Positions 1-64,000 of a DNA stretch of 64,000 bases are shown piece after piece. The notes under the pieces were generated by a model. It had not been told where the DNA came from, searched no databases, and worked only from the letters and a program-made list of their open reading frames with translations. Source of the stretch: a bacterium. GTDB taxonomy: Bacteria > UBP6 > UBA1177. Location: contig JAFYIZ010000012.1 of assembly GCA_017538365.1 (NCBI GenBank), forward strand, positions 60,920-124,919. The letters run 5' to 3'. The translations under genes were made by a program, and so were the position numbers. Numbering within the stretch: the first letter of the stretch is position 1; every line of letters starts with the position of its first letter.

Positions 1-2
1 AC

Positions 3-119
3 AATTACGAAGAAACCAAAAATCTTACCGTCGCTGAACAAGCGGCTCACTATAAAGCCAAAGCTGAAGCATTCTTAAAAGAAGCTGGCATTACCCCGAA
101 GTCAAAGGCGGAATCATGA
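3..119 (+). CDS. 3' end of an upstream gene truncated by the window start (…NYEETKNLTVAEQAAHYKAKAEAFLKEAGITPKSKAES*). Product unknown.
   Basis: Open frame from the window start to a TGA at 117-119, followed by a hairpin plus T-run. Confidence 0.3.
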   Translation, partial: NYEETKNLTVAEQAAHYKAKAEAFLKEAGITPKSKAES

Positions 120-156
120 TGGCTTCTTAGCCTAAGCAACGGATTCACTTTTTAAA

Positions 157-184
157 GGGGGGCTTATCAGCCCTCTTTTTTTTG
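157..184 (+). terminator. Putative rho-independent terminator (ggggct-tatc-agccc stem followed by a T9 run)
   Basis: GC stem-loop immediately followed by ttttttttt, downstream of the partial + strand CDS. Confidence 0.45.
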
Positions 185-422
185 CCTCGGACTCCCGAAA
201 ATTTGACTCTTTTTGAAAGAAGACTACCATTTTTGAGCCTGCCCGGTGCGTGAGCTTGGGGCGTTAGAAGTTTTTTCCTATTTAAATTTTGGGGTTTGTA
301 CTTACTACCGTGAAAGTTGATCGGTTCGGCTTTCCCCACCTGTGAGCACAGGATAAAGCTTGTTTCGGGCCACGGCTGCGGCGGGTTTCTTCTTTTTTCC
401 TGAAAATTCAGAGATTTTTAGA

Positions 423-2102
423 TTACTGCTTTTTCGAGCCTTTTTTCTGACTTACCAAATGTGTGTAGAGCGTCCTTCTTATCTTTTTAGTAGAAGTTTT
501 CTGGAATTCTTCGGGGTGAATCCTGATTTCCGAAATTTTTGCATACGCAGGAAGTGTTTCGTTAAGTTCCTCGCGGTTCTGCTTCATGATTTCTGCAAGC
601 TGTTCTTCCGTTACGTTTTCAGCTTTCATCTTGTCGTAATCCGGGTGAACAAACGCTATGAGTCTCCCTTTGCCGCCGTCAAGAACGAGCGATTCGCTTA
701 CAAACGGCATGTAGTTGATCTTGAGTTCGATCTCTTCGGGATAGATGTTCTGCCCTGATGCGGAAAGGATCATGTTTTTCAGTCTGCCGCAGATAAAGAG
801 GAATCCGTCTTTGTCGATCCTGCCGAGGTCGCCGGTGTGAAGCCATCCGTCGCTGTCGAGAACTTCGGCGGTTTCCTTCTCCATTTTGTAGTAGCCGCTC
901 ATTATATTTTCACCTTTGACACAGATTTCGCCTATTCCCTTTTTGTCGGGATTGTCGATTTTTGCGGTGAGGTAGGTCATGATTTTTCCGCAGCTGCCGA
1001 TTTTGCGGTTGTCGGCGTAGTCGGTGTATGCGATAAGCGGCGCGCACTCGGTCATGCCGTATCCGGTCGTGAACCTGACACCGGCTTTGAGAAGAAACGA
1101 CTCGATTTTCGGGTTGAAAGCGGCTCCGCCGGAAATGACTTCGTAGCACTTTCCGCCGAAGAAATCGCTGATCCCCTTCCCTATTTTTTTCATTATTATC
1201 TGCCTGATGCCGGGAATCGCCATCAAAATCCTCATTTTCTTGGTTTCAAGCAGCGGACGGATCTTTGAAGTGTAGATTTTTTCAAGGATGAGCGGCACCG
1301 AAATGACTAAAAACGGCTGAACTTCGCTGAAAGCCCTGATGAGAACTTTCGGAGTCGGCGTTTTGCTCATAAAAACGATGTGAAGACCTCTTGCAACCTG
1401 AAGAAGGAAGTCGAAAGCGCAGCCGAAACAGTGAGCCAGCGGCAGAAACGAAACCATTGCGTCGCCGCCTTTCGGAAGCGAATCAATGGCATACTGAATG
1501 TTCGCCATAAGGCAGTTGTGCGAAATCATGACACCTTTTGAAAATCCGGTCGTTCCGGAAGTGTAGACTATTGTTGCGATGTTGGTTTTAGCAGGAATCT
1601 CAAAAACGAGAGTTTCTTTCGTCACGCTCTGCGTTTCAGCAAATTTCTTAACAATTTCCGCAACTTTTTCATTAAGATTTTCTTCTTTTGAAAATGTGAC
1701 CGACATATCTTCGAGTTTGAAAACCGCTTCGACATCAGGAAACTGCGCAAAATCGAGCTTTTCTATGATAAGTTCAGAAACGAAAAAGAGCTTTGAATCG
1801 GAGTGATTGACAAGATGATGAATCTCTTCAGCCGTAAAATCGTTGAGAAGCGGAACAATGACCGCTCCGTAAGTCACGGTTGCCAGATAAGTTACAGCCC
1901 AGTTCGCCGAATTTTTGCCGCAGAGAGCGATTTTGTCGCCTTTTTTTATGCCGAGGCTTTTGAATATTTCATGCAACTCTTTTATTTTATTGGCTGTTTC
2001 ACCGAAAGTAACGGGTTCTGAGCCGTAATCGCTGAAACACGGCTTATCCCAGTTAAGTTTAAAGGAATCTTCAAAAACTTTTACGAGATCTTCTTTCAAC
2101 AT
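423..2102 (-). CDS. AMP-dependent acyl-CoA synthetase/ligase (long-chain-fatty-acid--CoA-ligase-like)
   Basis: AMP-binding signature TSGTTGFSKGVMISH. Size 559 aa. GGAGGGG RBS 5 nt upstream of the second in-frame ATG at 2102. Confidence 0.85.
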   Translation of the reverse strand: MLKEDLVKVFEDSFKLNWDKPCFSDYGSEPVTFGETANKIKELHEIFKSLGIKKGDKIALCGKNSANWAVTYLATVTYGAVIVPLLNDFTAEEIHHLVNHSDSKLFFVSELIIEKLDFAQFPDVEAVFKLEDMSVTFSKEENLNEKVAEIVKKFAETQSVTKETLVFEIPAKTNIATIVYTSGTTGFSKGVMISHNCLMANIQYAIDSLPKGGDAMVSFLPLAHCFGCAFDFLLQVARGLHIVFMSKTPTPKVLIRAFSEVQPFLVISVPLILEKIYTSKIRPLLETKKMRILMAIPGIRQIIMKKIGKGISDFFGGKCYEVISGGAAFNPKIESFLLKAGVRFTTGYGMTECAPLIAYTDYADNRKIGSCGKIMTYLTAKIDNPDKKGIGEICVKGENIMSGYYKMEKETAEVLDSDGWLHTGDLGRIDKDGFLFICGRLKNMILSASGQNIYPEEIELKINYMPFVSESLVLDGGKGRLIAFVHPDYDKMKAENVTEEQLAEIMKQNREELNETLPAYAKISEIRIHPEEFQKTSTKKIRRTLYTHLVSQKKGSKKQ

Positions 2103-2242
2103 TTTCCCCTCCGGAAGCAAAAAACGTGTGAAAAATAGCCTTTTTAAGGCTTCGTGTCAATAAAGTTTCCCTTTTAAAACTGGACAAAAGAGCCTCTTCC
2201 TATATTATGCCGCGTTTTATTAAGTTTTTTTGTCAAAGTGCC

Positions 2243-3589
2243 ATGAAAAAAATTATTTTTTCAGTTTTATCACTGATTTTACTGGTTGTTTTCGTTTCAT
2301 GCGAAGATTCCACCCTTCCAGATCTTCCCGATATGGAAGAATCAATGGATGTCGATGCTTTTGAAATAAGCGATGAAAAAACTGCTGACGATTCAGATCA
2401 GACTCACGCAAACGACAGCGGCGAACCGGCTGATGACGGCAATGAAACAAACCTTCCCGATGACAACCCGACGGAAAATCCCGACGAAACGCCCGATGAA
2501 GAGGAACCCGAACCTGTAATAAAGTCAGCTCACCTTCTTGTCGCGACTGTCGGCGGATATGATGTTCCGATGAGCGGCCACGTTTACTATGCAGAAAACG
2601 AAAGCCTCACTGACGGATTAAAGGAAATACCGGTTGAAGGCGGTATGGGAAGTGATGACGGCGCCGATCTCAACGTCGCAGCTTTTGCAGATGGTTTCAC
2701 TGTCATTGGAAGACACGATTCCTCTTCTCTTTATTTTTTTGACGACAATTTCGAGTTTGAGCAGGAAATAAAAGTAAAACCGGACACTTACATCAACATG
2801 CAGGATATGGTTTTTAACCCGTTCAAGAACGAATTCATCGTTTCTGCTCTAAATTCCGACGCTTTCGATTCCAAAACAACTTTCTCAAATAAGATCTTTA
2901 TTTTCAAAAAAAATTCACCTGAAACCGCCGCAACGCTGGAAATAAGTGACAACGAGTCGGCAAGCCCGGCAAAAATGAAAGTTGTCGGCAAAAAACTGTT
3001 TGTTGCTCTGCAGAACCTCGAGAACAACACTTCGGCAAAAGGCGAGATCGCGGTCGTTGACCTTGAAGATTATTCAGTCGAAAGAATAACTCTTCCGACA
3101 ACCAACCCGACAGGAAAAATCGAATACAACAAAAATGTTGATAAAAACCACATCTATCTTACGACGACCGGCAACTGGAAACAGGGTGACGGTGCACTTT
3201 TGCAAGTAAATATCGACACTTACGAAGTTAAAAAAGTTCTCAGTGAGTCAGAAGAGGAAAACAATATTTTAGACGGCGATTTTGTTGATCTCTCTATTGC
3301 CGATAACGGTAATTTCTTCATAATTTTTTCAAACAACATCCTTTACAACGACAACAGCCTGCTGCTTTACAAACCGAACGAAGGCAAGATTTCAAAAATA
3401 GATTCTGGTATCAACGCCTTTGCGGCAAATCCGATTGACTACAGCTCGGTCAGCGGAAGAGTTTACTACTTTGTCGATGAAAAATCGGACACATATCTGA
3501 AGGCTCTCGACAGCGAAAGTTACGAAGAGATGAAACTCCTTTTAGACTACGGCCCAGCCGCTTTAAGAGTAAAATACGATTACAAGTGA
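2243..3589 (+). CDS. Hypothetical lipoprotein with an acidic D/E/P-rich N-terminal low-complexity region
   Basis: Lipoprotein signal MKKIIFSVLSLILLVVFVSC. Acidic linker PDETPDEEEPEP. Start taken at the internal ATG preceding the signal peptide. Confidence 0.6.
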   Translation: MKKIIFSVLSLILLVVFVSCEDSTLPDLPDMEESMDVDAFEISDEKTADDSDQTHANDSGEPADDGNETNLPDDNPTENPDETPDEEEPEPVIKSAHLLVATVGGYDVPMSGHVYYAENESLTDGLKEIPVEGGMGSDDGADLNVAAFADGFTVIGRHDSSSLYFFDDNFEFEQEIKVKPDTYINMQDMVFNPFKNEFIVSALNSDAFDSKTTFSNKIFIFKKNSPETAATLEISDNESASPAKMKVVGKKLFVALQNLENNTSAKGEIAVVDLEDYSVERITLPTTNPTGKIEYNKNVDKNHIYLTTTGNWKQGDGALLQVNIDTYEVKKVLSESEEENNILDGDFVDLSIADNGNFFIIFSNNILYNDNSLLLYKPNEGKISKIDSGINAFAANPIDYSSVSGRVYYFVDEKSDTYLKALDSESYEEMKLLLDYGPAALRVKYDYK

Positions 3590-3595
3590 GGCAAT

Positions 3596-5170
3596 ATGAA
3601 AACAGTAAACGGAAACGACTTAACGATTGAAGATCTCTGCGCCGTTGCGTGCGGAAACGAAAAAGTTCAACTTCCAGAAGACAAAAAATTCTGGGAAACT
3701 TTGGAAAGATCGCGCAAATTTTTGGAAGATTACGTCAAAACCGGTGTTCCGGTATACGGCGTCACGACTGATTTCGGCGACAGCTGCAACAACCAGATAA
3801 GCGTTGACAAAGCGGGAGAACTTCAGCGGACGATCTGCACTTACCACGGTATCGGCGTAGGCCCGAAATTCGATCACACGACAGGGAGAGCCGTTGTTCT
3901 GGCGCGTCTCAACAGCAACGTGAAAGGCGGGCACTCGGCAATACGTCCCGAACTTGCAAAAATGTTAGTCACTCTGCTCAATAAAGACATAATCCCGGTG
4001 ATCCCGCAGCTCGGTTCTGTCGGTGCATCGGGTGATCTCACACCTTTGAGCTACCTTGCGGCAGTAGTCATGGGAGAGCGCGACGTCTACTACAAAGGAA
4101 AGATCGTTCCCGCTTCTGTTGCTCTTAAAGCAGAAAACATAAAACCGCTTCCTATCGAAGCAAAAGAGGGACTGGCGCTTATGAACGGAACGAGTGTTAT
4201 GACTGCAGTTGCAGCTTTAGCTTGGAAAAAAGCGGAAAGACTCGCTAAAATATCGGATTTTTTGACCTCGGTAACTTCCGAGATAACCCGCGGCAAAGAT
4301 ACTCCTTTCGCAGCAAAAGTAAGCGAAATGAAAAACCACCGCGGACAGTGCGATTCAGCCGCATACATCCGTGAAGTGATCAAAGATTCAAAGCGCGTTT
4401 TCAGATACGAGGATTTCCTCAAAAGCAATATCGATTCGATCGAAAACAAAGGCTTCATCAAGCAGCAGAATAAAATTCAGGACAGATACTCCATCCGCTG
4501 CGCGCCGCAGATTACAGGCGTTTACCGCGACACACTGCGCTTTGCGAGAGACCTGATAACCGAAGAACTCAACTCTTCGAATGACAATCCGCTCGTTGAT
4601 ATCGAAAGCGGACGCATTTTCAATACCGGAAATTTCTACGGCGGCCACATCTGCGCGGCGTGCGATTACCTTAGGACAGCACTTGCCAATATCGCAGACC
4701 TCTCGGACAAACAGGCGGAAGTCATTATCGACGGAAAATTCAACGGGCTCACTGAAAACCTGATCCCGTTCACGCCTGAAGACCATCCTCGGGCAGGCTT
4801 AAGACTCGGCTTTAAGGCAGTCCAGATAACGATAAGCGCGATCCGCGGAGAAGTCGTCACATACTCATTCCCAGTCAGCATCACGAGCGCACCGACCGAA
4901 GCTCTCAATCAGGACAAAGTTTCGATGGGAACGATCTCGGCACGCAAGCTTGCAGAGCAGATAGACCTCGTTTTCCTGCAGTTCGCAGCGCATCTTCTTG
5001 CCGCAATGCAGGCAGTCGACCTTGCCGGAAAGGATGAATTTTCATCATTCACCCGCAAAGTCCATGATGAAGTCCGCAGAATCAGCGCATTCGTTGAAGA
5101 TGACCGCGCTTTGGATAAAGAAGCGGAAGCTCTCGCAGAGTGGTTGAAAACAACTGGGATTTTTGGGTAA
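3596..5170 (+). CDS. Aromatic amino-acid ammonia-lyase family protein (HAL/PAL/TAL/aminomutase family, MIO cofactor)
   Basis: GSVGASGDLTPLSYLA with the Ala-Ser-Gly MIO-forming triad. Full-length 524 aa. YH at the substrate-selectivity switch where HAL has SH. Confidence 0.85.
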   Translation: MKTVNGNDLTIEDLCAVACGNEKVQLPEDKKFWETLERSRKFLEDYVKTGVPVYGVTTDFGDSCNNQISVDKAGELQRTICTYHGIGVGPKFDHTTGRAVVLARLNSNVKGGHSAIRPELAKMLVTLLNKDIIPVIPQLGSVGASGDLTPLSYLAAVVMGERDVYYKGKIVPASVALKAENIKPLPIEAKEGLALMNGTSVMTAVAALAWKKAERLAKISDFLTSVTSEITRGKDTPFAAKVSEMKNHRGQCDSAAYIREVIKDSKRVFRYEDFLKSNIDSIENKGFIKQQNKIQDRYSIRCAPQITGVYRDTLRFARDLITEELNSSNDNPLVDIESGRIFNTGNFYGGHICAACDYLRTALANIADLSDKQAEVIIDGKFNGLTENLIPFTPEDHPRAGLRLGFKAVQITISAIRGEVVTYSFPVSITSAPTEALNQDKVSMGTISARKLAEQIDLVFLQFAAHLLAAMQAVDLAGKDEFSSFTRKVHDEVRRISAFVEDDRALDKEAEALAEWLKTTGIFG

Positions 5171-5396
5171 ACGTAGAGATGTTTCACTAAATGTCTCAAA
5201 ATTTAAAGAATTTATAATTTTTAGTTTGCTTTTAATTAAAAAATGCATACAATGACTAGACGATTTTTTTGATGAGTTTATTAGATGCCTTGGAATTATA
5301 TTGACAAATATCTGAAACATAGAATAGAAAACTTTGATTTTCATAAATCATCAACTATGTCGACAAAAAGAATTAAAACATTAAAGGAATGGGAAA

Positions 5397-6515
5397 ATGC
5401 CCGTAAAAGATTTGCATGCACACCCTTTTGATGAGGGAACTATCACCAAACTCGAAATATTTGAAAATTATGCCAAAGAATGGCTGCCTACTTTTATTAT
5501 GAGTTATCCAAACAAAGATTTATGGATGTTCGACTTTTTTGCTGGAACAGGCAAAGATCAGAATGGAGTTGCCGGCACTCCCATTCGCTTGTTACAACAA
5601 GTTAAAAGCCAGGCTGGCAACATTTTCAATCAAAAATGTAAAATCAATATTTGTTTGAACGAACTCGATGAAAACAAGTTTAATTCTATGCAAATATGCT
5701 GTGACGAGTTTGTACATAGTAATAATGAATTGCTAAGACTCTATGATAAATATTTATTTCTTCACTATCGTAATGGTGATTTTGCCGAACTTTTTCCTAA
5801 GACATTAGATACTATAAAAGAAAACCCTTCCCTGCTGTTTCTTGACCAAAACGGAATGAAATTTCTGGCTGATAAATATATTATGAATTTAGAAAGCTTG
5901 CCACATACAGATTTCTTGTATTTTTTATCTTCCTCATATGTTTTGAGATTTGGGAATACTCCTGAGTTTCAGACAAATTTAAGGTTGGACATGGAAAAAA
6001 TAAAGGAGAATCCATACAAGTATGTTCACAAAAACATTCTTGAGCAACTAAAAAACAAATTACCCAATGATTCTGATCTAAAATTATATCCTTTCACAAT
6101 CAAAAAAGGAGCAAATATTTATGGTATAATTTTTGGAGCAAAACATCCATTGGCAGTTGACAAATTTCTCAAAACTGCTTGGAATAAAAACAACATCAAT
6201 GGAGAAGCCAACTTTGATATTGATGAAGACAATAAAAAATGTCAATTGACTATATTTGGAGAAAAACCTTTGACAAAAATAGAAGGTTTCCAACAGCGGT
6301 TGCGAGAATTGATACTGAACGGAGATATAAAAACCAATCGTGAAGCTTATGATTACACAATTTCTCAAGGACACATTGACAAACATGCGGCTGAAGAAAT
6401 TTCAAAAATGAAAAAAGAAGGACTTATAGATTTTGAAGGAAGAACTCCTTTGGTAAACTATGAACAAACATATAAAAACAAGCGAATAATAACATTCCAG
6501 GTAATAAAAAAATGA
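5397..6515 (+). CDS. Hypothetical protein, putative three-Cys-motif partner protein (TcmP-like). N-terminus carries a DFFAGTG Rossmann-like motif.
   Basis: 372 aa. AT-rich codon usage. ATGA overlap with the downstream DUF5131 gene. The pairing with a Gp37/Gp68 protein is the basis of the TcmP guess. Confidence 0.45.
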   Translation: MPVKDLHAHPFDEGTITKLEIFENYAKEWLPTFIMSYPNKDLWMFDFFAGTGKDQNGVAGTPIRLLQQVKSQAGNIFNQKCKINICLNELDENKFNSMQICCDEFVHSNNELLRLYDKYLFLHYRNGDFAELFPKTLDTIKENPSLLFLDQNGMKFLADKYIMNLESLPHTDFLYFLSSSYVLRFGNTPEFQTNLRLDMEKIKENPYKYVHKNILEQLKNKLPNDSDLKLYPFTIKKGANIYGIIFGAKHPLAVDKFLKTAWNKNNINGEANFDIDEDNKKCQLTIFGEKPLTKIEGFQQRLRELILNGDIKTNREAYDYTISQGHIDKHAAEEISKMKKEGLIDFEGRTPLVNYEQTYKNKRIITFQVIKK

Positions 6516-7237
6516 AAACGACAAAAATAGAATGGACTGATAAAACATGGAATCCTGTTACAGGATGCACCAAGATTTCGCAGGGATGCGTTCATTGCTA
6601 CGCCGAAACGATGACCCGCCGACTTAATGCAATGGGATTGGAGAAATACGCAAACGGATTCAATGTCACTCTGCATGAAGATTGTCTATCCGAACCATTG
6701 GCATGGAAACAACCTCACACCATTTTTGTTTGTTCAATGAGTGACTTGTTTCACAAGGATGTTCCTTTTGAATTTATAAACAAGGTTATGGAAACCATAC
6801 GTATGACACCTCAGCACCGTTATCAGCTATTGACCAAACGGGCGGAACGCATGGCTGAATACTTTCTATCACATGATATTCCGCAGAACGCATGGTTGGG
6901 AGTTACAGTTGAAGTTCAATCCTCTAAATCCAGAATAGAATCTCTGCGCTCACTTGACGCACCTATCCGCTTTCTCTCTTGCGAGCCTTTGATCGAAGAT
7001 TTGGGAACTTTGAATTTGGAGAACATTGACTGGGTTATTGTAGGAGGGGAAAGCGGACCGCAAGCAAGACCTATGAAAGAAGAGTGGGTAAAATCAATAA
7101 AAGAACAAGCCGAACGTCAGGGATCAGCCTTTTTCTTCAAACAATGGGGCACCTGGGGCAGCGACGGTATCAAAAGAAACAAACACAAAAACGGAAAACT
7201 GATTGACGGAAAAATTTTTCAGGCAATGCCGGCTTAA
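6512..7237 (+). CDS. Phage protein Gp37/Gp68 family (DUF5131) three-Cys-motif protein
   Basis: N-terminus MKTTKIEWTDKTWNPVTGCTKISQGCVHCYAE matches the family hallmark (IEWTD..WNP..GC..S.GC..CYA). 241 aa. Confidence 0.7.
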   Translation: MKTTKIEWTDKTWNPVTGCTKISQGCVHCYAETMTRRLNAMGLEKYANGFNVTLHEDCLSEPLAWKQPHTIFVCSMSDLFHKDVPFEFINKVMETIRMTPQHRYQLLTKRAERMAEYFLSHDIPQNAWLGVTVEVQSSKSRIESLRSLDAPIRFLSCEPLIEDLGTLNLENIDWVIVGGESGPQARPMKEEWVKSIKEQAERQGSAFFFKQWGTWGSDGIKRNKHKNGKLIDGKIFQAMPA

Positions 7238-7451
7238 ACTTCATTTCGAATAAATCTTACTGGAATTGACAGATGTTTACACCTCAAAAGCCTTAAAATT
7301 TCTCGCAAGACTTCTTAGCGGTTTCCGCCTCGTTGCTTGGGATTTTCACAAGTAAAACATGACTTTTTAAGTTGTTTTTTAAGAAAAACTAAAGATAATC
7401 TCACGGCGTTTTGTAACGATAGGGTTAAACCAAAAATTTGAGGGGCAAAAC

Positions 7452-9530
7452 ATGGATTTAAAAGACATTTTAAAGGATAGCAACTACAGTCTTGATCAAT
7501 TTGATAAAGAAAAAATCCTGAAATTAGAGCAAAAAATCAAAGAAAAAGAAGTCAAAGGCATAATAACTCCCTATGTCAACTGTATCGTTAGGAATAAAGA
7601 GATAAAACTTACTCCTGAAGAAATTGTCCGCCAACTTTATCTCATGGTTTTAATTGAAAATTTTCATTATCCTGTTTCAAGGATGGATGTTGAATATGTG
7701 GTTACTTTCGGCAGAGATAAAAAGCGTGCCGATATTGTCATTTTCGATAAGGATCAAACCTACACTCCATATATTGTTGTTGAGCTGAAAAGTCCTAAAT
7801 TGAAAGACGGCAAAGAACAGCTTAAAAGCTATTGCAACGCCACAGGCGCACCGATCGGTGTTTGGACAAACGGCAACAGTATTTCTTACTATCACCGCAA
7901 AGACCCGAATTTCTTTGAGGATATTCCGATCATTCCAACAGCCGAAGAAAAGCTTTCGGACATATTGAGCGAGCGTTGGCTTATCGATGATTTGGTGAAG
8001 AAAGACAAACTGGTCAATGAGCGAAAATCGCTGAAAGACTTAATTTTGGAAATGGAAGACGAAGTCCTTGCCAATGCCGGTGTCGATGTCTTTGAAGAGG
8101 TTTTCAAGCTGATTTTCACAAAATTATATGATGAAATGGAAAGTGGTCGAAAGAAAGACCGCCATTTGCAGTTCCGTAATTATGGTGACACTGAAACCGA
8201 ACTGAAAGAGAAGCTTCAAAACCTTTTCAACGAAGCCAAGGAAAAGTGGTCTGGTGTTTTCTCTGACGATGCAAAACTGATGCTCACGCCTTCGCATTTG
8301 TCGGTTTGCGTTAGTTCCCTGCAGGATGTGAAACTTTTCAACTCGAATTTGGATGTGGTCGATGAAGCTTTTGAATACTTGATAAACAAAAGCAGCAAGG
8401 GTGAAAAAGGTCAATATTTTACACCTCGCTATGTTATCGATATGTGTGTGCGGATGCTGAATCCTTCGGAAAAGGAAACAATGATTGATACTGCTGCGGG
8501 CAGTTGCGGTTTTCCTGTACACACAATTTTCTATGTTTGGCAAAAGATTTTAGAAAGCAAGGGACTTAAAAAGAGCCATCTTTTCACTTTGGAACAAAAG
8601 CCGGCAGAATGCACTGATTATGTGCAGAATAAAGTGTTTGCCATTGATTTTGACGAAAAAGCTGTGCGTGTTGCAAGAACCTTAAACCTGATCGCAGGTG
8701 ATGGACAAACTAATGTAATGCATCTCAACACTTTAGATTATGAGCGTTGGGACGAAAATCTGAAAGACGAGAATTGGCAGGAAACTTATATCGATGGTTG
8801 GAATAAATTAAAGAAAATGCGTGCCAACAAAAACAGCAATCGTGATTTTCAATTTGATGTTTTAATGGCGAATCCTCCATTTGCTGGAGATATAAAAGAA
8901 AGCCGCATTTTATCAAAATATGAACTTAGCAAAAATGCAGCAGGTAAAATGGCTAGCAAGGTTGGGCGCGACATTCTTTTCATTGAACGCAATCTTGACT
9001 TCCTGAAACCAGGCGGACGCATGGCTATTGTTTTGCCGCAAGGCCGTTTTAACAACAGCAGTGATAAATACATCCGAGATTATATTGCCGAGCGTTGCCG
9101 CATTTTGGCAGTTGTTGGTTTGCACGGAAATGTGTTCAAACCGCACACTGGAACAAAAACAAGCGTATTGTTTGTGCAGAAATGGGATGAATTGCTTTGC
9201 CCCAAGAAAGATGATTATCCGATTTTCTTTGCCACCATGCAGGAGCCGAGTAAGGATAACAGCGGAGAAAAGATTTTCGTCAAAAAAGGCGATTATCCGC
9301 CAGCACAAAAACCGATTTATGATGTTTATAGCAAAAACCAAGACACCGGTCCTTGCGATCCTCTTCCACGTTATGAGGCCTCGCCCAAAGAAAACAACGA
9401 ATATTTGTTGGATTCACATGGCCATTTGATAGTAAAACACGACCTTTTCAATCACGATGGTTTGACCAAAGACGGAATCGCTGAAGCCTTTGCCGAATTT
9501 GCCAAAAAGGAGGGGCTAAGTTTTTTTTGA
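7452..9530 (+). CDS. Restriction-modification enzyme, BcgI-like A subunit: N-terminal PD-(D/E)xK nuclease domain fused to an N6-adenine DNA methyltransferase
   Basis: N-terminus RADIVIFD…YIVVELKSPK (D…ExK). Methyltransferase motif IV LMANPPFAGDI and a motif I-like DTAAGSCGF. 692 aa. Confidence 0.75.
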   Translation: MDLKDILKDSNYSLDQFDKEKILKLEQKIKEKEVKGIITPYVNCIVRNKEIKLTPEEIVRQLYLMVLIENFHYPVSRMDVEYVVTFGRDKKRADIVIFDKDQTYTPYIVVELKSPKLKDGKEQLKSYCNATGAPIGVWTNGNSISYYHRKDPNFFEDIPIIPTAEEKLSDILSERWLIDDLVKKDKLVNERKSLKDLILEMEDEVLANAGVDVFEEVFKLIFTKLYDEMESGRKKDRHLQFRNYGDTETELKEKLQNLFNEAKEKWSGVFSDDAKLMLTPSHLSVCVSSLQDVKLFNSNLDVVDEAFEYLINKSSKGEKGQYFTPRYVIDMCVRMLNPSEKETMIDTAAGSCGFPVHTIFYVWQKILESKGLKKSHLFTLEQKPAECTDYVQNKVFAIDFDEKAVRVARTLNLIAGDGQTNVMHLNTLDYERWDENLKDENWQETYIDGWNKLKKMRANKNSNRDFQFDVLMANPPFAGDIKESRILSKYELSKNAAGKMASKVGRDILFIERNLDFLKPGGRMAIVLPQGRFNNSSDKYIRDYIAERCRILAVVGLHGNVFKPHTGTKTSVLFVQKWDELLCPKKDDYPIFFATMQEPSKDNSGEKIFVKKGDYPPAQKPIYDVYSKNQDTGPCDPLPRYEASPKENNEYLLDSHGHLIVKHDLFNHDGLTKDGIAEAFAEFAKKEGLSFF

Positions 9531-10951
9531 ATAGCCCTTTCGACGAACTGAAATATAAAGAGCTGTTGAAAGGGCTGGAGGCGAGTGAGATCTTATTTTC
9601 ATATGTAAAAACTCAAACTGACATTTTGCGGTTAGATAGTTTCTATTATTCAAAAGAGTTTTTATCAGATGAAATCATTATCTCAAAAACAACCAATAAA
9701 ACCTTAAAAGAGCTAAATGCAAGTCTTTTAAGTTTTGGTGCATATTCATTGAACAATTTTGTTGAGTATAAGGATTCTGGGATTCCATTTGTTCGTGGAT
9801 TAAATATGAAGAATGGTGTGTTAGATTTTTCTGACACAATTTATATTGATGCGAACGCGCACAAATTGCTTTGGAAATCAGAGGTGAAACCAAACACGAT
9901 TTTGCTTTCTATGTCTGGAACTATTGGCGAAGTTGCTATTGCTGTGCAAGAGTATCAATATCCAATGAATTCGAATCAAGACATCGCAAAAATCAGATTA
10001 AAAAGAGAAAGCATACGACCGTGTTATTTATATGCATTTTTACGTTCCAAATATGGGCAAAACTTTTTAAAAAGAGAAGCGCGTGGTAGTGTGCAACAAC
10101 ATGTGTTTTTATCACAAATAGAAACCATCAGAATTCCTTTACTGCCTGATTCATTTCAATTACAAATAGAACAACTCGTCAAGTCTGCACATTCTAATTT
10201 ATATCAATCAAAAGCTCTTTATTCTGATGCGGAGAATATGCTCTTATCTGAAATTGGCTTGCAAGATTGGCAGCCAAACAATAATCCAGTCAATATTAAG
10301 CAACTAAAAGAATCATTTTGGGCAAGTGGAAGGTTGGATGCTGAGTATTATCAGACAAAATATGATGAAATAGAATCAGTTATTACAAAATACAAATATG
10401 GTTACGACAGAATAGAGAATCTGTTTTCTCAGAACACAGAAGTTTGTGATTACAAAGAGGAAGCTTACAATTACATCGAAATAGGCGATATCAACATAGG
10501 TGACGGCTCAGCTAATTATAATTTAGTATCTACAGAAAATCTGCCTGACAATGCGAAGCGTGTTCTTCACAAGAATGATATATTAGTTTCGAAGGTAAGA
10601 CCTTATCGTGGAGCTGTTTCAATTATTGATTTTGATGATGAAAAATTGATTGGGAGTGGAGCATTTACCGTCTTGCACGAAAAAACATCTTACAAAAAAG
10701 AAGTCTTGCAAATACTTTTACGCACCCAAATATATAAGGATTGGCTGTTAAAATGGAATGTCGGCAGTTCCTATCCTGTTATAAAAGATGAAGATATTAT
10801 GAATTTGCCAATTCCATTATTTCCAAATACAGTTCAAACCAAAATTGCAGAATATGTCCAAAAGAGCATATTTTTGAGAAATGAGGCTAAACACCTTTTG
10901 GAAGAAGCCAAAATGATGGTAGAAAAAGAGATTGAGGAAGGAACTTTTTAA
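9527..10951 (+). CDS. Restriction-modification specificity subunit (HsdS/BcgIB-like, two target-recognition domains)
   Basis: 474 aa with two TRD-like halves separated and terminated by coiled-coil conserved regions. 4-nt overlap with the methyltransferase gene. Confidence 0.7.
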   Translation: MNSPFDELKYKELLKGLEASEILFSYVKTQTDILRLDSFYYSKEFLSDEIIISKTTNKTLKELNASLLSFGAYSLNNFVEYKDSGIPFVRGLNMKNGVLDFSDTIYIDANAHKLLWKSEVKPNTILLSMSGTIGEVAIAVQEYQYPMNSNQDIAKIRLKRESIRPCYLYAFLRSKYGQNFLKREARGSVQQHVFLSQIETIRIPLLPDSFQLQIEQLVKSAHSNLYQSKALYSDAENMLLSEIGLQDWQPNNNPVNIKQLKESFWASGRLDAEYYQTKYDEIESVITKYKYGYDRIENLFSQNTEVCDYKEEAYNYIEIGDINIGDGSANYNLVSTENLPDNAKRVLHKNDILVSKVRPYRGAVSIIDFDDEKLIGSGAFTVLHEKTSYKKEVLQILLRTQIYKDWLLKWNVGSSYPVIKDEDIMNLPIPLFPNTVQTKIAEYVQKSIFLRNEAKHLLEEAKMMVEKEIEEGTF

Positions 10952-10975
10952 TATTTTTGATTTGGGATAAATACC

Positions 10976-11803
10976 ATGGGCAAAACAGTAACAACGTATC
11001 TGATTGACGGAGATCCTAAAGGAACTCAGTATGTGTTCATCAGCAACAAAATTTGCCAGATGTATGTAATTCCGCGTTCAAACCTTTCGATTCTGAATGA
11101 GCGACCGGAATTGCAGACACCGGCATTTTATATTTTGCTGGGAGAAGACGAATCCACAAAACCAAAGGCGTATATCGGTGAGACAGAAAACTTTCGTGAA
11201 CGTGTAAAAGACCACGAAAGCAAGAAGGAATTTTGGCAAAAAGCACTGATTTTCATCGCAAAAGATGCCGCTATGACAAAAGCAGATGTGCAATACTTGG
11301 AACATAAAGCTATTGCAGAGGCAAAAGCATCCAATACTTTTGTGCTGAACGAAAACAAGCAGACGCCGAAAGCACCGAATCTTCCTGAGTACAGAAAAGA
11401 TGACATGGATGGATTCTTTGAAGATGTGAAATTCCTGACATCTTTTATCGGCTGCAATATTTTCGATGTGGTCAGAACGAAAGAAAAACACCTGTTCTAC
11501 ACAAAAGGACGCGGTTGCGATGCTAAAGGCTTTTATGATGCTGACGGCTTTACTGTTCTGAAAGGAAGTATTGTCGCAAAATCATCAACACCGTCGTTTG
11601 CATGGAAAGAAAAACGCGAGCAATTGCTTAAAGAATATACTTCCATGAATGGAGAAAAATTGGTATTGGAATCCGACAAAACCTTTTCCAGTCCAAGTAC
11701 CGCATCCACGTTTGTTTTAGGACGACAATCCAATGGCTGGAGTGATTGGAAAGACAAAGACGGACAAACATTAGACGCTGTCTACAGAAAACAGTTGGAA
11801 TAA
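10976..11803 (+). CDS. GIY-YIG nuclease family / DUF4357 domain protein
   Basis: Motif AYIGETENFRERVKDHESKK (GIY-YIG-like, with Arg and His). C-terminal FTVLKGS…NGWSDW matches DUF4357. Typical location downstream of hsdS. Confidence 0.6.
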   Translation: MGKTVTTYLIDGDPKGTQYVFISNKICQMYVIPRSNLSILNERPELQTPAFYILLGEDESTKPKAYIGETENFRERVKDHESKKEFWQKALIFIAKDAAMTKADVQYLEHKAIAEAKASNTFVLNENKQTPKAPNLPEYRKDDMDGFFEDVKFLTSFIGCNIFDVVRTKEKHLFYTKGRGCDAKGFYDADGFTVLKGSIVAKSSTPSFAWKEKREQLLKEYTSMNGEKLVLESDKTFSSPSTASTFVLGRQSNGWSDWKDKDGQTLDAVYRKQLE

Positions 11804-11829
11804 AACACAAGCGATAACGGAGGCACACC

Positions 11830-12306
11830 ATGAGCAAAAGTTTAGTTATCTATTTTTCGGCTGCCGGACACACGAAACTGAAGGCACTGCAGCTTGCAGA
11901 TGCAATCGGAGCCGACACTTTCGAGATCGAACCGGTGAAAAAGTACACGAAAGCCGATCTTCTGTGGATGAATCCGCTTTCAAGAAGTTTCCGCGAAGTT
12001 GCGACAAGAAAAACCAAACGCCCCGAGATCGTCGACAAAGAGCTTGATTTAACGAGCTACGACAAGATTTTTCTCGGTTTTCCGATCTGGGGCTGGGCGG
12101 CACCTTCTATCGTCAATGCCTTTTTGGAAAAACACGATTTTTCGGGAAAAACCATCATCGTTTTTGTAACGAGCGGCGGCACGACAAAGCTCGACGGCTG
12201 CGTAAAATCACTTATTCCTTCCCTTTCGGAAACAACAATAGTCAAAGAAGGCAAAGTTCTCAACGGAGAGTGGTCTAAAGAAGATTTGGCCGCTTTTGCT
12301 GAATAA
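11830..12306 (+). CDS. Flavodoxin-family protein
   Basis: MSKSLVIYFSAAGHTK…IIVFVTSGG flavodoxin-like fold. GGAGG RBS. Confidence 0.65.
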   Translation: MSKSLVIYFSAAGHTKLKALQLADAIGADTFEIEPVKKYTKADLLWMNPLSRSFREVATRKTKRPEIVDKELDLTSYDKIFLGFPIWGWAAPSIVNAFLEKHDFSGKTIIVFVTSGGTTKLDGCVKSLIPSLSETTIVKEGKVLNGEWSKEDLAAFAE

Positions 12307-12352
12307 CGTCGGCATCGGAATATCGGGATCCCGAAAAAAATCAAGTTGAGAT

Positions 12353-14008
12353 TTAAAGAACTACAGATTCTTTGTGAACGCCGAAAACTTCTTCGAGCGT
12401 GCCAGCGATTTCACCAAGAGTTGCATACTGTTTTACGGCATCGAGGATTTTCGGCATAAGGTTGTCGCTTGTCTGAGCCGTAGCCTTGATGATGGCAAGG
12501 TGTCTTTTGACTGCGTCGTTGTCGCGGGCTTCCTTGACAGCCTTGATCTTTGCGATCTGAGCGACCTGGATCGACGGGTCGACTTTGAGAAGGTTTGCCG
12601 GAGCGGGTTCCTTGATCTGGAACTTGTTGACGCCGACAACGACCTGTTCGCCGCTTTCGACTTCAAGCTGATAGTGGTAAGCGCTGTCCTGAATTTCCTG
12701 CTGGACGAAACCCTTTTCGATCGCTTCGACCATTCCGCCGAGCTCGTCGATTCTTGCGATGTATCCTTTTGCTTTCTCGTAAATGCTGTCGGTGAGAGCT
12801 TCGATGTAGTAACTTCCTGCGAGCGGGTCGATCGTGTCTGCAACACCGCTTTCGTAAGCGACTATCTGCTGCGTTCTGAGTGCGATTCTTACGCTGTCTT
12901 CAGTCGGAAGTGCAAGCGCTTCATCACGGCTGTTGGTGTGGAGCGACTGGGTTCCGCCCAAAACTGCCGCAAGTGTCTGGATCGCAACACGGACGATATT
13001 GTTGTCGGGCTGCTGTGCTGTGAGCGTGCATCCTGCAGTCTGAGTGTGGAAACGGAGCATCTGGGATTTTGCGCTCTTTGAGTTGAAGCGGAATTTCATG
13101 ATCTCAGCCCAAAGTCTTCTTGCAGCGCGGAATTTTGCAACTTCCTCAAGAAGGTTGTTGTTCGCGTTGAAGAAGAAGGAAAGACGCGGCGCGAAAACGT
13201 CGACATCAAGACCTGCCTTGATCGCAGCTTCAACATAAGCGATACCGTCAGCAAGCGTGAAAGCGACTTCCTGAACTGCGTTGGAGCCTGCTTCGCGGAT
13301 GTGGTAACCCGAAATCGAGATCGTGTTCCATTTCGGAACGTTCTGCGCGCAGAAAGCGAAAATATCGGTGATGAGTCTCATCGAAGGTTTCGGCGGGAAG
13401 CGGTAAGTGCCTCTCGCGATGTATTCTTTGAGAATGTCGTTCTGAATGGTTCCCGTGAGTTTGTCAGCCGAGAAACCCTGCTTTTCAGCAACTGCAATAT
13501 ACATAGAAAGGAGAACAGAAGCGGTTCCGTTGATCGTCATTGAGGTTGAAACATCACCCAGCGGAATACCGTCGAAAAGGATTTCCATATCTTTGAGCGA
13601 GTCGATCGCAACACCGACTTTGCCGACTTCACCGTCACTCATCGGATGATCCGAGTCGTAACCGATCTGCGTCGGAAGGTCGAAAGCGACCGAAAGACCG
13701 GTCTGACCGTTGCCGAGAAGGTATTTGTAACGTTTGTTCGATTCTTCTGCCGTACCGAAACCTGCATACTGACGCATCGTCCAGAATCTGCCGCGGTACA
13801 TCGTGGGCTGAACGCCTCTGGTGAACGGATATTCGCCCGGCACGCCGCGTGTTTCAAGGTATTTCTGATCATCTTCCGCCGGAATGTAGAGCGGTTCTAC
13901 CGTCTCACCGAACGAAGTTTTGAAGCGCTGCTTTCTTTCGGGGAACTTCGCGACTGCTTTGCCGTAACTGCCGGCTTTCCAATTCTCGAACGTCTCTTTT
14001 ACTGTCAT
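12353..14008 (-). CDS. Methylmalonyl-CoA mutase family, large (substrate-binding TIM-barrel) subunit. No B12-binding domain.
   Basis: [61 protein letters not shown] is a near-canonical MCM signature. 551 aa. Confidence 0.85.
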
Positions 14009-14179
14009 TTTTAACTCCTAAAATTAAGTGAAAAAACTCAAATCGCGCGATTTTATTTAGAGCGAGGGAAAATGCAAAGAAAAAGTTTGCCTGGAATCGC
14101 GCAAAGAATCCGTGATTTTTTATGCATTCCGCCCTCTCATGCGAGAAGGCGGAATGATGATAAGATTGATTATAAAAAA

Positions 14180-17100
14180 CTAGAGGCTGCTGCAGGTTGC
14201 AAGTTTGCCGTATTCCGCCATGACTTCCTCTGCGGAAAGCGCACTTCCGATGATTCTGACATCATCGACCGAACCGTAGAATTCGCCGTAAGAGCCGCTG
14301 CCGATATTTGTGGGCGAATATACATTTCCATGTGATGCCGCAGAACCCGTTGTGACAAGAACTCCGTCAAGATAGATGGAAGGAGTTTTATTGTTGAAGA
14401 CTACAGCGACATGACGCCAACCGGTACCGATGTCTCCGCTGTAAACAGCAAGACCAGGCATGTAGCCGTCACCGTGTGCTGTTGCAAGAATTCCGTTTGT
14501 TCCAACTGAGAGTCCTGCTCCGGCATTGCCGCCTTCATGGTTAGCACCGAATAGATAATGCTGACCGCTTGTTCCTGCATACTGACCAGTATCCAGAGTG
14601 ATCGTGTAGCCGCTGGTTACCTTTACCCAAGCCATCATCGTGAAACTGTTTGTATATTTGGAAATACCGGTGGAGACGGTGGTGCTTCCGGTGAAATTGT
14701 ATGCCTTACTACGCTTTCCAGAAGAATCCCAAGAACCACCGCTTATCGAATACGATCCGCCCGCTGTTCCACTGTTTGCAGTCGTAGAACCGGAACCTTC
14801 GTTCAGTTTGAGATAAAGAGGAGCACTCTTTAAAGAATCGCTGCAAGAAACATAATCCAAAGTCAAGTTGTCAATGCAGTAACGGTCGGCACTTGTACTT
14901 ACCGATCCATCCTTACGATACTTGAACAGTATTCTGTGTTTTCCCGGTGCGAGGTTTGAAATTGAAACGGGATTCCACGTTAAGTGATCAGAACCGTATG
15001 TGCAAACTATCTGCGTCGCAGAATTACTGCAGGAATTGCTGTTATAGTCTATATCGCTCTGCGTGGGATCGAGATATACATGAAAAACGTCCCAGTTTTT
15101 CTCGGAAGTTCCGGTATAACTGAAACTCAAGGTTCCTTTTTCATACTCACTGGGGATAGTAACTTCCACAATAAGGTTAGCTACAGTGCCATGATAATCT
15201 CCAGTGTTTGTGGAACACATTGCGTAACTTCCCTCTTTCGGTCCTGGCAATGAAGCGGAGTTTAAACCATTACCGAGACCGTAAGAACCCGATGAAGTCC
15301 TACCCCAGTACGTATTACTTACCTGACTTATCCAATCTCCCGGAAGGTTAGATTCAAAACCCCAGCTGTAATGAGTTTTGATGCACTTGTTGTTTTTCCA
15401 ATCATAACCGCTGTTGCACTTGTATTTGCATGTAGATGCGCTTGAAGAAGTGCCATAGCTTGCCGAGCTGTCAGCCGGCGCAAATGTCGAACCGTTCCAA
15501 GTCTGCGTATAAGTCTGAGTGTCGGAATTAGTGTAGGTCCAAACACTGTTTGCAGGTTTTCCTGAGCATGTAAAGGTCTTAGTTTCGGCCTTGCATGTTG
15601 AACTCGAGCTGTCCCAAGGATAGTGAGTCTTGCACTTGAACCTGCAAGATGTCGTGCTTGCAGTATCGTTATGGGTCAGAGTGGAATCAGCCGGATTCCA
15701 AGCCGAACCTGTCCAATTCTGCTGGTATGAACTTACAGAGTTCCATTCAGCATTTGCAGGCAAAGTACCGCAGTTCTGTGTTTTCGTGTTGGAGACACAC
15801 GATACACCGCTGTTTTCGGTATGGAAAGAGTTGATGCACTTGTATCTGCACTCGGTCGAACTTGCAGTCGTGTTGTAAACACTTGTCGCAGAAGGCTGCC
15901 AGCTGGAGCCGTTCCAAGTTTGTGTTATGCTCGAAACTGTGTTCCAATCAGTATTTGCAGGTTTAGCAGAGCAGTCTGCAGAATGAGAGTCGGCTTTGCA
16001 ATATGAATTGTCTGTCCAAGTGTAGTTCGTGTTGCACTTGTAACGGCACTCTGTCGTGCTTCCTGTCGTATTGTACTGCCATGTAGCAGCCGGCTGCCAT
16101 CCGCCTGACGGAGTCCAATTCTGCGTGATACTTGAAACTGTATTTGGAACTGCACCTGACGGAATTGTGCCACAACTTACTGTTTTCTTGTTGATGCAGA
16201 GTCCGCCTTCATAAGTATAACCAGATTTGCATTTGAAGCGGCACTGGTTGGCGTCAGGAGTTGTATTGTAGCTTCCTGTATTTGACGGTGTCCAACCTGA
16301 ACCGTTCCAAGTCTGCTTGATAGTCTGACTGTTGGAGTTGTTGTAAGTCCATTCAGAATTTGTAGGCTTTGTTGTGCACTCAACATACTTTTCATTAATA
16401 CACTGCGAATCTTCATAGGTATAGCCGCTTGCACATTTAAAGTAGCAGGCATCTGCATAAGTGCTTGTGTTGTAACTTCCTGCGTTGTCAGGTGACCAGG
16501 AACCACTGCTGAAACTCTGCGTGATGGTTTTGGATGTTGAATTGTTAGAACTCCATACAGCATTTACTGGCAGACCTGTGCAGGCTATTTTCTTGTTATT
16601 GGGTGCTATAAAATTGGATGTGTTTGTTTCAAACTGACACGAATCGGTGCACGGTGCGTATTTTTCCAATGTTATTGTTACACTTCCGCTACCATCGTTG
16701 GTTGATGTAGTATAACTCCCGCTTACAAAGTAATAATCACTTCCTGAAGTCGTTGGATAATAGTAACTGTAGGAAGAATCGGAATATCTTCCGCCGTTAC
16801 CGCCGTTACCGCCGTCAGCACCATAAGAACCGGCTCCAGAACCGCCTGAGCCTCCGCTAGATCCTGAAGCACCGTCACCGGCGGATGCATCAGAGTACCA
16901 CCAGTATCCGCCTTTTCCGCCGCCGCCGCCGCCGCCGCCGTAGGCTTCGATCAAAGTCTGAGTACCGATTTTAACACATGATGAACCGCCGCCTGCGCCG
17001 CCTGCACCAGATCTATAGCTGCTACTATGCCCTTCTTTGCCGCCGCTGCTGTCTTTTCCTTTGTGGCAACCCGATCCACCAGTTTGAGCATCATATCCTC

Positions 17101-20100
17101 TTGTTCCTACAGAAGCCGCACCGTTTCCTACTCCTCCAAAAATGTAGGAAAGAGTTTGACCTGCTTTTATAAAGTATTTAGCCGTTATTACCAGTCCTGG
17201 AGCTCTGGAACCGCCATCTCCGTCAGCACCATCACCACCGTTTCCCTGAGTGTGATAACCGTGACCGCCTCTTGCACCTTTAACCGTGATTGTATAAATA
17301 CCGGTTACAGGAGTTTTGTAGGTGTAAGTTGTTCCGGCAGTTCCGCTGGAAGTAATAGTTTCGCTTTTGCAATCGAATACTTCATCGCTCTCGAAAACAA
17401 TACCTTCAGTTGTGGCTTCGCAGGCCTCTTTGCCACTGGTAACAACTCCGTCACCGCAGAAACCGCAGGTGTTGTGGCTGACATCTTTAAGTTTGCAAGC
17501 TGTAGTGCAGCCTGGTGACGTAGTCGTTTCATAATACGAACTGCTCGTAGGCTTGTTGTTCATCGTCAGCCAGCGGTCGCAGAGATTCTTTCTGGAATCG
17601 GCTCCGTCACACTGTTCCGATTCAGAGAAGTTGCTGACATCTGCTTTAGGATAGTTTTCTGTCGTTACCATGTTGCAGTTTACGCCGAAACAGGTTTCGC
17701 TGCTCTTATACTGAACGACTCCGTCACCGCAGCTATACTTACCAGCACCGATTCTGCCGTATTGGCCGGCAGCACACGCCGTCTTATAATCCGACGGGTG
17801 GTTTTCGACACAATCAAGGAATGCCTCTTCATCAGAAACACCGCAGTCAGATTTACAGTAGGATGTAGAGCCACTCGTTTTGTATTTTCCGTTGTTATCT
17901 TTGTCTTCACAAAGTTCATGTGCATCCGGAGTGAACCGGCAGCCTCTGCCGCCAGCCATGCCGGTACCGGTAATAAGGTCGCAGTGTTCGCTGTGGATGA
18001 CAGTATTTCCACCGCACTGAGCACCTTCAGTAGCAACAGCAGATACACACGCCGTACCATCATCATTCATTTTATAACCGGATTTACATGTGTAGAAACA
18101 ACGTTTAAGGGTAGAATCAGGATCATCCTCGTTATATACGCCAAGAATATTCAGTTGTTTAATAATACCCTTTTCGCCATCGTTGACCTCTATCGGATCC
18201 AGATCAGGTGTTTCAGACGGTTCATAATAACACTCAACTCCTTCATTTCCGCAACCGCTATTCAAAGTTCTCTGGATCTTAAGAACGGCACCTTCTCCGC
18301 TTTCAGGAAGAGGTTCCATTTTGACATGACCGTTCTCATCCTTCCAGACTTTAACCCATACTCTGTTATCAGTAAATGTATTTGCGTTGGCCGGTGTTTT
18401 GCAGGTATGAAGGATTCCGCCGATATGACATACTTTGTCCGAACCGTAAACAGAATTTGTCGGGCATGTATAGATGCAGTTTTTACCGTTAGCAACACTT
18501 CCGTATTCCGCAACCGGTCCGCTTCCGGAATAATATTCTTTGGTATTTCCGTTTTTGTGGAATGCTTTGATATTACCGTTTCCGTCAATTTCGGTGTAGT
18601 AATCTATCTGCGGATTGGTGGTTCCGCCATAACATTGATCGCTTGAAGGTGAGCCCGCGGTACTTCCGGCCCAAACACCATTGACAGTATCCGGACACGC
18701 AGTAGTTCCACAATCATGAGTCAGTTTTCCGTGACCGTTTTCACCGTCTCTGCCGACACATTTCGTACCGTCCCAAATCAAATCGTCAACACATTCGAAT
18801 GCACAGGTAGCCGCAGCACCTGTGAGAGAGGAACTGTAGTGCTGAACTTTGGTCTCAGCAGTAGGCCAATATCCTGTTTCAAAATCACCGCTCCAAGTTC
18901 TTGTATATTTCGGGACATTATTACCGCTGGCATTTACGTACTTGATATAAGTTGAAGCTTCTTTTTTGTACAATTTGCCGTCACCGAAATTATTGACATA
19001 CATCTCGGCAGTTGAAAGTGCCGGACAGTCGCTCTGAACCTTGCAGACATTATTTACATTCCACTTGCATTTTTCCGCGACACAGTTAGTCTCATTGGAT
19101 TGCAAGTCATTATTGATACCGTCAGCAGGCTTTTTGTTTTTAAACACTGTATCGCAGCCTTCCGTAACAGAGCCCTCACATTCCTCAGGATCCTTCGGTT
19201 TCGCCCTATTGGCCGCCGGTCTGAATTCATATCCGGAGAAATAACTTGTTCCTGCTTTTGACTGAACGTTGCTGTCGCCGCACTTTGTCCACTGACAGTC
19301 ACTGCCGCAGTCGTATTCCGATCCGTTATAGTTTGTACCGTTGTCGCACTTCTCGGATTTGCATGCTTTACCGTTTTCCAAACCGTAACCGGAACACGGT
19401 CTATCATAGAGGTCACTGTCGACACAAACCTTATTGTCTTCCCACGATATGTCTTTATAAGTCGGAGTACCGTCATCATTCGTAGCTTTAATTCTGACTG
19501 TAATGTCGGAACACTTCGAAGTAAATCTGTCGCCGCATGACATAGACATAACAAATGAAGCCTCTCCGAGGAAGACCATTTTGGTAACATCTGTGGCTGT
19601 ATCGCCTCCGGTTTTCTCACCGGAATCAAGCGACCTTGCATAAGCCCTTACAGTATATGGTCCATTTATAAATGTAACACCGGTAGCCTTTGAAGGATTG
19701 AAGAACCAGCCGTGCTTGCTTCCGCCGCCGCATGCTTTGACCGTGAAATTCTGGTCAATTGCGTAGCCGTTGATATCGGTTGCCCCTTTCAGATCCTCGT
19801 CATTTTCACCGAAATTCCAATCTGTTTTAAGAGTAACCGGAGAACCTTCCAGTTCCGTTCCATCTTTGTCAACGAATTTCAGAATTACGAAATTATCCTT
19901 ATGAGTCATCGGATGGTCGGGGTCACATGCCCAGCCGTAAACTCCGAAACTTACAGCCTGAATAAGTCCGCCGATAGCATCGGATTTGCAGCCCGAATAA
20001 CATTTGGTACCCAACGATTTCTCAGTGCAAAGTCCGAAATCCTGATAAGTGCCGTTAGAACTTACTTTGATTGCATCCGAGCACTCAATAGCTCCGTCAT

Positions 20101-23100
20101 TATTGCCAGTTCCGAAATCGCAGCCTTCAAAACGCTGATTGCGCTTTTTGTCGCCGCACGTAAAAGGAACAAGGTCGACTCCGCAGTCGTTGCAGAAATT
20201 GGTTAAACCGGCTTTAGCAAGAGACAGCGACCTTGCATCACCTTTCAATACGCCGCCTTCTTCTTTTAAATCACAGTACTCGGGACCGCTGAGTTCATTA
20301 GGTGATTCAAGAGGATTCAAAGAATCGTACAATTTAAAGCCTTCACCGTGAATTTCTCCGTCACCGCATTTTCCATAAGAGGTTTTGCAGTCTGATGTGC
20401 AGTAATCGCCGTCTTCGGTATTTCCGTCATCGCACTTTTCTATTGATGTCTGAATTACAGTATCACCGCATCTTGCATAAGTTCCGTCAGCTATTGTATT
20501 CTTTTTGCAGGTCGTGCTGCAGTATGCTTCAGATGAGTTGTCACTGTGGGCATCTGCACCGTCATCACACTCTTCCAACTGTGTAATCTCATGGGTAATG
20601 GAATCTTCGTGTATCGCATAAGAATCGATAAGTCCGTCACCGCAGCGTGATGTTCCGGGTGTTATATCGTTATTGTTCCTATGCTGTTTGCGGGCACAGC
20701 CTGACAGCCAGCAATTCAGCTGACCTTCCTCGGTACAGCGTGGTGAAGAGTTACTGCAGGTTCCGCTGCTGCAAAGACCTGTGCAGTATGTGCCGATTCC
20801 GTCGCTGCCGCCGTCACGCTCTTCGCCGTCGAGATCGAAGTATGTTCCGCTATCTCCTTTAACATAGTTATCACACTGCTCACCGGCAATAGTATCAATT
20901 TTACCGTCGCCGCAAGAACCGAAAACGTTCCAGCACCTTTTCTGAGATGATGCATCAAATATACAATACTTGTTGGTTTCCAGACAAGCCTCGTATGCTG
21001 CTCTTTCCGTGGTAGCGCGGTTAGGATATTGTTCAGCGCAGCCGCAGTCTGCATCCTTACAGTATTCGCATCTTTCGATCTGTTCAGCTGAACTGCACCA
21101 TGTGTCAGAAACATCACTGGCAGCTGCATTGTCTTTGCAGAGCTGAACCGCAAGTTCTTTCGGAGAGAGATATCTCGTTGTCATACTCAATCTATCCGCA
21201 TAGGGATACTTGCAGTTTTGGTCGCCTTCGCCGCCCTCTCTGAGTTTGGTATCGTAGCAGCAGTGAAGAACACCGTCGTCAAACTTGTCAGCCACTGCCG
21301 CATTGGTTGTCAAAAGATCTTTAAGAGCCGAGCAAGAGTATGTGTGAGATCCGTCGCAGTCGACAATTCCTTTTTTCGCCATATCCTGCAGCTGAGTCGT
21401 GGTCATACCGACGAGCTCTTCGCAGAGGTACGAACGTGTGAAAGCAAAAACTCCGTCGTTGCATCTGTTGAACGTGCAGTCGTTCTTGCAGGAATCGTGA
21501 TCGTTGTCGTTTCCGTCGTCACACTCTTCATTGGCATCTTTGTCCAAAACGCCGTCGCCGCATCTTGAAACAGTACAGTTCGGACGGCAGACCGCCTTTC
21601 TCTTTTCGGAATTCGTGTTGTAGACCGGATTGCCGCTGTCGTCTTTGCAGATATCGAAAAGCGTTCCGTCTTTCAGTGTGGTCTGATAAGTTCCCGTAAC
21701 CGCCATATCATAGGAACCAGGCGCACCGCAGTCACATCCTTCGAGATAACGTTCGACATCTTTCGTTTTAGGAACTTTATTACCGTTTACGTAAATAAAT
21801 TCACCTGTTTCAGGATTTGTCTCGTAAATAATATTTCCGTCATCATCAGTCAACGGAACCTTGTCAATGGTAAAGGCATCCTTATCCCAAATACCGTCAC
21901 CGCATCTTGAAGGTTTGCAGTTAGTTCTGCATGTTCCGTAGTTGCTGGAAGTAATATCTAAAAGTTTACCGGTCCTCGGCGTGTTGTTGTTGTCATCTCC
22001 GTTATCGCAAAGTTCAGGATCTGCGCCGTCAAAGCTGTTCGGAACATTGCAGTTCGTACTGCCTTCAGCACACGATGTTGTATCGAGTATTCCGTCGCCG
22101 CAGCGCGGTCCGAGTTCAACACATCCGGGTTCGCAGCCGTTGTATACATTTGCTTTATTATTGCTGATATCGTTACTGGAGCCTTTGTCGCATATTTCCT
22201 CAGCACCACCGATACCGTTTACACAGTCGTATCCGTTGTATTTTCCGTTTTCACAACCACTCATTCTCTGGACAACACCGTCACCGCAGTAGTTGATCCA
22301 TTTGCAGCCAGCCTGACAGTCAGTCATGTATGAAGATGACGAATCTTTGAAGAGCGAATTGCCGTTTTCATCGTATCCGGGATCGCACATTTCTTCAGAA
22401 GTATCGTTCGCATTCTTATAAGAAAGATGCTCAATGTCATAAAAACTGAATGCTCTGACACGGAAACGCGTTCCCTCTGCACCTTCCATACGTAATATGA
22501 CTTTACCGGTCTTTGTTTCCGGAGCCCAGTTTCGAGATGTCGTGCCGAGACCTTTAATCGGAGAACTGTTCCTGCCGTGATACCATTTGCCGGAAATATA
22601 TGTTCCTGACGGATTGTTGATATCAACGAAATAGAACGGGCTGGGATTTGAAGACGCTTCGGTAAGCTCACTACCGGACTCGTTGTATTCCCTCATACCG
22701 GCATCAAATGCAACTTCCTCGTCAGCTACCGGAATAAGCATCAGATCGAGTTCCATCAAATATCTTACAGACGGATCGATATCAAAAGATTCTTTGAATG
22801 TCGCTGTTGCCGGATTTTCCGAGGTAGTATCTTCAGTGAGTGTGAAAAGAAGCGCGTAATTGTGAATATCGTATTCAACCGTAACACCGCTCAAATCCCA
22901 TTTTGCCGCGGGGTTATATGTGGTTATAATGCTTCCGCCGCCGGTAGTCACTGTTTTTCCGACCCAGTTTTCAAACTGCTTGTTAAGACCGTTATCAACC
23001 GTGCCGTCACCGCAGTATCTGCCGAAAACACAGCAGCGTTTGTCGCCCCAGGTGGTGTATTCCCCGTCACAGCCTTCTTCTGCGACACATGATTGACCGT

Positions 23101-26100
23101 ATTCAACACTATAAGCCTTATCCAGCGGCTTGTTTCCTTCCATACCGTCACCGCGATCGCACTCTTCGAATTTGCCGGGGTAAATTTCGTTGATTTTCGG
23201 AATTTCTCCGCCGCACTTAGCAATATCCTTACAGCCTTCACAGTGACCGTATGTTCCGTTGTAGCCACCTTCGTCGCAGGTTTCCCAACCGCCGCTGACA
23301 TAAATGACATATCCTTCGGATGCGCTCCAGCTTCCGATGCTCGGACAGTAGTTGTCAACTGTCAGTCCTGTGCAAGATTCTTCTCCTTTTTCAATATACT
23401 CGTTGTTGCACTCATATCTTTCTTTGCAGTCAAGACGGCAGCTGCCGTAAGCCTTGCCGTTGTAGTTTGCAGTTCCTGCAGCAATCGTGTACTTGCCGTT
23501 TTTGTATTCGACATTCGGAAGTCCGTTGTCGCAGTTTTCTCCGGTTGCAAGATCGCCCGGGTTGCTCTCACCTACAGGAATATCACCGCAGTAAGGCGCT
23601 TTAGCAGTTTTGCAGTCGGCAGAACAGCCTGGATTGTCATTAACGAACTGTTTGTATTTGTAGACACATTCCGCAAATTTCTCATGAATTGCGTTAACCG
23701 GGAATTTTACTCCGTTGATTTCCTCATAGCAGTCAGCTCCAGCCGAAGTATTGATGAATTCTTCGAATGTTATCGGTCTGCCGTTCAAGACAGTAACATT
23801 ACCTTCGTCATCTTCAACGACACCGAGGTCGCAGACTTCCTGCGCAGGATTATCACCGCCGAGTTTAGCCTGGCAGTCAGCAACACTCTCGAAACCGTTC
23901 TGTTCAAAGAAATCATCCCGACTTGAATAACCGTTTGCAGCAAGCGTCGATGCATTAGCCGTACAAAGTGTTATATTCTGGATTTTTCCGTCGCCGCAGC
24001 GCGGTCCGAGAGCATCAGTACCGCCAATACCGCAGGTTACACTTGCGCAGCCCGGACACTTTACTTCGTCCGACTGGCAGTGGGTTTCATAGTGGCCGTT
24101 TTTATCTTTGCTGTCGCACTTTTCATCCAGTGCTGACTGAATAAAACCGTCACCGCAGTAAGCACTCGTGCAGTCTTTCTTGCAGGAACCGGTATCGACA
24201 TTGGCTGCTCCGCCATCGTCGCACTCTTCGTTCGCACCGGGGACTTCTTCGCAGTTAGGATCGCCTGTGCAGTCAGAACGCTGAATTTTACCGTCGCCGC
24301 AGTAACCCTTTTCTGTCCTCGTTTTCTGGCAGCCTACACAAATGTAGCAGAAATCGTCTTCGATTGTCGGTTTCCCGAACTCTCTGCTCGAATTGTATTC
24401 AGGGCAGACGCTTCTTTCGAGTTTATGGCTGCAGTTAACACTTACAGAATCATCGTAATAGTAGAAACCTACACCGCAGTCGCACTGTTCCGACAGAGAC
24501 AAAATATTGTTCGTAGAGAAACTGTATTTTTCGCAGGCAAGACCGGCACCTTCATGGCCCTCGGTTACAACGCCGTTTTCGCAGTATTCGCTCTGGATTT
24601 TACTGTCGCCGCATTTCGGCGGATCAGCAGGATATTTCTGGCAGGGCTCGTAGAGCTGTCCGTTCTTCGTGATCTCTTCTCTTGCACAGAGTTCGCAGCT
24701 GGAGTTGTTGTAACCGCATACTCTGTTGAACCAGTCGTTTTCACAGTTTTCCCTAAAATCGCCGTCAAACGTCTGATAACCGTCGCCGCATATATTCGTG
24801 ATGACAAAAGGTCTCTCGGTCGGAGCGATCGCAATTGCCGTAGCAGTTGTCGAAGCCTCGTTTACACCGTAAGCCGTTACGAAATAAGGCGGAAGCGCAC
24901 AATCCGATATATCCGGGAATGTATTCAAGCCCGAATTTACAGCGTTATAGTAAGCCGTAATCTTTTCATCGCTGCACTGAACATTCTCAATGCTCATAAT
25001 AAGAGCGGCAAGATCTTCCTTGCCTGCAGTAACATCACCGTTCCACTTGATTTCAAAAGCGTGCGGAGCCGGATCACTCTTGAAGTTACAGTTGTTGTAG
25101 ATTTCATTTGCCTTGCTTCCGCTTGTCGGCTTGATATCAGTTTGGCCGTACTTTATACCTTTGCTACCGCCGAGTCCCGGAATATTCATAATATAATCTG
25201 AAGCCGGCAGCATCGCGGCAACATTTTTCTTGCTGCCGCTGTTGTCGGTGATTTCGAAGTAGATTGCAAGAGACTGCTCATCGTCATCCTTGTCGCAAGC
25301 CCAGCCTGAGAAAGTCTGTTCAAGCGTTGGAGCATCATTATCGAAAATTCCGGAAAGCGTCGAACCTTTGACACAGATGACACGGTGTCTTCTTGCCGTG
25401 GTGTCGACAGTTTCTGCGCATGCTTCACCGACGCAGCCTTTCAAAGCGCGGTACGAACGACCGTCTTCCATATTGACAGCCCATGTAAACTTAGCACTGT
25501 CCTCTTTTTCGCTTACGACAGTGTTGTATGACCAGAACCAGTTGTTTCTGACGCACTTATTGTCAATACAGAGGAAACTTCCGTCAGCTTTGCACTTCAA
25601 ATCACCGAAAGGATCTATTGAAACACATCTGCCGCCGATACAATCCATATAATCATCATGGCACGGATCGCTGTCTTCCGGATTGCATGTAGCATAAGTA
25701 CTTTCGGTCTTCGAACAGGTCTCGCTGTTCGGCACACCTCTGCTGTATTCAAGATCAGGATATGCCGTTGCAGGATCGTAAAGGTCGAAATCGACAATCG
25801 AATAAAGCTGGTTGATGTTCGGAAGCGTCCAGCCGCCCATCGCCTCGCCGCAAGTCTGACCTTCACTATTGGTAAACGAACAGATTCCGGCGACTTCAAC
25901 GGTTTCACCGTCCAAAATCGTAGTTTTCGGTATTGTGGTGATAGTATAAGTTTTGTTGCAGTATTTCGGGCGATATGGTGTTCCGCCGCAGACAACCCTT
26001 TCGGTATATGTGGTCGGGCAGATTTTCGCATCAGCCAGAGTTATTGAGGAATCTTCGCAGCGGTTGTAGGAACAGTCGCAGTCGTATGAGTTCGGGTTTG

Positions 26101-29100
26101 AAGTGTCGCAGTGTTTACCGTAACCTTCGTCTTTCAAATTACCGTTTACACAGTCGACATTGACAGGACTGCCGCCCGACAACTGAATTTTTCTGCATTT
26201 GTCCGGGTTGTTCGGGTCCTGAATCCAGCCCTCAGCCGTACACTTGTTGACCTTGTCGGCAAAATTCGTGTAGCACTTGAGCGTGGAACCTTCCGTAATC
26301 AGGTAACCTTCAGACGGACATTCCCTTTTGCAGTAATATTCCGGATCAGTTCCGCCTTCTCCGCCTGTGTGACCGAGGGTGTATCCGGTATTACACGTCT
26401 GGCACTTGCCGTTAAAGTATTCTCCGGAAGAGCAACTGTAGCAGTGATATTCCCCGTCATACCAGACAAGGGAACCGTTCTTGCACTTGTAGCATTTTCC
26501 GTCTGATCCTACATAATTGTAACCGTCCGGGCAGATTTTCTCCGGATCTTTCCACTGTGCCGCACTCGCAACCGATCCGTCCGGATTGGTTGCTGTCGCA
26601 TAGTAAAAATTCGAATCAGGTATCGCCCCGATCCATTCGATGAGGTTACCTTCATCATCGAAGACATATTTGTTTACCGTTGCACAGCATGTACCCTCTT
26701 GCGCGTTTTTATTCTTTTGCATACGGCACAGCGGATATTTTGTTGTTCCGGTAGTTCTGACTCTTTTATCAACCCAATAAGTGCCCCATTGCTGAATATC
26801 ACCTTCATAAATATATTTGTAGCAGTTTGAATATTCACACCTTCCGTCATCTTCTTCCAATGTTCTCAACGGCGAAGTCGGGCATCTCTTGTCTGCACTG
26901 TAATAATTGTTTGAAGTCGGATTCTTCTCAACGACATCGTCATAAACATTGTATCCGACTTCGTCGTTGCTCAGGCATCTTCCGTCAGACTGCTCGGTGT
27001 AGCCGGCAGGACATCCCGGTGAAACGATGCCTTCGTTGCAGCCGACTTCCCTGCCGACACATTTCTGTTCATCAGCAGGTTTACATTCCGTGGAAGTGCT
27101 ATACTTGTAACACTTGTTGTCTGCTTCCAGCACGTAACCAGACTTACATGTACAGCAGTATTTAAATGTAAAATTTGCACTACTCAGTTCATTTTTGTAT
27201 GTCCACACATAACCGTCTGGACAATAATACCTATATTTGAGAAGATGACCTTCATAGTAGGATTCGGATACAGCTTTTCTGCATTGCTGATCAGGAGTAT
27301 TGGGACCGTCTGCAATCCCTGTAGTAATCGTGAGGGTATCGTCGCATACACTGCCGTTGTAATAGCATTTTCCCCAGTAATCGGATTCATCCTGATTCAG
27401 AACCGTTCCAGTTGAAGAAACTTTTTTCTGGAGCTCAGAATAATTCGTGCTGCAAACCGGTGGCTGACACTGTATCGCCGCACCTTTGAATCTGCAGAAA
27501 TCACCTCCGGCAATATCGTCGTAGTTGCTTTGCGGAGAAGGACAGATACGTTCAGGACATTTAAGAACGTTGCCTTCACTGCCGCCGACAGAGTATTCAC
27601 GGCACTTGTTGATAGCTTTCTGCCAGCTGTCAACCCACTCGCCCGTATCGGCGAACTGCAGCTGCGTCGCATTATCGGTAACAACTTCATCGCCGCCGAA
27701 CTTGGTTATCTTGAACCTCGTTTTGACGTCTCCGCTCTCTGTGTAATAAGAATAAGTGAGGGTATGACCGTCCGGATTGCAGTCTGAATCAGAAATATAG
27801 ACGCTTATCAAATCCGGTCCGAAAGTACCTTCATCATCGTCGTAATCGTCGGAATTGGCGAAATATGCGAGCTGACCGGTTCCCTGAGCAAGAGTTTTGC
27901 CGCCGCAGCCGTTGCCCTGCCTAATCGTGATGATTGAAGTTGAACTGTTTGACTTGAAAAGGTATTTAGAGCCTCTTTTCAAAGAAAAAGAAGCATATTT
28001 TTTCGAATCAAGATCGATGTGACCACCATCTCCAAAATTATCAGAGCTTTCGTCATCGGAATCGACGATTTCCGCACCGGACTGCATTCCTTCGCAACCC
28101 TGACAGTCATAGCGCTGCCAGTGAAGAGGATATGTGTAAATATAGGACGCAACAACACACGGTGAATCGGCCTGTGCCGGGTTACATGAAGACGATGCAA
28201 CAACCGGGAAACCGTCATCATCAGTAACGACCGTTTTGGAGCCGTCGCCGTTTACTGTCGCCTGATATGTTCCGACAGTCGTGTCGAAACAGCTGAGCCA
28301 GTTGTTGTCACCGGTAACGGGGTTTTTCTGCGGAGCACACTGATAGCAGTTGTACTCGCTGAAAAGAAGCGTTACTTTGCCGTTAAAGTTTGACTGCCAC
28401 TCAAGAACGGTCTGTTTTGTTCCGACAGGGCAGTAAGTATTACCGTTTTCGATGTATGAAACTTCGGAATCATCGCCGTAAGCAAGGAAATCGCCGCATG
28501 CGTCTTCTTCGCCGGCGTTGTTGACTGTGCCTTTGAAAAGAGTGAGCTGAGTATCGTGAATCGCAGATTTGCATGTCGACCATCTGTAAATCTGGTTTTC
28601 CTTGACCTCGAAAGTGATATAGCTTCCGGGTTTGATCCAGCTGTCGAGATCGGCATCAGTGTAATTGGCAGCACCGAACTCCTGAATTGCGGTCCATGAA
28701 GGAGCCGTGGCAACATTGTCTGCCTTCGCCGCATTGCCGCCGGAGAGTTTGAAATCACTGGAAGCACCGCAGACATCGCAGTGTTCCGATGAAGTCCTGC
28801 GCCATTTTACGGTCGTGGTCTGGTTGCCTGTTGTTTTCTGGCACTCCTTGAATTCACCGGTATATGCACCACCGGCTGTTTTCTGAGCTTCGTAGTTCGT
28901 GACAAGAAGAACTACGCTTCCCGTGAAAGTCGCCTTCCATTCAAGCTGCGACTGGTTTCTGTAACCGTCGGAATTGCTGTATGCCAGGAAATTAGCGGTA
29001 GTCGAGCATGCATTACCATCAATAAGAGTAAGCTCTGTATCGAAAGGAAGCAGACAGTAGCCGTCAACACAGCGGAGACCTGTGTCGGATGACAACTCGT

Positions 29101-29446
29101 AACTTACAGCACATTCGTTATCGGAATCACACGGTTTTGCATAGTCACCGGTGAAAGCATCTTCCTTGCCTTCGGTTGACCACTGGTAGATTTCACCTTC
29201 TACAACCGAAAAACGGAGATAATCGCCGCCGTGAACACGTACCGTCGTCGTGACCTCAGTCCATGAAGGAGAGTAAGTCGGATCGTTGAAGGGTGCAACG
29301 TTGTAGCTGTCGCCCGTGCTGCATCCGTTCATTTTGTGACAACCGTCATTCGATGCAGTGGCCGCAAGAAGCTGCGCACTGAAGAGGAAAAACGCACATA
29401 AAGCAAAAATTATCGTTTTTGCCGCGAAATTCTTTGTATTTTTCAT
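14180..29446 (-). CDS. Giant secreted multidomain protein (about 5089 aa): Myxococcus-type cysteine-rich repeats (CGDG…CDDGN), glycine-rich domain, eight tandem W/C repeats, C-terminal LamG/concanavalin-like lectin domain
   Basis: Signal peptide MKNTKNFAAKTIIFALCAFFLFSAQLLA. GGAGGG RBS before the ATG at 29446. Repeats such as RCGDGVLDKDANEECDDGNDNDHDSC. Gly-rich TYTYKTPVTGIYTITVKGARGGHG…GGGGGGGGKGG. Last gene of the minus-strand pilus string. Confidence 0.8.
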   Translation of the reverse strand: MKNTKNFAAKTIIFALCAFFLFSAQLLAATASNDGCHKMNGCSTGDSYNVAPFNDPTYSPSWTEVTTTVRVHGGDYLRFSVVEGEIYQWSTEGKEDAFTGDYAKPCDSDNECAVSYELSSDTGLRCVDGYCLLPFDTELTLIDGNACSTTANFLAYSNSDGYRNQSQLEWKATFTGSVVLLVTNYEAQKTAGGAYTGEFKECQKTTGNQTTTVKWRRTSSEHCDVCGASSDFKLSGGNAAKADNVATAPSWTAIQEFGAANYTDADLDSWIKPGSYITFEVKENQIYRWSTCKSAIHDTQLTLFKGTVNNAGEEDACGDFLAYGDDSEVSYIENGNTYCPVGTKQTVLEWQSNFNGKVTLLFSEYNCYQCAPQKNPVTGDNNWLSCFDTTVGTYQATVNGDGSKTVVTDDDGFPVVASSSCNPAQADSPCVVASYIYTYPLHWQRYDCQGCEGMQSGAEIVDSDDESSDNFGDGGHIDLDSKKYASFSLKRGSKYLFKSNSSTSIITIRQGNGCGGKTLAQGTGQLAYFANSDDYDDDEGTFGPDLISVYISDSDCNPDGHTLTYSYYTESGDVKTRFKITKFGGDEVVTDNATQLQFADTGEWVDSWQKAINKCREYSVGGSEGNVLKCPERICPSPQSNYDDIAGGDFCRFKGAAIQCQPPVCSTNYSELQKKVSSTGTVLNQDESDYWGKCYYNGSVCDDTLTITTGIADGPNTPDQQCRKAVSESYYEGHLLKYRYYCPDGYVWTYKNELSSANFTFKYCCTCKSGYVLEADNKCYKYSTSTECKPADEQKCVGREVGCNEGIVSPGCPAGYTEQSDGRCLSNDEVGYNVYDDVVEKNPTSNNYYSADKRCPTSPLRTLEEDDGRCEYSNCYKYIYEGDIQQWGTYWVDKRVRTTGTTKYPLCRMQKNKNAQEGTCCATVNKYVFDDEGNLIEWIGAIPDSNFYYATATNPDGSVASAAQWKDPEKICPDGYNYVGSDGKCYKCKNGSLVWYDGEYHCYSCSSGEYFNGKCQTCNTGYTLGHTGGEGGTDPEYYCKRECPSEGYLITEGSTLKCYTNFADKVNKCTAEGWIQDPNNPDKCRKIQLSGGSPVNVDCVNGNLKDEGYGKHCDTSNPNSYDCDCSYNRCEDSSITLADAKICPTTYTERVVCGGTPYRPKYCNKTYTITTIPKTTILDGETVEVAGICSFTNSEGQTCGEAMGGWTLPNINQLYSIVDFDLYDPATAYPDLEYSRGVPNSETCSKTESTYATCNPEDSDPCHDDYMDCIGGRCVSIDPFGDLKCKADGSFLCIDNKCVRNNWFWSYNTVVSEKEDSAKFTWAVNMEDGRSYRALKGCVGEACAETVDTTARRHRVICVKGSTLSGIFDNDAPTLEQTFSGWACDKDDDEQSLAIYFEITDNSGSKKNVAAMLPASDYIMNIPGLGGSKGIKYGQTDIKPTSGSKANEIYNNCNFKSDPAPHAFEIKWNGDVTAGKEDLAALIMSIENVQCSDEKITAYYNAVNSGLNTFPDISDCALPPYFVTAYGVNEASTTATAIAIAPTERPFVITNICGDGYQTFDGDFRENCENDWFNRVCGYNNSSCELCAREEITKNGQLYEPCQKYPADPPKCGDSKIQSEYCENGVVTEGHEGAGLACEKYSFSTNNILSLSEQCDCGVGFYYYDDSVSVNCSHKLERSVCPEYNSSREFGKPTIEDDFCYICVGCQKTRTEKGYCGDGKIQRSDCTGDPNCEEVPGANEECDDGGAANVDTGSCKKDCTSAYCGDGFIQSALDEKCDSKDKNGHYETHCQSDEVKCPGCASVTCGIGGTDALGPRCGDGKIQNITLCTANASTLAANGYSSRDDFFEQNGFESVADCQAKLGGDNPAQEVCDLGVVEDDEGNVTVLNGRPITFEEFINTSAGADCYEEINGVKFPVNAIHEKFAECVYKYKQFVNDNPGCSADCKTAKAPYCGDIPVGESNPGDLATGENCDNGLPNVEYKNGKYTIAAGTANYNGKAYGSCRLDCKERYECNNEYIEKGEESCTGLTVDNYCPSIGSWSASEGYVIYVSGGWETCDEGGYNGTYGHCEGCKDIAKCGGEIPKINEIYPGKFEECDRGDGMEGNKPLDKAYSVEYGQSCVAEEGCDGEYTTWGDKRCCVFGRYCGDGTVDNGLNKQFENWVGKTVTTGGGSIITTYNPAAKWDLSGVTVEYDIHNYALLFTLTEDTTSENPATATFKESFDIDPSVRYLMELDLMLIPVADEEVAFDAGMREYNESGSELTEASSNPSPFYFVDINNPSGTYISGKWYHGRNSSPIKGLGTTSRNWAPETKTGKVILRMEGAEGTRFRVRAFSFYDIEHLSYKNANDTSEEMCDPGYDENGNSLFKDSSSSYMTDCQAGCKWINYCGDGVVQRMSGCENGKYNGYDCVNGIGGAEEICDKGSSNDISNNKANVYNGCEPGCVELGPRCGDGILDTTSCAEGSTNCNVPNSFDGADPELCDNGDDNNNTPRTGKLLDITSSNYGTCRTNCKPSRCGDGIWDKDAFTIDKVPLTDDDGNIIYETNPETGEFIYVNGNKVPKTKDVERYLEGCDCGAPGSYDMAVTGTYQTTLKDGTLFDICKDDSGNPVYNTNSEKRKAVCRPNCTVSRCGDGVLDKDANEECDDGNDNDHDSCKNDCTFNRCNDGVFAFTRSYLCEELVGMTTTQLQDMAKKGIVDCDGSHTYSCSALKDLLTTNAAVADKFDDGVLHCCYDTKLREGGEGDQNCKYPYADRLSMTTRYLSPKELAVQLCKDNAAASDVSDTWCSSAEQIERCEYCKDADCGCAEQYPNRATTERAAYEACLETNKYCIFDASSQKRCWNVFGSCGDGKIDTIAGEQCDNYVKGDSGTYFDLDGEERDGGSDGIGTYCTGLCSSGTCSNSSPRCTEEGQLNCWLSGCARKQHRNNNDITPGTSRCGDGLIDSYAIHEDSITHEITQLEECDDGADAHSDNSSEAYCSTTCKKNTIADGTYARCGDTVIQTSIEKCDDGNTEDGDYCTSDCKTSYGKCGDGEIHGEGFKLYDSLNPLESPNELSGPEYCDLKEEGGVLKGDARSLSLAKAGLTNFCNDCGVDLVPFTCGDKKRNQRFEGCDFGTGNNDGAIECSDAIKVSSNGTYQDFGLCTEKSLGTKCYSGCKSDAIGGLIQAVSFGVYGWACDPDHPMTHKDNFVILKFVDKDGTELEGSPVTLKTDWNFGENDEDLKGATDINGYAIDQNFTVKACGGGSKHGWFFNPSKATGVTFINGPYTVRAYARSLDSGEKTGGDTATDVTKMVFLGEASFVMSMSCGDRFTSKCSDITVRIKATNDDGTPTYKDISWEDNKVCVDSDLYDRPCSGYGLENGKACKSEKCDNGTNYNGSEYDCGSDCQWTKCGDSNVQSKAGTSYFSGYEFRPAANRAKPKDPEECEGSVTEGCDTVFKNKKPADGINNDLQSNETNCVAEKCKWNVNNVCKVQSDCPALSTAEMYVNNFGDGKLYKKEASTYIKYVNASGNNVPKYTRTWSGDFETGYWPTAETKVQHYSSSLTGAAATCAFECVDDLIWDGTKCVGRDGENGHGKLTHDCGTTACPDTVNGVWAGSTAGSPSSDQCYGGTTNPQIDYYTEIDGNGNIKAFHKNGNTKEYYSGSGPVAEYGSVANGKNCIYTCPTNSVYGSDKVCHIGGILHTCKTPANANTFTDNRVWVKVWKDENGHVKMEPLPESGEGAVLKIQRTLNSGCGNEGVECYYEPSETPDLDPIEVNDGEKGIIKQLNILGVYNEDDPDSTLKRCFYTCKSGYKMNDDGTACVSAVATEGAQCGGNTVIHSEHCDLITGTGMAGGRGCRFTPDAHELCEDKDNNGKYKTSGSTSYCKSDCGVSDEEAFLDCVENHPSDYKTACAAGQYGRIGAGKYSCGDGVVQYKSSETCFGVNCNMVTTENYPKADVSNFSESEQCDGADSRKNLCDRWLTMNNKPTSSSYYETTTSPGCTTACKLKDVSHNTCGFCGDGVVTSGKEACEATTEGIVFESDEVFDCKSETITSSGTAGTTYTYKTPVTGIYTITVKGARGGHGYHTQGNGGDGADGDGGSRAPGLVITAKYFIKAGQTLSYIFGGVGNGAASVGTRGYDAQTGGSGCHKGKDSSGGKEGHSSSYRSGAGGAGGGSSCVKIGTQTLIEAYGGGGGGGGKGGYWWYSDASAGDGASGSSGGSGGSGAGSYGADGGNGGNGGRYSDSSYSYYYPTTSGSDYYFVSGSYTTSTNDGSGSVTITLEKYAPCTDSCQFETNTSNFIAPNNKKIACTGLPVNAVWSSNNSTSKTITQSFSSGSWSPDNAGSYNTSTYADACYFKCASGYTYEDSQCINEKYVECTTKPTNSEWTYNNSNSQTIKQTWNGSGWTPSNTGSYNTTPDANQCRFKCKSGYTYEGGLCINKKTVSCGTIPSGAVPNTVSSITQNWTPSGGWQPAATWQYNTTGSTTECRYKCNTNYTWTDNSYCKADSHSADCSAKPANTDWNTVSSITQTWNGSSWQPSATSVYNTTASSTECRYKCINSFHTENSGVSCVSNTKTQNCGTLPANAEWNSVSSYQQNWTGSAWNPADSTLTHNDTASTTSCRFKCKTHYPWDSSSSTCKAETKTFTCSGKPANSVWTYTNSDTQTYTQTWNGSTFAPADSSASYGTSSSASTCKYKCNSGYDWKNNKCIKTHYSWGFESNLPGDWISQVSNTYWGRTSSGSYGLGNGLNSASLPGPKEGSYAMCSTNTGDYHGTVANLIVEVTIPSEYEKGTLSFSYTGTSEKNWDVFHVYLDPTQSDIDYNSNSCSNSATQIVCTYGSDHLTWNPVSISNLAPGKHRILFKYRKDGSVSTSADRYCIDNLTLDYVSCSDSLKSAPLYLKLNEGSGSTTANSGTAGGSYSISGGSWDSSGKRSKAYNFTGSTTVSTGISKYTNSFTMMAWVKVTSGYTITLDTGQYAGTSGQHYLFGANHEGGNAGAGLSVGTNGILATAHGDGYMPGLAVYSGDIGTGWRHVAVVFNNKTPSIYLDGVLVTTGSAASHGNVYSPTNIGSGSYGEFYGSVDDVRIIGSALSAEEVMAEYGKLATCSSL
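15380..16900 (-). repeat. Eight tandem ~62-aa intragenic repeats (C-x-LPANAxW…QxWxGSxWxP…YNT…C-x-FKC-x-GY) within the giant gene
   Basis: Seen in the translated protein just upstream of the LamG domain. Coordinates are approximate. Confidence 0.6.
16916..16941. repeat. In-frame (CCG)n trinucleotide tract (about 8 units) encoding poly-Gly in the giant protein
   Basis: ccgccgccgccgccgccgccgccg on the + strand = GGC codons on the coding strand. Confidence 0.6.
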
Positions 29447-29460
29447 TTTTCCCTCCACCG

Positions 29461-30219
29461 TTAGTTAGCCGAAACGCAGCGCACGCTGTATCTGTTGTAG
29501 CGCGAAGTATATTCAATAAAACCGTCGTAAAAATTGATTATCCATGAAGAAGCAAGCTTCGTGTTGTCTTCGTTTTCAGAATCGAAATGAACGTGTCTGG
29601 TAGCCCAGAACCAGGTAAGAAGCTGTTCTTTGAGCTCGAGTGCCGCATCCGACTCGGTCGCACCGTTTGCATCTTCATAAAAAACAGCGTCAAGCGCCGG
29701 AGCGACTTTTCCGTAGTTTACGATCGAACGGAGCTCGGCAGTCGTAGGAAGACGCCATTTTTTGTTGTTGAGCTTCAGACTTTCGCAGTAAGACTTCGCC
29801 TCATACCAGTTGAGGTCTGAGCTTACCCTTTTCGTCCAGCGGAGATTGGTAACGTTGTCATAAACGATTTCGTTATTGTTTTCTTTGACAAGAGAACGTG
29901 TTCCGTAACGTTTCTGGCCGTCCTGACCTTCATACTCAGCAGGAACCTCGGAACAATCGATCTCTTTCTCGCTGTCGAAACATTTCGTAAGACCGGTCGC
30001 AACAAGCGGCCATCTCTGGGTATTGACTGGAGGAAGTTCAGTTTTTTTCAGAATCGGCAGTTTGACCGCGCTTTCCGGACGGACAACTACTGTGCGGTTC
30101 AGAACCGTTCCGTTCGGCTGCTTGCCGTACCTGGCAGTACTTTCAGAAGTCTCTTCTCCGCACGAAACGAAACAAAAGGCTGAAAACAAAACCGCAATTA
30201 AAAGGATTGTGTTTTTCAT
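29461..30219 (-). CDS. DUF1566 (Lcl C-terminal domain-like) lipoprotein
   Basis: Lipoprotein signal MKNTILLIAVLFSAFCFVSC. Motif KWRLPTTAELRSIVNYG. C-terminal …YSVRCVS. GGGAGGA RBS. Confidence 0.65.
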   Translation of the reverse strand: MKNTILLIAVLFSAFCFVSCGEETSESTARYGKQPNGTVLNRTVVVRPESAVKLPILKKTELPPVNTQRWPLVATGLTKCFDSEKEIDCSEVPAEYEGQDGQKRYGTRSLVKENNNEIVYDNVTNLRWTKRVSSDLNWYEAKSYCESLKLNNKKWRLPTTAELRSIVNYGKVAPALDAVFYEDANGATESDAALELKEQLLTWFWATRHVHFDSENEDNTKLASSWIINFYDGFIEYTSRYNRYSVRCVSAN

Positions 30220-30234
30220 CTTATCCTCCCTACA

Positions 30235-30651
30235 TCAATTATTTTCACATATTGAAGAATGTTCTGTGTTGGAAACCCTGCATTTGACATTGTACGTGGA
30301 TTCAGTACAGCCTGTTCCCTGATTTGTGAAACAGACATAAGCAAAAGCCTGGTATGTTGCCGCGCCGCCTGAGCCTTCTCCTTCGAATTTTATAAGATAA
30401 TGCTTATTGCCTGCACCGCCGAACTCAACACCGTAATACTTCGTCAAAACCGTCTTATCCTTAGTGTACTGGCGGTATGTGTTGAAATAATCTTCTTCGG
30501 CTGCGGCAAGAGTCATCAGCTGTTCTTCAGCCTCGACTCTCTTTGCGCGGTTTGTGTAACCGTTGTAAAGAGGAATCGCTACAGCAGCCAGAACACCAAT
30601 GATTGCAACAACTATCATAAGCTCAATAAGCGTGAAACCTTTTTTTCTCAT
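30235..30651 (-). CDS. Type IV pilin (major-pilin-like prepilin)
   Basis: MRKKG|[22 protein letters not shown] prepilin leader with Glu at +5. C-terminal Cys pairs. Start taken at the internal ATG with an RBS. Confidence 0.75.
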
Positions 30652-30742
30652 TTGAATCTCCAACAAAACAACCTTTCTATTATAATGTTTTCTCCATAAA
30701 ATCAAACATTTTTTTACCTCCGGATTGACCGGACACCGTCAT

Positions 30743-31204
30743 CTACCATGAGCAGCTCACTCCGTTGTACAGATTGGATTCTCCGCTCTTAAACTCCTTA
30801 AAATTCGTAGTTTCTGTGGTATCCATAAAAGACGAGGTATAAAGCCAGCAGTGCAGATCGCTGCGGATTTTGCGCACACCGCTTACCCAGTAACCCATTC
30901 CTACGCCGTCTTTTATAATAATTCCCGTTTTCAGCTTCATCTGCTCGGTGTCTCTCGGAAAAGCATATTTTGAAACCAGTGCATTTTTATCTGTTCCGGT
31001 ATTTCCGTATCTTCCCTCAGAAAGATAGAACTTTTCCTGAGATGCCGCAGCGACAAGCATCTGCGATTTCAACTCGTCAATTTTGGAATCATCCGAAAAA
31101 GAGTCAAATATCGGGACTGCAAGCGCTGCCAGAATACCGACAATCGCGACTACGATCGCCAGCTCAATCAGCGTAAAGCCTTTTTTGTCCGAAAAAATCA
31201 TCAT
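30743..31204 (-). CDS. Type IV pilin / pseudopilin (prepilin-type N-terminal cleavage/methylation domain)
   Basis: MMIFSDKKG|FTLIELAIVVAIVGILAALAVP. Confidence 0.75.
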   Translation of the reverse strand: MMIFSDKKGFTLIELAIVVAIVGILAALAVPIFDSFSDDSKIDELKSQMLVAAASQEKFYLSEGRYGNTGTDKNALVSKYAFPRDTEQMKLKTGIIIKDGVGMGYWVSGVRKIRSDLHCWLYTSSFMDTTETTNFKEFKSGESNLYNGVSCSW

Positions 31205-31205
31205 A

Positions 31206-32006
31206 CTACTTCTCCCGGCCTACAGGCGTACCTTTACCGTTGTCGAACTTATTCTTATTCTGTTTTCCGCTTTTCTTCTTGTAGAAATCGTTCAGGTTCA
31301 CATCTTCAAGAGAACCGTCTTCGGATTCGTGTCCGATATAGATGGCCTTCGTCATCGAAACCGTCATGCCGGCTTTCACAATATCGGGAATCCTGTATTC
31401 ACGCGCCCATTCACTTGTATTGAGTTCGTCAAAGTTGTTGAAAAAACGACCTGTTTTGAAGGTCAGCTTGTCGTTGGAAGGGTTGATTATGAAAACTGCG
31501 GCAAGCCACGAATTCTGCATGAGTTCCTGAGCCATCGGCAGAGAAATGTAGTAGTCAAGCGACTGCTTTTTCAAAGATTCCATCGTCGCTTCAGGGAGTT
31601 TGAAATCTTCGATATTGTTGCGGAAAAGATAGTAAAGCGGAAGGTATTTCATGTAGGTTGAAACATTGTCGTCGAAAATCTTCAGAATGTTGTCGATGTA
31701 GAAATTGAGTCTCATTTTTCCGTTGTTAACGCTTGCCGCGCGGAGAGCGTTTGCCATTCCGTGAGCCCTGAAATCGGTATCGCGGTTGAAAGTATTGCTG
31801 AGAGCCATGATTCTGTCCTCGGTGGCACGGGTTTCATAGGCCGTGTTCTCAAAAATGATGGAAAACGGGGTGATTTCGACAACCTGACCAACCATAACGA
31901 TATAGGAGTATTCAGAATACGAGTTGCCATCGCCGACCGTTCTTTCGACTGCGAAAAGCATCGAAGTCAGCACAATAATGAAAGAGATTGCAAAAATTTT
32001 TCTCAT
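31206..32006 (-). CDS. Hypothetical secreted protein encoded within the pilus operon
   Basis: Signal peptide MRKIFAISFIIVLTSMLFA. No recognisable domain. 1-bp gap to the downstream pilin gene. Confidence 0.5.
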   Translation of the reverse strand: MRKIFAISFIIVLTSMLFAVERTVGDGNSYSEYSYIVMVGQVVEITPFSIIFENTAYETRATEDRIMALSNTFNRDTDFRAHGMANALRAASVNNGKMRLNFYIDNILKIFDDNVSTYMKYLPLYYLFRNNIEDFKLPEATMESLKKQSLDYYISLPMAQELMQNSWLAAVFIINPSNDKLTFKTGRFFNNFDELNTSEWAREYRIPDIVKAGMTVSMTKAIYIGHESEDGSLEDVNLNDFYKKKSGKQNKNKFDNGKGTPVGREK

Positions 32007-32015
32007 ATCGTCCTC

Positions 32016-35000
32016 CTAGTAAAGTTCATACCACTTGATAATATAAGTTTTGTTCGTCTTAACAGTGAGCTGAGTCTTTCTGAAAATATCGGCTCCGGCA
32101 CCGAATGTAAGATCGTAACCTTTGTCTGAAGCGATTACTCCGACTCCGGTTGCAAGGCTTATGTTCTTTGCTTTTGACGTATCGGTTATACACTGGTTGT
32201 CTTCATCAGCCGATACACTCCATTCACCGTTGCTTCCCGTCATGTTCGTATCGGTGAAATACTGGTTGCCGTCGAGGATGTATCTTTCGTAGTTGCTGCT
32301 TGATCCGAAAGATCTGCACTCGGTAAGCTTCATCGGGGTAAAGGTGTTCCACGCAATGGTGTAGCTGTTGGAATTTTCGGCTTTGCCGCCGTAGATATCG
32401 TAAACAACAAGAGGTTCAGTAATGCCCTTTTCACCGCCGTCCCTGTTGAATACGACTCGCCATCCGTGTTTGCCCTCAATGATCGTGTTCTGTTGATCGT
32501 GAGCGTTGCCTCGACCGTTGAGCTGGTATTCACCCAAATATACGGTATCGGAATCAAATTCATCGTAAGCGCCGCCTTTCTTGTCGTAGAAAACCGTCAT
32601 TGCCTCAGCACTTCCGACATATCTCGGGTTAGCCGCGTTTCCTGTAACGATAGGAACAGGAATAAGCCAATCCTCCACACTTGTGTCGTCAACAGATCTC
32701 TTTACAGGATTATATCTTTCAAGCGGCGGGAAGAAGTTCGACGAAACGTAACTCTTACTCGTGATAGCCCACGGAACCGACTTGATAGCCTCGCTCGTAC
32801 CGCCGTTTCTTTCAGTGTAGACGACCTTTGCAGTCCAATCGGACGGGCTGGCAGAGGTGACATCGACTCTGAAAACAGTTCCTGAAAGATCGTTGAAATA
32901 AACATATTCAGTGTCAACTGCTGCCTTTCCTGCCGTATTGACTACAAACGGAACCGATGTGAACGAAGTTACGAGCCACGATTTCGTAAAGGTGGTCATT
33001 TTCGTTGTAGGCGTATTCATATCGAAAATAGCCGCCTCTTCGAATTTACCTTTGGTTTTGTTCAGCTTGTAGATCAAGAACTTGTTGCCGTCAAGCTCGC
33101 TTACAGTGCAGGAGATGTTGTTGTCGGTATCCGACGAAGTCAAAGCTGTCGGATCGTGACACGTAGCATCGTAACCGCCGGGAACTGCAAGGTAATATTC
33201 CAGATCGTTGGCAAAAGAACAGGTTCCAGAGCACTTTCTGAATACTGCCGCCTTTCCGAAACTGAGACCGCCGTCAATATTGATATTCTGGATAAATTTC
33301 GGCTCGTCCTTGTCGGAAACATCGATAACGGTGTAACCTTTAGCGCCTCGTCTGTAGCCGAAAATAAGGTATGCCTTTTCGCCGCCGTTTATGATTCCGT
33401 CGTGGCTCTGGTCAATGTGGAGCAGTGTGATCGGACCGTCAACTGTAGCATTGAAAAAGATGTTGGATTCGGTTTCCTTGAAGCTCGTGATTGACGGAAT
33501 CGCGAGAGTCGGCATGTATGCATATACTTCATTACCGCTGCCGTCAAACGCATGGAGCATTCCGTCATTTGCTCCGGCATAGATTCTCGTGGTGGTATCG
33601 TTTTCATAAAGAACAGCTACCGGTTTAGAGTGGACAATTGCACCGAGAAGCAGCGGACGAAGCGTAAGTTTAGTGCTTTTGTTGAAGTCGATATTGAACG
33701 GATCGTCAACAGAGAAAGTCTTCTTCGTAGTGGTATAGCGGACATTCGTGCTCAAACCGTCCTTATCGTCATCAAAGCTGTCGTAACCTGCCATATAGTC
33801 AAGGATCTGTCCTATCTGAGCAGAAGTTATCGAAGGATCTGCTTCACGGAATTTGTTATAGAGATAGTTGCCTGAAGAGATATCTGCGCTTTTAAGCTCA
33901 GAAATGCTGCCTTTTGTGTTCGTGTCATAGTAAATTTTTCTCTTTGTCTTTTTATAGCACTCGCCAGCCGAGCTGCATGTATCTGCAGATTCTATCAACT
34001 GTCTGAGTTTGTATGCCGCACCGCCGACCATAAGTTTTTTGTACTGTTCAACGCTTGTGGAATCATCGCCGACGAAATCCGTGCCGCTGTCGGTTGCAAA
34101 ACAGTCGCTGGAACTGAAGGTCTGTTTCTTCCATTCGCCGCAGTTGGCATCGGTATCGTCCGTGATAGGACAATCAGTACCGCCGTCAACATTGTATTTT
34201 TTGAGGTTTCCGAACCAGAAACGGCTTACCGAACCGTCTATCGGAACGGTTCCCGCTACGTAAGCATCCGGACCGCGGTATTTTTCCTCGACATCGTAAG
34301 GCTGGACAAGAGAAGAAGTCCAGTGAGGACGGCCTACGACGACATCGGAATCTTTCGATTTCGATACAAACGCCGCAAAAAGACTCGTTAAATCGTTGAA
34401 GTTTCCGCCTTCCTCCGATCCGCCGCCGGCAGTCGATGCTGTAAGACCGAAATATCTGCCCTTAATGTTGTCAAATCCTTTCGTCTGGGTAGCGACACGC
34501 TCCATAAAGCTCTCGTCCATGAAACTTCCTGTTGAACCGCCTGTTCCAGAAGCTTTCAAAGTATCGTACATCGCCGAAAGCCCCCATTCGCCGATTGCTA
34601 TGGAGTGGACGCGGTCGATTCTCGGGATGTTCGCTCCGGTGAGGTGCACTTCCGACGGATCGCAGCCTTTTGCATTCTGACTGACAAGCAGGTTCCGGCA
34701 TTCTCTGGTACCCCAGAAAGAATGGCTCGTGCTGTTTACAAACGCCGCAACATTCAAAAGCGAACTGTTGTACCAGTCCTCTGTTTCATAAGGTTCGAGC
34801 TGGCTCGGCTGCGTATCGACAGGCGTTACGCACGGGTTTTCAGGATCGGCGGTAGTATCGCTGAACTTCTTGCAGGTTATTTTGTCTAATGAGTTGTCAG
34901 ACGATACAGTTCCCATGCCGTTCAATTTGTCGTTGTGGTCGAACTGCGGCTGACCGCCTGAAATAATAATAGCTTCATTGGTATTGCATTCAGGCGAACC

Positions 35001-38000
35001 GTTTTCATAAGGTGAATCGTATTTTTTGGTTTTGTATTCCTGATCGTGGAGAGCATACATTCCGCCAAGATAACGCCAAGCATCGTAAAGAGTCTCACCA
35101 AGCGTGGAACCGCCAAGCGCCTTCAAACCTTTGAGCTGTTTTTGGAATTCTCCAATATTAGTAACATTGGTTAAATCACTCGCCGGCATAAGAAGTTTTC
35201 CGCCCTCTCCTTTGGGTATTTTCATCCAGAATGTAGGATAATCGCAGTCGTTGCTGTCCTGACTCAAATCTATGGAACAGCATCCCGATGTGCAGGACGA
35301 GTCGCAATCGGTACCGGTCCAGCCCCAGAGAACATCATAGACGCATGTCGGAGTTCTCGCAGCCGCTTCGTTCGTCGTAAAGAGAGAGGTCAGAGAATCT
35401 CTGAGATATTTGGAACCGTTTTCGGAATAAAGCAGACTGAAATCTCTATACCATCCGTCATAAGGTGAATCGCTGTTGGTATCTTTAAATACTTTGTACG
35501 GAACAAGATTGTAATATCCTGGAGTTGAGCCCTCGTTTATGTGACCGTTTACAATTTCAGCCTGATATCCGCTTGACTCGGTTCGTCCTCCGTCACTTGT
35601 TGTAGCGTATTGATAAGTACTGACAGCACAGATACAGTGGTTATTTTTACATGGTCCCGGTTTTGTAGGCGGAGTCTTGCTTACTTTCGACGACATATTG
35701 ACGCCTTCCGGGGTCTGGTGATGGTAGTACAAGCCCTGCTCGCTGTTGATACAACGGCAGCAGTCCTCGATGTTATTGACACTGTCCAGAGTACACTCAC
35801 CTGCTGCACAACTGCCTATACCGTTAAATTCTTTTGTATCAGTCATATAGAAGAAAGACTGGCATTTCCACGGATCGTCATAAACCTGACCGGCCCTGCA
35901 CAACCATGAGCAGGCAACTTTTGTCGGAGTAAACCACTGGTCTCTCGCCAGAACCTCTCTTTCCGCAGTTCTCGCTTCACAGTATTCGACTTTCGAACCC
36001 TGACGTCCCTGGTTAAGATAGGTCGGTGCCTGAGAAGCACTCGGACACGAACTTCCGTTGATAACCGCAACTTCTCTGTTATAGAAAGAAGCCTTGCACT
36101 CGTATTCAAAAACCTTTTTGCTGCCGGAAGATGTCTGATACTGGAATACCTGATACAATTCTTTCTCCGGATCAAAAATAGTTTTCGGATTGACTTGCTG
36201 CTTTTTGTATCCTTCGTCAAAGTAATATTTCAGAGTGAACGAAGTATTTGCATCACCCAGTTTGCAGCCGTTACGCGTAACAGTCGCTACCGCACGCATA
36301 TGGTAACCTGACTCGCTGCATCCGCTGAGAGTTCCCGATATTGACGGACAGTCTGATGCATTGCACGTAGCCGAACCGAGCGTAACCGAAGGCTTACCCG
36401 TTTCTCCGATACAACCGTAGTAAACAGTAACTTTTATCTCGTCCAAAGGCGTATAGTCAATCGAACCTTCAACATTGACCGTTATTCCGATGCCGGTACA
36501 GGTATCGCTGTCGCTGTCCGATCCGCAGTAAACGTCAGCTCCCGGATCTTCCAGAATATCAACAACGTCAGATTCTTTAGTTCCAGTAGTCTCTCCCAAA
36601 ACGCTGCCACTGTCACATTTCTGGCATATATCTCCGTTCAAATCGGTATAGTTCGACATATTGCCTTCTTCCGCACATTCCAATTCCTGACAGCAGTGGT
36701 TCGGATCCTGGTCGAATTCGCTGTAGTGATCGAGAACGCATTCGTAACTCGGGTTGCAGCAGCTCGGATCGGTGTTGGGCCTGCCGAGATATTCGCAAGT
36801 CTCTTCAAAAGAAGAGCACTTGCCGATTTCATTGCCTCCGATCGTTCCCTGATCCGTTTTGCAGTTGATATCGTTGTCTCTGCAGTGCGGGTTTGCACAT
36901 TCGGTTGCCTTGCAGCATATTTTTTTCATATCGAAAGAGAAGCTGGCAAGAGTCTTAGGATCAGGATTTAGAGTCGAACCGCTGTAGCTCGAGCATTTCG
37001 TTTCTTCAAAAGAACCTGTTCCATCGCCGTTGGACTTCCACATCATACATTTGTCGCAGTCTGACGAAGCTGTCTTTGTCAAATTTGTATAGGATGTTCC
37101 AACGTCACAGCCGGCAGCTGAATCGTCCATTCCGCAGGAATACTGCTCGTCGGAATAGATGGAAAAACCTTCTGCACCGACATCCTCTATATTAAAGTTC
37201 TCACATTTAGACGCATTGAATGCTTTGGGATCGTCGTCATCATGAGCAGATTCACCATTTGACGGCGTTTTCAGTTCGGACGCCCAGAGTGAATCTATAG
37301 CTTCCTGAATAGCCTCAAGCTCCTTCTCACGGACCGTACCAGTGAGATTCGACCGGGACGGATCAAAAGCAACGAAACAGATATTCTTCTCGTCTATTAC
37401 CGGCACAGGCGGATCGTCTGTTGTCATAACAGGCTTTCCGTCCTCATCAAACCGCTGTTCATCATACGAACTCTTTGGTCTGTAGGTAGTTTTATGACAC
37501 CTATTCTCTCCGCGGGTTCTCGGCTGTACAGAGAAAGAGTGAACGTTGCCGAGGATTATTTTCAAAGCATCAAGAGATGTAGAGTATTTCCAGTTGAGCC
37601 AGAGTCCGCTTACAGGGTTAGCCTGGAGACTTTTGCCGTTCGTCATCTTGTCGCTGCCGTCAGTCAGGCAGTCCCAGTCGCTTCTGTCGGCGATAAAACC
37701 ACCGCTTGATTCCTTGAAACTTTCGAACTGTTCATCCGTCATACCAAGTTTTTCTTTGTTGTACTGGTCTGCTGAAGAAGTTCCTTCAAGAACGTCGCCG
37801 TGAGTATCGGCAGTCCAGTCGTAGAAACAGATGTCTTCTTTATATGTTTTATTCGGATTCCACGGACCGACATATTTTTTTGCCGCATTGCTGGTTGCTG
37901 AAACCGTTGTGGAGCGGTCCGGTTCCGGATAGTAGCTGTCTTTGATCGTTTTGCAGTGAATAGAGAGTTTGTCTTTTACATTACTGATTTTCGAACATTT

Positions 38001-38345
38001 GGTACGTACGTCTCCGCAGTTCAAATCGACTGAACACATCGCGTTGCTTTCAACGTTACGGCACTGCTGGTAGGCGTTGTTGCAAAGCGCAAGCGCTTTC
38101 TCCAAGTTTGCCTCACCGTCCTTGCAGGTATCGGTATAGTCGCTGTACGCGAAAGAATTCATACTGTCTGACGAATCAACGATGAAAATCTGGTGGGGCA
38201 TTTTCTTCGCACTTGTTATCATCGCCGCGACATCATCCTTGAGAGAGTCTGAAATCGTAACACCTTCTGCTGTGAAACAAAAACACAACAGAAAATTAAC
38301 AAAAAAGGCTACAAAAAGTTTGTTTGAAAATGTGCTTTTTCTCAT
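32016..38345 (-). CDS. PilY1/PilC-like type IV pilus tip adhesin, giant variant (2109 aa), with an N-terminal vWA domain and a large Cys-rich insertion
   Basis: vWA MIDAS motif IFIVDSSDSM. C-terminal beta-propeller signature IYAGANDGMLHAFDGSGNEVYAYMP. DDDKDG Ca-site-like motif. Located after the pilV/W/X-like genes, as in the fimU-pilVWXY1E arrangement. Confidence 0.75.
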   Translation of the reverse strand: MRKSTFSNKLFVAFFVNFLLCFCFTAEGVTISDSLKDDVAAMITSAKKMPHQIFIVDSSDSMNSFAYSDYTDTCKDGEANLEKALALCNNAYQQCRNVESNAMCSVDLNCGDVRTKCSKISNVKDKLSIHCKTIKDSYYPEPDRSTTVSATSNAAKKYVGPWNPNKTYKEDICFYDWTADTHGDVLEGTSSADQYNKEKLGMTDEQFESFKESSGGFIADRSDWDCLTDGSDKMTNGKSLQANPVSGLWLNWKYSTSLDALKIILGNVHSFSVQPRTRGENRCHKTTYRPKSSYDEQRFDEDGKPVMTTDDPPVPVIDEKNICFVAFDPSRSNLTGTVREKELEAIQEAIDSLWASELKTPSNGESAHDDDDPKAFNASKCENFNIEDVGAEGFSIYSDEQYSCGMDDSAAGCDVGTSYTNLTKTASSDCDKCMMWKSNGDGTGSFEETKCSSYSGSTLNPDPKTLASFSFDMKKICCKATECANPHCRDNDINCKTDQGTIGGNEIGKCSSFEETCEYLGRPNTDPSCCNPSYECVLDHYSEFDQDPNHCCQELECAEEGNMSNYTDLNGDICQKCDSGSVLGETTGTKESDVVDILEDPGADVYCGSDSDSDTCTGIGITVNVEGSIDYTPLDEIKVTVYYGCIGETGKPSVTLGSATCNASDCPSISGTLSGCSESGYHMRAVATVTRNGCKLGDANTSFTLKYYFDEGYKKQQVNPKTIFDPEKELYQVFQYQTSSGSKKVFEYECKASFYNREVAVINGSSCPSASQAPTYLNQGRQGSKVEYCEARTAEREVLARDQWFTPTKVACSWLCRAGQVYDDPWKCQSFFYMTDTKEFNGIGSCAAGECTLDSVNNIEDCCRCINSEQGLYYHHQTPEGVNMSSKVSKTPPTKPGPCKNNHCICAVSTYQYATTSDGGRTESSGYQAEIVNGHINEGSTPGYYNLVPYKVFKDTNSDSPYDGWYRDFSLLYSENGSKYLRDSLTSLFTTNEAAARTPTCVYDVLWGWTGTDCDSSCTSGCCSIDLSQDSNDCDYPTFWMKIPKGEGGKLLMPASDLTNVTNIGEFQKQLKGLKALGGSTLGETLYDAWRYLGGMYALHDQEYKTKKYDSPYENGSPECNTNEAIIISGGQPQFDHNDKLNGMGTVSSDNSLDKITCKKFSDTTADPENPCVTPVDTQPSQLEPYETEDWYNSSLLNVAAFVNSTSHSFWGTRECRNLLVSQNAKGCDPSEVHLTGANIPRIDRVHSIAIGEWGLSAMYDTLKASGTGGSTGSFMDESFMERVATQTKGFDNIKGRYFGLTASTAGGGSEEGGNFNDLTSLFAAFVSKSKDSDVVVGRPHWTSSLVQPYDVEEKYRGPDAYVAGTVPIDGSVSRFWFGNLKKYNVDGGTDCPITDDTDANCGEWKKQTFSSSDCFATDSGTDFVGDDSTSVEQYKKLMVGGAAYKLRQLIESADTCSSAGECYKKTKRKIYYDTNTKGSISELKSADISSGNYLYNKFREADPSITSAQIGQILDYMAGYDSFDDDKDGLSTNVRYTTTKKTFSVDDPFNIDFNKSTKLTLRPLLLGAIVHSKPVAVLYENDTTTRIYAGANDGMLHAFDGSGNEVYAYMPTLAIPSITSFKETESNIFFNATVDGPITLLHIDQSHDGIINGGEKAYLIFGYRRGAKGYTVIDVSDKDEPKFIQNINIDGGLSFGKAAVFRKCSGTCSFANDLEYYLAVPGGYDATCHDPTALTSSDTDNNISCTVSELDGNKFLIYKLNKTKGKFEEAAIFDMNTPTTKMTTFTKSWLVTSFTSVPFVVNTAGKAAVDTEYVYFNDLSGTVFRVDVTSASPSDWTAKVVYTERNGGTSEAIKSVPWAITSKSYVSSNFFPPLERYNPVKRSVDDTSVEDWLIPVPIVTGNAANPRYVGSAEAMTVFYDKKGGAYDEFDSDTVYLGEYQLNGRGNAHDQQNTIIEGKHGWRVVFNRDGGEKGITEPLVVYDIYGGKAENSNSYTIAWNTFTPMKLTECRSFGSSSNYERYILDGNQYFTDTNMTGSNGEWSVSADEDNQCITDTSKAKNISLATGVGVIASDKGYDLTFGAGADIFRKTQLTVKTNKTYIIKWYELY

Positions 38346-38356
38346 CTTTCACCCCT

Positions 38357-38983
38357 CTATTCCCTGTTTTCGCCGTCTCTTGAAAAACAGCTGATCAAAC
38401 CTATCGTCTTCATTTTTCCGAGCGAGAAGTTCGGCTTGTTCGCGATTTTGTTGCTGTCATCCCTGAAAGTTACGTAATTGCTCGATCCGACATAAATAAC
38501 CTCTCTGACATCGACCGTGATGTCGTAGCAGGCGTTCTTGTCTCTGCCGTAAACTGCCGTTGCATCCGGATTCAGCCCGTAAACCTGTGCGGTTTCGCTT
38601 GTCGTCAGCCTTCTCGCAACAGCTCTATAAGCAAATTGGATATCACTGGCTATTGCTGCCGTAGAAATATCACGCGGATAGTATCTGAAAGTTCCGTCAT
38701 TCGATGTCGTGCTGCCGCCCAAACCGTTACCTATAGAATAGGAGTCTTCGAACTGGAAAGTCGAATCAATAAGAGAACGCATCTCGCCGTTCACGATATT
38801 CACGGCTGAATATGCGTAGGCAAGCAGCCTTCTGTCCTGAAGATCCTTGCCTGTCGTATGAGCTGTTTCCGAAAGTCTCGCCATGGTCGCAAGCGCAATG
38901 ATCGAAAGGCTCATAGTCATCAGAACGCTGATGAAAAGTGCGACGCCGCAGTGCTTTTTAACAATAAAATCAAACATTTGCAC
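38357..38983 (-). CDS. PilX-like minor pilin / pilus assembly protein
   Basis: Hydrophobic N-terminus VALFISVLMTMSLSIIALATMARL. Position between the pilW-like and pilY1-like genes. Confidence 0.5.
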   Translation of the reverse strand: MQMFDFIVKKHCGVALFISVLMTMSLSIIALATMARLSETAHTTGKDLQDRRLLAYAYSAVNIVNGEMRSLIDSTFQFEDSYSIGNGLGGSTTSNDGTFRYYPRDISTAAIASDIQFAYRAVARRLTTSETAQVYGLNPDATAVYGRDKNACYDITVDVREVIYVGSSNYVTFRDDSNKIANKPNFSLGKMKTIGLISCFSRDGENRE

Positions 38984-38989
38984 CTCCAG

Positions 38990-40054
38990 CTAATTGCCTG
39001 ACTGATCTTTGAGATAACGGTAGTTCGAAAGATAAACAACCCTGCTGAAAACTGAAGCAGTGTAGTTCAAATCCTCCAAATCATAACAGTATTTATTAGT
39101 CGATCCCGTATCGGCACTGAAAATACAGTATCTCGGCAAAGTTCCGGCACCGCCGGGTTTTCCTTGGGTTATTCTTTCTTTTTTGGAAAGAAGAACAAAA
39201 CCGAACCTGATTGCAGTAATTTCTTTAATATGGTTTTTCGGATATTCAGTACCGTTCGGAAGCCATTTTCTGCATTTGTCGGTGCCACATTTCCACTCGG
39301 CAAGGAATTCTATTACAAACTTGGGCATTATATAAAAATTATCCGTTTTAGAGGATTTGTAGCTGAAATTTATCAGATTTCCTCCGCCGGTACCGTCTTC
39401 TTTCGTATAGTCAAGTGTGAGATAGTTGTCAGAGAGAGCCGGACTGTATTTTAACGTATAAATAAAATCCTCACCCGTAACAAGCGAACCTACAGGAAAA
39501 ACATCCTTGCACTCGTCACCGTCACTCCCAGGAGTACCGTTAAAACCATTGGTCTTCAAAGAAACGCCGTTATCCCCATATTCGATATCCGAAATAGAGG
39601 ATTCTCCATCGGCAGTCTTGAAAAAGCCGTTCTGGTTATGGAAATAGAGTTTGCTGATATTTGTATAAAACGACGCGCTGTTGAAAAGTGTGAATTCGCA
39701 GTTTGGATAAGTTTCCGAAACCGATGCAACTTTCGTGATCGGAGAACCGTAAGGTGAAAGATATACAAATGTTGTAGGAGATGTTTCCGTATTAATTTGA
39801 CGGAAAATACCAGTTCCGTCGTCTCTCAAATCGGTTTTCACACTGTTCAGACCTATCAGGCGGAAAGATTCTGAAAGAGTATCGAGCATCTGCTCGCCCA
39901 TCAGGTTTTCCGCGACCCGTATTGATGCTGAACGCTCTGTTTTGAGCGATGCCTCATACAATTTATAGAAAGAAGCAATAATGGTTATGGTTATAAAAAT
40001 GCTGACCATCAGCTCGATAATGGTAAAAGCCTTGAAAACACTAAATTTCTTCAT
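38990..40054 (-). CDS. PilW-like minor pilin (prepilin-type N-terminal domain)
   Basis: MKKFSVFKA|FTIIELMVSIFITITIIASF. 354 aa. Confidence 0.6.
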   Translation of the reverse strand: MKKFSVFKAFTIIELMVSIFITITIIASFYKLYEASLKTERSASIRVAENLMGEQMLDTLSESFRLIGLNSVKTDLRDDGTGIFRQINTETSPTTFVYLSPYGSPITKVASVSETYPNCEFTLFNSASFYTNISKLYFHNQNGFFKTADGESSISDIEYGDNGVSLKTNGFNGTPGSDGDECKDVFPVGSLVTGEDFIYTLKYSPALSDNYLTLDYTKEDGTGGGNLINFSYKSSKTDNFYIMPKFVIEFLAEWKCGTDKCRKWLPNGTEYPKNHIKEITAIRFGFVLLSKKERITQGKPGGAGTLPRYCIFSADTGSTNKYCYDLEDLNYTASVFSRVVYLSNYRYLKDQSGN

Positions 40055-40063
40055 GCCAGCCTC

Positions 40064-40600
40064 CTAATAAGCCCTGTTGGAGCGCACAAGCGGAATCGTC
40101 AGAGCGTTGCAGTTATCATCGAAACCTGCACTGCTGCTGTTAGTGCATGGATATTCACCGTGTCCCATTTTGGGCCAGTAAACGGAAACCTCGATCTGAT
40201 AAAGAGTCGAAAGATAAGTTCCCGGCTGCACATAAGTTCCTGTCGCCATTGAATAAGGCGCTATAACAATGTTTCTGTAAAATGCGTAACTTGCCGAACC
40301 GGTCATATAGAAAGGACTTATCCTGTAATTTGCTCCTAAATACTTGTCATTCTGCAGAGTGCTTTCCTGAAGATTGACAACGGAACCTGTTCCTGCCAGT
40401 TCTTTAAACGAATCATAGGACATCGAATTGAATTCCTCAACAAGGTTAAAAGCAAGCGCGTGGGCAAACTGAGCTGATTCGTTTTCAAATAGAACTGACA
40501 TCGAATGAGCATGAAACGCCATATAGCCGAGCATCGAAGTCGTGAAAATGAAAATCGAAACCATAACTTCTATCAGTGTAAAAGCTCTGTTTTTTCGCAT
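40064..40600 (-). CDS. PilV-like minor pilin
   Basis: MRKNRA|FTLIEVMVSIFIFTTSMLGYMAF. 178 aa. Confidence 0.6.
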   Translation of the reverse strand: MRKNRAFTLIEVMVSIFIFTTSMLGYMAFHAHSMSVLFENESAQFAHALAFNLVEEFNSMSYDSFKELAGTGSVVNLQESTLQNDKYLGANYRISPFYMTGSASYAFYRNIVIAPYSMATGTYVQPGTYLSTLYQIEVSVYWPKMGHGEYPCTNSSSAGFDDNCNALTIPLVRSNRAY

Positions 40601-40608
40601 ATTCCCTC

Positions 40609-41373
40609 CTACATATCAAGCAGCACTGCACTTGAACCGGCAAAATCGCTGTAATCGACCGAAGTTTTGTCGGAAAAAAGAGTACATATCGAATACTCGC
40701 CTCTCTGGTCTATATCGAGACGATACCAAATCGAATCATTGGAACCTGACGAAACTTTCGAACGGACAATGGCTGAAAAAACAATATTAGGAAGAGTATT
40801 TTTTGCAACTGCGCTACCGCACTTGCCATACTCAGAATCGGCACCACTAACGAAGTATCCGCCTTTAGTTTTTACCTTTCCGTTTGAATTGAAGTTCAGA
40901 AGATTACCGAAATTGGTCGTCGAAGCCGACACATCGGTACCATTGACCTTTTCTATCGTAATCGTGTTCAAGAGGTTGTTTTTTTTCAGCATGAGCGCGC
41001 TAGCATCCCATGTCGAAGTATCCATCGACTGCTTCTGATAAATCGCATACTCCGATTTTCTGAAGACCATTGCCGTCTGACGGCGGACACCCATGTAAAC
41101 AGGCATTGTAGCAGCACCTTCCGAATCGTCATCGACATTTACCGGAATATTGATGCTGTTGTTTCCGGTACCAACGACCGTGTAACCTGCAACCGATCTC
41201 GCCTTGGAAAAATCGGAAAGGAGCTCCATAACCGTCTGCAAACCGCGGTTTCTGGCATTCCAGACCTGAACCCTGGGAACCGAGACAGTTGCGATTATCG
41301 TCATAATTCCCAAAGCAATCATCAACTCAATCAGTGAAAAACCGTTTGTCTTTCTCACGTCAGCCTCCGTCAA
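40609..41373 (-). CDS. FimT/FimU (GspH-like) minor pilin
   Basis: NG|FSLIELMIALGIMTIIATVSVP prepilin motif. First gene of the minus-strand pilus string. Confidence 0.6.
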   Translation of the reverse strand: MTEADVRKTNGFSLIELMIALGIMTIIATVSVPRVQVWNARNRGLQTVMELLSDFSKARSVAGYTVVGTGNNSINIPVNVDDDSEGAATMPVYMGVRRQTAMVFRKSEYAIYQKQSMDTSTWDASALMLKKNNLLNTITIEKVNGTDVSASTTNFGNLLNFNSNGKVKTKGGYFVSGADSEYGKCGSAVAKNTLPNIVFSAIVRSKVSSGSNDSIWYRLDIDQRGEYSICTLFSDKTSVDYSDFAGSSAVLLDM

Positions 41374-41573
41374 ATATCACTTAATTTTTTTATTAAATAA
41401 CAAAATAATTGTCGTCCGCCTGTGTAGAAAAGAACCATAAAAAACAGCCGAAAAAGTACGTCTGTGTAGATTCGTACCATGTTTTTAAAATAAAATCAAG
41501 AATTTAAGTGATTTTTTATTTTTTTGCTTTTCGGCATATTTTTTTGCTGTTTTTTTATGATTTTTTGTTGATT

Positions 41574-44168
41574 TTATCTTTTTTCCTGAATTTCCTTCCG
41601 GTATTCGCTTGGAGTTTTTCCGGTCCATTTCTTGAAAATCGGATTGAATGTGCTCTTCGATTTGAAACCGGCTTCGTAAAGAAGTTCAAGAACGCTTTTA
41701 TCGTCGAATTTGGGATCGCGCATCATCGCAACGACATCTTCCAATCGGTATGAATTGACGAAACTATAAAAACTCTGACCGAGGTATCCGTTCAAAACAT
41801 AAGAAAGAGTATTTGCCGAAAGTTTCAGTTTTTTTGCAAGCATCGGAAGCGTAAGGTCAGGATTTTTATAAAGTTTTTCTTTTTCCATCAGATCAGCAGC
41901 CTCTTTCGCATAGACCGCCGCAATCTCGTCGTCAAGCTGATAACCTTCATACTTCTGCTTTTCTTCCGTCTCATCTACCACCGGATCAAAAAGATCCTGG
42001 TCTCCTTCCCCTCGCCACTCTGGAGAGGGGTCAGGGGTGAGGTCTTCTCCCCTCGCCGCACCGGAGAGGGGTTCGGGGTCAGGTTCTTCCTCACCTTGCC
42101 ACTCTGGAGAGGGGTCTGGGGTGAGGTCTTCTCCCCTCGCCGCACCGAAGAGGGGTTCGGAGTGAGGTCTGCGAGGTCTCTTAACCACAAAAACCGCAAT
42201 AAGCGCCGCCGAAACGGCCAAAATCACAAAAATCCAGGAATAATTTGATTTTTCTTCGTTTTTCACAATAATAGCTGCACTTTCTTCAGGTGCAACCGAA
42301 TCGAATCTGACAGATTTTCTTCCCTCTTTCTTTAAAACCGCAATTCCTTCGAGAGTCGGAAACCACAAATCGCCGTTTCTGCGCTTCAAAACCGAAGGCT
42401 GCACACCGCCAGTCGACTCAGGTCTGCGAATTCCGTCAGCAGCTCCTGAAAGATTGCAGAAAACCGATTCATTTTCAGCAGTTGCAGCTTTCAAAACAAG
42501 TGATTGAGGCAGAGAAAAAAGCCCTTTCGTACTTGAAAACCAGAGATTTCCGTCGTCATCCGGAACTATTCCCAGAACCGTGTCGCTGCACAAACCTTTC
42601 CTTGAATCGATGCGGAAAATTTTCTGATTTTTGTCAATCAGAATAAGCCCGCTGTTCATCGTGCCGAACAAAACATTTCCGTTTCCCGCAGGATAGACCG
42701 AAACAGGCATATCTGAGGCAAGTTCCCGATTTATTTCATGAAATTCATCATTTTCATCAAGCTGCCAAATTCCTTTTGAAGAGGCGAACCAAAGGTTTCC
42801 GGCATCATCTTCGGCAATGGAAGAGACAAAATCTGAATCGTCACCGAATTTGCGCAGAAGATGCCACCCTTTAGCCGTGTTCAGGTATATAGCTCCTCCC
42901 CCGCCGCCAGCCCACAGACGCGATTTTCTGTCGAGGAAAATGACACCGGCTGCGTTAACAGGGAGATTGTTTTCGCTTTTCATCTTCTTGAAAACATTGG
43001 GTTTTTCAGGCGAGAAAGAAATTATTCCGCTTGGAGTTCCGACAAGAATCCGGCCGTCTTCATTCTGGAAGAGTCCGCCGACAAAACGCCCGATATCCCC
43101 TTTTCTGTCACGGAGATATTTGAATCTGCCGTTTTCGTAATAAAAAAGACCGCCGCCGCGCGTTCCGGCCCAGACTCTGCCCGAATCATCTTCAAGAAGA
43201 GCATAGACTTTTTCCGAAAAAAGCCCCGATTCGCGCCCCAAAGTTATGAATTTTCCAGGATAAAACAGCTTTATTCCGCGGCTTCCGGCCAACCAGAGAA
43301 AATCGCCGTCAATCTTCACTTTGGCGACATTTTCGGAATCGCGGCACAACTCTCCGCAGGGTGTCACGACACCGTTTTCGGCAAAAAAGAGTTTTCCGCC
43401 GGCCGCAAAAGCTATTGTTTTTGAATTGAAATCAAGCGAAACAACTGCATCACGAGTTTGAATCTGAAATAATTTCGAGCACTTGCCGTTTCCAACCTGA
43501 AAAATTGCCCCGTCTTTAGTGCCGACAAGAATTCTGCCGTTTCCTGCAGCTCCGCTTTTGATTTCAGAGCGGTTCGCGGAACATAAATTTTCAGAAAAAG
43601 TGCCGTCCGAATAAGATCTGACAGATCCGTCTGAAAAACCTGCGAAAAGTGTCTGACCGTCTGAAAAAAGTAGCGAAACAGATGCGTTTTCCGTTTGCAA
43701 CCTGCTTATTTTATTATCTTTTATCAAATAAATTCCTTTTTCATCCGCTGCAAAAAGAGTACAGTCATCAAGAGATTCGACATCAAAAAAAGCATGTGAT
43801 TTTGCAACCGGTTTCGAAGAGATTCCCGAACCTGATATTTCAGAAATTCCTGTGGCGGTAGCAACGAAAACTTTGCCGTTACAACCTGACAAATCATTAA
43901 TTTTATTGTTCAAAATCGACGGTTTCGTATTTGTTGCAAAAAATTTCGAAGAGTTTGAATCGATTCTCGCAAGACCTTCCGCACTTCCAGCCCAGACCAG
44001 ACCGGATTCATCGCGGTAAAACGAAGTTACATTGCCGTGCGGCAGATCGGCTGGCGCATTCCAGGAACGTGAGGCGAAATGGGAAAAATCGGAAAACGAA
44101 AATTCATCCGCCGAAATTTCCGACGGAATCAAAAACAAAAATATGAAGCATAAAAAAAGCACAAACAT
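41574..44168 (-). CDS. Periplasmic ligand-binding beta-propeller (two-component-regulator-propeller / Y_Y_Y-like) sensor fused through one TM helix to an AraC-family HTH DNA-binding domain
   Basis: N-terminal signal. Repeated WAG/WFA propeller blades. TM helix YSWIFVILAVSAALIAVFVV. C-terminal AraC HTH (…SYRLEDVVAMM…GFKSKSTFNPIFKKWTGKTPSEYRK). Confidence 0.75.
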   Translation of the reverse strand: MFVLFLCFIFLFLIPSEISADEFSFSDFSHFASRSWNAPADLPHGNVTSFYRDESGLVWAGSAEGLARIDSNSSKFFATNTKPSILNNKINDLSGCNGKVFVATATGISEISGSGISSKPVAKSHAFFDVESLDDCTLFAADEKGIYLIKDNKISRLQTENASVSLLFSDGQTLFAGFSDGSVRSYSDGTFSENLCSANRSEIKSGAAGNGRILVGTKDGAIFQVGNGKCSKLFQIQTRDAVVSLDFNSKTIAFAAGGKLFFAENGVVTPCGELCRDSENVAKVKIDGDFLWLAGSRGIKLFYPGKFITLGRESGLFSEKVYALLEDDSGRVWAGTRGGGLFYYENGRFKYLRDRKGDIGRFVGGLFQNEDGRILVGTPSGIISFSPEKPNVFKKMKSENNLPVNAAGVIFLDRKSRLWAGGGGGAIYLNTAKGWHLLRKFGDDSDFVSSIAEDDAGNLWFASSKGIWQLDENDEFHEINRELASDMPVSVYPAGNGNVLFGTMNSGLILIDKNQKIFRIDSRKGLCSDTVLGIVPDDDGNLWFSSTKGLFSLPQSLVLKAATAENESVFCNLSGAADGIRRPESTGGVQPSVLKRRNGDLWFPTLEGIAVLKKEGRKSVRFDSVAPEESAAIIVKNEEKSNYSWIFVILAVSAALIAVFVVKRPRRPHSEPLFGAARGEDLTPDPSPEWQGEEEPDPEPLSGAARGEDLTPDPSPEWRGEGDQDLFDPVVDETEEKQKYEGYQLDDEIAAVYAKEAADLMEKEKLYKNPDLTLPMLAKKLKLSANTLSYVLNGYLGQSFYSFVNSYRLEDVVAMMRDPKFDDKSVLELLYEAGFKSKSTFNPIFKKWTGKTPSEYRKEIQEKR
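42005..42170. repeat. In-frame tandem duplication (2 x ~80 bp) within the regulator gene. Each unit contains two cccctcgcc…ggagagggg hairpin-capable inverted repeats.
   Basis: Direct DNA repeat. Encodes PLFGAARGEDLTPDPSPEWQGEE / PLSGAARGEDLTPDPSPEWRGEG in the linker between the TM helix and the AraC domain. Confidence 0.7.
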
Positions 44169-44238
44169 GGCGGCATTGTAAAAATCTGATTTTTTTTGGC
44201 AAGTTTTGTTTCCGCCTTTCTGCCGCCGTTGATCTTGT

Positions 44239-44312
44239 CGGAATCACGGGATTTAGGAATTCCGGTTGCCGCCGTCGGGATCACGGAATATCGGGATCTC
44301 GGAATCACGGTA
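44239..44312. promoter_or_regulatory. Cluster of direct repeats (TCACGG / CGGGATC / GGAAT units) in the divergent intergenic region between the AraC-type regulator and the lipoprotein operon. Candidate operator.
   Basis: ggaatcacggg … cgggatcacggaatatcgggatctcggaatcacgg. The 14-mer ggaatatcgggatc also occurs at 12317-12330. Confidence 0.35.
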
Positions 44313-44413
44313 TTATTGCGGCGGCACAAATGAAAAAAATTGGACAACCCAATTTTTTTCACTAAAATCTGTTGGTTTTTTAAAATTTAATTGGTTTTTT
44401 ATAGGAGTTTCCG

Positions 44414-47400
44414 ATGAAGATTTTCAAAATTTTGATTTGTGTTGCGTTTGTTCTTGTTGTTTCAGCGTGTCACGACAAAGACAAAACCATTTACGTGTAT
44501 CCCGATGACGACCCTACAACTGCTGAAAAAGGGAATATCGGTGATCCGTGCGAAAAAAACGACGACTGCAAAGACGGTCTTCTCTGCATTGACAAAGTGT
44601 GCAGCGAACCTGTCAAAGATGAAGACTCCACCGACGATTCAGACGAAAATCCCGTCGATGATAAAGACGATACAGACACCACTCCGACGGATGATGCCGA
44701 TTCGGATACGAACGATCCTGACATCACTCCGACTGATGATGATGCCGATACAGACTCAACCGATGAAGACGAACCTGAAGACTCCGACACTCAGCCTGAT
44801 GAAGACAAAGACATTCCGGAATACATTCCCGAATGCGGCAACGGTCTCCGAGATCCGGGAGAAGAGTGCGACAACGGTCTTGAAAACAGCGACGAACCCG
44901 GAATTCCGGGAATCACCTGCCGAACCACATGTCTTCTTGCAAGATGCCAGGATGGAATCGTCGATACCGGTGAAATCTGCGACGACGGAAATGCGTCTGT
45001 AGGCGACTACTGCACTCCTGACTGCCAGGCCGTAACGGGTTACTGCGGCGACGGTATTCAACAAGCGAATGAAACATGCGATCCTGGTATCGACCCGTAC
45101 TGTAACGACAACTGTTCAGGAATCGCAGGATACTGCGGCGACGGCATAAAACAGCCGCATGAGATATGCGACAAAGCCGAACCGGGAGAACTCGGCGGCG
45201 AAGGCATCGGACCTTATTACTGCAGCGTAAACTGTAAAAATATAATAGGCTCGTGTGGTGACGGAGAACTTCAGCTCAACGAAGCATGCGACAACGGCAG
45301 CAACAACGGCCGTTATGGTTACTGCAACTCGACATGTACCGGCAAAGGTCCGCGCTGCGGAGACGGAAGAATCGACATCGGACATGAAACATGCGATGAC
45401 GGAAATACCAGGGACGGAGATTACTGCTCAGCCGACTGCAAGACTTCATTCGGTTCATGCGGCGACGGCAAAATACTGCAGGGTTTCGAAGCATGCGACA
45501 AAGCAAATTACGGCGACGGCGTCGGTGCGTACTGCTCAGCCGACTGCAGACAACTTTACGGAAAATGCGGCGACGGAACCATCAATCCTGAAGCCGGCGA
45601 AGAATGCGACGATGGAGCGAACAACAACCAGACATACTGTCCTTACGGTCAGGAAAGCTGTACTCTCTGCTCTCCGGTATGCAGACATACTCCCGGAAAC
45701 CCGAGATACTGCGGAGACGGCGTTGTCAGCACACAGGCTGGCGAAGCATGCGACAAGGCTACATTCGGTGCCGGAACCGGACCTTACTATTGCTCTGCAA
45801 ACTGCACTGAAGTCATCGGCTATTGCGGCGACGGTATAAAACAGCCCAACGAGACGTGTGACCCGGGTATAGATCCTTACTGCTCCTCTGACTGCAAAAA
45901 ATCGGAAGGTTCATGCGGCGACGGAATAAAAAACGGCAATGAAGACTGCGATTCAGGCGCTGAAAACGGAAACCCGGACTGCGCTTACGGACTTAAAAGC
46001 TGCCAAGTCTGCACAACTTCATGTACTCTCAAAGACGGAATTCCGCATTATTGCGGCAACAAAAAAATAGATGAAGGTGAAGCATGTGACGACGGCAGCG
46101 AAAACGGACAATACGGCAAATGCAAAACAGGCTGCTTAGCTTTGGGACCGCGCTGCGGAGACGGTATAACCCAGAGTGAGTACGGCGAAATCTGTGACAA
46201 CGGCTTATATAACGGAACTTACTATGATTATTCGCCTGGATACTGCAACAGCGACTGCAAAGGACAGGGAGAAGGCGGTTACTGCGGCGATGGAATACAG
46301 CAGCTTCCGGAAGAATCATGCGATGATGGTCCTGAAAACGGACAATACGGCAAATGTCAGGCGGGTTGCCATGATATCGGTCCGCATTGCGGTGACGGAC
46401 ATATTGACGAAAGCGAAGGAGAAGTTTGCGACGACGGCGAACTTAACGGACAATACGGCAAATGCAAAACAAACTGCTCAGGGTTGGGACCGCGTTGCGG
46501 CGACGGTATAATAAACGGTTCTTCCGAAACATGCGACAACGGCGATGACAACGGAAAAACAGAATGTGATTACGGCGAAACAAGCTGCCAAGTCTGCACA
46601 AACGAGTGTAAACTGGCTGACGGAACAACAGCTTACTGCGGTGACGGAATAAGAAACGGAACTGAAGCATGCGACGAAGGTGACGACAACGGTCAGATTC
46701 CATGCGCTTACGGGCAAACAAGCTGCAAGGTATGTTCTACAAGATGCCGCCTTGTAAACGGAAATACTTCATACTGCGGCGATGGAAACCGAGACCCAGA
46801 ACACGAAGCATGCGACGAAGGGGCAAACAATGGAAGCTACAATGCGCCGTGCGATCTGGAATGTGCTGGCGTTCCGCCGAAATGCGGTGACGAAAATATT
46901 GATACAGCATTCGGCGAAATCTGCGACGACAAAGAAAACAACGGAAAATACAAATTCTCAGAGCCTGGATACTGCAACGGCAACTGCCAAGGCTACGGCG
47001 AAGGCGGTTACTGCGGCGACGGCATAAGAAACGGCACCGAAATCTGTGATGCCGGCACACTCAACGATGACTACAACGCTACATGTGACACAAGCTGCAG
47101 CGGAACTCCGGCATACTGCGGTGACGGAAATATCGATACAGAATACGGTGAAACCTGCGATGACGGTGAACTTAACGGACAATACGGCAAATGCAATTTA
47201 ACATGTTCCGCTATATCCGAATGCGGTGACGGAATACAACAACTGCCGGAAGAATCATGCGATGACGGCGAAGAAAACGGGCAATACGGCAAATGCAAAA
47301 CTGATTGTTCAGGTTTAACTGCATACTGCGGAGACGGAACAATAGATGCAGGACACGAAGCCTGCGATGACGGTGAACTTAACGGAAGCTACGGACACTG

Positions 47401-49594
47401 CAAATTAGACTGTGAGGGATCTATGCCGAAGTGCGGTGACGGAAATATCGACGGCATATACGGCGAAATCTGCGACGACGGCGAAGAAAACGGGCAATAC
47501 GGCAAATGCAATTTAAGATGTTCCGCTATATCCGAATGCGGTGACGGAATACAACAGCTGCCGGAAGAATCATGTGATAACGGTCCTTTAAACGGCACTT
47601 ATCAAAACTGCAGAGAAGACTGTTTAGGAATTACAGGCTATTGCGGCGACGGACATCTGCAGAAAGAATCATGCGGCGACGAAGCAGGCTGCGAAGAAAT
47701 CCGCGAAGCTGATGAAGAGTGCGATAGAGGATATTTGAACGGCAACACATCATGCGAATACGGAGAAGAAAGCTGCTATGTCTGCACAAACAACTGCAAA
47801 ATAACCACGGGAACGACAACTTCATACTGCGGTGACGGAAGCATTGACAGCGAACACGGTGAGCTCTGCGACGACGGTGAAGAAAACGGACAATTCGGCA
47901 AATGTGACGAAAACTGCCGGGAAACGGTAACTTGGAAATGCGGCGACGGAAACACTGATTATCTTCATGACGAAATCTGCGATGAAGGTACCGGTGTAAA
48001 CGGAACCTATCAGATGTCTGCTCCCGGTCACTGCAATTCAAACTGCAAAGGATACGGAGAAGGCGGTTACTGCGGCGATGGAATACAACAGCTTCCGGAA
48101 GAAACATGTGATGACGGCAGCGATAACGGAACACCCGGTTTCTGCAACGAAACATGTGACGCTCTGGTCCCTGCATGCGGTAACGGAATTGTTGAAGAAG
48201 GCGAATATTGCGACGAAGGTGACGACAACGGTCTATATTATGGTCACTGCGACTCGTTCTGCTCGTCTACAACTTGGAACGGATCTTGCGGCGACGGAAT
48301 TGTACAGAAGGCAACCGATGAAGAGTGTGCCGCCTTTGTTGCGGCAAACGGTATCGCCCCTGAACTCTGCAAAGTCGTAAGTTTCAAGCTTGGAGAGCCA
48401 TCCGAGGTCTGCGATGAAGGCGAAGACAACAACGGCTATCACGGTCACTGCAACACAACATGTGATGGCACTTCTTCATGCGGAGACGGAGTTATCGGCA
48501 AAGACGAACTCTGTGATATAGACAGTAGTCCTACCCCTACGGTAAAATTCTTTACAGAAGAATCTTCTATCTCATGCAACACTTTCGCGCAGTTCTCAAG
48601 CGGCACAATAACTGAATGCAACAGCGAATGTATGCCAGTCTTCTCAGTGTGTACCTACACAACTTCCTATACAAGTCCTTTCTTCGAAACAGGGCAGACA
48701 AAGCGCTACAACAATTCAGGTGAACTGCAGACAATTCCTGACGAAAGCGATAACTTCTACGGTCAGGAGCCGGATTTCCACTACACCGCACATGAATTTG
48801 TACCTATCGCCGGAGGAGCTGTAGTAAGAGAAAATGTTTCAGGACTTATGTGGCAGGCTGACACTCCTGAGTATTACGGATTTGAGAAGGATGTTGATTA
48901 TATCGTTTATTCCTGCGCTCTTCCCGGCGCATGCACATTAAATGAAGCAAAGACCTACTGCGCCGACTCATATATCGGTGAATACAACAGCTGGAGACTG
49001 CCGACCGTTTCCGAACTCTCGACTATCGTAGACTACTCTGACAGTAAGCATATTTATTCCGACTTCTTCACGCGTACAGACGGCAACTACTGGACACAAG
49101 AGGGACTTCTCTTCTCGTCAGACGACGGAACATTCTCTGTTGCATCCCCTGACACGCCGGCAGAGATAAAATGTGTCCGTTCTAAAGATGCACACTGTCC
49201 TATATGCAGCCACGACTTTACTGTTCTGGACTACTCTCATGCACTTATCACCACTTTAAACGAAGAAGAATTTGTATTCTGGTATTTTGACAATGCGGCA
49301 AGTGCAGTCACATGGGAAGACGCTCTTGTATTCTGCAAAGAACTCGGCAACAACGAATATGGCAACAACAACGGCATAAACAATATGAGACTGCCGACTG
49401 TAAACGAGCTTATATCGCTGTATGACGGAGAAAACGGCATTTCTCTGATACCTGGATTCGCAGAAAAGGCTTGGACTTCGACGACTTTGAGCACAGATTT
49501 TACTCAGGCTTATGTTGTTGACTTCTCGAATGGAAGTGTTGTAACAGACACAAAAACAAACGCTAGCAACAATCATGTAATTTGTGTTGAATAG
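44414..49594 (+). CDS. Giant lipoprotein (1726 aa): acidic disordered linker, about 27 Myxococcus-type cysteine-rich repeats (TIGR02232-like), two C-terminal DUF1566 domains
   Basis: Lipobox MKIFKILICVAFVLVVSAC. Repeats …YCGDGI…E.CDDG.ENGQYGKC. Motifs SWRLPTVSELSTIVDYSD and MRLPTVNELISLYDG. Ends …HVICVE. Confidence 0.8.
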   Translation: MKIFKILICVAFVLVVSACHDKDKTIYVYPDDDPTTAEKGNIGDPCEKNDDCKDGLLCIDKVCSEPVKDEDSTDDSDENPVDDKDDTDTTPTDDADSDTNDPDITPTDDDADTDSTDEDEPEDSDTQPDEDKDIPEYIPECGNGLRDPGEECDNGLENSDEPGIPGITCRTTCLLARCQDGIVDTGEICDDGNASVGDYCTPDCQAVTGYCGDGIQQANETCDPGIDPYCNDNCSGIAGYCGDGIKQPHEICDKAEPGELGGEGIGPYYCSVNCKNIIGSCGDGELQLNEACDNGSNNGRYGYCNSTCTGKGPRCGDGRIDIGHETCDDGNTRDGDYCSADCKTSFGSCGDGKILQGFEACDKANYGDGVGAYCSADCRQLYGKCGDGTINPEAGEECDDGANNNQTYCPYGQESCTLCSPVCRHTPGNPRYCGDGVVSTQAGEACDKATFGAGTGPYYCSANCTEVIGYCGDGIKQPNETCDPGIDPYCSSDCKKSEGSCGDGIKNGNEDCDSGAENGNPDCAYGLKSCQVCTTSCTLKDGIPHYCGNKKIDEGEACDDGSENGQYGKCKTGCLALGPRCGDGITQSEYGEICDNGLYNGTYYDYSPGYCNSDCKGQGEGGYCGDGIQQLPEESCDDGPENGQYGKCQAGCHDIGPHCGDGHIDESEGEVCDDGELNGQYGKCKTNCSGLGPRCGDGIINGSSETCDNGDDNGKTECDYGETSCQVCTNECKLADGTTAYCGDGIRNGTEACDEGDDNGQIPCAYGQTSCKVCSTRCRLVNGNTSYCGDGNRDPEHEACDEGANNGSYNAPCDLECAGVPPKCGDENIDTAFGEICDDKENNGKYKFSEPGYCNGNCQGYGEGGYCGDGIRNGTEICDAGTLNDDYNATCDTSCSGTPAYCGDGNIDTEYGETCDDGELNGQYGKCNLTCSAISECGDGIQQLPEESCDDGEENGQYGKCKTDCSGLTAYCGDGTIDAGHEACDDGELNGSYGHCKLDCEGSMPKCGDGNIDGIYGEICDDGEENGQYGKCNLRCSAISECGDGIQQLPEESCDNGPLNGTYQNCREDCLGITGYCGDGHLQKESCGDEAGCEEIREADEECDRGYLNGNTSCEYGEESCYVCTNNCKITTGTTTSYCGDGSIDSEHGELCDDGEENGQFGKCDENCRETVTWKCGDGNTDYLHDEICDEGTGVNGTYQMSAPGHCNSNCKGYGEGGYCGDGIQQLPEETCDDGSDNGTPGFCNETCDALVPACGNGIVEEGEYCDEGDDNGLYYGHCDSFCSSTTWNGSCGDGIVQKATDEECAAFVAANGIAPELCKVVSFKLGEPSEVCDEGEDNNGYHGHCNTTCDGTSSCGDGVIGKDELCDIDSSPTPTVKFFTEESSISCNTFAQFSSGTITECNSECMPVFSVCTYTTSYTSPFFETGQTKRYNNSGELQTIPDESDNFYGQEPDFHYTAHEFVPIAGGAVVRENVSGLMWQADTPEYYGFEKDVDYIVYSCALPGACTLNEAKTYCADSYIGEYNSWRLPTVSELSTIVDYSDSKHIYSDFFTRTDGNYWTQEGLLFSSDDGTFSVASPDTPAEIKCVRSKDAHCPICSHDFTVLDYSHALITTLNEEEFVFWYFDNAASAVTWEDALVFCKELGNNEYGNNNGINNMRLPTVNELISLYDGENGISLIPGFAEKAWTSTTLSTDFTQAYVVDFSNGSVVTDTKTNASNNHVICVE

Positions 49595-49604
49595 GAGATT
49601 TACC

Positions 49605-50906
49605 ATGAAATTAGAAAAGACTTTCGCTTTTTTTCTTCTTATTGCGGCATTAGTCTTCTGTGTAAGCTGCGGCGGCAAAGGCAACAAATACGATGATTTG
49701 GATGATTATGATGCCGTTGACAACGATTCGGAAAAAGAAGATGAGGACAAACCGGTTCCAGTTACGGATGAAGATAGCGATGACAACGGCGATACCGAAG
49801 CTGACGATTCCGATACCGAAACTGACGATTCCGATACCGAAGCGGATGATTCCGATACAGATTCCGATGCTGACGAAATTTCCGATGATACAGATGATGA
49901 TACAAATGAACCCCGCCCTGACAATGATCCGAACGATGATGAACCTGTTTCCGATGAAGACAACACTATCGAACCTTCAGACACAGATTCAATTTCACAC
50001 AAAGAGAACTCCGAAATCATCTGCACAGGCCAGACCAAATGTTATAATTCGATCGAGGAAATCACCTGCCCTCCACAGCCAGACGATGACTTCTTCGGTC
50101 AGGATGCGCAATATGCAGGTAAAGGCTACTGCTTCCCCAAGAGTTGGGATTCAACTAATCAGCAAATCGTTACAGACTACAATACAGGATTAGTATGGCA
50201 GAGAAAGCAGCCTTCAACCTACGAAGGCTGCACAGGCAACAGCGGCGCTTTGTGTCTTTACGAACAGGCAACAAATTACTGTGAAAACTTAGAACTTGAA
50301 AACTTCAGCGACTGGCGTCTTCCCACCCCTGAAGAATTTGCGACAATCATTGATTACGGCAGAACACCGGCAATAAACACCGATATTTTCTCTGTTCCGA
50401 AATCATTGGTCAGAAATTTCTGGACTCAGACAGCTTCCGCATCCGGAGGAAAAATATGGTATGTCGATTTTACGAAAGGAAGCACTGAACTTGACGATGA
50501 CAATGCAAAACTTGTCAGATGCGTCAGAGGGAACTATCAACTTTCAAGTGCAGATTTCGAAATCGAAAACGAAGGAAGCGAAGATGAAATCGTTGTGGAT
50601 TCCGTCCACAACCTTTATTGGAAAATAATTGAAAGCGAAGAAGGATTCAAATGGAAAAAGTCTCTGGAGCAATGCAAAGAGCTCGGTACCGGCTGGAGAC
50701 TTCCAAGCATCAACGAACTTGCTTCACTTCTTGATTACTCACTCTCGCAACCGGCTTCAAAATTTCCGACACTCCCGTCAGACGCTTTCTGGTCATCAAC
50801 TTCTTACAATGAAAGTCCGGACTACGCATGGAGAATCAATTCTTCAAACGGTATCATAGAAACCGGCAAAAAGACCAAAACCGCCGCAGTCATCTGCGTC
50901 AAATAG
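49605..50906 (+). CDS. Lipoprotein with an acidic DDSDTE-repeat linker and two DUF1566 domains
   Basis: MKLEKTFAFFLLIAALVFCVSC. Motifs DWRLPTPEEFATIIDYG and GWRLPSINELASLLDYS. Ends …AVICVK. Overlaps the upstream gene's stop. Confidence 0.7.
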   Translation: MKLEKTFAFFLLIAALVFCVSCGGKGNKYDDLDDYDAVDNDSEKEDEDKPVPVTDEDSDDNGDTEADDSDTETDDSDTEADDSDTDSDADEISDDTDDDTNEPRPDNDPNDDEPVSDEDNTIEPSDTDSISHKENSEIICTGQTKCYNSIEEITCPPQPDDDFFGQDAQYAGKGYCFPKSWDSTNQQIVTDYNTGLVWQRKQPSTYEGCTGNSGALCLYEQATNYCENLELENFSDWRLPTPEEFATIIDYGRTPAINTDIFSVPKSLVRNFWTQTASASGGKIWYVDFTKGSTELDDDNAKLVRCVRGNYQLSSADFEIENEGSEDEIVVDSVHNLYWKIIESEEGFKWKKSLEQCKELGTGWRLPSINELASLLDYSLSQPASKFPTLPSDAFWSSTSYNESPDYAWRINSSNGIIETGKKTKTAAVICVK

Positions 50907-51773
50907 CTACTTAACTTTTTTCTCTGTTTTCGTTTTCTGAAAAAGTTTCCAGCCGCCGATAAAAAGAAAAATCGAAATCCACTGGCTTGTGGAAAAAATC
51001 AAGAAACTTCCCCTTGTGTCGAAACGCAGAAATTCGATCAGAAAGCGTGTCACGGAATATGAAAGAAGAAAAACCGCCGAAATATATCCGGGATTTTTCT
51101 GATTCTTGGAAAAGGCAAGTTTCAAAAGAACCGCAAATATTACAAAGTTGCTGAAAGAATGTATCAGCTGCGTCGGAATTATCGGCTGGGTATCGGTCAA
51201 AAGGCTTGTATGCTCAGGATCGAGGTGATAGAGCGCAAACATCGTCCTTGACCCCTGCGGAAAGCGTATCCCGAAAAGTTCCGACGGTCTTCCGAAACAG
51301 CACCCTTCAAGAAAACAGCCGATTCTCGTCAGCCAGAGCCCGTTTGCAACACAAATTGAAGCAACGTCGGCGGTTTTGAGAAACGATTTTCCATCGTGAG
51401 GATAGGCAATCAGAGTAAAAAGTGCGCCGGCAATAAAACCGCCTAAAAGCCCGCCGTAAAAAACATGCCCCGGAGTAAAAGGATTAAGCATCGAAGTAAA
51501 AAGATAGGAGATTCCGTTCACTCTCAATCCTTCAAGATAAAGCGAAAGCCTGCCTTCGAACAAAATATGGAAAATCTTTGAAACAACAAGGGCGGACGGT
51601 ACAATGACAAGAGGCATAAAAATCATCTTTTTCAGACTCAGACTGAATTGTTTCGACGAAAAAATCATTATCGGAACAGTCATGAAAAACGAAAAAAAGA
51701 GGATCGTCATATACGCGCCTGGATAAGCGAAACCGAAATAGTCAAAAATCGGCTTGAAAAAATTAATATTCAT
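50907..51773 (-). CDS. lgt: Prolipoprotein diacylglyceryl transferase
   Basis: Polytopic membrane protein. GLWLTRIGCFLEGCCFGRP aligns with the Lgt GRLGNFINGELWGR region. VFLLSYSVTRFLIEFLRFD aligns with the Lgt signature [20 protein letters not shown]. Confidence 0.7.
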   Translation of the reverse strand: MNINFFKPIFDYFGFAYPGAYMTILFFSFFMTVPIMIFSSKQFSLSLKKMIFMPLVIVPSALVVSKIFHILFEGRLSLYLEGLRVNGISYLFTSMLNPFTPGHVFYGGLLGGFIAGALFTLIAYPHDGKSFLKTADVASICVANGLWLTRIGCFLEGCCFGRPSELFGIRFPQGSRTMFALYHLDPEHTSLLTDTQPIIPTQLIHSFSNFVIFAVLLKLAFSKNQKNPGYISAVFLLSYSVTRFLIEFLRFDTRGSFLIFSTSQWISIFLFIGGWKLFQKTKTEKKVK

Positions 51774-53389
51774 CGTTTCTCCTGATTATTTTCAACATTT
51801 TCGGCAACTTCTGCCAAAGGCACATTCTTCGATTTTATGTAACCGTAAGCGATGAGTTCGGTATTCGCCGCATTCATTTTCAATGTCTTGCAGTACTGCT
51901 GAACGAAATTCCTGACGTAAAGATCCGCCGGAAGCTGGGCATATTTGTCATTTTCTATCGCATCGAGAACCATCTTCGATATTTTAGTGCGTGAAATGAT
52001 GAGTTCGTAAGATATTCCGACTTCCTCTCTGATTTTTCTCAAGAGATCACCCGTCACAGGCAAGTCACGGTATTTATTAAAGATTTCATTAGCATCCACA
52101 AAATCACTGCTGGAAGACGCAACAACTTTCTTTTCGGCACTGCGCCCGAAAACGTCCTTTTTGACTAAAACTTCACGCTTCTTTACGCGGTTATACTTTT
52201 TGATGACTTCGCCTATCATGAAAATATCGGGGAATGAAGTCTCGAGCGACATAAGATGGCTGTTGATATCCATATCGTACTCGCGCCTTATTTCCGAGTC
52301 GTTAAGCTCTTTGAAAATCGTATCAATGAGAGAATTAAGTATAAAAAGATCGCTGTCGCTGTAAACGTCACGCATCATCGGATTCTCGCCGACATAAAGT
52401 TTTTTAAGCTTTTCATACTGGTTGTTGATGTCAAAAGTCGAACAGCCGCGGTCAAGACCGAACCATTCATAGTAGTTGAACGGCGTGATTTTAAGTTTTT
52501 TCTTTACTGAACTCTGCTGGAAAAGGTTGGCGGAAAGCGTGCTTGCGAATTTATCGAGAGCATCTACAAATTCGGCGTTTTTCTCAAGAGTTACGACAGG
52601 TTTCATCGTAGCTACCGATGTCGGAACCAGATCGGAATAGGCTATTTCCGCTATGGAATCAGTCTCGATGCCGAAACTGTTGCTGATCAAGAACCGGTAA
52701 GGCTGCACGAGTTCTTTGTCCGCCGAGTTGCGCACACCGTTGTAAACAATCCCTATTTTCAGGTCGTTCACAACATTTGCAATCTGATTGGCGGTTTTCG
52801 GAATCGCCTGAGAAAGCAGGACGAGAAGGTTTCGCGAAGTGAAAAGATAATCGTTTTTAGCACGTCTTATATTCTGCGTTTCGAGCTGGATATCGTATTT
52901 AAGCTCTACATTGCGAAGCCTGTAATTGAAAAGTTCCCTGAAAAAATAGTTGCTTTTTTCAAACGAAATGAAATCGGGGGAAAGGAACATGAGCGAATAG
53001 TCGGCAATCCCGACAACATCCATAAGATCGTGATTTATTACCGAACCCATGTCGATAAAAACGAAATCGAACTGAACCTGCCCCATCTCGCCGCGCCAGC
53101 GTGTAAGAAGTTCGCTGATTTTCGAATCCTGATGTTTCAAGTTACTGAAAAAACTAAGATTCTGGTAATCAGTCGAAATAAGCGGCAGCACTGAAAAATG
53201 CTCTGCGACTTCATCGGAAACGGCTATCGTCGGAAGGTTGAGATATGAATGAAGTGTTCCGCCGTTCGGAGCCGCATCGATCAGAAGAACCTTTTTCCCT
53301 TTCTGGGCAAGATAAATCGAAAGATTTGCGATTATCATCGAAGTTCCCGCACCGCCTTTCGGAGAAAATGCCGCAATCAGCTTTACCAT
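51770..53389 (-). CDS. MinD/ParA-family P-loop ATPase with a C-terminal helix-turn-helix (RodZ/XRE-like) domain
   Basis: Deviant Walker A KGGAGTSMIIANLSIYLAQKGKKVLLIDA. C-terminal LLRKIREEVGISYELIISRTKISKMVLDAIEND. Confidence 0.55.
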   Translation of the reverse strand: MVKLIAAFSPKGGAGTSMIIANLSIYLAQKGKKVLLIDAAPNGGTLHSYLNLPTIAVSDEVAEHFSVLPLISTDYQNLSFFSNLKHQDSKISELLTRWRGEMGQVQFDFVFIDMGSVINHDLMDVVGIADYSLMFLSPDFISFEKSNYFFRELFNYRLRNVELKYDIQLETQNIRRAKNDYLFTSRNLLVLLSQAIPKTANQIANVVNDLKIGIVYNGVRNSADKELVQPYRFLISNSFGIETDSIAEIAYSDLVPTSVATMKPVVTLEKNAEFVDALDKFASTLSANLFQQSSVKKKLKITPFNYYEWFGLDRGCSTFDINNQYEKLKKLYVGENPMMRDVYSDSDLFILNSLIDTIFKELNDSEIRREYDMDINSHLMSLETSFPDIFMIGEVIKKYNRVKKREVLVKKDVFGRSAEKKVVASSSSDFVDANEIFNKYRDLPVTGDLLRKIREEVGISYELIISRTKISKMVLDAIENDKYAQLPADLYVRNFVQQYCKTLKMNAANTELIAYGYIKSKNVPLAEVAENVENNQEKR

Positions 53390-53404
53390 TCAGTTCACCT
53401 CGTA

Positions 53405-54142
53405 TTACAGTTTTTCCTTTATTTTCTGAGTGTAGACCGCGATTTCGTCAAACGTTCCGCTGTCAAGCCGCCCCGCTTCAAGCGATTCCGCAGCATAGTC
53501 AAGCGCCGTTTTTCCGCTGAAATCCTTCGAAAGAGGCGAAACATTCAACGACATGAGAATTTTTGCATAACCGGCATATCCTTTTTCGGCTGCGATTATA
53601 AAAAGAGTTTTTTTCTCTTTGTCGCGCCTTTCGATATCGCTCGATTTTTCTATAAGCACTTTGAATAATTCGACATTTTCTTCTTTAGCAAGACTTATCA
53701 GAGTATTTGCCGCATCGCGCCCGAAGTTATCCTGAAGATTGGCGTCGGCACCGTTTTCAAGCAGGAACTCGGCACATTCCGAAGAGTTTCCCGCAGCGGC
53801 GTAGTGAAGCGGAGTTTTTTCAGAATTATCCATTATTTTGAGATTCGCACCTGCTGCAACTAGCTTTTTCAGCATCGTGCACTCTTTTTTAGCCGAAGCA
53901 AGCATGACTGCGTTTCTTCCCGATTTGTCGGCATAATTAAGAAGTTCCGGCATTGTGAGAAAAATATCGAGCGCCTTTTCGTCGTCATTTCGAACCGCTT
54001 CCAAAAGTCCGGTACCGTCGGCCTCGTAACCCGCTTTTTTAAGCAGAGAAGCACTATCGTTTGAGCATGAAACTGAAAGAAAAACAGCAAAAAAGACGAA
54101 TAAAACCGATGATTTCATTGGCAAAACTTCTTTAAGGCGCAT
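53405..54142 (-). CDS. Ankyrin-repeat protein with a signal peptide
   Basis: Ankyrin repeats GRNAVMLASAKKECTMLKKLVAAGANL… and TPLHYAAAGNSSECAEFLLENGADANL. Confidence 0.7.
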   Translation of the reverse strand: MRLKEVLPMKSSVLFVFFAVFLSVSCSNDSASLLKKAGYEADGTGLLEAVRNDDEKALDIFLTMPELLNYADKSGRNAVMLASAKKECTMLKKLVAAGANLKIMDNSEKTPLHYAAAGNSSECAEFLLENGADANLQDNFGRDAANTLISLAKEENVELFKVLIEKSSDIERRDKEKKTLFIIAAEKGYAGYAKILMSLNVSPLSKDFSGKTALDYAAESLEAGRLDSGTFDEIAVYTQKIKEKL

Positions 54143-55029
54143 TAAAGAACAAAAAAGAATATCGCGCCGGCGGCAGCGGCAGCAACGGCAAGAATAATCA
54201 GGATAATTGCGATTTTTTTGCCCGTTCCCGATTTGTTTACGCGGGTGATTTCGGTTTTTTCATCCTGATCCTCATCGTTGATGCTTTTTATTTTCTTCCC
54301 TTTTATATCTTTTCTGAGTTTTTCCTTTCTCGATTTTTCTGCCTCGAGCTGATAAGGCTGCGGGTCGTAAGCCTCTCCTTTTTCGATGAATTCGAAGATG
54401 AAGTCGCCGACTCTGATTTCGTCGCCGTTTCTCATATCGACTGAGTTGACCACGGTATCGTTAACGATAAGCGGATAATCAGCATTGTAATCGCCTTTCA
54501 CCAGCAGATAAATGTTGCCGTCGAAAACGATTTTCGAGTGGATCGGCGGAATATCGTCTGCCGAAAGATAGACATCGGCGCTGGCGTGGGTTCCGATAAC
54601 GGTTTCACGTCCTGCAAGCGGAAAAATCTTTCCTCCGAGATAGCCGTTCTTTGCAAGAAGAAGGTTGTCGGTAGCGATTTTTTTCGAGTCGGATTCAATT
54701 GCCGGCTGCACTGTCTTGAGAAGCAGATCTTCGTCCTGTTCGAGATAGATGTTGTAATCACCGACAGTGATAACGTTCCCGACAAAAATTTCGAGCTTTT
54801 CATCAACAAGTTCGCGCTCGTCGACATAAGTGTGGTTGTAGCTTCCGCGGTCGCAGATGATGATTCTTCCGTCTACGATCTCAAGCTGAAAATGGTATCT
54901 CGACACGTTTCTTTCATCGAGGACAAGGTCGTTTTTCGGACTTCGCCCGACGGTGATAAGATTGCCGTTGAATTCAAAAATATTAAGTTCGTTTCTGTCG
55001 TTTTCGACTATGAGTTTCAGCAGAGCCAT
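54142..55029 (-). CDS. Double FHA-domain protein with a C-terminal TM anchor
   Basis: FHA motifs ITVGRSPKNDLVLDERNVSRYHFQLEI and RETVIGTHASADVYLSADD…HSKIVFDG. C-terminal KIAIILIILAVAAAAAGAIFFFVL. Confidence 0.65.
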   Translation of the reverse strand: MALLKLIVENDRNELNIFEFNGNLITVGRSPKNDLVLDERNVSRYHFQLEIVDGRIIICDRGSYNHTYVDERELVDEKLEIFVGNVITVGDYNIYLEQDEDLLLKTVQPAIESDSKKIATDNLLLAKNGYLGGKIFPLAGRETVIGTHASADVYLSADDIPPIHSKIVFDGNIYLLVKGDYNADYPLIVNDTVVNSVDMRNGDEIRVGDFIFEFIEKGEAYDPQPYQLEAEKSRKEKLRKDIKGKKIKSINDEDQDEKTEITRVNKSGTGKKIAIILIILAVAAAAAGAIFFFVL

Positions 55030-55046
55030 TCCAACCTCAAAAAACG

Positions 55047-56117
55047 TTACCGCAGAATTTTCAACAATTTATCGAATCTGTCAAACATTCCTGAAAAATC
55101 TTTGTTTTCTTCCTCGAATCTGCGGATTTTTTCGCCGATATCCATGGCGAGCAGCCGCTTTTTTCCTGAAGAAAGCACCGATGCGGAAGTTTTCAGCAGC
55201 AGATAAAGTATCTCGTCAAGATACCTGTGATACTCGCCGAATCGGTATTCAACGGCAACAGACTTCCTTTCGTCAAGCATACTCTCCCAGTTCACGCTCA
55301 TTGTTTCAGTTGAAAAAGAAAGTTTTGAATAAAACTGCGGATACCTGCCGCGAAGATATGAAAAAAGTTTTTCAGAAAGTTCTTTCAATTTTTCAGCCGG
55401 CATAACCTTGGCAAAAACGTCGAAAACGAGTTTGAAACAGCCGAAATAAAGTTCCGATTCTGTCTGAACGGGATCGTTTTCAAGAAAATCAAGACCGCTG
55501 CTGAAAAAAGATGAAGCCAGAATTTTTTCCGACACTTTTTTGCATAGAACTGCCGGCTTTGAAACATCAAGCGAACCTAAATACGAGCCGAATTTCACCG
55601 CGTTTTTCTCAAAAACATAGCGTTTTTTCTCAGGATCAAACCAGGCGAACCCTTTGAAATTCCCTTTTTCAAAAGAGACTACATTCATCGCTGATCCGTG
55701 TTTGAAGCAGAGGAGCGCATTTTCCTTGTTTTCCGCAAATGACGAAACGAGCTTCATAACGTCAACAAAACGGCCAGACGCATAAAGCGAAACCGGATAA
55801 GTGAAAAAATCTGTCAACCACGTGAAAACCGTGTCGTTGCTTAAGCTGAAAAGATAAAGATCAACCGATTTTTCAGCCATGATTTCATTGATCGGAACAT
55901 CGGTCACCAGATCTTCTTCATCGGAAAAAGCAAGCACTTTCGAAATGACCGCACGACCGTCGGAAATCAGCACATAAAGCGTTTTATTGCCGGCTTGAGC
56001 AAGCACCAAACCGCGGCTGAGACTGCTTTCGCGCGCCAAATCGTTGACAAAAGACGGAATATATTTTCCTTCAAAATCAGCAATATAAAGTTTTAATTCA
56101 GAAAAAGGAATGATCAT
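55047..56117 (-). CDS. Hypothetical cytoplasmic protein (no recognised domain), co-directional with the FHA / ankyrin / MinD-like genes
   Basis: 356-aa ORF with the same orientation and a short gap. Confidence 0.45.
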   Translation of the reverse strand: MIIPFSELKLYIADFEGKYIPSFVNDLARESSLSRGLVLAQAGNKTLYVLISDGRAVISKVLAFSDEEDLVTDVPINEIMAEKSVDLYLFSLSNDTVFTWLTDFFTYPVSLYASGRFVDVMKLVSSFAENKENALLCFKHGSAMNVVSFEKGNFKGFAWFDPEKKRYVFEKNAVKFGSYLGSLDVSKPAVLCKKVSEKILASSFFSSGLDFLENDPVQTESELYFGCFKLVFDVFAKVMPAEKLKELSEKLFSYLRGRYPQFYSKLSFSTETMSVNWESMLDERKSVAVEYRFGEYHRYLDEILYLLLKTSASVLSSGKKRLLAMDIGEKIRRFEEENKDFSGMFDRFDKLLKILR

Positions 56118-56246
56118 GCAGCCCCCAACAAGTCCTTTCCTTATAGCACAGACGATTTTTTTTGCAAAATGAAATTTGCCTTATTCCGGCCTCTCTGTAT
56201 AATCATTCGCTTTTTTGCTTTCATTTTTCATTGAGAGAGGTGAATT

Positions 56247-58013
56247 ATGGATAATCGCTGGAATCTTGATGCTCTTTATACAGGTTTTGATTCGCCGGAA
56301 TTTATAGGCGACTGCAAAAAACTCGATTCAAAAAATGAAGAATACGAACATTTTGCGAACACACTTTCCAAAAGCGGCGACATCTCCCAAATTCTGAAAA
56401 AATACGTTGAGTTGAAATCTGAAATCTCCGCGCTGACCGAAAAACTTCTCTGCTTTGCAAACCTCTCTTTCTGTGCCAATACAAACAATACGAAAGCAAA
56501 CTCCTACATCGAATTGATTTCTGTCAGAGAGAACAGGACTACACTCACCGATGTCAGATTCATAAAATGGCTTGCCTCCAGCGGGTTCGATCCGGAAACT
56601 TTGAAGGGAACAGACCTTGAAGAGTGCATTTTTCACTTTGAAGAGCTCATCACAAAAGGGCGTCACATTCTCGATGACCAGACAGAGCAGATCATTTCCA
56701 ACCTCAAGCTGGTCGGTTCTTCGGCATGGATGAATCTCCACAATGTCCTTACCGGCTCTCTCACAGGCAAAATTTCAATTGTAGAGGGAAGAAGCGAGGT
56801 AAAACCGATTTCGCAGATTCGCGCGATGGCGTATTCCGAAAGTGCAGACACCAGAAAAAAGGCTTACGAAGCGGAAATCAGGGCTTACAAAAAAGTCGAA
56901 AAGGCAGTGGCTGCCTGCATCAACTCGATCAAGGGAGAATCAATCATTCTGGCGAGAATGCGCGGCTACGCTTCGCCGCTCGAGATGGTTCTCACCAAAA
57001 ACAGAATGGAAAAAAGCATCATTGACACGATGTTCGCCGCGATAAGAGAGTATCTTCCGTGCTTCAGGGCTTACTATAAAAAGAAAGCAAAAATGCTCGG
57101 GCTCAGCGGTTCACTTCCGTTTTACGACATTTTCGCCCCCGTAACAGCCAAGGCGCAGTCAAACTTCACTTATGAAGAAGCTGCGAAATTCATTGTTGAA
57201 AAATTTTCGACTTTCAGCAGAAAACTCGGCGATTTCGCAAAAAACGCCTTCGATAAAAACTGGATCGATTCAGAAATCAGACCGGGAAAAGTGGGCGGTG
57301 CCTTCTGCGAAAACCTTTTTTCGATTTCGCAGAGCAGGATCCTCGCCAATTTCGGCGGCTCGTACAACGATGTCACGACTATCGCTCACGAACTCGGCCA
57401 CGCATTCCACGGTCACTGCCTTTCAAACAACGTGATTTTGAATACCGGCTACCCTTCTCCGCTTGCCGAAACCGCTTCTATTTTCTGTGAAACGATAATC
57501 AACAAGGCGGCACTGAAAGAGGCTGACAAAGAAACTAAACTGGCCATTCTCGAATCCGAGATCTCCTCTGCAGGACAGGTCATAGTCGATATTTACAGCA
57601 GATATCTTTTCGAAACGGCGCTTTTCAAAGCACGCGAAATCGCACCGCTTTCACCTGAACAGCTCTGTGAAGAAATGACAAAAGCACAGATCGAATCTTA
57701 CGGCGACGGGCTTGATGAAAATGTTCTCCACCCCTATCTCTGGCTCATCAAACCGCACTACTACAACCCGGAGTGGAACTTCTACAACTTCCCGTATGCG
57801 TTTGGTCTCCTCTTTGCAAAAGGACTTTACGCAAAGTACACCGAAACGGGAAGCAGTTTCGCCGAAAAGTATGAATATCTACTTTCGGAAACGGGCAAAC
57901 GCAGCGTAACCGATGTTGCCAAAATAGTTGACGTCGATCTCAACGACATAAACTTCTGGAAAAACTCTCTCGAACTCATCAAAGAAGATATCTCGAAATT
58001 CCTCGATTTATGA
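56247..58013 (+). CDS. pepF: Oligoendopeptidase F (M3B metallopeptidase)
   Basis: Zinc motif HELGHAFHG (HExxH). Size 588 aa, typical of M3B. GAGGTG RBS. Confidence 0.8.
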   Translation: MDNRWNLDALYTGFDSPEFIGDCKKLDSKNEEYEHFANTLSKSGDISQILKKYVELKSEISALTEKLLCFANLSFCANTNNTKANSYIELISVRENRTTLTDVRFIKWLASSGFDPETLKGTDLEECIFHFEELITKGRHILDDQTEQIISNLKLVGSSAWMNLHNVLTGSLTGKISIVEGRSEVKPISQIRAMAYSESADTRKKAYEAEIRAYKKVEKAVAACINSIKGESIILARMRGYASPLEMVLTKNRMEKSIIDTMFAAIREYLPCFRAYYKKKAKMLGLSGSLPFYDIFAPVTAKAQSNFTYEEAAKFIVEKFSTFSRKLGDFAKNAFDKNWIDSEIRPGKVGGAFCENLFSISQSRILANFGGSYNDVTTIAHELGHAFHGHCLSNNVILNTGYPSPLAETASIFCETIINKAALKEADKETKLAILESEISSAGQVIVDIYSRYLFETALFKAREIAPLSPEQLCEEMTKAQIESYGDGLDENVLHPYLWLIKPHYYNPEWNFYNFPYAFGLLFAKGLYAKYTETGSSFAEKYEYLLSETGKRSVTDVAKIVDVDLNDINFWKNSLELIKEDISKFLDL

Positions 58014-59794
58014 ACACAAAACTTAAAAGAATAATTGCGGCAGTCATTTTCCTGCTCTTTTCGGCGGCACTCGTTATTTTTGCGCTTGAAAAAGTTTCAA
58101 AAGGAAAAATTGACGGATTTTCATCTAAGGCGACTGCTCTGATAAAGGCCAAATACGGCGTTGATACAGAAATTTCGGGGCTTGATGTCTCCTTTTTTCC
58201 GCCGCGGATATTTGTCAAAAAAGCTGTTTTTTCGCTCAACGGAAGTGAACTCGCCGCATTGGAAAAATGTTCTTTGGGAAATCTTCAGAAAATGCTTTTT
58301 TCAGACGAAAAAAAGCTGAAGATGAACTGCGCGAACTCAAGGATTCATGCGGACAAAGCCCTGAAAGCGCCGCTTCTGCCGGACGAAGAAAAAGACAAGG
58401 AAAAAGAGAAAAATGAAAACCGCAGAAACATCGATTTTTCGATAGATTTTTCAACTGACGCAGACTTTATTTTCGGCAGCGTAACGCAGAGTTTTTCCAC
58501 CGAGCTTACCGTTTCTCGCTCAGGCGGAAAGGCGCTTTTCAAAGAACTCGGCAAAGATGGCGGCGGAACAGGAGAAATTCTGTTTTCGCTCAAAGAAAAA
58601 AGTGCTTCAGTGCGCCTCGACGGTATCGATTTGAACGATTTTCACGAAATAATAAAAAGCAAAACATCGTTCGACGTTTCAGCGGGAAAAATCAGCTCTT
58701 TTTCTGAAATTTCGGAAGAAAAAGGGATTTTTCTTATCAAAAGCGACATGACTATCCACGACCTGACCTTTTTTCATCCACTCATCGATTCCCAGCCGTT
58801 CACTCTGCCGCTTTTCAGGTTCACTGGCGTTGTAACTTTCGACAAAAACGAAAAATCTGCGGAAACGAAAGACGCAGAGCTCTCACTCGGCGGCATAAAC
58901 GCAACACTTTCTGCATCTTACAGCAAGACATCCAAAGAGTTTTCGATAAAAACCGAATCGGCGAAACTCAACAAACTCGAAACCCTGATACATGACGAAG
59001 CGTTTGAAGGCTACCTTTTCGGCGGAACACTCGAACTTTTGGCAGAATACTCGCAGGAAGGCGACGAACCTCCGGTTTTTTCAGTCGTCGGCAACCTTGT
59101 CGAGCCTAAACAGCTTTCGGAGCGCATGGACTACCTCAAACTGCCTTTTGAATACATCTGGACAAACGAAGACGGAACCGAGAGAAAGATCTTCGTCGGC
59201 GAGCGCAACCACGATTTCACGCCGATATCTCTTATTCCCGACCATCTCATCTGGGCAGTCGTCGTTTCGGAAGACGCCGGATTTTTTGTCCACAAAGGAG
59301 TCGATTTTCAGGAGCTTGACGCGGCAGTAAAAGACAACATCAAAAAACACAAACTGCGCGGCGGCTCAACGATACCGCAGCAGCTTGCGAAAAACCTCTT
59401 CCTCAACCGCGACAAAACCCTTCTTCGCAAATTCCGCGAAGTGTTGCTCGCGATAGAACTTGACGCCGCCCTTTCAAAAGAGCGCCTTCTTGAGATATAT
59501 TTCAACATAATCGAGTGGGCGCCCGGCATTTTCGGAATCTCGCAGGCAGCTTACTACTACTTCGGAAAGCAGCCTTTCGAACTCACCCCGCTCGAATCAG
59601 CATACCTCGCTTCCGTAATCCCCGGACCAGCAAAATACCACTTCATGTTCCTCACCAAAAACGTGACCGAAAACTGGTACAAAAGCCTTTACAGAATCCT
59701 CAACATCATGAATGAGACAGGTCACCTCTCGACCGACGACTACTTCGAAGCGCTGGAACAGTCGATAGTTTTCAGGGAAAACGAGGAAGAATAA
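58010..59794 (+). CDS. Membrane-anchored protein with a C-terminal GT51 peptidoglycan glycosyltransferase (transglycosylase) domain and a long N-terminal domain of unknown function
   Basis: VVSEDAGFFVHKGVDFQELDAAVKDN…RGGSTIPQQLAKNLFL…EIYFNIIEWAPGIFGI matches the monofunctional transglycosylase domain. 4-nt overlap with pepF. Confidence 0.7.
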   Translation: MNTKLKRIIAAVIFLLFSAALVIFALEKVSKGKIDGFSSKATALIKAKYGVDTEISGLDVSFFPPRIFVKKAVFSLNGSELAALEKCSLGNLQKMLFSDEKKLKMNCANSRIHADKALKAPLLPDEEKDKEKEKNENRRNIDFSIDFSTDADFIFGSVTQSFSTELTVSRSGGKALFKELGKDGGGTGEILFSLKEKSASVRLDGIDLNDFHEIIKSKTSFDVSAGKISSFSEISEEKGIFLIKSDMTIHDLTFFHPLIDSQPFTLPLFRFTGVVTFDKNEKSAETKDAELSLGGINATLSASYSKTSKEFSIKTESAKLNKLETLIHDEAFEGYLFGGTLELLAEYSQEGDEPPVFSVVGNLVEPKQLSERMDYLKLPFEYIWTNEDGTERKIFVGERNHDFTPISLIPDHLIWAVVVSEDAGFFVHKGVDFQELDAAVKDNIKKHKLRGGSTIPQQLAKNLFLNRDKTLLRKFREVLLAIELDAALSKERLLEIYFNIIEWAPGIFGISQAAYYYFGKQPFELTPLESAYLASVIPGPAKYHFMFLTKNVTENWYKSLYRILNIMNETGHLSTDDYFEALEQSIVFRENEEE

Positions 59795-59824
59795 AAATCC
59801 CGTTGCAGGCTGTTTCCAAGAGTT
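59795..59824. repeat. Intergenic repeat A, copy 1 (aaatcccgttgcaggctgtttccaagagtt)
   Basis: Near-identical to 62102-62132. Confidence 0.6.
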
Positions 59825-59932
59825 CAATATTAGCTAAATCAAAGCGACAAATCGCTAACCACGGTTAGCGAAATTGACACGCTTCAATTAGTTAAATGCA
59901 GAGAAACGCAAAGTAAAAATTTTGACCTTGAA

Positions 59933-60661
59933 TTGTTCCTTTCGCTTGGTTTTACACATCATATGATAATTATTCGAAAAGCCAAAACGCTGTCTGAGCG
60001 GATTTTTTACATACGGCAGGCGCTGGAAAACAAATGGAATAAAGATATTCTTGCAGAACAAATAGATGCAGATCTTTTTAATCAAACAGGTGCTCTTCCC
60101 AACAATTTCGCGAAAACGATTCCGAAAGCTGTATCGGCTGTTAGGGCTCTCGAGATGTTTAAAGATGAATATCTCCTTGATTTTATAAATGTTGAGGAAA
60201 TCGGAGAACGCGACAAGGAAGATATTGACGAGCGAGAGGTCGAGAAGACGATAATTCACAATGTGAAGAATTTTATTATGACTTTCGGTCATGACTTTAC
60301 ATTCGTCGGGAATCAGTATCATCTAGAAAAATTCGGACATACAGCTTATCCCGATTTGCTTTTTTATAACAGAGAACTTGCAGCACTGGTTGCTGTTGAA
60401 TTGAAGCGCGGTGAATTTAAACCTGCATATTTAGGGCAGTTGAGTGCCTATTTGCGTATCCTTGACAATGAAGTGAAGAAGCCTTTTGAAAATCCGAGCA
60501 TCGGAATCGTGCTTTGCAAAAAAGCAGATAAGAATTTTGTCGAATTTCTTATTCAGGGATACGACAATCCGATGGGGGTAGCCACCTATAAAACAGCAGA
60601 AGATGTGCGGAAAGTGCTACCGTCAGAAAATGATCTGCTTAGAGTCATGGATGAAAAATAG
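59933..60661 (+). pseudogene. DUF1016/YhcG-family PDDEXK nuclease, apparently N-terminally truncated (C-terminal about 240 aa only)
   Basis: C-terminal PDDEXK region …LVAVELKRGEFKPAYLGQLSAYLRILD… present. The family's N-terminal about 100 aa is absent. Repeat element A1 lies immediately upstream. Confidence 0.45.
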
Positions 60662-60733
60662 AAAGATTTCACAACCGCGCTTTGGGATTTTTTAGAAAAG
60701 CTTTTTGTTGAAAATATATTGAAAAATCAAGAT

Positions 60734-60749
60734 GTTGTTTTCTGAAACC
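60734..60749. repeat. Intergenic repeat B, copy 1 (gttgttttctgaaacc), followed by gagcgcgggtgactcgcc
   Basis: Shared with 62164-62179 and 63688-63703. Confidence 0.55.
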
Positions 60750-60847
60750 CTCTGGGAGCGCGGGTGACTCGCCAGCTCGTCATTCTGAGCTTTAGCGTTG
60801 AATCTCTGTTTCCGGTTGCTGAGCTAAATATTTTCGATTTCCAAGAT

Positions 60848-60881
60848 GCAATTTTTGCACCTCGATCCAGGTGAAAGGTGT
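60848..60881. repeat. Intergenic repeat C, copy 1 (gcaatttttgcacctcgatccaggtgaaaggtgt)
   Basis: About 85% identical to 61995-62029. Confidence 0.6.
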
Positions 60882-60918
60882 GGACAGGTGCGATTCCGAA
60901 TGAAGTCGGGGCCTTTAA

Positions 60919-61740
60919 TCATTCCTTATTTTCAATCAAAAGTTTTCTGTTTTCTATATTTTCCAGAACTTCCATCTGCTGTATTGCAATTTGGTTCAGT
61001 CTTTCTAGGCGTTCCGGCTGCGGAAGTCCGTCATTTATGAATACTGCATTCAGGTTTTCCATGTTTGAAAGGCAGATAAGTTGGTTTATTGAGGCATAAT
61101 CTCGGATATTGCCTTTTAAATCAGGGTTCGAATCTCTCCATTCCTGAGCAGTCATGCCGAACATTGCCACATTAAGCAGATCAGCTTCGTCGGCATAAAC
61201 AAACGATTTTTGCCTGGCTGTAAGTTTCGGCGGAATAAGATTGTGGCTGACTGCGCTCGTATGAATGTGATAGTTTATCTTTGCCAACTCGCGTTTCGCA
61301 CTCCAACCTATTTGTTTCTGTTCATCTTCTTTCAAGCGTTGGAATTCTTTTATCAAATACAGCTCAAACTCCGGTGATACCCAACTGGCGAATTTAAAAG
61401 CTATATCTTTTTGAGCATAAGTGCCACCATTTACACCGTTTTTTGAGATAAGTCCTTTTGCATTTGTAATTTCAACCCAACGGCTTGGACTCATTGTAAA
61501 AGCGTTACTTCCGACTTCTTTTAAAAAGGGGTCGAATTCGACCCCTTTGAAATCCGGGTTGTTAAGCATTTCCCATAACCCCAGATATTCCAAAGTGTTT
61601 TTCGAACGCATCCAGTTCTTTATCACATCCTTAGGTTCAACAGGATTTTTCAGTCTGGCGATGTCCGTAATAGATAAATAATCATCGCCGTTAAATTTGA
61701 TAGTTTTAATGATGGTTTCTTTTACTGTAATTTTTGTCAT
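60919..61740 (-). CDS. KilA-N domain protein
   Basis: MTKITVKETIIKTIKFNGDDYLSITDIARLKN…NWMRSKNTLEYLGLWE matches the KilA-N / Bro-N-like DNA-binding domain. AGGAGG RBS before the ATG at 61740. Confidence 0.6.
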   Translation of the reverse strand: MTKITVKETIIKTIKFNGDDYLSITDIARLKNPVEPKDVIKNWMRSKNTLEYLGLWEMLNNPDFKGVEFDPFLKEVGSNAFTMSPSRWVEITNAKGLISKNGVNGGTYAQKDIAFKFASWVSPEFELYLIKEFQRLKEDEQKQIGWSAKRELAKINYHIHTSAVSHNLIPPKLTARQKSFVYADEADLLNVAMFGMTAQEWRDSNPDLKGNIRDYASINQLICLSNMENLNAVFINDGLPQPERLERLNQIAIQQMEVLENIENRKLLIENKE

Positions 61741-61994
61741 GCAGTCCTCCTCAAATAAAACAAAAATTTCAGAATATAACAATAACAAATTTAAGAAATA
61801 AAAGCAAGAATATTTGAACTACAATATTGAATAAAGTTTCAAATGCGTCTTAATTTTTAGAATAATAATAAAAATATTTTCTATTAATTGTAATCGGTCG
61901 CCAAATTCAGTTGAAGCAAACGCAGGCTTGCGAGCCTGACTCACGACAACATTTTCAATAATAAATTCAGCCAGTTTTCACTTGATTTTGAGGT

Positions 61995-62029
61995 GCAATT
62001 TTTTCAACCTCGATCCAGTTAAAAGGTGT
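61995..62029. repeat. Intergenic repeat C, copy 2 (gcaattttttcaacctcgatccagttaaaaggtgt), followed by gagcgcgggcggctcgcc
   Basis: The gagcgcggg.g.ctcgcc segment is also found after repeat B copy 1 (60756-60773). Confidence 0.6.
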
Positions 62030-62101
62030 AAAATGAGCGCGGGCGGCTCGCCTATCAGTCATCTTGAACGAATGTGAAAGATCTCAAAAATCATTCCCTC
62101 G

Positions 62102-62132
62102 AAATCCCGTTGCAGGTTGTTTCGGAAGAGTT
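62102..62132. repeat. Intergenic repeat A, copy 2 (aaatcccgttgcaggttgtttcggaagagtt)
   Basis: Near-identical to 59795-59824. Confidence 0.6.
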
Positions 62133-62163
62133 TTGTTTGAGGAAAATCTTGAGAAATCGAGCC

Positions 62164-62238
62164 CTTGTTTTCTGAAACCGTGAGCTGACAGGTGTTTCCA
62201 GACATATGTTTTTACTGCTGTTCTTAGCATGGTTTCAG
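62164..62238. repeat. Intergenic repeat B, copy 2, with an 8-bp terminal inverted repeat (ctgaaacc … ggtttcag) bounding about 68 bp
   Basis: cttgttttctgaaaccgtgagctgacaggtgtttcc…catggtttcag. Confidence 0.55.
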
Positions 62239-62274
62239 TTTTGTTTTTAAAATATTTATTTAATATAAAAAACA

Positions 62275-62299
62275 AAACTTGATTTTTTATCAAAATTAT
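62275..62299. promoter_or_regulatory. Palindromic motif aaaacTTGATtttttATCAAaatta upstream of the AAA/DUF4143 gene. Candidate operator/promoter element.
   Basis: Identical 25-mer at 63797-63821, upstream of the DUF1016 gene. Confidence 0.45.
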
Positions 62300-62482
62300 T
62301 GTTTTTATCTTGTGAAAATTTTTCTTTGTTGTTTGAAAATTATAAAAAAATGCGGTGGTGTAAGAAAAAATTGCAGCAGTATTACAAAAATTTCCAGATT
62401 TTGAAAAAATTCGCAATAGCATTGCAATTTTTTACCAAATGCGTTATTGTTTGAAATAAGTTCTTTCCCAAAGAGGTGAAAA

Positions 62483-63667
62483 ATGATAAAAAGAGAAAAA
62501 TATCTTAGTGAAATAAGAGGTTTTTATGACAGCGACCTCATAAAAATCATTACCGGAGTCCGCAGGTGCGGAAAGTCGGTCATACTCGAACAGATCATGG
62601 AAGAGGTGCGGCTGAAATCAGAAAACGTTGTTTATCTAGATTTTGACGACAGGGCTGTGACTTCTTCGATTGAAAGCTGGAAGGAGATCGTTGATTATGT
62701 GAACAGCCGCAGAAAAGAAGGTTTGTGCTATGTTTTTCTTGACGAAATTCAGGAAATAAACGACTGGGCTTTAGCCTGCAGATCGCTGAGACGGGAAAAC
62801 TGTTCCGTTTTTATCACCGGTTCAAATTCCAAACTTCTTTCAAAAGAGTTCACAAAAGAGCTTTCTGGCAGATATGTTGCATTCAGAATCCGTCCTTTTG
62901 TCTACAAAGAGCTGCTTGAATACGCGAAAGAACTCAAAAAAGATGTTTCGATCTCCGATTATCTTGTCTGGGGCGGCTTCCCGAAACGGCTCGAACTGAA
63001 CGGAACCGGCGAAATCAGAAGATATATCTCTGAACTTGACGAGACGATAGTGTCTAACGACATAATCAACCGCTACGGAATAAGAAAAAATGCGGAATTT
63101 AAGAAATTAGCGAACTTTATTTTGCGGTCAAATGCGCGGATTTATTCGGCAAAATCCATTTCTGACTATATGAAAAGCAACGGCATTCCGTGCACTCCGA
63201 ACACCATCGGAAAATGGATAGGCTATCTCTCCGAAGCGTATATAATCGACGAAATCCCCCGATATTCGAAAAAAGCGAAGAAAGAACTCGAACAAAGCAA
63301 GAAAATCTACAACAGCGATGTCGCTCTCAACTCAATACGATGCCTTGACAACCGCTTTGACATGACTCACAATCTGGAAAATGCCATCTACAACGAACTG
63401 GTTTTTATGGGGTATAATTTGTCAGTTTACGACAACAACGGCAGAGAAATCGATTTCATTGCTGAAAAAGATAACCAGAGATTTTACATTCAGGTAGCCT
63501 TCAGCATCGCGGAAGAAAAAGCTTACGAAAGAGAATTGACGGCTTTCAATTCACTGACTCAGCGCGACAGGAAAATAATCATTACGAATGACGACATCGA
63601 CTACTCCACAAGCAACATCGACCATATCAAACTTAAAGATTTCCTTATGATGGAAAGTTTGGGGTGA
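62483..63667 (+). CDS. AAA-superfamily ATPase with a DUF4143 C-terminal domain
   Basis: Walker A ITGVRRCGKSVILEQ. Walker B-like VFLDEIQEI. Family commonly found in mobile/accessory regions. Confidence 0.65.
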   Translation: MIKREKYLSEIRGFYDSDLIKIITGVRRCGKSVILEQIMEEVRLKSENVVYLDFDDRAVTSSIESWKEIVDYVNSRRKEGLCYVFLDEIQEINDWALACRSLRRENCSVFITGSNSKLLSKEFTKELSGRYVAFRIRPFVYKELLEYAKELKKDVSISDYLVWGGFPKRLELNGTGEIRRYISELDETIVSNDIINRYGIRKNAEFKKLANFILRSNARIYSAKSISDYMKSNGIPCTPNTIGKWIGYLSEAYIIDEIPRYSKKAKKELEQSKKIYNSDVALNSIRCLDNRFDMTHNLENAIYNELVFMGYNLSVYDNNGREIDFIAEKDNQRFYIQVAFSIAEEKAYERELTAFNSLTQRDRKIIITNDDIDYSTSNIDHIKLKDFLMMESLG

Positions 63668-63687
63668 TTTAATGTGAACCGCAAGAT

Positions 63688-63703
63688 CTTGTTTTGTGAA
63701 ACC
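63688..63703. repeat. Intergenic repeat B, copy 3 (cttgttttgtgaaacc)
   Basis: Shared with 60734 and 62164. Confidence 0.5.
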
Positions 63704-63796
63704 GTGCGCTAATCGGCGTTTCGGGCACAGTATTTTTTGTCTGTTTTAGATATTTTTTTAGATGTATTTTTGATAAATTTCTTAAAATGTAAAAAT

Positions 63797-63821
63797 AAAA
63801 CTTGATTTTTTATCAAAATTA
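63797..63821. promoter_or_regulatory. Second copy of the palindromic TTGATtttttATCAA motif upstream of the partial DUF1016 gene
   Basis: Identical to 62275-62299. Confidence 0.45.
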
Positions 63822-63867
63822 AGATGCGATAATTCGATAAAATTTCTTTTAAATTGGAGAAAAGAAG

Positions 63868-64000
63868 ATGGAAACAACGATGATCGCGATTGCAAATGCT
63901 GTGAAAACAATAAAATCAGCGATTTTGAAGAGCCAGAGTCAAGTCGCTTTGGACGGCAACAGAATCCAGCTTTCACTGTATTTCGGAATAGGAAAATATA
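63868..64000 (+). CDS. N-terminus of a second DUF1016/YhcG-family nuclease gene (runs off the window end)
   Basis: METTMIAIANAVKTIKSAILKSQSQVALDGNRIQLSLYFGIGKY resembles the YhcG N-terminal region. GGAGAAAAG RBS. Confidence 0.4.
   Translation, partial: METTMIAIANAVKTIKSAILKSQSQVALDGNRIQLSLYFGIGKY

Follow-up and report, generated by a model that had tools for sequence, protein, structure and literature searches.

What are the short repeats that recur, in changing order, between the genes of an AT-rich accessory segment of this genome? The earlier note on the window (the whole 64,000-nucleotide stretch analysed here) described them as decayed MITE-like or cassette-boundary elements at a hotspot of small mobile or defence-associated genes. 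Comparison with related DNA leads us to a reading that we consider likely: the repeats are the joints of stacked single-gene, defence-type cassettes, which recombination within a conserved linker adds, removes and exchanges. All data stem from a small number of metagenomic contigs of uncultured organisms, and about 74 kb of the 274-kb source contig (the window and 10 kb beyond) were inspected.

The array fills a variable slot bordered by a transglycosylase gene and a DapH-like gene, core genes in convergent orientation; from 59795 onwards, about 9.5 kb of accessory DNA lie between them. In six relatives (L007–L010, L048 and L049) the slot is empty and these genes either adjoin or overlap each other; in L009, L010, L048 and L049 it is their stop codons that overlap. 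Elsewhere it holds other cargo, namely Abi_2/AbiD in L038, an ATPase alone in L042, and Abi_2, KilA-N, ATPase and ORF6N in L056, in line with the hotspot proposed before. An HTH_19 gene at the far end of the accessory block is conserved in three alleles. The AT-richness is genuine, with a GC content of 0.37–0.40, whereas the remainder of the window has about 0.46. The genes said to be bracketed by the repeats, a truncated DUF1016, a KilA-N and a DUF4143 ATPase gene, were named correctly, and by sequence match the PADLOC phage-defence candidates PDC-S02 (DUF1016), PDC-S22 (KilA-N) and PDC-S01 (AAA_14/DUF4143 ATPase).

All four repeat families, A, B, C and G, recur where the earlier note had placed them, and in the orders it gave: B-G-C at 60.7–60.9 kb and C-G-A-B at 62.0–62.2 kb. 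The two copies of A (59795–59816 and 62102–62123) are identical at 21 of 22 positions, and two matches were reached in 0 of 100 shuffles. B starts at 60734, 62164 and 63688 (three matches in 0 of 100 shuffles), and C occupies 60852–60881 and 62000–62029 with 87% identity (0 of 100 shuffles), a value that also holds for C1 and C2 over a longer alignment of 39 nt. The G block (60756–60773 and 62035–62052) is the weakest motif taken alone, as two matches arose in 3 of 100 shuffles; extended, it covers 33 nt at 73% identity. A2 and B2 form one contiguous unit of about 80 nt (62102–62179), which B1 matches across 65 nt. An AT-rich stretch, D, continues both B2 and B3, resulting in a 135-nt B+D repeat (62164–62298 and 63688–63821; 72% identity, E = 1e-19) whose copies both end in an identical 25-mer. 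This repeat of about 135 nt had been overlooked, as had a fourth copy of B (B4) just past the window end (L001 12511–12536, equal to window coordinates 64993–65018), which is 96% identical to B3 and sits at the stop codon of the full-length DUF1016 gene. Motif scans and a profile search found no further copies of A, B, C, G or D in the rest of the 64-kb window.

Table 1. Features of the slot and cassette array, from left to right, in window coordinates.
Feature	Position	Strand	Evidence or remark
Transglycosylase gene, left border of slot	58010..59794	+	Pfam Transgly 9e-47
A1, start of accessory block and of array leader A-x-core	59795..59824	+	x-core part lost at A1
DUF1016/YhcG PD-(D/E)XK nuclease cassette, 5'-truncated, PDC-S02 type	59864..60661	+	Pfam YhcG_C 1.4e-44; PADLOC PDC-S02 7.8e-85
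B1, 32-nt junction element with core TTGTTTTCTGAAACC at 60735-60749	60718..60749	+	nhmmer E=8e-6
G1 block (GC-rich mini-hairpin at 60756-60773) and tail containing CGTCATTCTGAGC, start of KilA-N cassette	60750..60830	+	repeat comparison, folding
C1 repeat, downstream of KilA-N gene	60844..60881	+	repeat comparison
KilA-N domain gene, PDC-S22 type, reversed in its cassette	60919..61740	-	Pfam KilA-N 8e-20; PADLOC PDC-S22 1.6e-127
C2 (61991-62029) and G2 (62035-62067), upstream of KilA-N gene	61991..62067	+	repeat comparison
A2-x-B2, 3' end of KilA-N cassette and second array-leader copy, core 62165-62179	62102..62179	+	nhmmer E=5.8e-7
H'-D2, 5' part of ATPase cassette in this array	62180..62298	+	72% identical to 63704-63821
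ATPase cassette proper	62299..63703	+	Pfam; PADLOC PDC-S01 8.8e-119
AAA_14+DUF4143 ATPase gene, PDC-S01 type	62483-63667	+	within ATPase cassette
B3, end of ATPase cassette 3' flank, core 63689-63703	63672-63703	+	
H-D3, 5' part of full-length DUF1016 cassette	63704..63821	+	repeat alignment with H'-D2
Full-length DUF1016 gene, 375 aa, PDC-S02 type	63868..64000 in window, ends 64995 beyond	+	PADLOC PDC-S02 3.5e-116

The array can be described as leader A1, truncated DUF1016, B1, G-C-KilA-N(reversed)-C-G-A-x, B2, H'-D2-ATPase, B3, H-D3-DUF1016, B4 and the terminator hairpin of an Lcl_C gene. Motif B corresponds to the core element. G and C belong to the KilA-N cassette, at either end of it, and A represents the array leader, which recurs where that cassette ends. 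As read from the sequence, a forward cassette begins just after the core with a GC-richer segment, H, followed by the AT-rich, promoter-like D, one gene, and a 3' flank ending in the next core. Accordingly built, H'-D2 has a GC-richer segment and then an AT-rich promoter-like stretch ending in AAAACTTGATTTTTTATCAAAATTA; a conserved inverted repeat (62365–62433) lies upstream of the ATPase gene. H-D3 stays with the DUF1016 gene in L050 (95%), and in L056 a diverged H''-D'' precedes ORF6N in place of H-D3 and DUF1016. The truncated DUF1016 ORF (59933–60661) is without about 110 N-terminal residues and the promoter region; it shares 50% amino-acid identity with the full-length copy, the tblastn match beginning at 59864. 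At the position of A1, L056 carries a complete A-x-core0 unit with a 76.5% match to window 62102–62180.

A 32-nt element ending in CTTGTTTTSTGAAACC is present at every well-resolved cassette junction. Its core, (C/T)TTGTTTT(C/G)TGAAACC, measures 15–16 nt, and about 32 nt are conserved when the left arm is included. An nhmmer profile of the element yielded ten matches at E≤8e-6 in approximately 611 kb of related DNA, every one at a cassette junction; the next-best match had E=0.06, and an exact 15-mer scan agrees with this junction-only distribution. The core is identical or near-identical in eight of the ten copies and has the same orientation in all, whereas the flanks are 60–70% alike. Its left flanks are of six kinds (ATPase 3' end, x, DUF1016 stop, ORF6N 3' end, G block and a diverged L050 Bx) and its right flanks of three (G-type, H-type and Abi_2-type), combined in at least seven different pairings among the copies compared; G-type sequence like that after B1 follows the core in L042, in L046 and twice in L056. 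Distant homologues of the cassette genes in L045 (86% amino-acid identity), L053 (91%) and L059, the last inside a type I R-M operon, have no core beside them. The core therefore belongs to the arrays of this lineage and not to the gene families. Since these 15–16 bases recur wherever cassettes occur, the core probably marks the site where they are exchanged.

Comparing the alleles locates the changes at the same point. Between the window and L056, identity is 95.8% across the transglycosylase gene and A; the two are then unrelated (truncated DUF1016 versus Abi_2). From B1 rightwards they become homologous again, with 96.6% identity from about 15 nt before the B1 core to just beyond the B3 core; past B3 the H-D segments are 60–75% alike and the genes unrelated (DUF1016 versus ORF6N). 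Wherever slot alleles drop from about 96% identity to weak homology or none, the B core is present. The comparative genomics proposed earlier thus speaks for cassette boundaries. The ATPase unit at 62317–63703 has 94% nucleotide identity to L046, an unrelated locus where the core is also present, and at 62344–63700 it is 93% identical to L042, the same slot with a transglycosylase gene about 85% identical in nucleotides. In both, homology stops at the last base of the core or at most 3 nt from it; the left edges are indistinct and vary from locus to locus. In L050 the ATPase-B-D-DUF1016 stretch shows 95% identity, compared with 71–73% for the adjacent Lcl_C and 649-aa genes, and the Abi_2 cassettes of L056 and L050 are 97% identical. 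Cassettes are more conserved between genomes (93–97%) than backbones (71–85%), and motif copies at other loci and in other genomes (L046, L050) are always attached to the same cassettes. It is unlikely that these junctions are assembly chimeras, because the contigs of the window, L042, L046 and L056 carry k141_ names, presumably denoting k=141, far above the 32-nt repeat.

While the anatomy of the array, the changing partners and the higher conservation of cassettes than of backbones are direct observations, the recombination pathway and any promoter or terminator role are inferred. Recombination inside the short conserved linker would add, remove and swap cassettes, between slot alleles and also between different loci and genomes. 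Our best guess is that exchange is driven by homology or microhomology on incoming DNA. Double crossovers could fall in linkers or in core genes; alternatively, single crossovers of the Campbell type would leave diverged direct repeats behind. In the window, L056 and L042, inserted blocks are bordered by diverged direct copies of A-x-core; the Abi_2/ATPase joint of L050 lies off the core in a 9-nt microhomology, GGTGAAAAA; and L042 carries core-G-A without KilA-N, as expected from a G1 x G2 deletion. We take all three as signs of such events. Between exchanges the linker probably also acts as an insulator, joining a terminator-like 3' flank to a promoter-like 5' part. However, the C/G duplications within the KilA-N cassette (G-C ... 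C-G) fit no simple single event. RecA-type recombination is inefficient across 16–32 nt of identity, and breakpoints tightly clustered at one core are the pattern a site-specific system would give. Nevertheless, a dedicated enzyme appears less likely than homology-driven exchange.

Such a system would be an integron analogue, in which a recombinase encoded elsewhere recognises the core of about 16–32 nt, possibly with H, and excises and inserts cassettes, with B acting as attC and A-x-core0 beside the transglycosylase gene as attI. Integron cassette arrays without a nearby integrase (CALINs) are known. The constant core between variable flanks, its uniform orientation, the joining of mutually unrelated partners at one point in several independent contexts, the single gene per cassette and the movement between unrelated loci (L046, L050) all fit this explanation, which we nonetheless find rather unlikely. 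The integrase or transposase that the earlier note suggested looking for was not found: scans of 29 window ORFs, of the adjoining 10 kb and of the other array contigs revealed no integrase, transposase or other recombinase. The core departs from the attC consensus, searches for attC-like structures, tRNAs and known RNAs were negative, and no hairpin is common to the copies. Joints off the core exist (L050 and the A1/DUF1016 truncation), A-x-core duplications around blocks are not expected from core-to-core recombination, and cassettes bring their own promoter-like regions.

Could the repeats instead be intergenic signals only, terminators, promoters or HTH_19 operators copied with locally duplicated genes and playing no part in movement? 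B2 and B4 do form hairpins at gene 3' ends. The 8-bp inverted repeat noted in B2 (ctgaaacc/ggtttcag) is in fact an 11-bp stem, CTGAAACCGTG / CATGGTTTCAG (62172–62238), followed by a T-run. At B4, the stop codon of the full-length DUF1016 gene overlaps the core copy TGAAACC, which is the 5' arm of a hairpin common to the DUF1016 end and the convergent Lcl_C gene (L001 12495–12560; z=-3.1 on both strands). D has TTGAT-type -35-like boxes, its perfectly conserved 25-mer includes a palindrome, TTGAT-N5-ATCAA, and the conserved HTH_19 gene could be read in the same way. Yet the B2 stem has a fold z-score of only -1.5, among the B copies B4 alone folds clearly better than shuffles, and comparing their folds revealed no conserved secondary structure. 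Promoter and terminator consensus scans showed no enrichment over shuffled background, and exchange breakpoints fall at the core. Moreover, the genes adjoining the repeats (ATPase, DUF1016, ORF6N, Abi_2, KilA-N) are mutually unrelated and the DUF1016 copies only 50% identical, so local gene duplication does not explain the repeats; we consider this explanation improbable. A last reading takes up the MITE-like half of the earlier description and sees decayed MITE-like or REP-like self-spreading repeats that lie between these genes by chance. It is already largely refuted and very unlikely; in its favour are the terminal inverted repeat of B2 and the 13–14-mer of the G tail, CGTCATTCTGAGC, which recurs in a palindromic insert (z about 5, 0 of 300 shuffles) at the otherwise empty site of L007/L008. 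B1, B3, B4 and the copies at other loci lack inverted repeats, there are no target-site duplications, and copies outside cassette junctions are absent from the window and from 611 kb of related DNA. None turned up in viral contigs, plasmids or phages, and 185,579 species-representative genomes yielded nothing except two chance matches in Streptomyces. The earlier note had regarded confinement to this locus without structural conservation as evidence against its view; within the inspected part of this genome the motifs are indeed restricted to this locus and structurally unconserved, but copies do occur at other loci and in other genomes (L046, L050).

Several known systems resemble the linker-joined cassettes that we favour. 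The pdif modules of Acinetobacter plasmids are likewise small gene modules without a recombinase of their own, combined in varying ways between short conserved borders. Their 28-bp XerC/XerD sites alternate in orientation, whereas the core described here has no 11-6-11 dyad and is always direct. BIMEs of E. coli and NIMEs of Neisseria also combine short motifs in differing orders in intergenic DNA; however, they are dispersed genome-wide in hundreds of copies, and our motifs occur only at cassette joints. Integrons and CALINs share tandem, mostly single-gene cassettes, one repeat per junction that is conserved and fairly homogeneous within a lineage, shuffling between arrays and genomes, and cargo enriched in phage-defence functions; sedentary chromosomal integrons are rich in anti-phage cassettes (bioRxiv 10.1101/2024.07.02.601686; PMC12614218). 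In contrast to these, the array has a linear core of 16–32 nt in place of a folded site of 57–141 nt, no attC-type imperfect hairpin, no R''/R' consensus and no IntI gene in view, its cassettes have their own promoter-like 5' regions and some off-core joints, and its host is an unclassified ruminant-gut bacterium.

The minimal mobile elements of Neisseria, as defined in PMC3082526 with reference to Snyder et al. 2007, are strain-specific whole-gene cassettes between two conserved genes and, in that description, carry no mobility genes; their exchange is attributed there to homologous recombination after DNA uptake. On that account they use flanking core-gene homology and usually hold one cassette per site, unlike the stacked cassettes seen here, with an internal linker at each joint and the same cassettes at unrelated loci. 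Defence islands between core genes carry the same kind of cargo (PDC-S01, PDC-S02 and PDC-S22), DUF1016 also being found within type I R-M operons such as that of L059, and in rumen genomes no single defence-candidate locus is more frequent than PDC-S01 (PMC13356809). Descriptions of such islands usually name only the flanking genes, whereas here the individual cassettes have recognisable common boundaries.

The short repeats in the AT-rich segment beside the transglycosylase gene (GC down to 0.37–0.40) are the joints of a tandem array of single-gene cassettes. Direct reading and a repeat search of the region confirmed the four motif families A, B, C and G that the earlier note had placed there (Table), along with their left-hand (B-G-C) and right-hand (C-G-A-B) orders. 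The genes it had named also proved correct: a 5'-truncated DUF1016/YhcG nuclease, a KilA-N protein and an AAA_14+DUF4143 ATPase. The observed counts of A, B and C were reached by none of the dinucleotide-preserving shuffles. The G block, whose count was matched in 3 of 100 shuffles, is a weaker motif on its own. At ≤3 mismatches, the 64-kb window holds no further copy of any of the four. Three features had been missed. A2 and B2 (copies numbered in order) form a single unit of ~80 nt; B2 and B3 extend into an AT-rich stretch, D, as a 135-nt repeat (72% identity, E=1e-19) that is closed by an identical 25-mer; and the array runs on beyond the window end.

B consists of the junction core (CTTGTTTTSTGAAACC) and a left arm, together a 32-nt element. 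Downstream of the core lies either G or H-D, a GC-richer segment followed by D, which forms the cassette-specific 5' region of forward cassettes. The cassette carrying the reversed KilA-N gene has G with its tail, and C, at its two ends. The array leader, adjoining the transglycosylase gene, is A, whose second copy closes the KilA-N cassette. By ordinary deletion, the first leader in the window has lost the core and x, the AT-rich flank between A and core, plus the promoter and ~110 codons of the first DUF1016 gene. No simple single-event history was found for the G-C ... C-G order around KilA-N. The 25-mer AAAACTTGATTTTTTATCAAAATTA, which contains the palindrome TTGAT-N5-ATCAA, is identical in its three occurrences within a D that is only ~72% alike, and this invariance suggests a protein-binding site or gene conversion.

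Coordinates and contents of the features of the array, its slot and its surroundings (L001, extending the window; other L numbers, related contigs)
Feature	Sequence	Coordinates	Remarks
A motif	window	59795; 62102	
B motif	window	60734; 62164; 63688	
G block	window	60756; 62035	
C motif	window	60852; 62000	
Fourth B copy (B4)	L001	12511-12536	96% identical to B3
25-mer	window	62274-62298; 63797-63821	
25-mer	L050	3879-3903	
Accessory block	window	59795 to ~69276	~9.5 kb
Slot content	L038		96% identity; AbiD/Abi_2, acidic 591-aa protein, two HTH genes
Slot content	L042		84% identity; ATPase alone
Slot content	L056		Abi_2, KilA-N, ATPase, ORF6N, second KilA-N
Palindromic element	L007	11792-11890	
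Palindromic element	L008	11783-11840	
13-14-mer of palindromic element	window	60778-60790	G1 tail
Lcl_C-type or acidic surface-type genes beside array	L001	12523-15987	
Lcl_C-type or acidic surface-type genes beside array	L038	13304-15079	
Lcl_C-type or acidic surface-type genes beside array	L042	7613-10028	
Lcl_C-type or acidic surface-type genes beside array	L050	8958-12077	
HTH_19 gene	L001	16099-16431	110 aa
HTH_19 gene	L038	15454-15786	
HTH_19 gene	L043	6038-6370	
Close transglycosylase relative and following genes	L040	2573-3723	96% identity
Close transglycosylase relative and following ORF start	L006	6108-6280	92% identity
ATPase unit	window	~62317-63703	
Inverted repeat upstream of ATPase gene	window	62365-62396 / 62402-62433	imperfect
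ATPase gene with internal deletion	L050	3250-3747	~685 nt deleted (equivalent of window 62444-63128)
Three tandem DUF1016 genes	L059	3255-6113	also L060-L064
Second AT-rich islet	window	5397-11803	GC 0.34-0.39
Giant ORFs with pilin-like genes	window	14180-41322 (-)	

The visible part of this genome amounts to ~74 kb (the window plus 9.6 kb in contig L001, where the coordinate equals the window coordinate minus 52482) of a 273,881-nt metagenome contig, and sample names suggest a ruminant gut origin. Past the window end follows the rest of a full-length DUF1016 gene, whose stop codon overlaps B4. B4 in turn supplies the 5' arm of a strong hairpin (z=-3.1, both strands) in common with a convergent Lcl_C lipoprotein gene, beyond which lie genes for a 649-aa membrane protein, an HTH_19 protein and a DapH-like acetyltransferase. 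In six relatives (L007-L010, L048, L049; transglycosylase identity 77-86%), the transglycosylase gene runs directly into the DapH-like gene; the two stop codons overlap in L009, L010, L048 and L049, and L007 and L008 hold a small palindromic insert only. As the slot between the two genes is empty in these six relatives, the block that fills it here is accessory. Three further, differing gene sets occupy it in the closer relatives L038, L042 and L056.

Several smaller features of the slot were also recorded. In L007 and L008, whose sites are empty but for this insert, the palindromic element CGTCATTCTGAGC...GCGAAGAATCT immediately follows the stop codon of the transglycosylase gene; a 13-14-mer of it recurs in the G1 tail and in L056. 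Two close transglycosylase relatives are followed by a 359-aa gene and an MS channel gene (L040) or by an ORF start (L006). Neither has A or a DapH-like gene, and these differing flanks indicate that the slot neighbourhood is rearranged in some strains. Lcl_C-type or acidic surface-type protein genes adjoin the array in four of the five array-bearing loci, with a weak Lcl_C-like match only in L046; in the window and L038, the last core and H lie at or near the 3' end of such genes. The HTH_19 gene, 95% identical in nucleotides between L001 and L038, occupies the distal end of the accessory block, beside the DapH-like gene. Its PADLOC matches are capH, HTH_VI and an R-M control protein, and the protein may be a regulator of the accessory block.

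Comparison of alleles locates the exchange points. Window and L056, another allele of the same slot, are 95.8% identical across the transglycosylase gene and A, which in L056 extends into a complete A-x-core unit resembling A2-x-B2. After A the two are wholly different, with a truncated DUF1016 gene in one and an Abi_2 cassette in the other. Identity resumes, at 96.6%, ~15 nt ahead of core B1 and extends shortly beyond core B3, a stretch that spans G1, C1, KilA-N, C2, G2, A2, B2, D2 and the ATPase gene. Past core B3, H-D is only 60-75% alike and the genes are unrelated (DUF1016 versus ORF6N); in L056, ORF6N is followed by a worn core and then by G-tail-C-KilA-N again.

The same cassettes recur in other genomes and at other loci. 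Two other contigs carry the ATPase unit with 93-94% of nucleotides identical: L042, a more distant genome that has it in the same slot, and L046, where its flanking genes are unrelated. In both, homology ends ≤3 nt from the end of ...CTTGTTTTGTGAAACC, and the core is followed by a G block rather than H-D, as after B1 in the window. A degenerate-looking core behind A_R in L042 was left out of the count, as it proved to belong to a long hairpin of terminator type. The stretch from the 3' part of the ATPase gene through B-H-D to DUF1016 is 95% identical in L050, where it adjoins an Abi_2 cassette 97% identical to that of L056. In this L050 locus the left-hand gene is a NUDIX gene, and the Lcl_C and 649-aa neighbours share only 71-73% identity with those of the window array. 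Being more conserved than their backbones, the cassettes have clearly been exchanged horizontally. The breakpoints cluster at the core. Among the core copies compared, left flanks are of six kinds (ATPase 3' end, AT-rich x, DUF1016 stop, ORF6N 3' end, G block and a diverged L050 Bx copy) and right flanks of three (G-type, H-type and Abi_2-type), giving at least seven different pairings around one core. All comparisons are based on metagenomic contigs; the name k141_ borne by several of them presumably denotes k=141 assemblies, which makes chimeras at the 32-nt repeat unlikely.

Across 611 kb of related sequence, a profile built on the 32-nt element scored ten copies and no more as significant (E≤8e-6), every one at a cassette joint; the next match had E=0.06. 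The pattern of core plus H was absent from 185,579 species genomes, bar two chance Streptomyces matches. Core patterns gave no hit in viral contigs, and megablast of window 59795-64000 gave no match in plasmid or phage records. The core is also absent beside more distant homologues of the same genes in L045, L053 and L059, and is thus a property of the arrays of this lineage, not of the gene families. In L059 the three DUF1016 genes lie in a tightly packed type I R-M operon (hsdM - DUF1016 x3 - hsdS - Fic - hsdR) without the B core.

The earlier note had offered two readings of the repeats, decayed MITE-like elements or cassette boundaries, and it is the latter that is supported: tandem cassettes share one repeated site at their joints and differ there between strains. 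A MITE or dispersed repeat was rejected for the lack of copies off cassette junctions, both in the window and the 611 kb of related DNA and in the species genomes and viral, plasmid and phage records. The inverted repeat seen at B2 is real, and at 11 bp longer than the 8 bp first given, yet B1, B3, B4 and the copies in L038, L042, L046 and L050 have no terminal inverted repeats, and no target-site duplications were seen. Structure prediction for B2 and the other B copies gave folds that differ from copy to copy, of which only those of B4 (z=-3.1) and, weakly, B2 (z=-1.5) rise above the shuffle background; an attC site or other conserved hairpin was rejected on these grounds. In an attC site, R'' (RYYYAAC) and R' (GTTRRRY) boxes enclose an imperfect hairpin that bears extrahelical bases. 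Of this consensus, the B2 arms CTGAAAC and GTTTCAG match AAC/GTT alone; B4 has GATTCAG, and B3 lacks a 3' arm.

Nor did the search for mobility genes return a candidate. Phage_integrase and other recombinase families are missing among the ORFs scanned in the window (three giant ORFs lay outside the scan) and from the precomputed annotations of L001, L038, L042, L046, L050 and L056. The proposed nearby integrase or transposase was not found in the L001 extension or on the other array contigs, and no transposase gene, tRNA gene or known RNA occurs in the window or on any array contig. A neighbouring intI is not required of a CALIN. No Rfam covariance model reached its gathering score anywhere in the window, and within 59700-64000 nothing scored E≤1. 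An integrase-mediated genomic island was rejected: no tRNA or tmRNA gene and no integrase was found, and the sequence upstream of C2-G2-A2 shows no significant similarity to the transglycosylase 3' end (z = -0.2 to 1.1). We also rejected C-G-A as a decayed, att-type duplicate of that 3' end (alignments no better than shuffles) and the 649-aa neighbour as a hidden recombinase (signal peptide, internal duplication, C-terminal membrane helices; no Pfam or PADLOC match). Recent duplication of DUF1016 fails as the repeat source, as the two copies are only 50% identical, and D was rejected as a DUF1016-specific promoter, since regions of D type stand before the ATPase unit too and, diverged, before ORF6N and Abi_2.

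How the cassettes move can be read in two ways. We favour, though not strongly, recombination through linker homology, in which short conserved linkers and core genes on incoming DNA would drive recombination and thereby exchange cassettes. Three observations count indirectly towards it: in the window, L056 and L042, inserted blocks have diverged A-x-core direct repeats on either side; one L050 joint falls off the core, within a microhomology of 9 nt; and the L042 core-G-A remnant is the product expected of a G x G deletion. The less favoured reading is that some site-specific recombinase acts at the core. Such an enzyme would account for a core that is near-invariant while its flanks are only 60-70% alike, and for mutually unrelated partners joined at one point; however, neither the window outside its three giant ORFs nor the array contigs yielded an integrase or transposase, and the B copies have no common secondary structure and do not fit the attC consensus. 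In a bolder version, which we consider rather unlikely, the 16-32-nt core would be the recombination site of an undescribed cassette-capture system, an integron analogue of an uncultured ruminant-gut lineage. It would use a hypothetical trans-acting recombinase or, more speculatively, cassette-encoded PD-(D/E)XK nucleases in a homing-like manner, and its cargo would be promoter-bearing single-gene anti-phage candidates (PDC-S01, PDC-S02, PDC-S22, AbiD, ORF6N). The linker may double as an insulator, hairpins sitting at 3' ends and TTGAT-type boxes within D; promoter and terminator scans gave no statistical support for this role.

Sedentary chromosomal integrons are stores of anti-phage cassettes (10.1101/2024.07.02.601686), and natural transformation drives cassette shuffling in them (PMC12614218). 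Minimal mobile elements are defined by conserved flanking genes and strain-specific cassettes without mobility genes (PMC3082526). Like an integron or CALIN, the array has tandem cassettes with one repeated site between them and strain-variable content at those sites, but it fails the defining attC and IntI tests. With minimal mobile elements it shares a conserved gene pair enclosing differing whole-gene cassettes, empty sites included, and a cassette region free of mobility genes; it differs in its stacking, its own internal junction element and the presence of its cassettes at other loci. Judged by its sequence, the array functions like an integron or CALIN array yet falls under the definition of a minimal mobile element. 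Its cassettes have sharp common boundaries, and the same cassette can be traced between alleles, loci and genomes, so that the defined core sequence offers a concrete, testable handle on the mobility of defence candidates. Should an enzyme prove to act there, the array would represent a cassette system that lies outside the integron paradigm; otherwise it would be a clear example of short conserved linkers letting homologous recombination build and reshuffle defence islets.

The suspected hotspot of small defence-associated genes is borne out by slot content that varies between genomes and by cargo matching PADLOC single-gene 'phage defence candidates': PDC-S02 (both DUF1016 genes), PDC-S22 (KilA-N, 1.6e-127) and PDC-S01 (ATPase, 8.8e-119). 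Single-gene candidates such as the PDC-S01 ATPase and the PDC-S02 DUF1016 protein are extremely common and widespread: MAGs labelled Treponema, Lachnospiraceae and Clostridia contain homologues at 70-76% amino acid identity. Across 6,530 rumen genomes, PDC-S01 leads such loci in frequency (PMC13356809), and the integron-analogue reading, if true, would provide a mobility mechanism for this commonest defence-candidate gene. An imperfect inverted repeat upstream of the ATPase gene, probably an operator or promoter belonging to that gene, moves with it in L042, L046, L050 and L056, and partly in L045 (86% identical). The internally deleted PDC-S01 ATPase gene of L050 is reduced to a 165-aa DUF4143 fragment with its upstream region intact.

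Elsewhere in the window, a second AT-rich islet of defence type, with no copy of the B core, encodes GMT-wHTH, DUF5131, a fused HSDR_N_2 + N6_Mtase + Eco57I enzyme, a Methylase_S specificity subunit and GIY-YIG + DUF4357. Several pilin-like genes with the N-terminal methylation motif are interspersed among giant ORFs of 5,088 and 2,109 aa. Among these pilin-like genes, one has a match to ComP_DUS, a DNA-uptake minor pilin family, and a pilin of this type could be relevant to DNA uptake.
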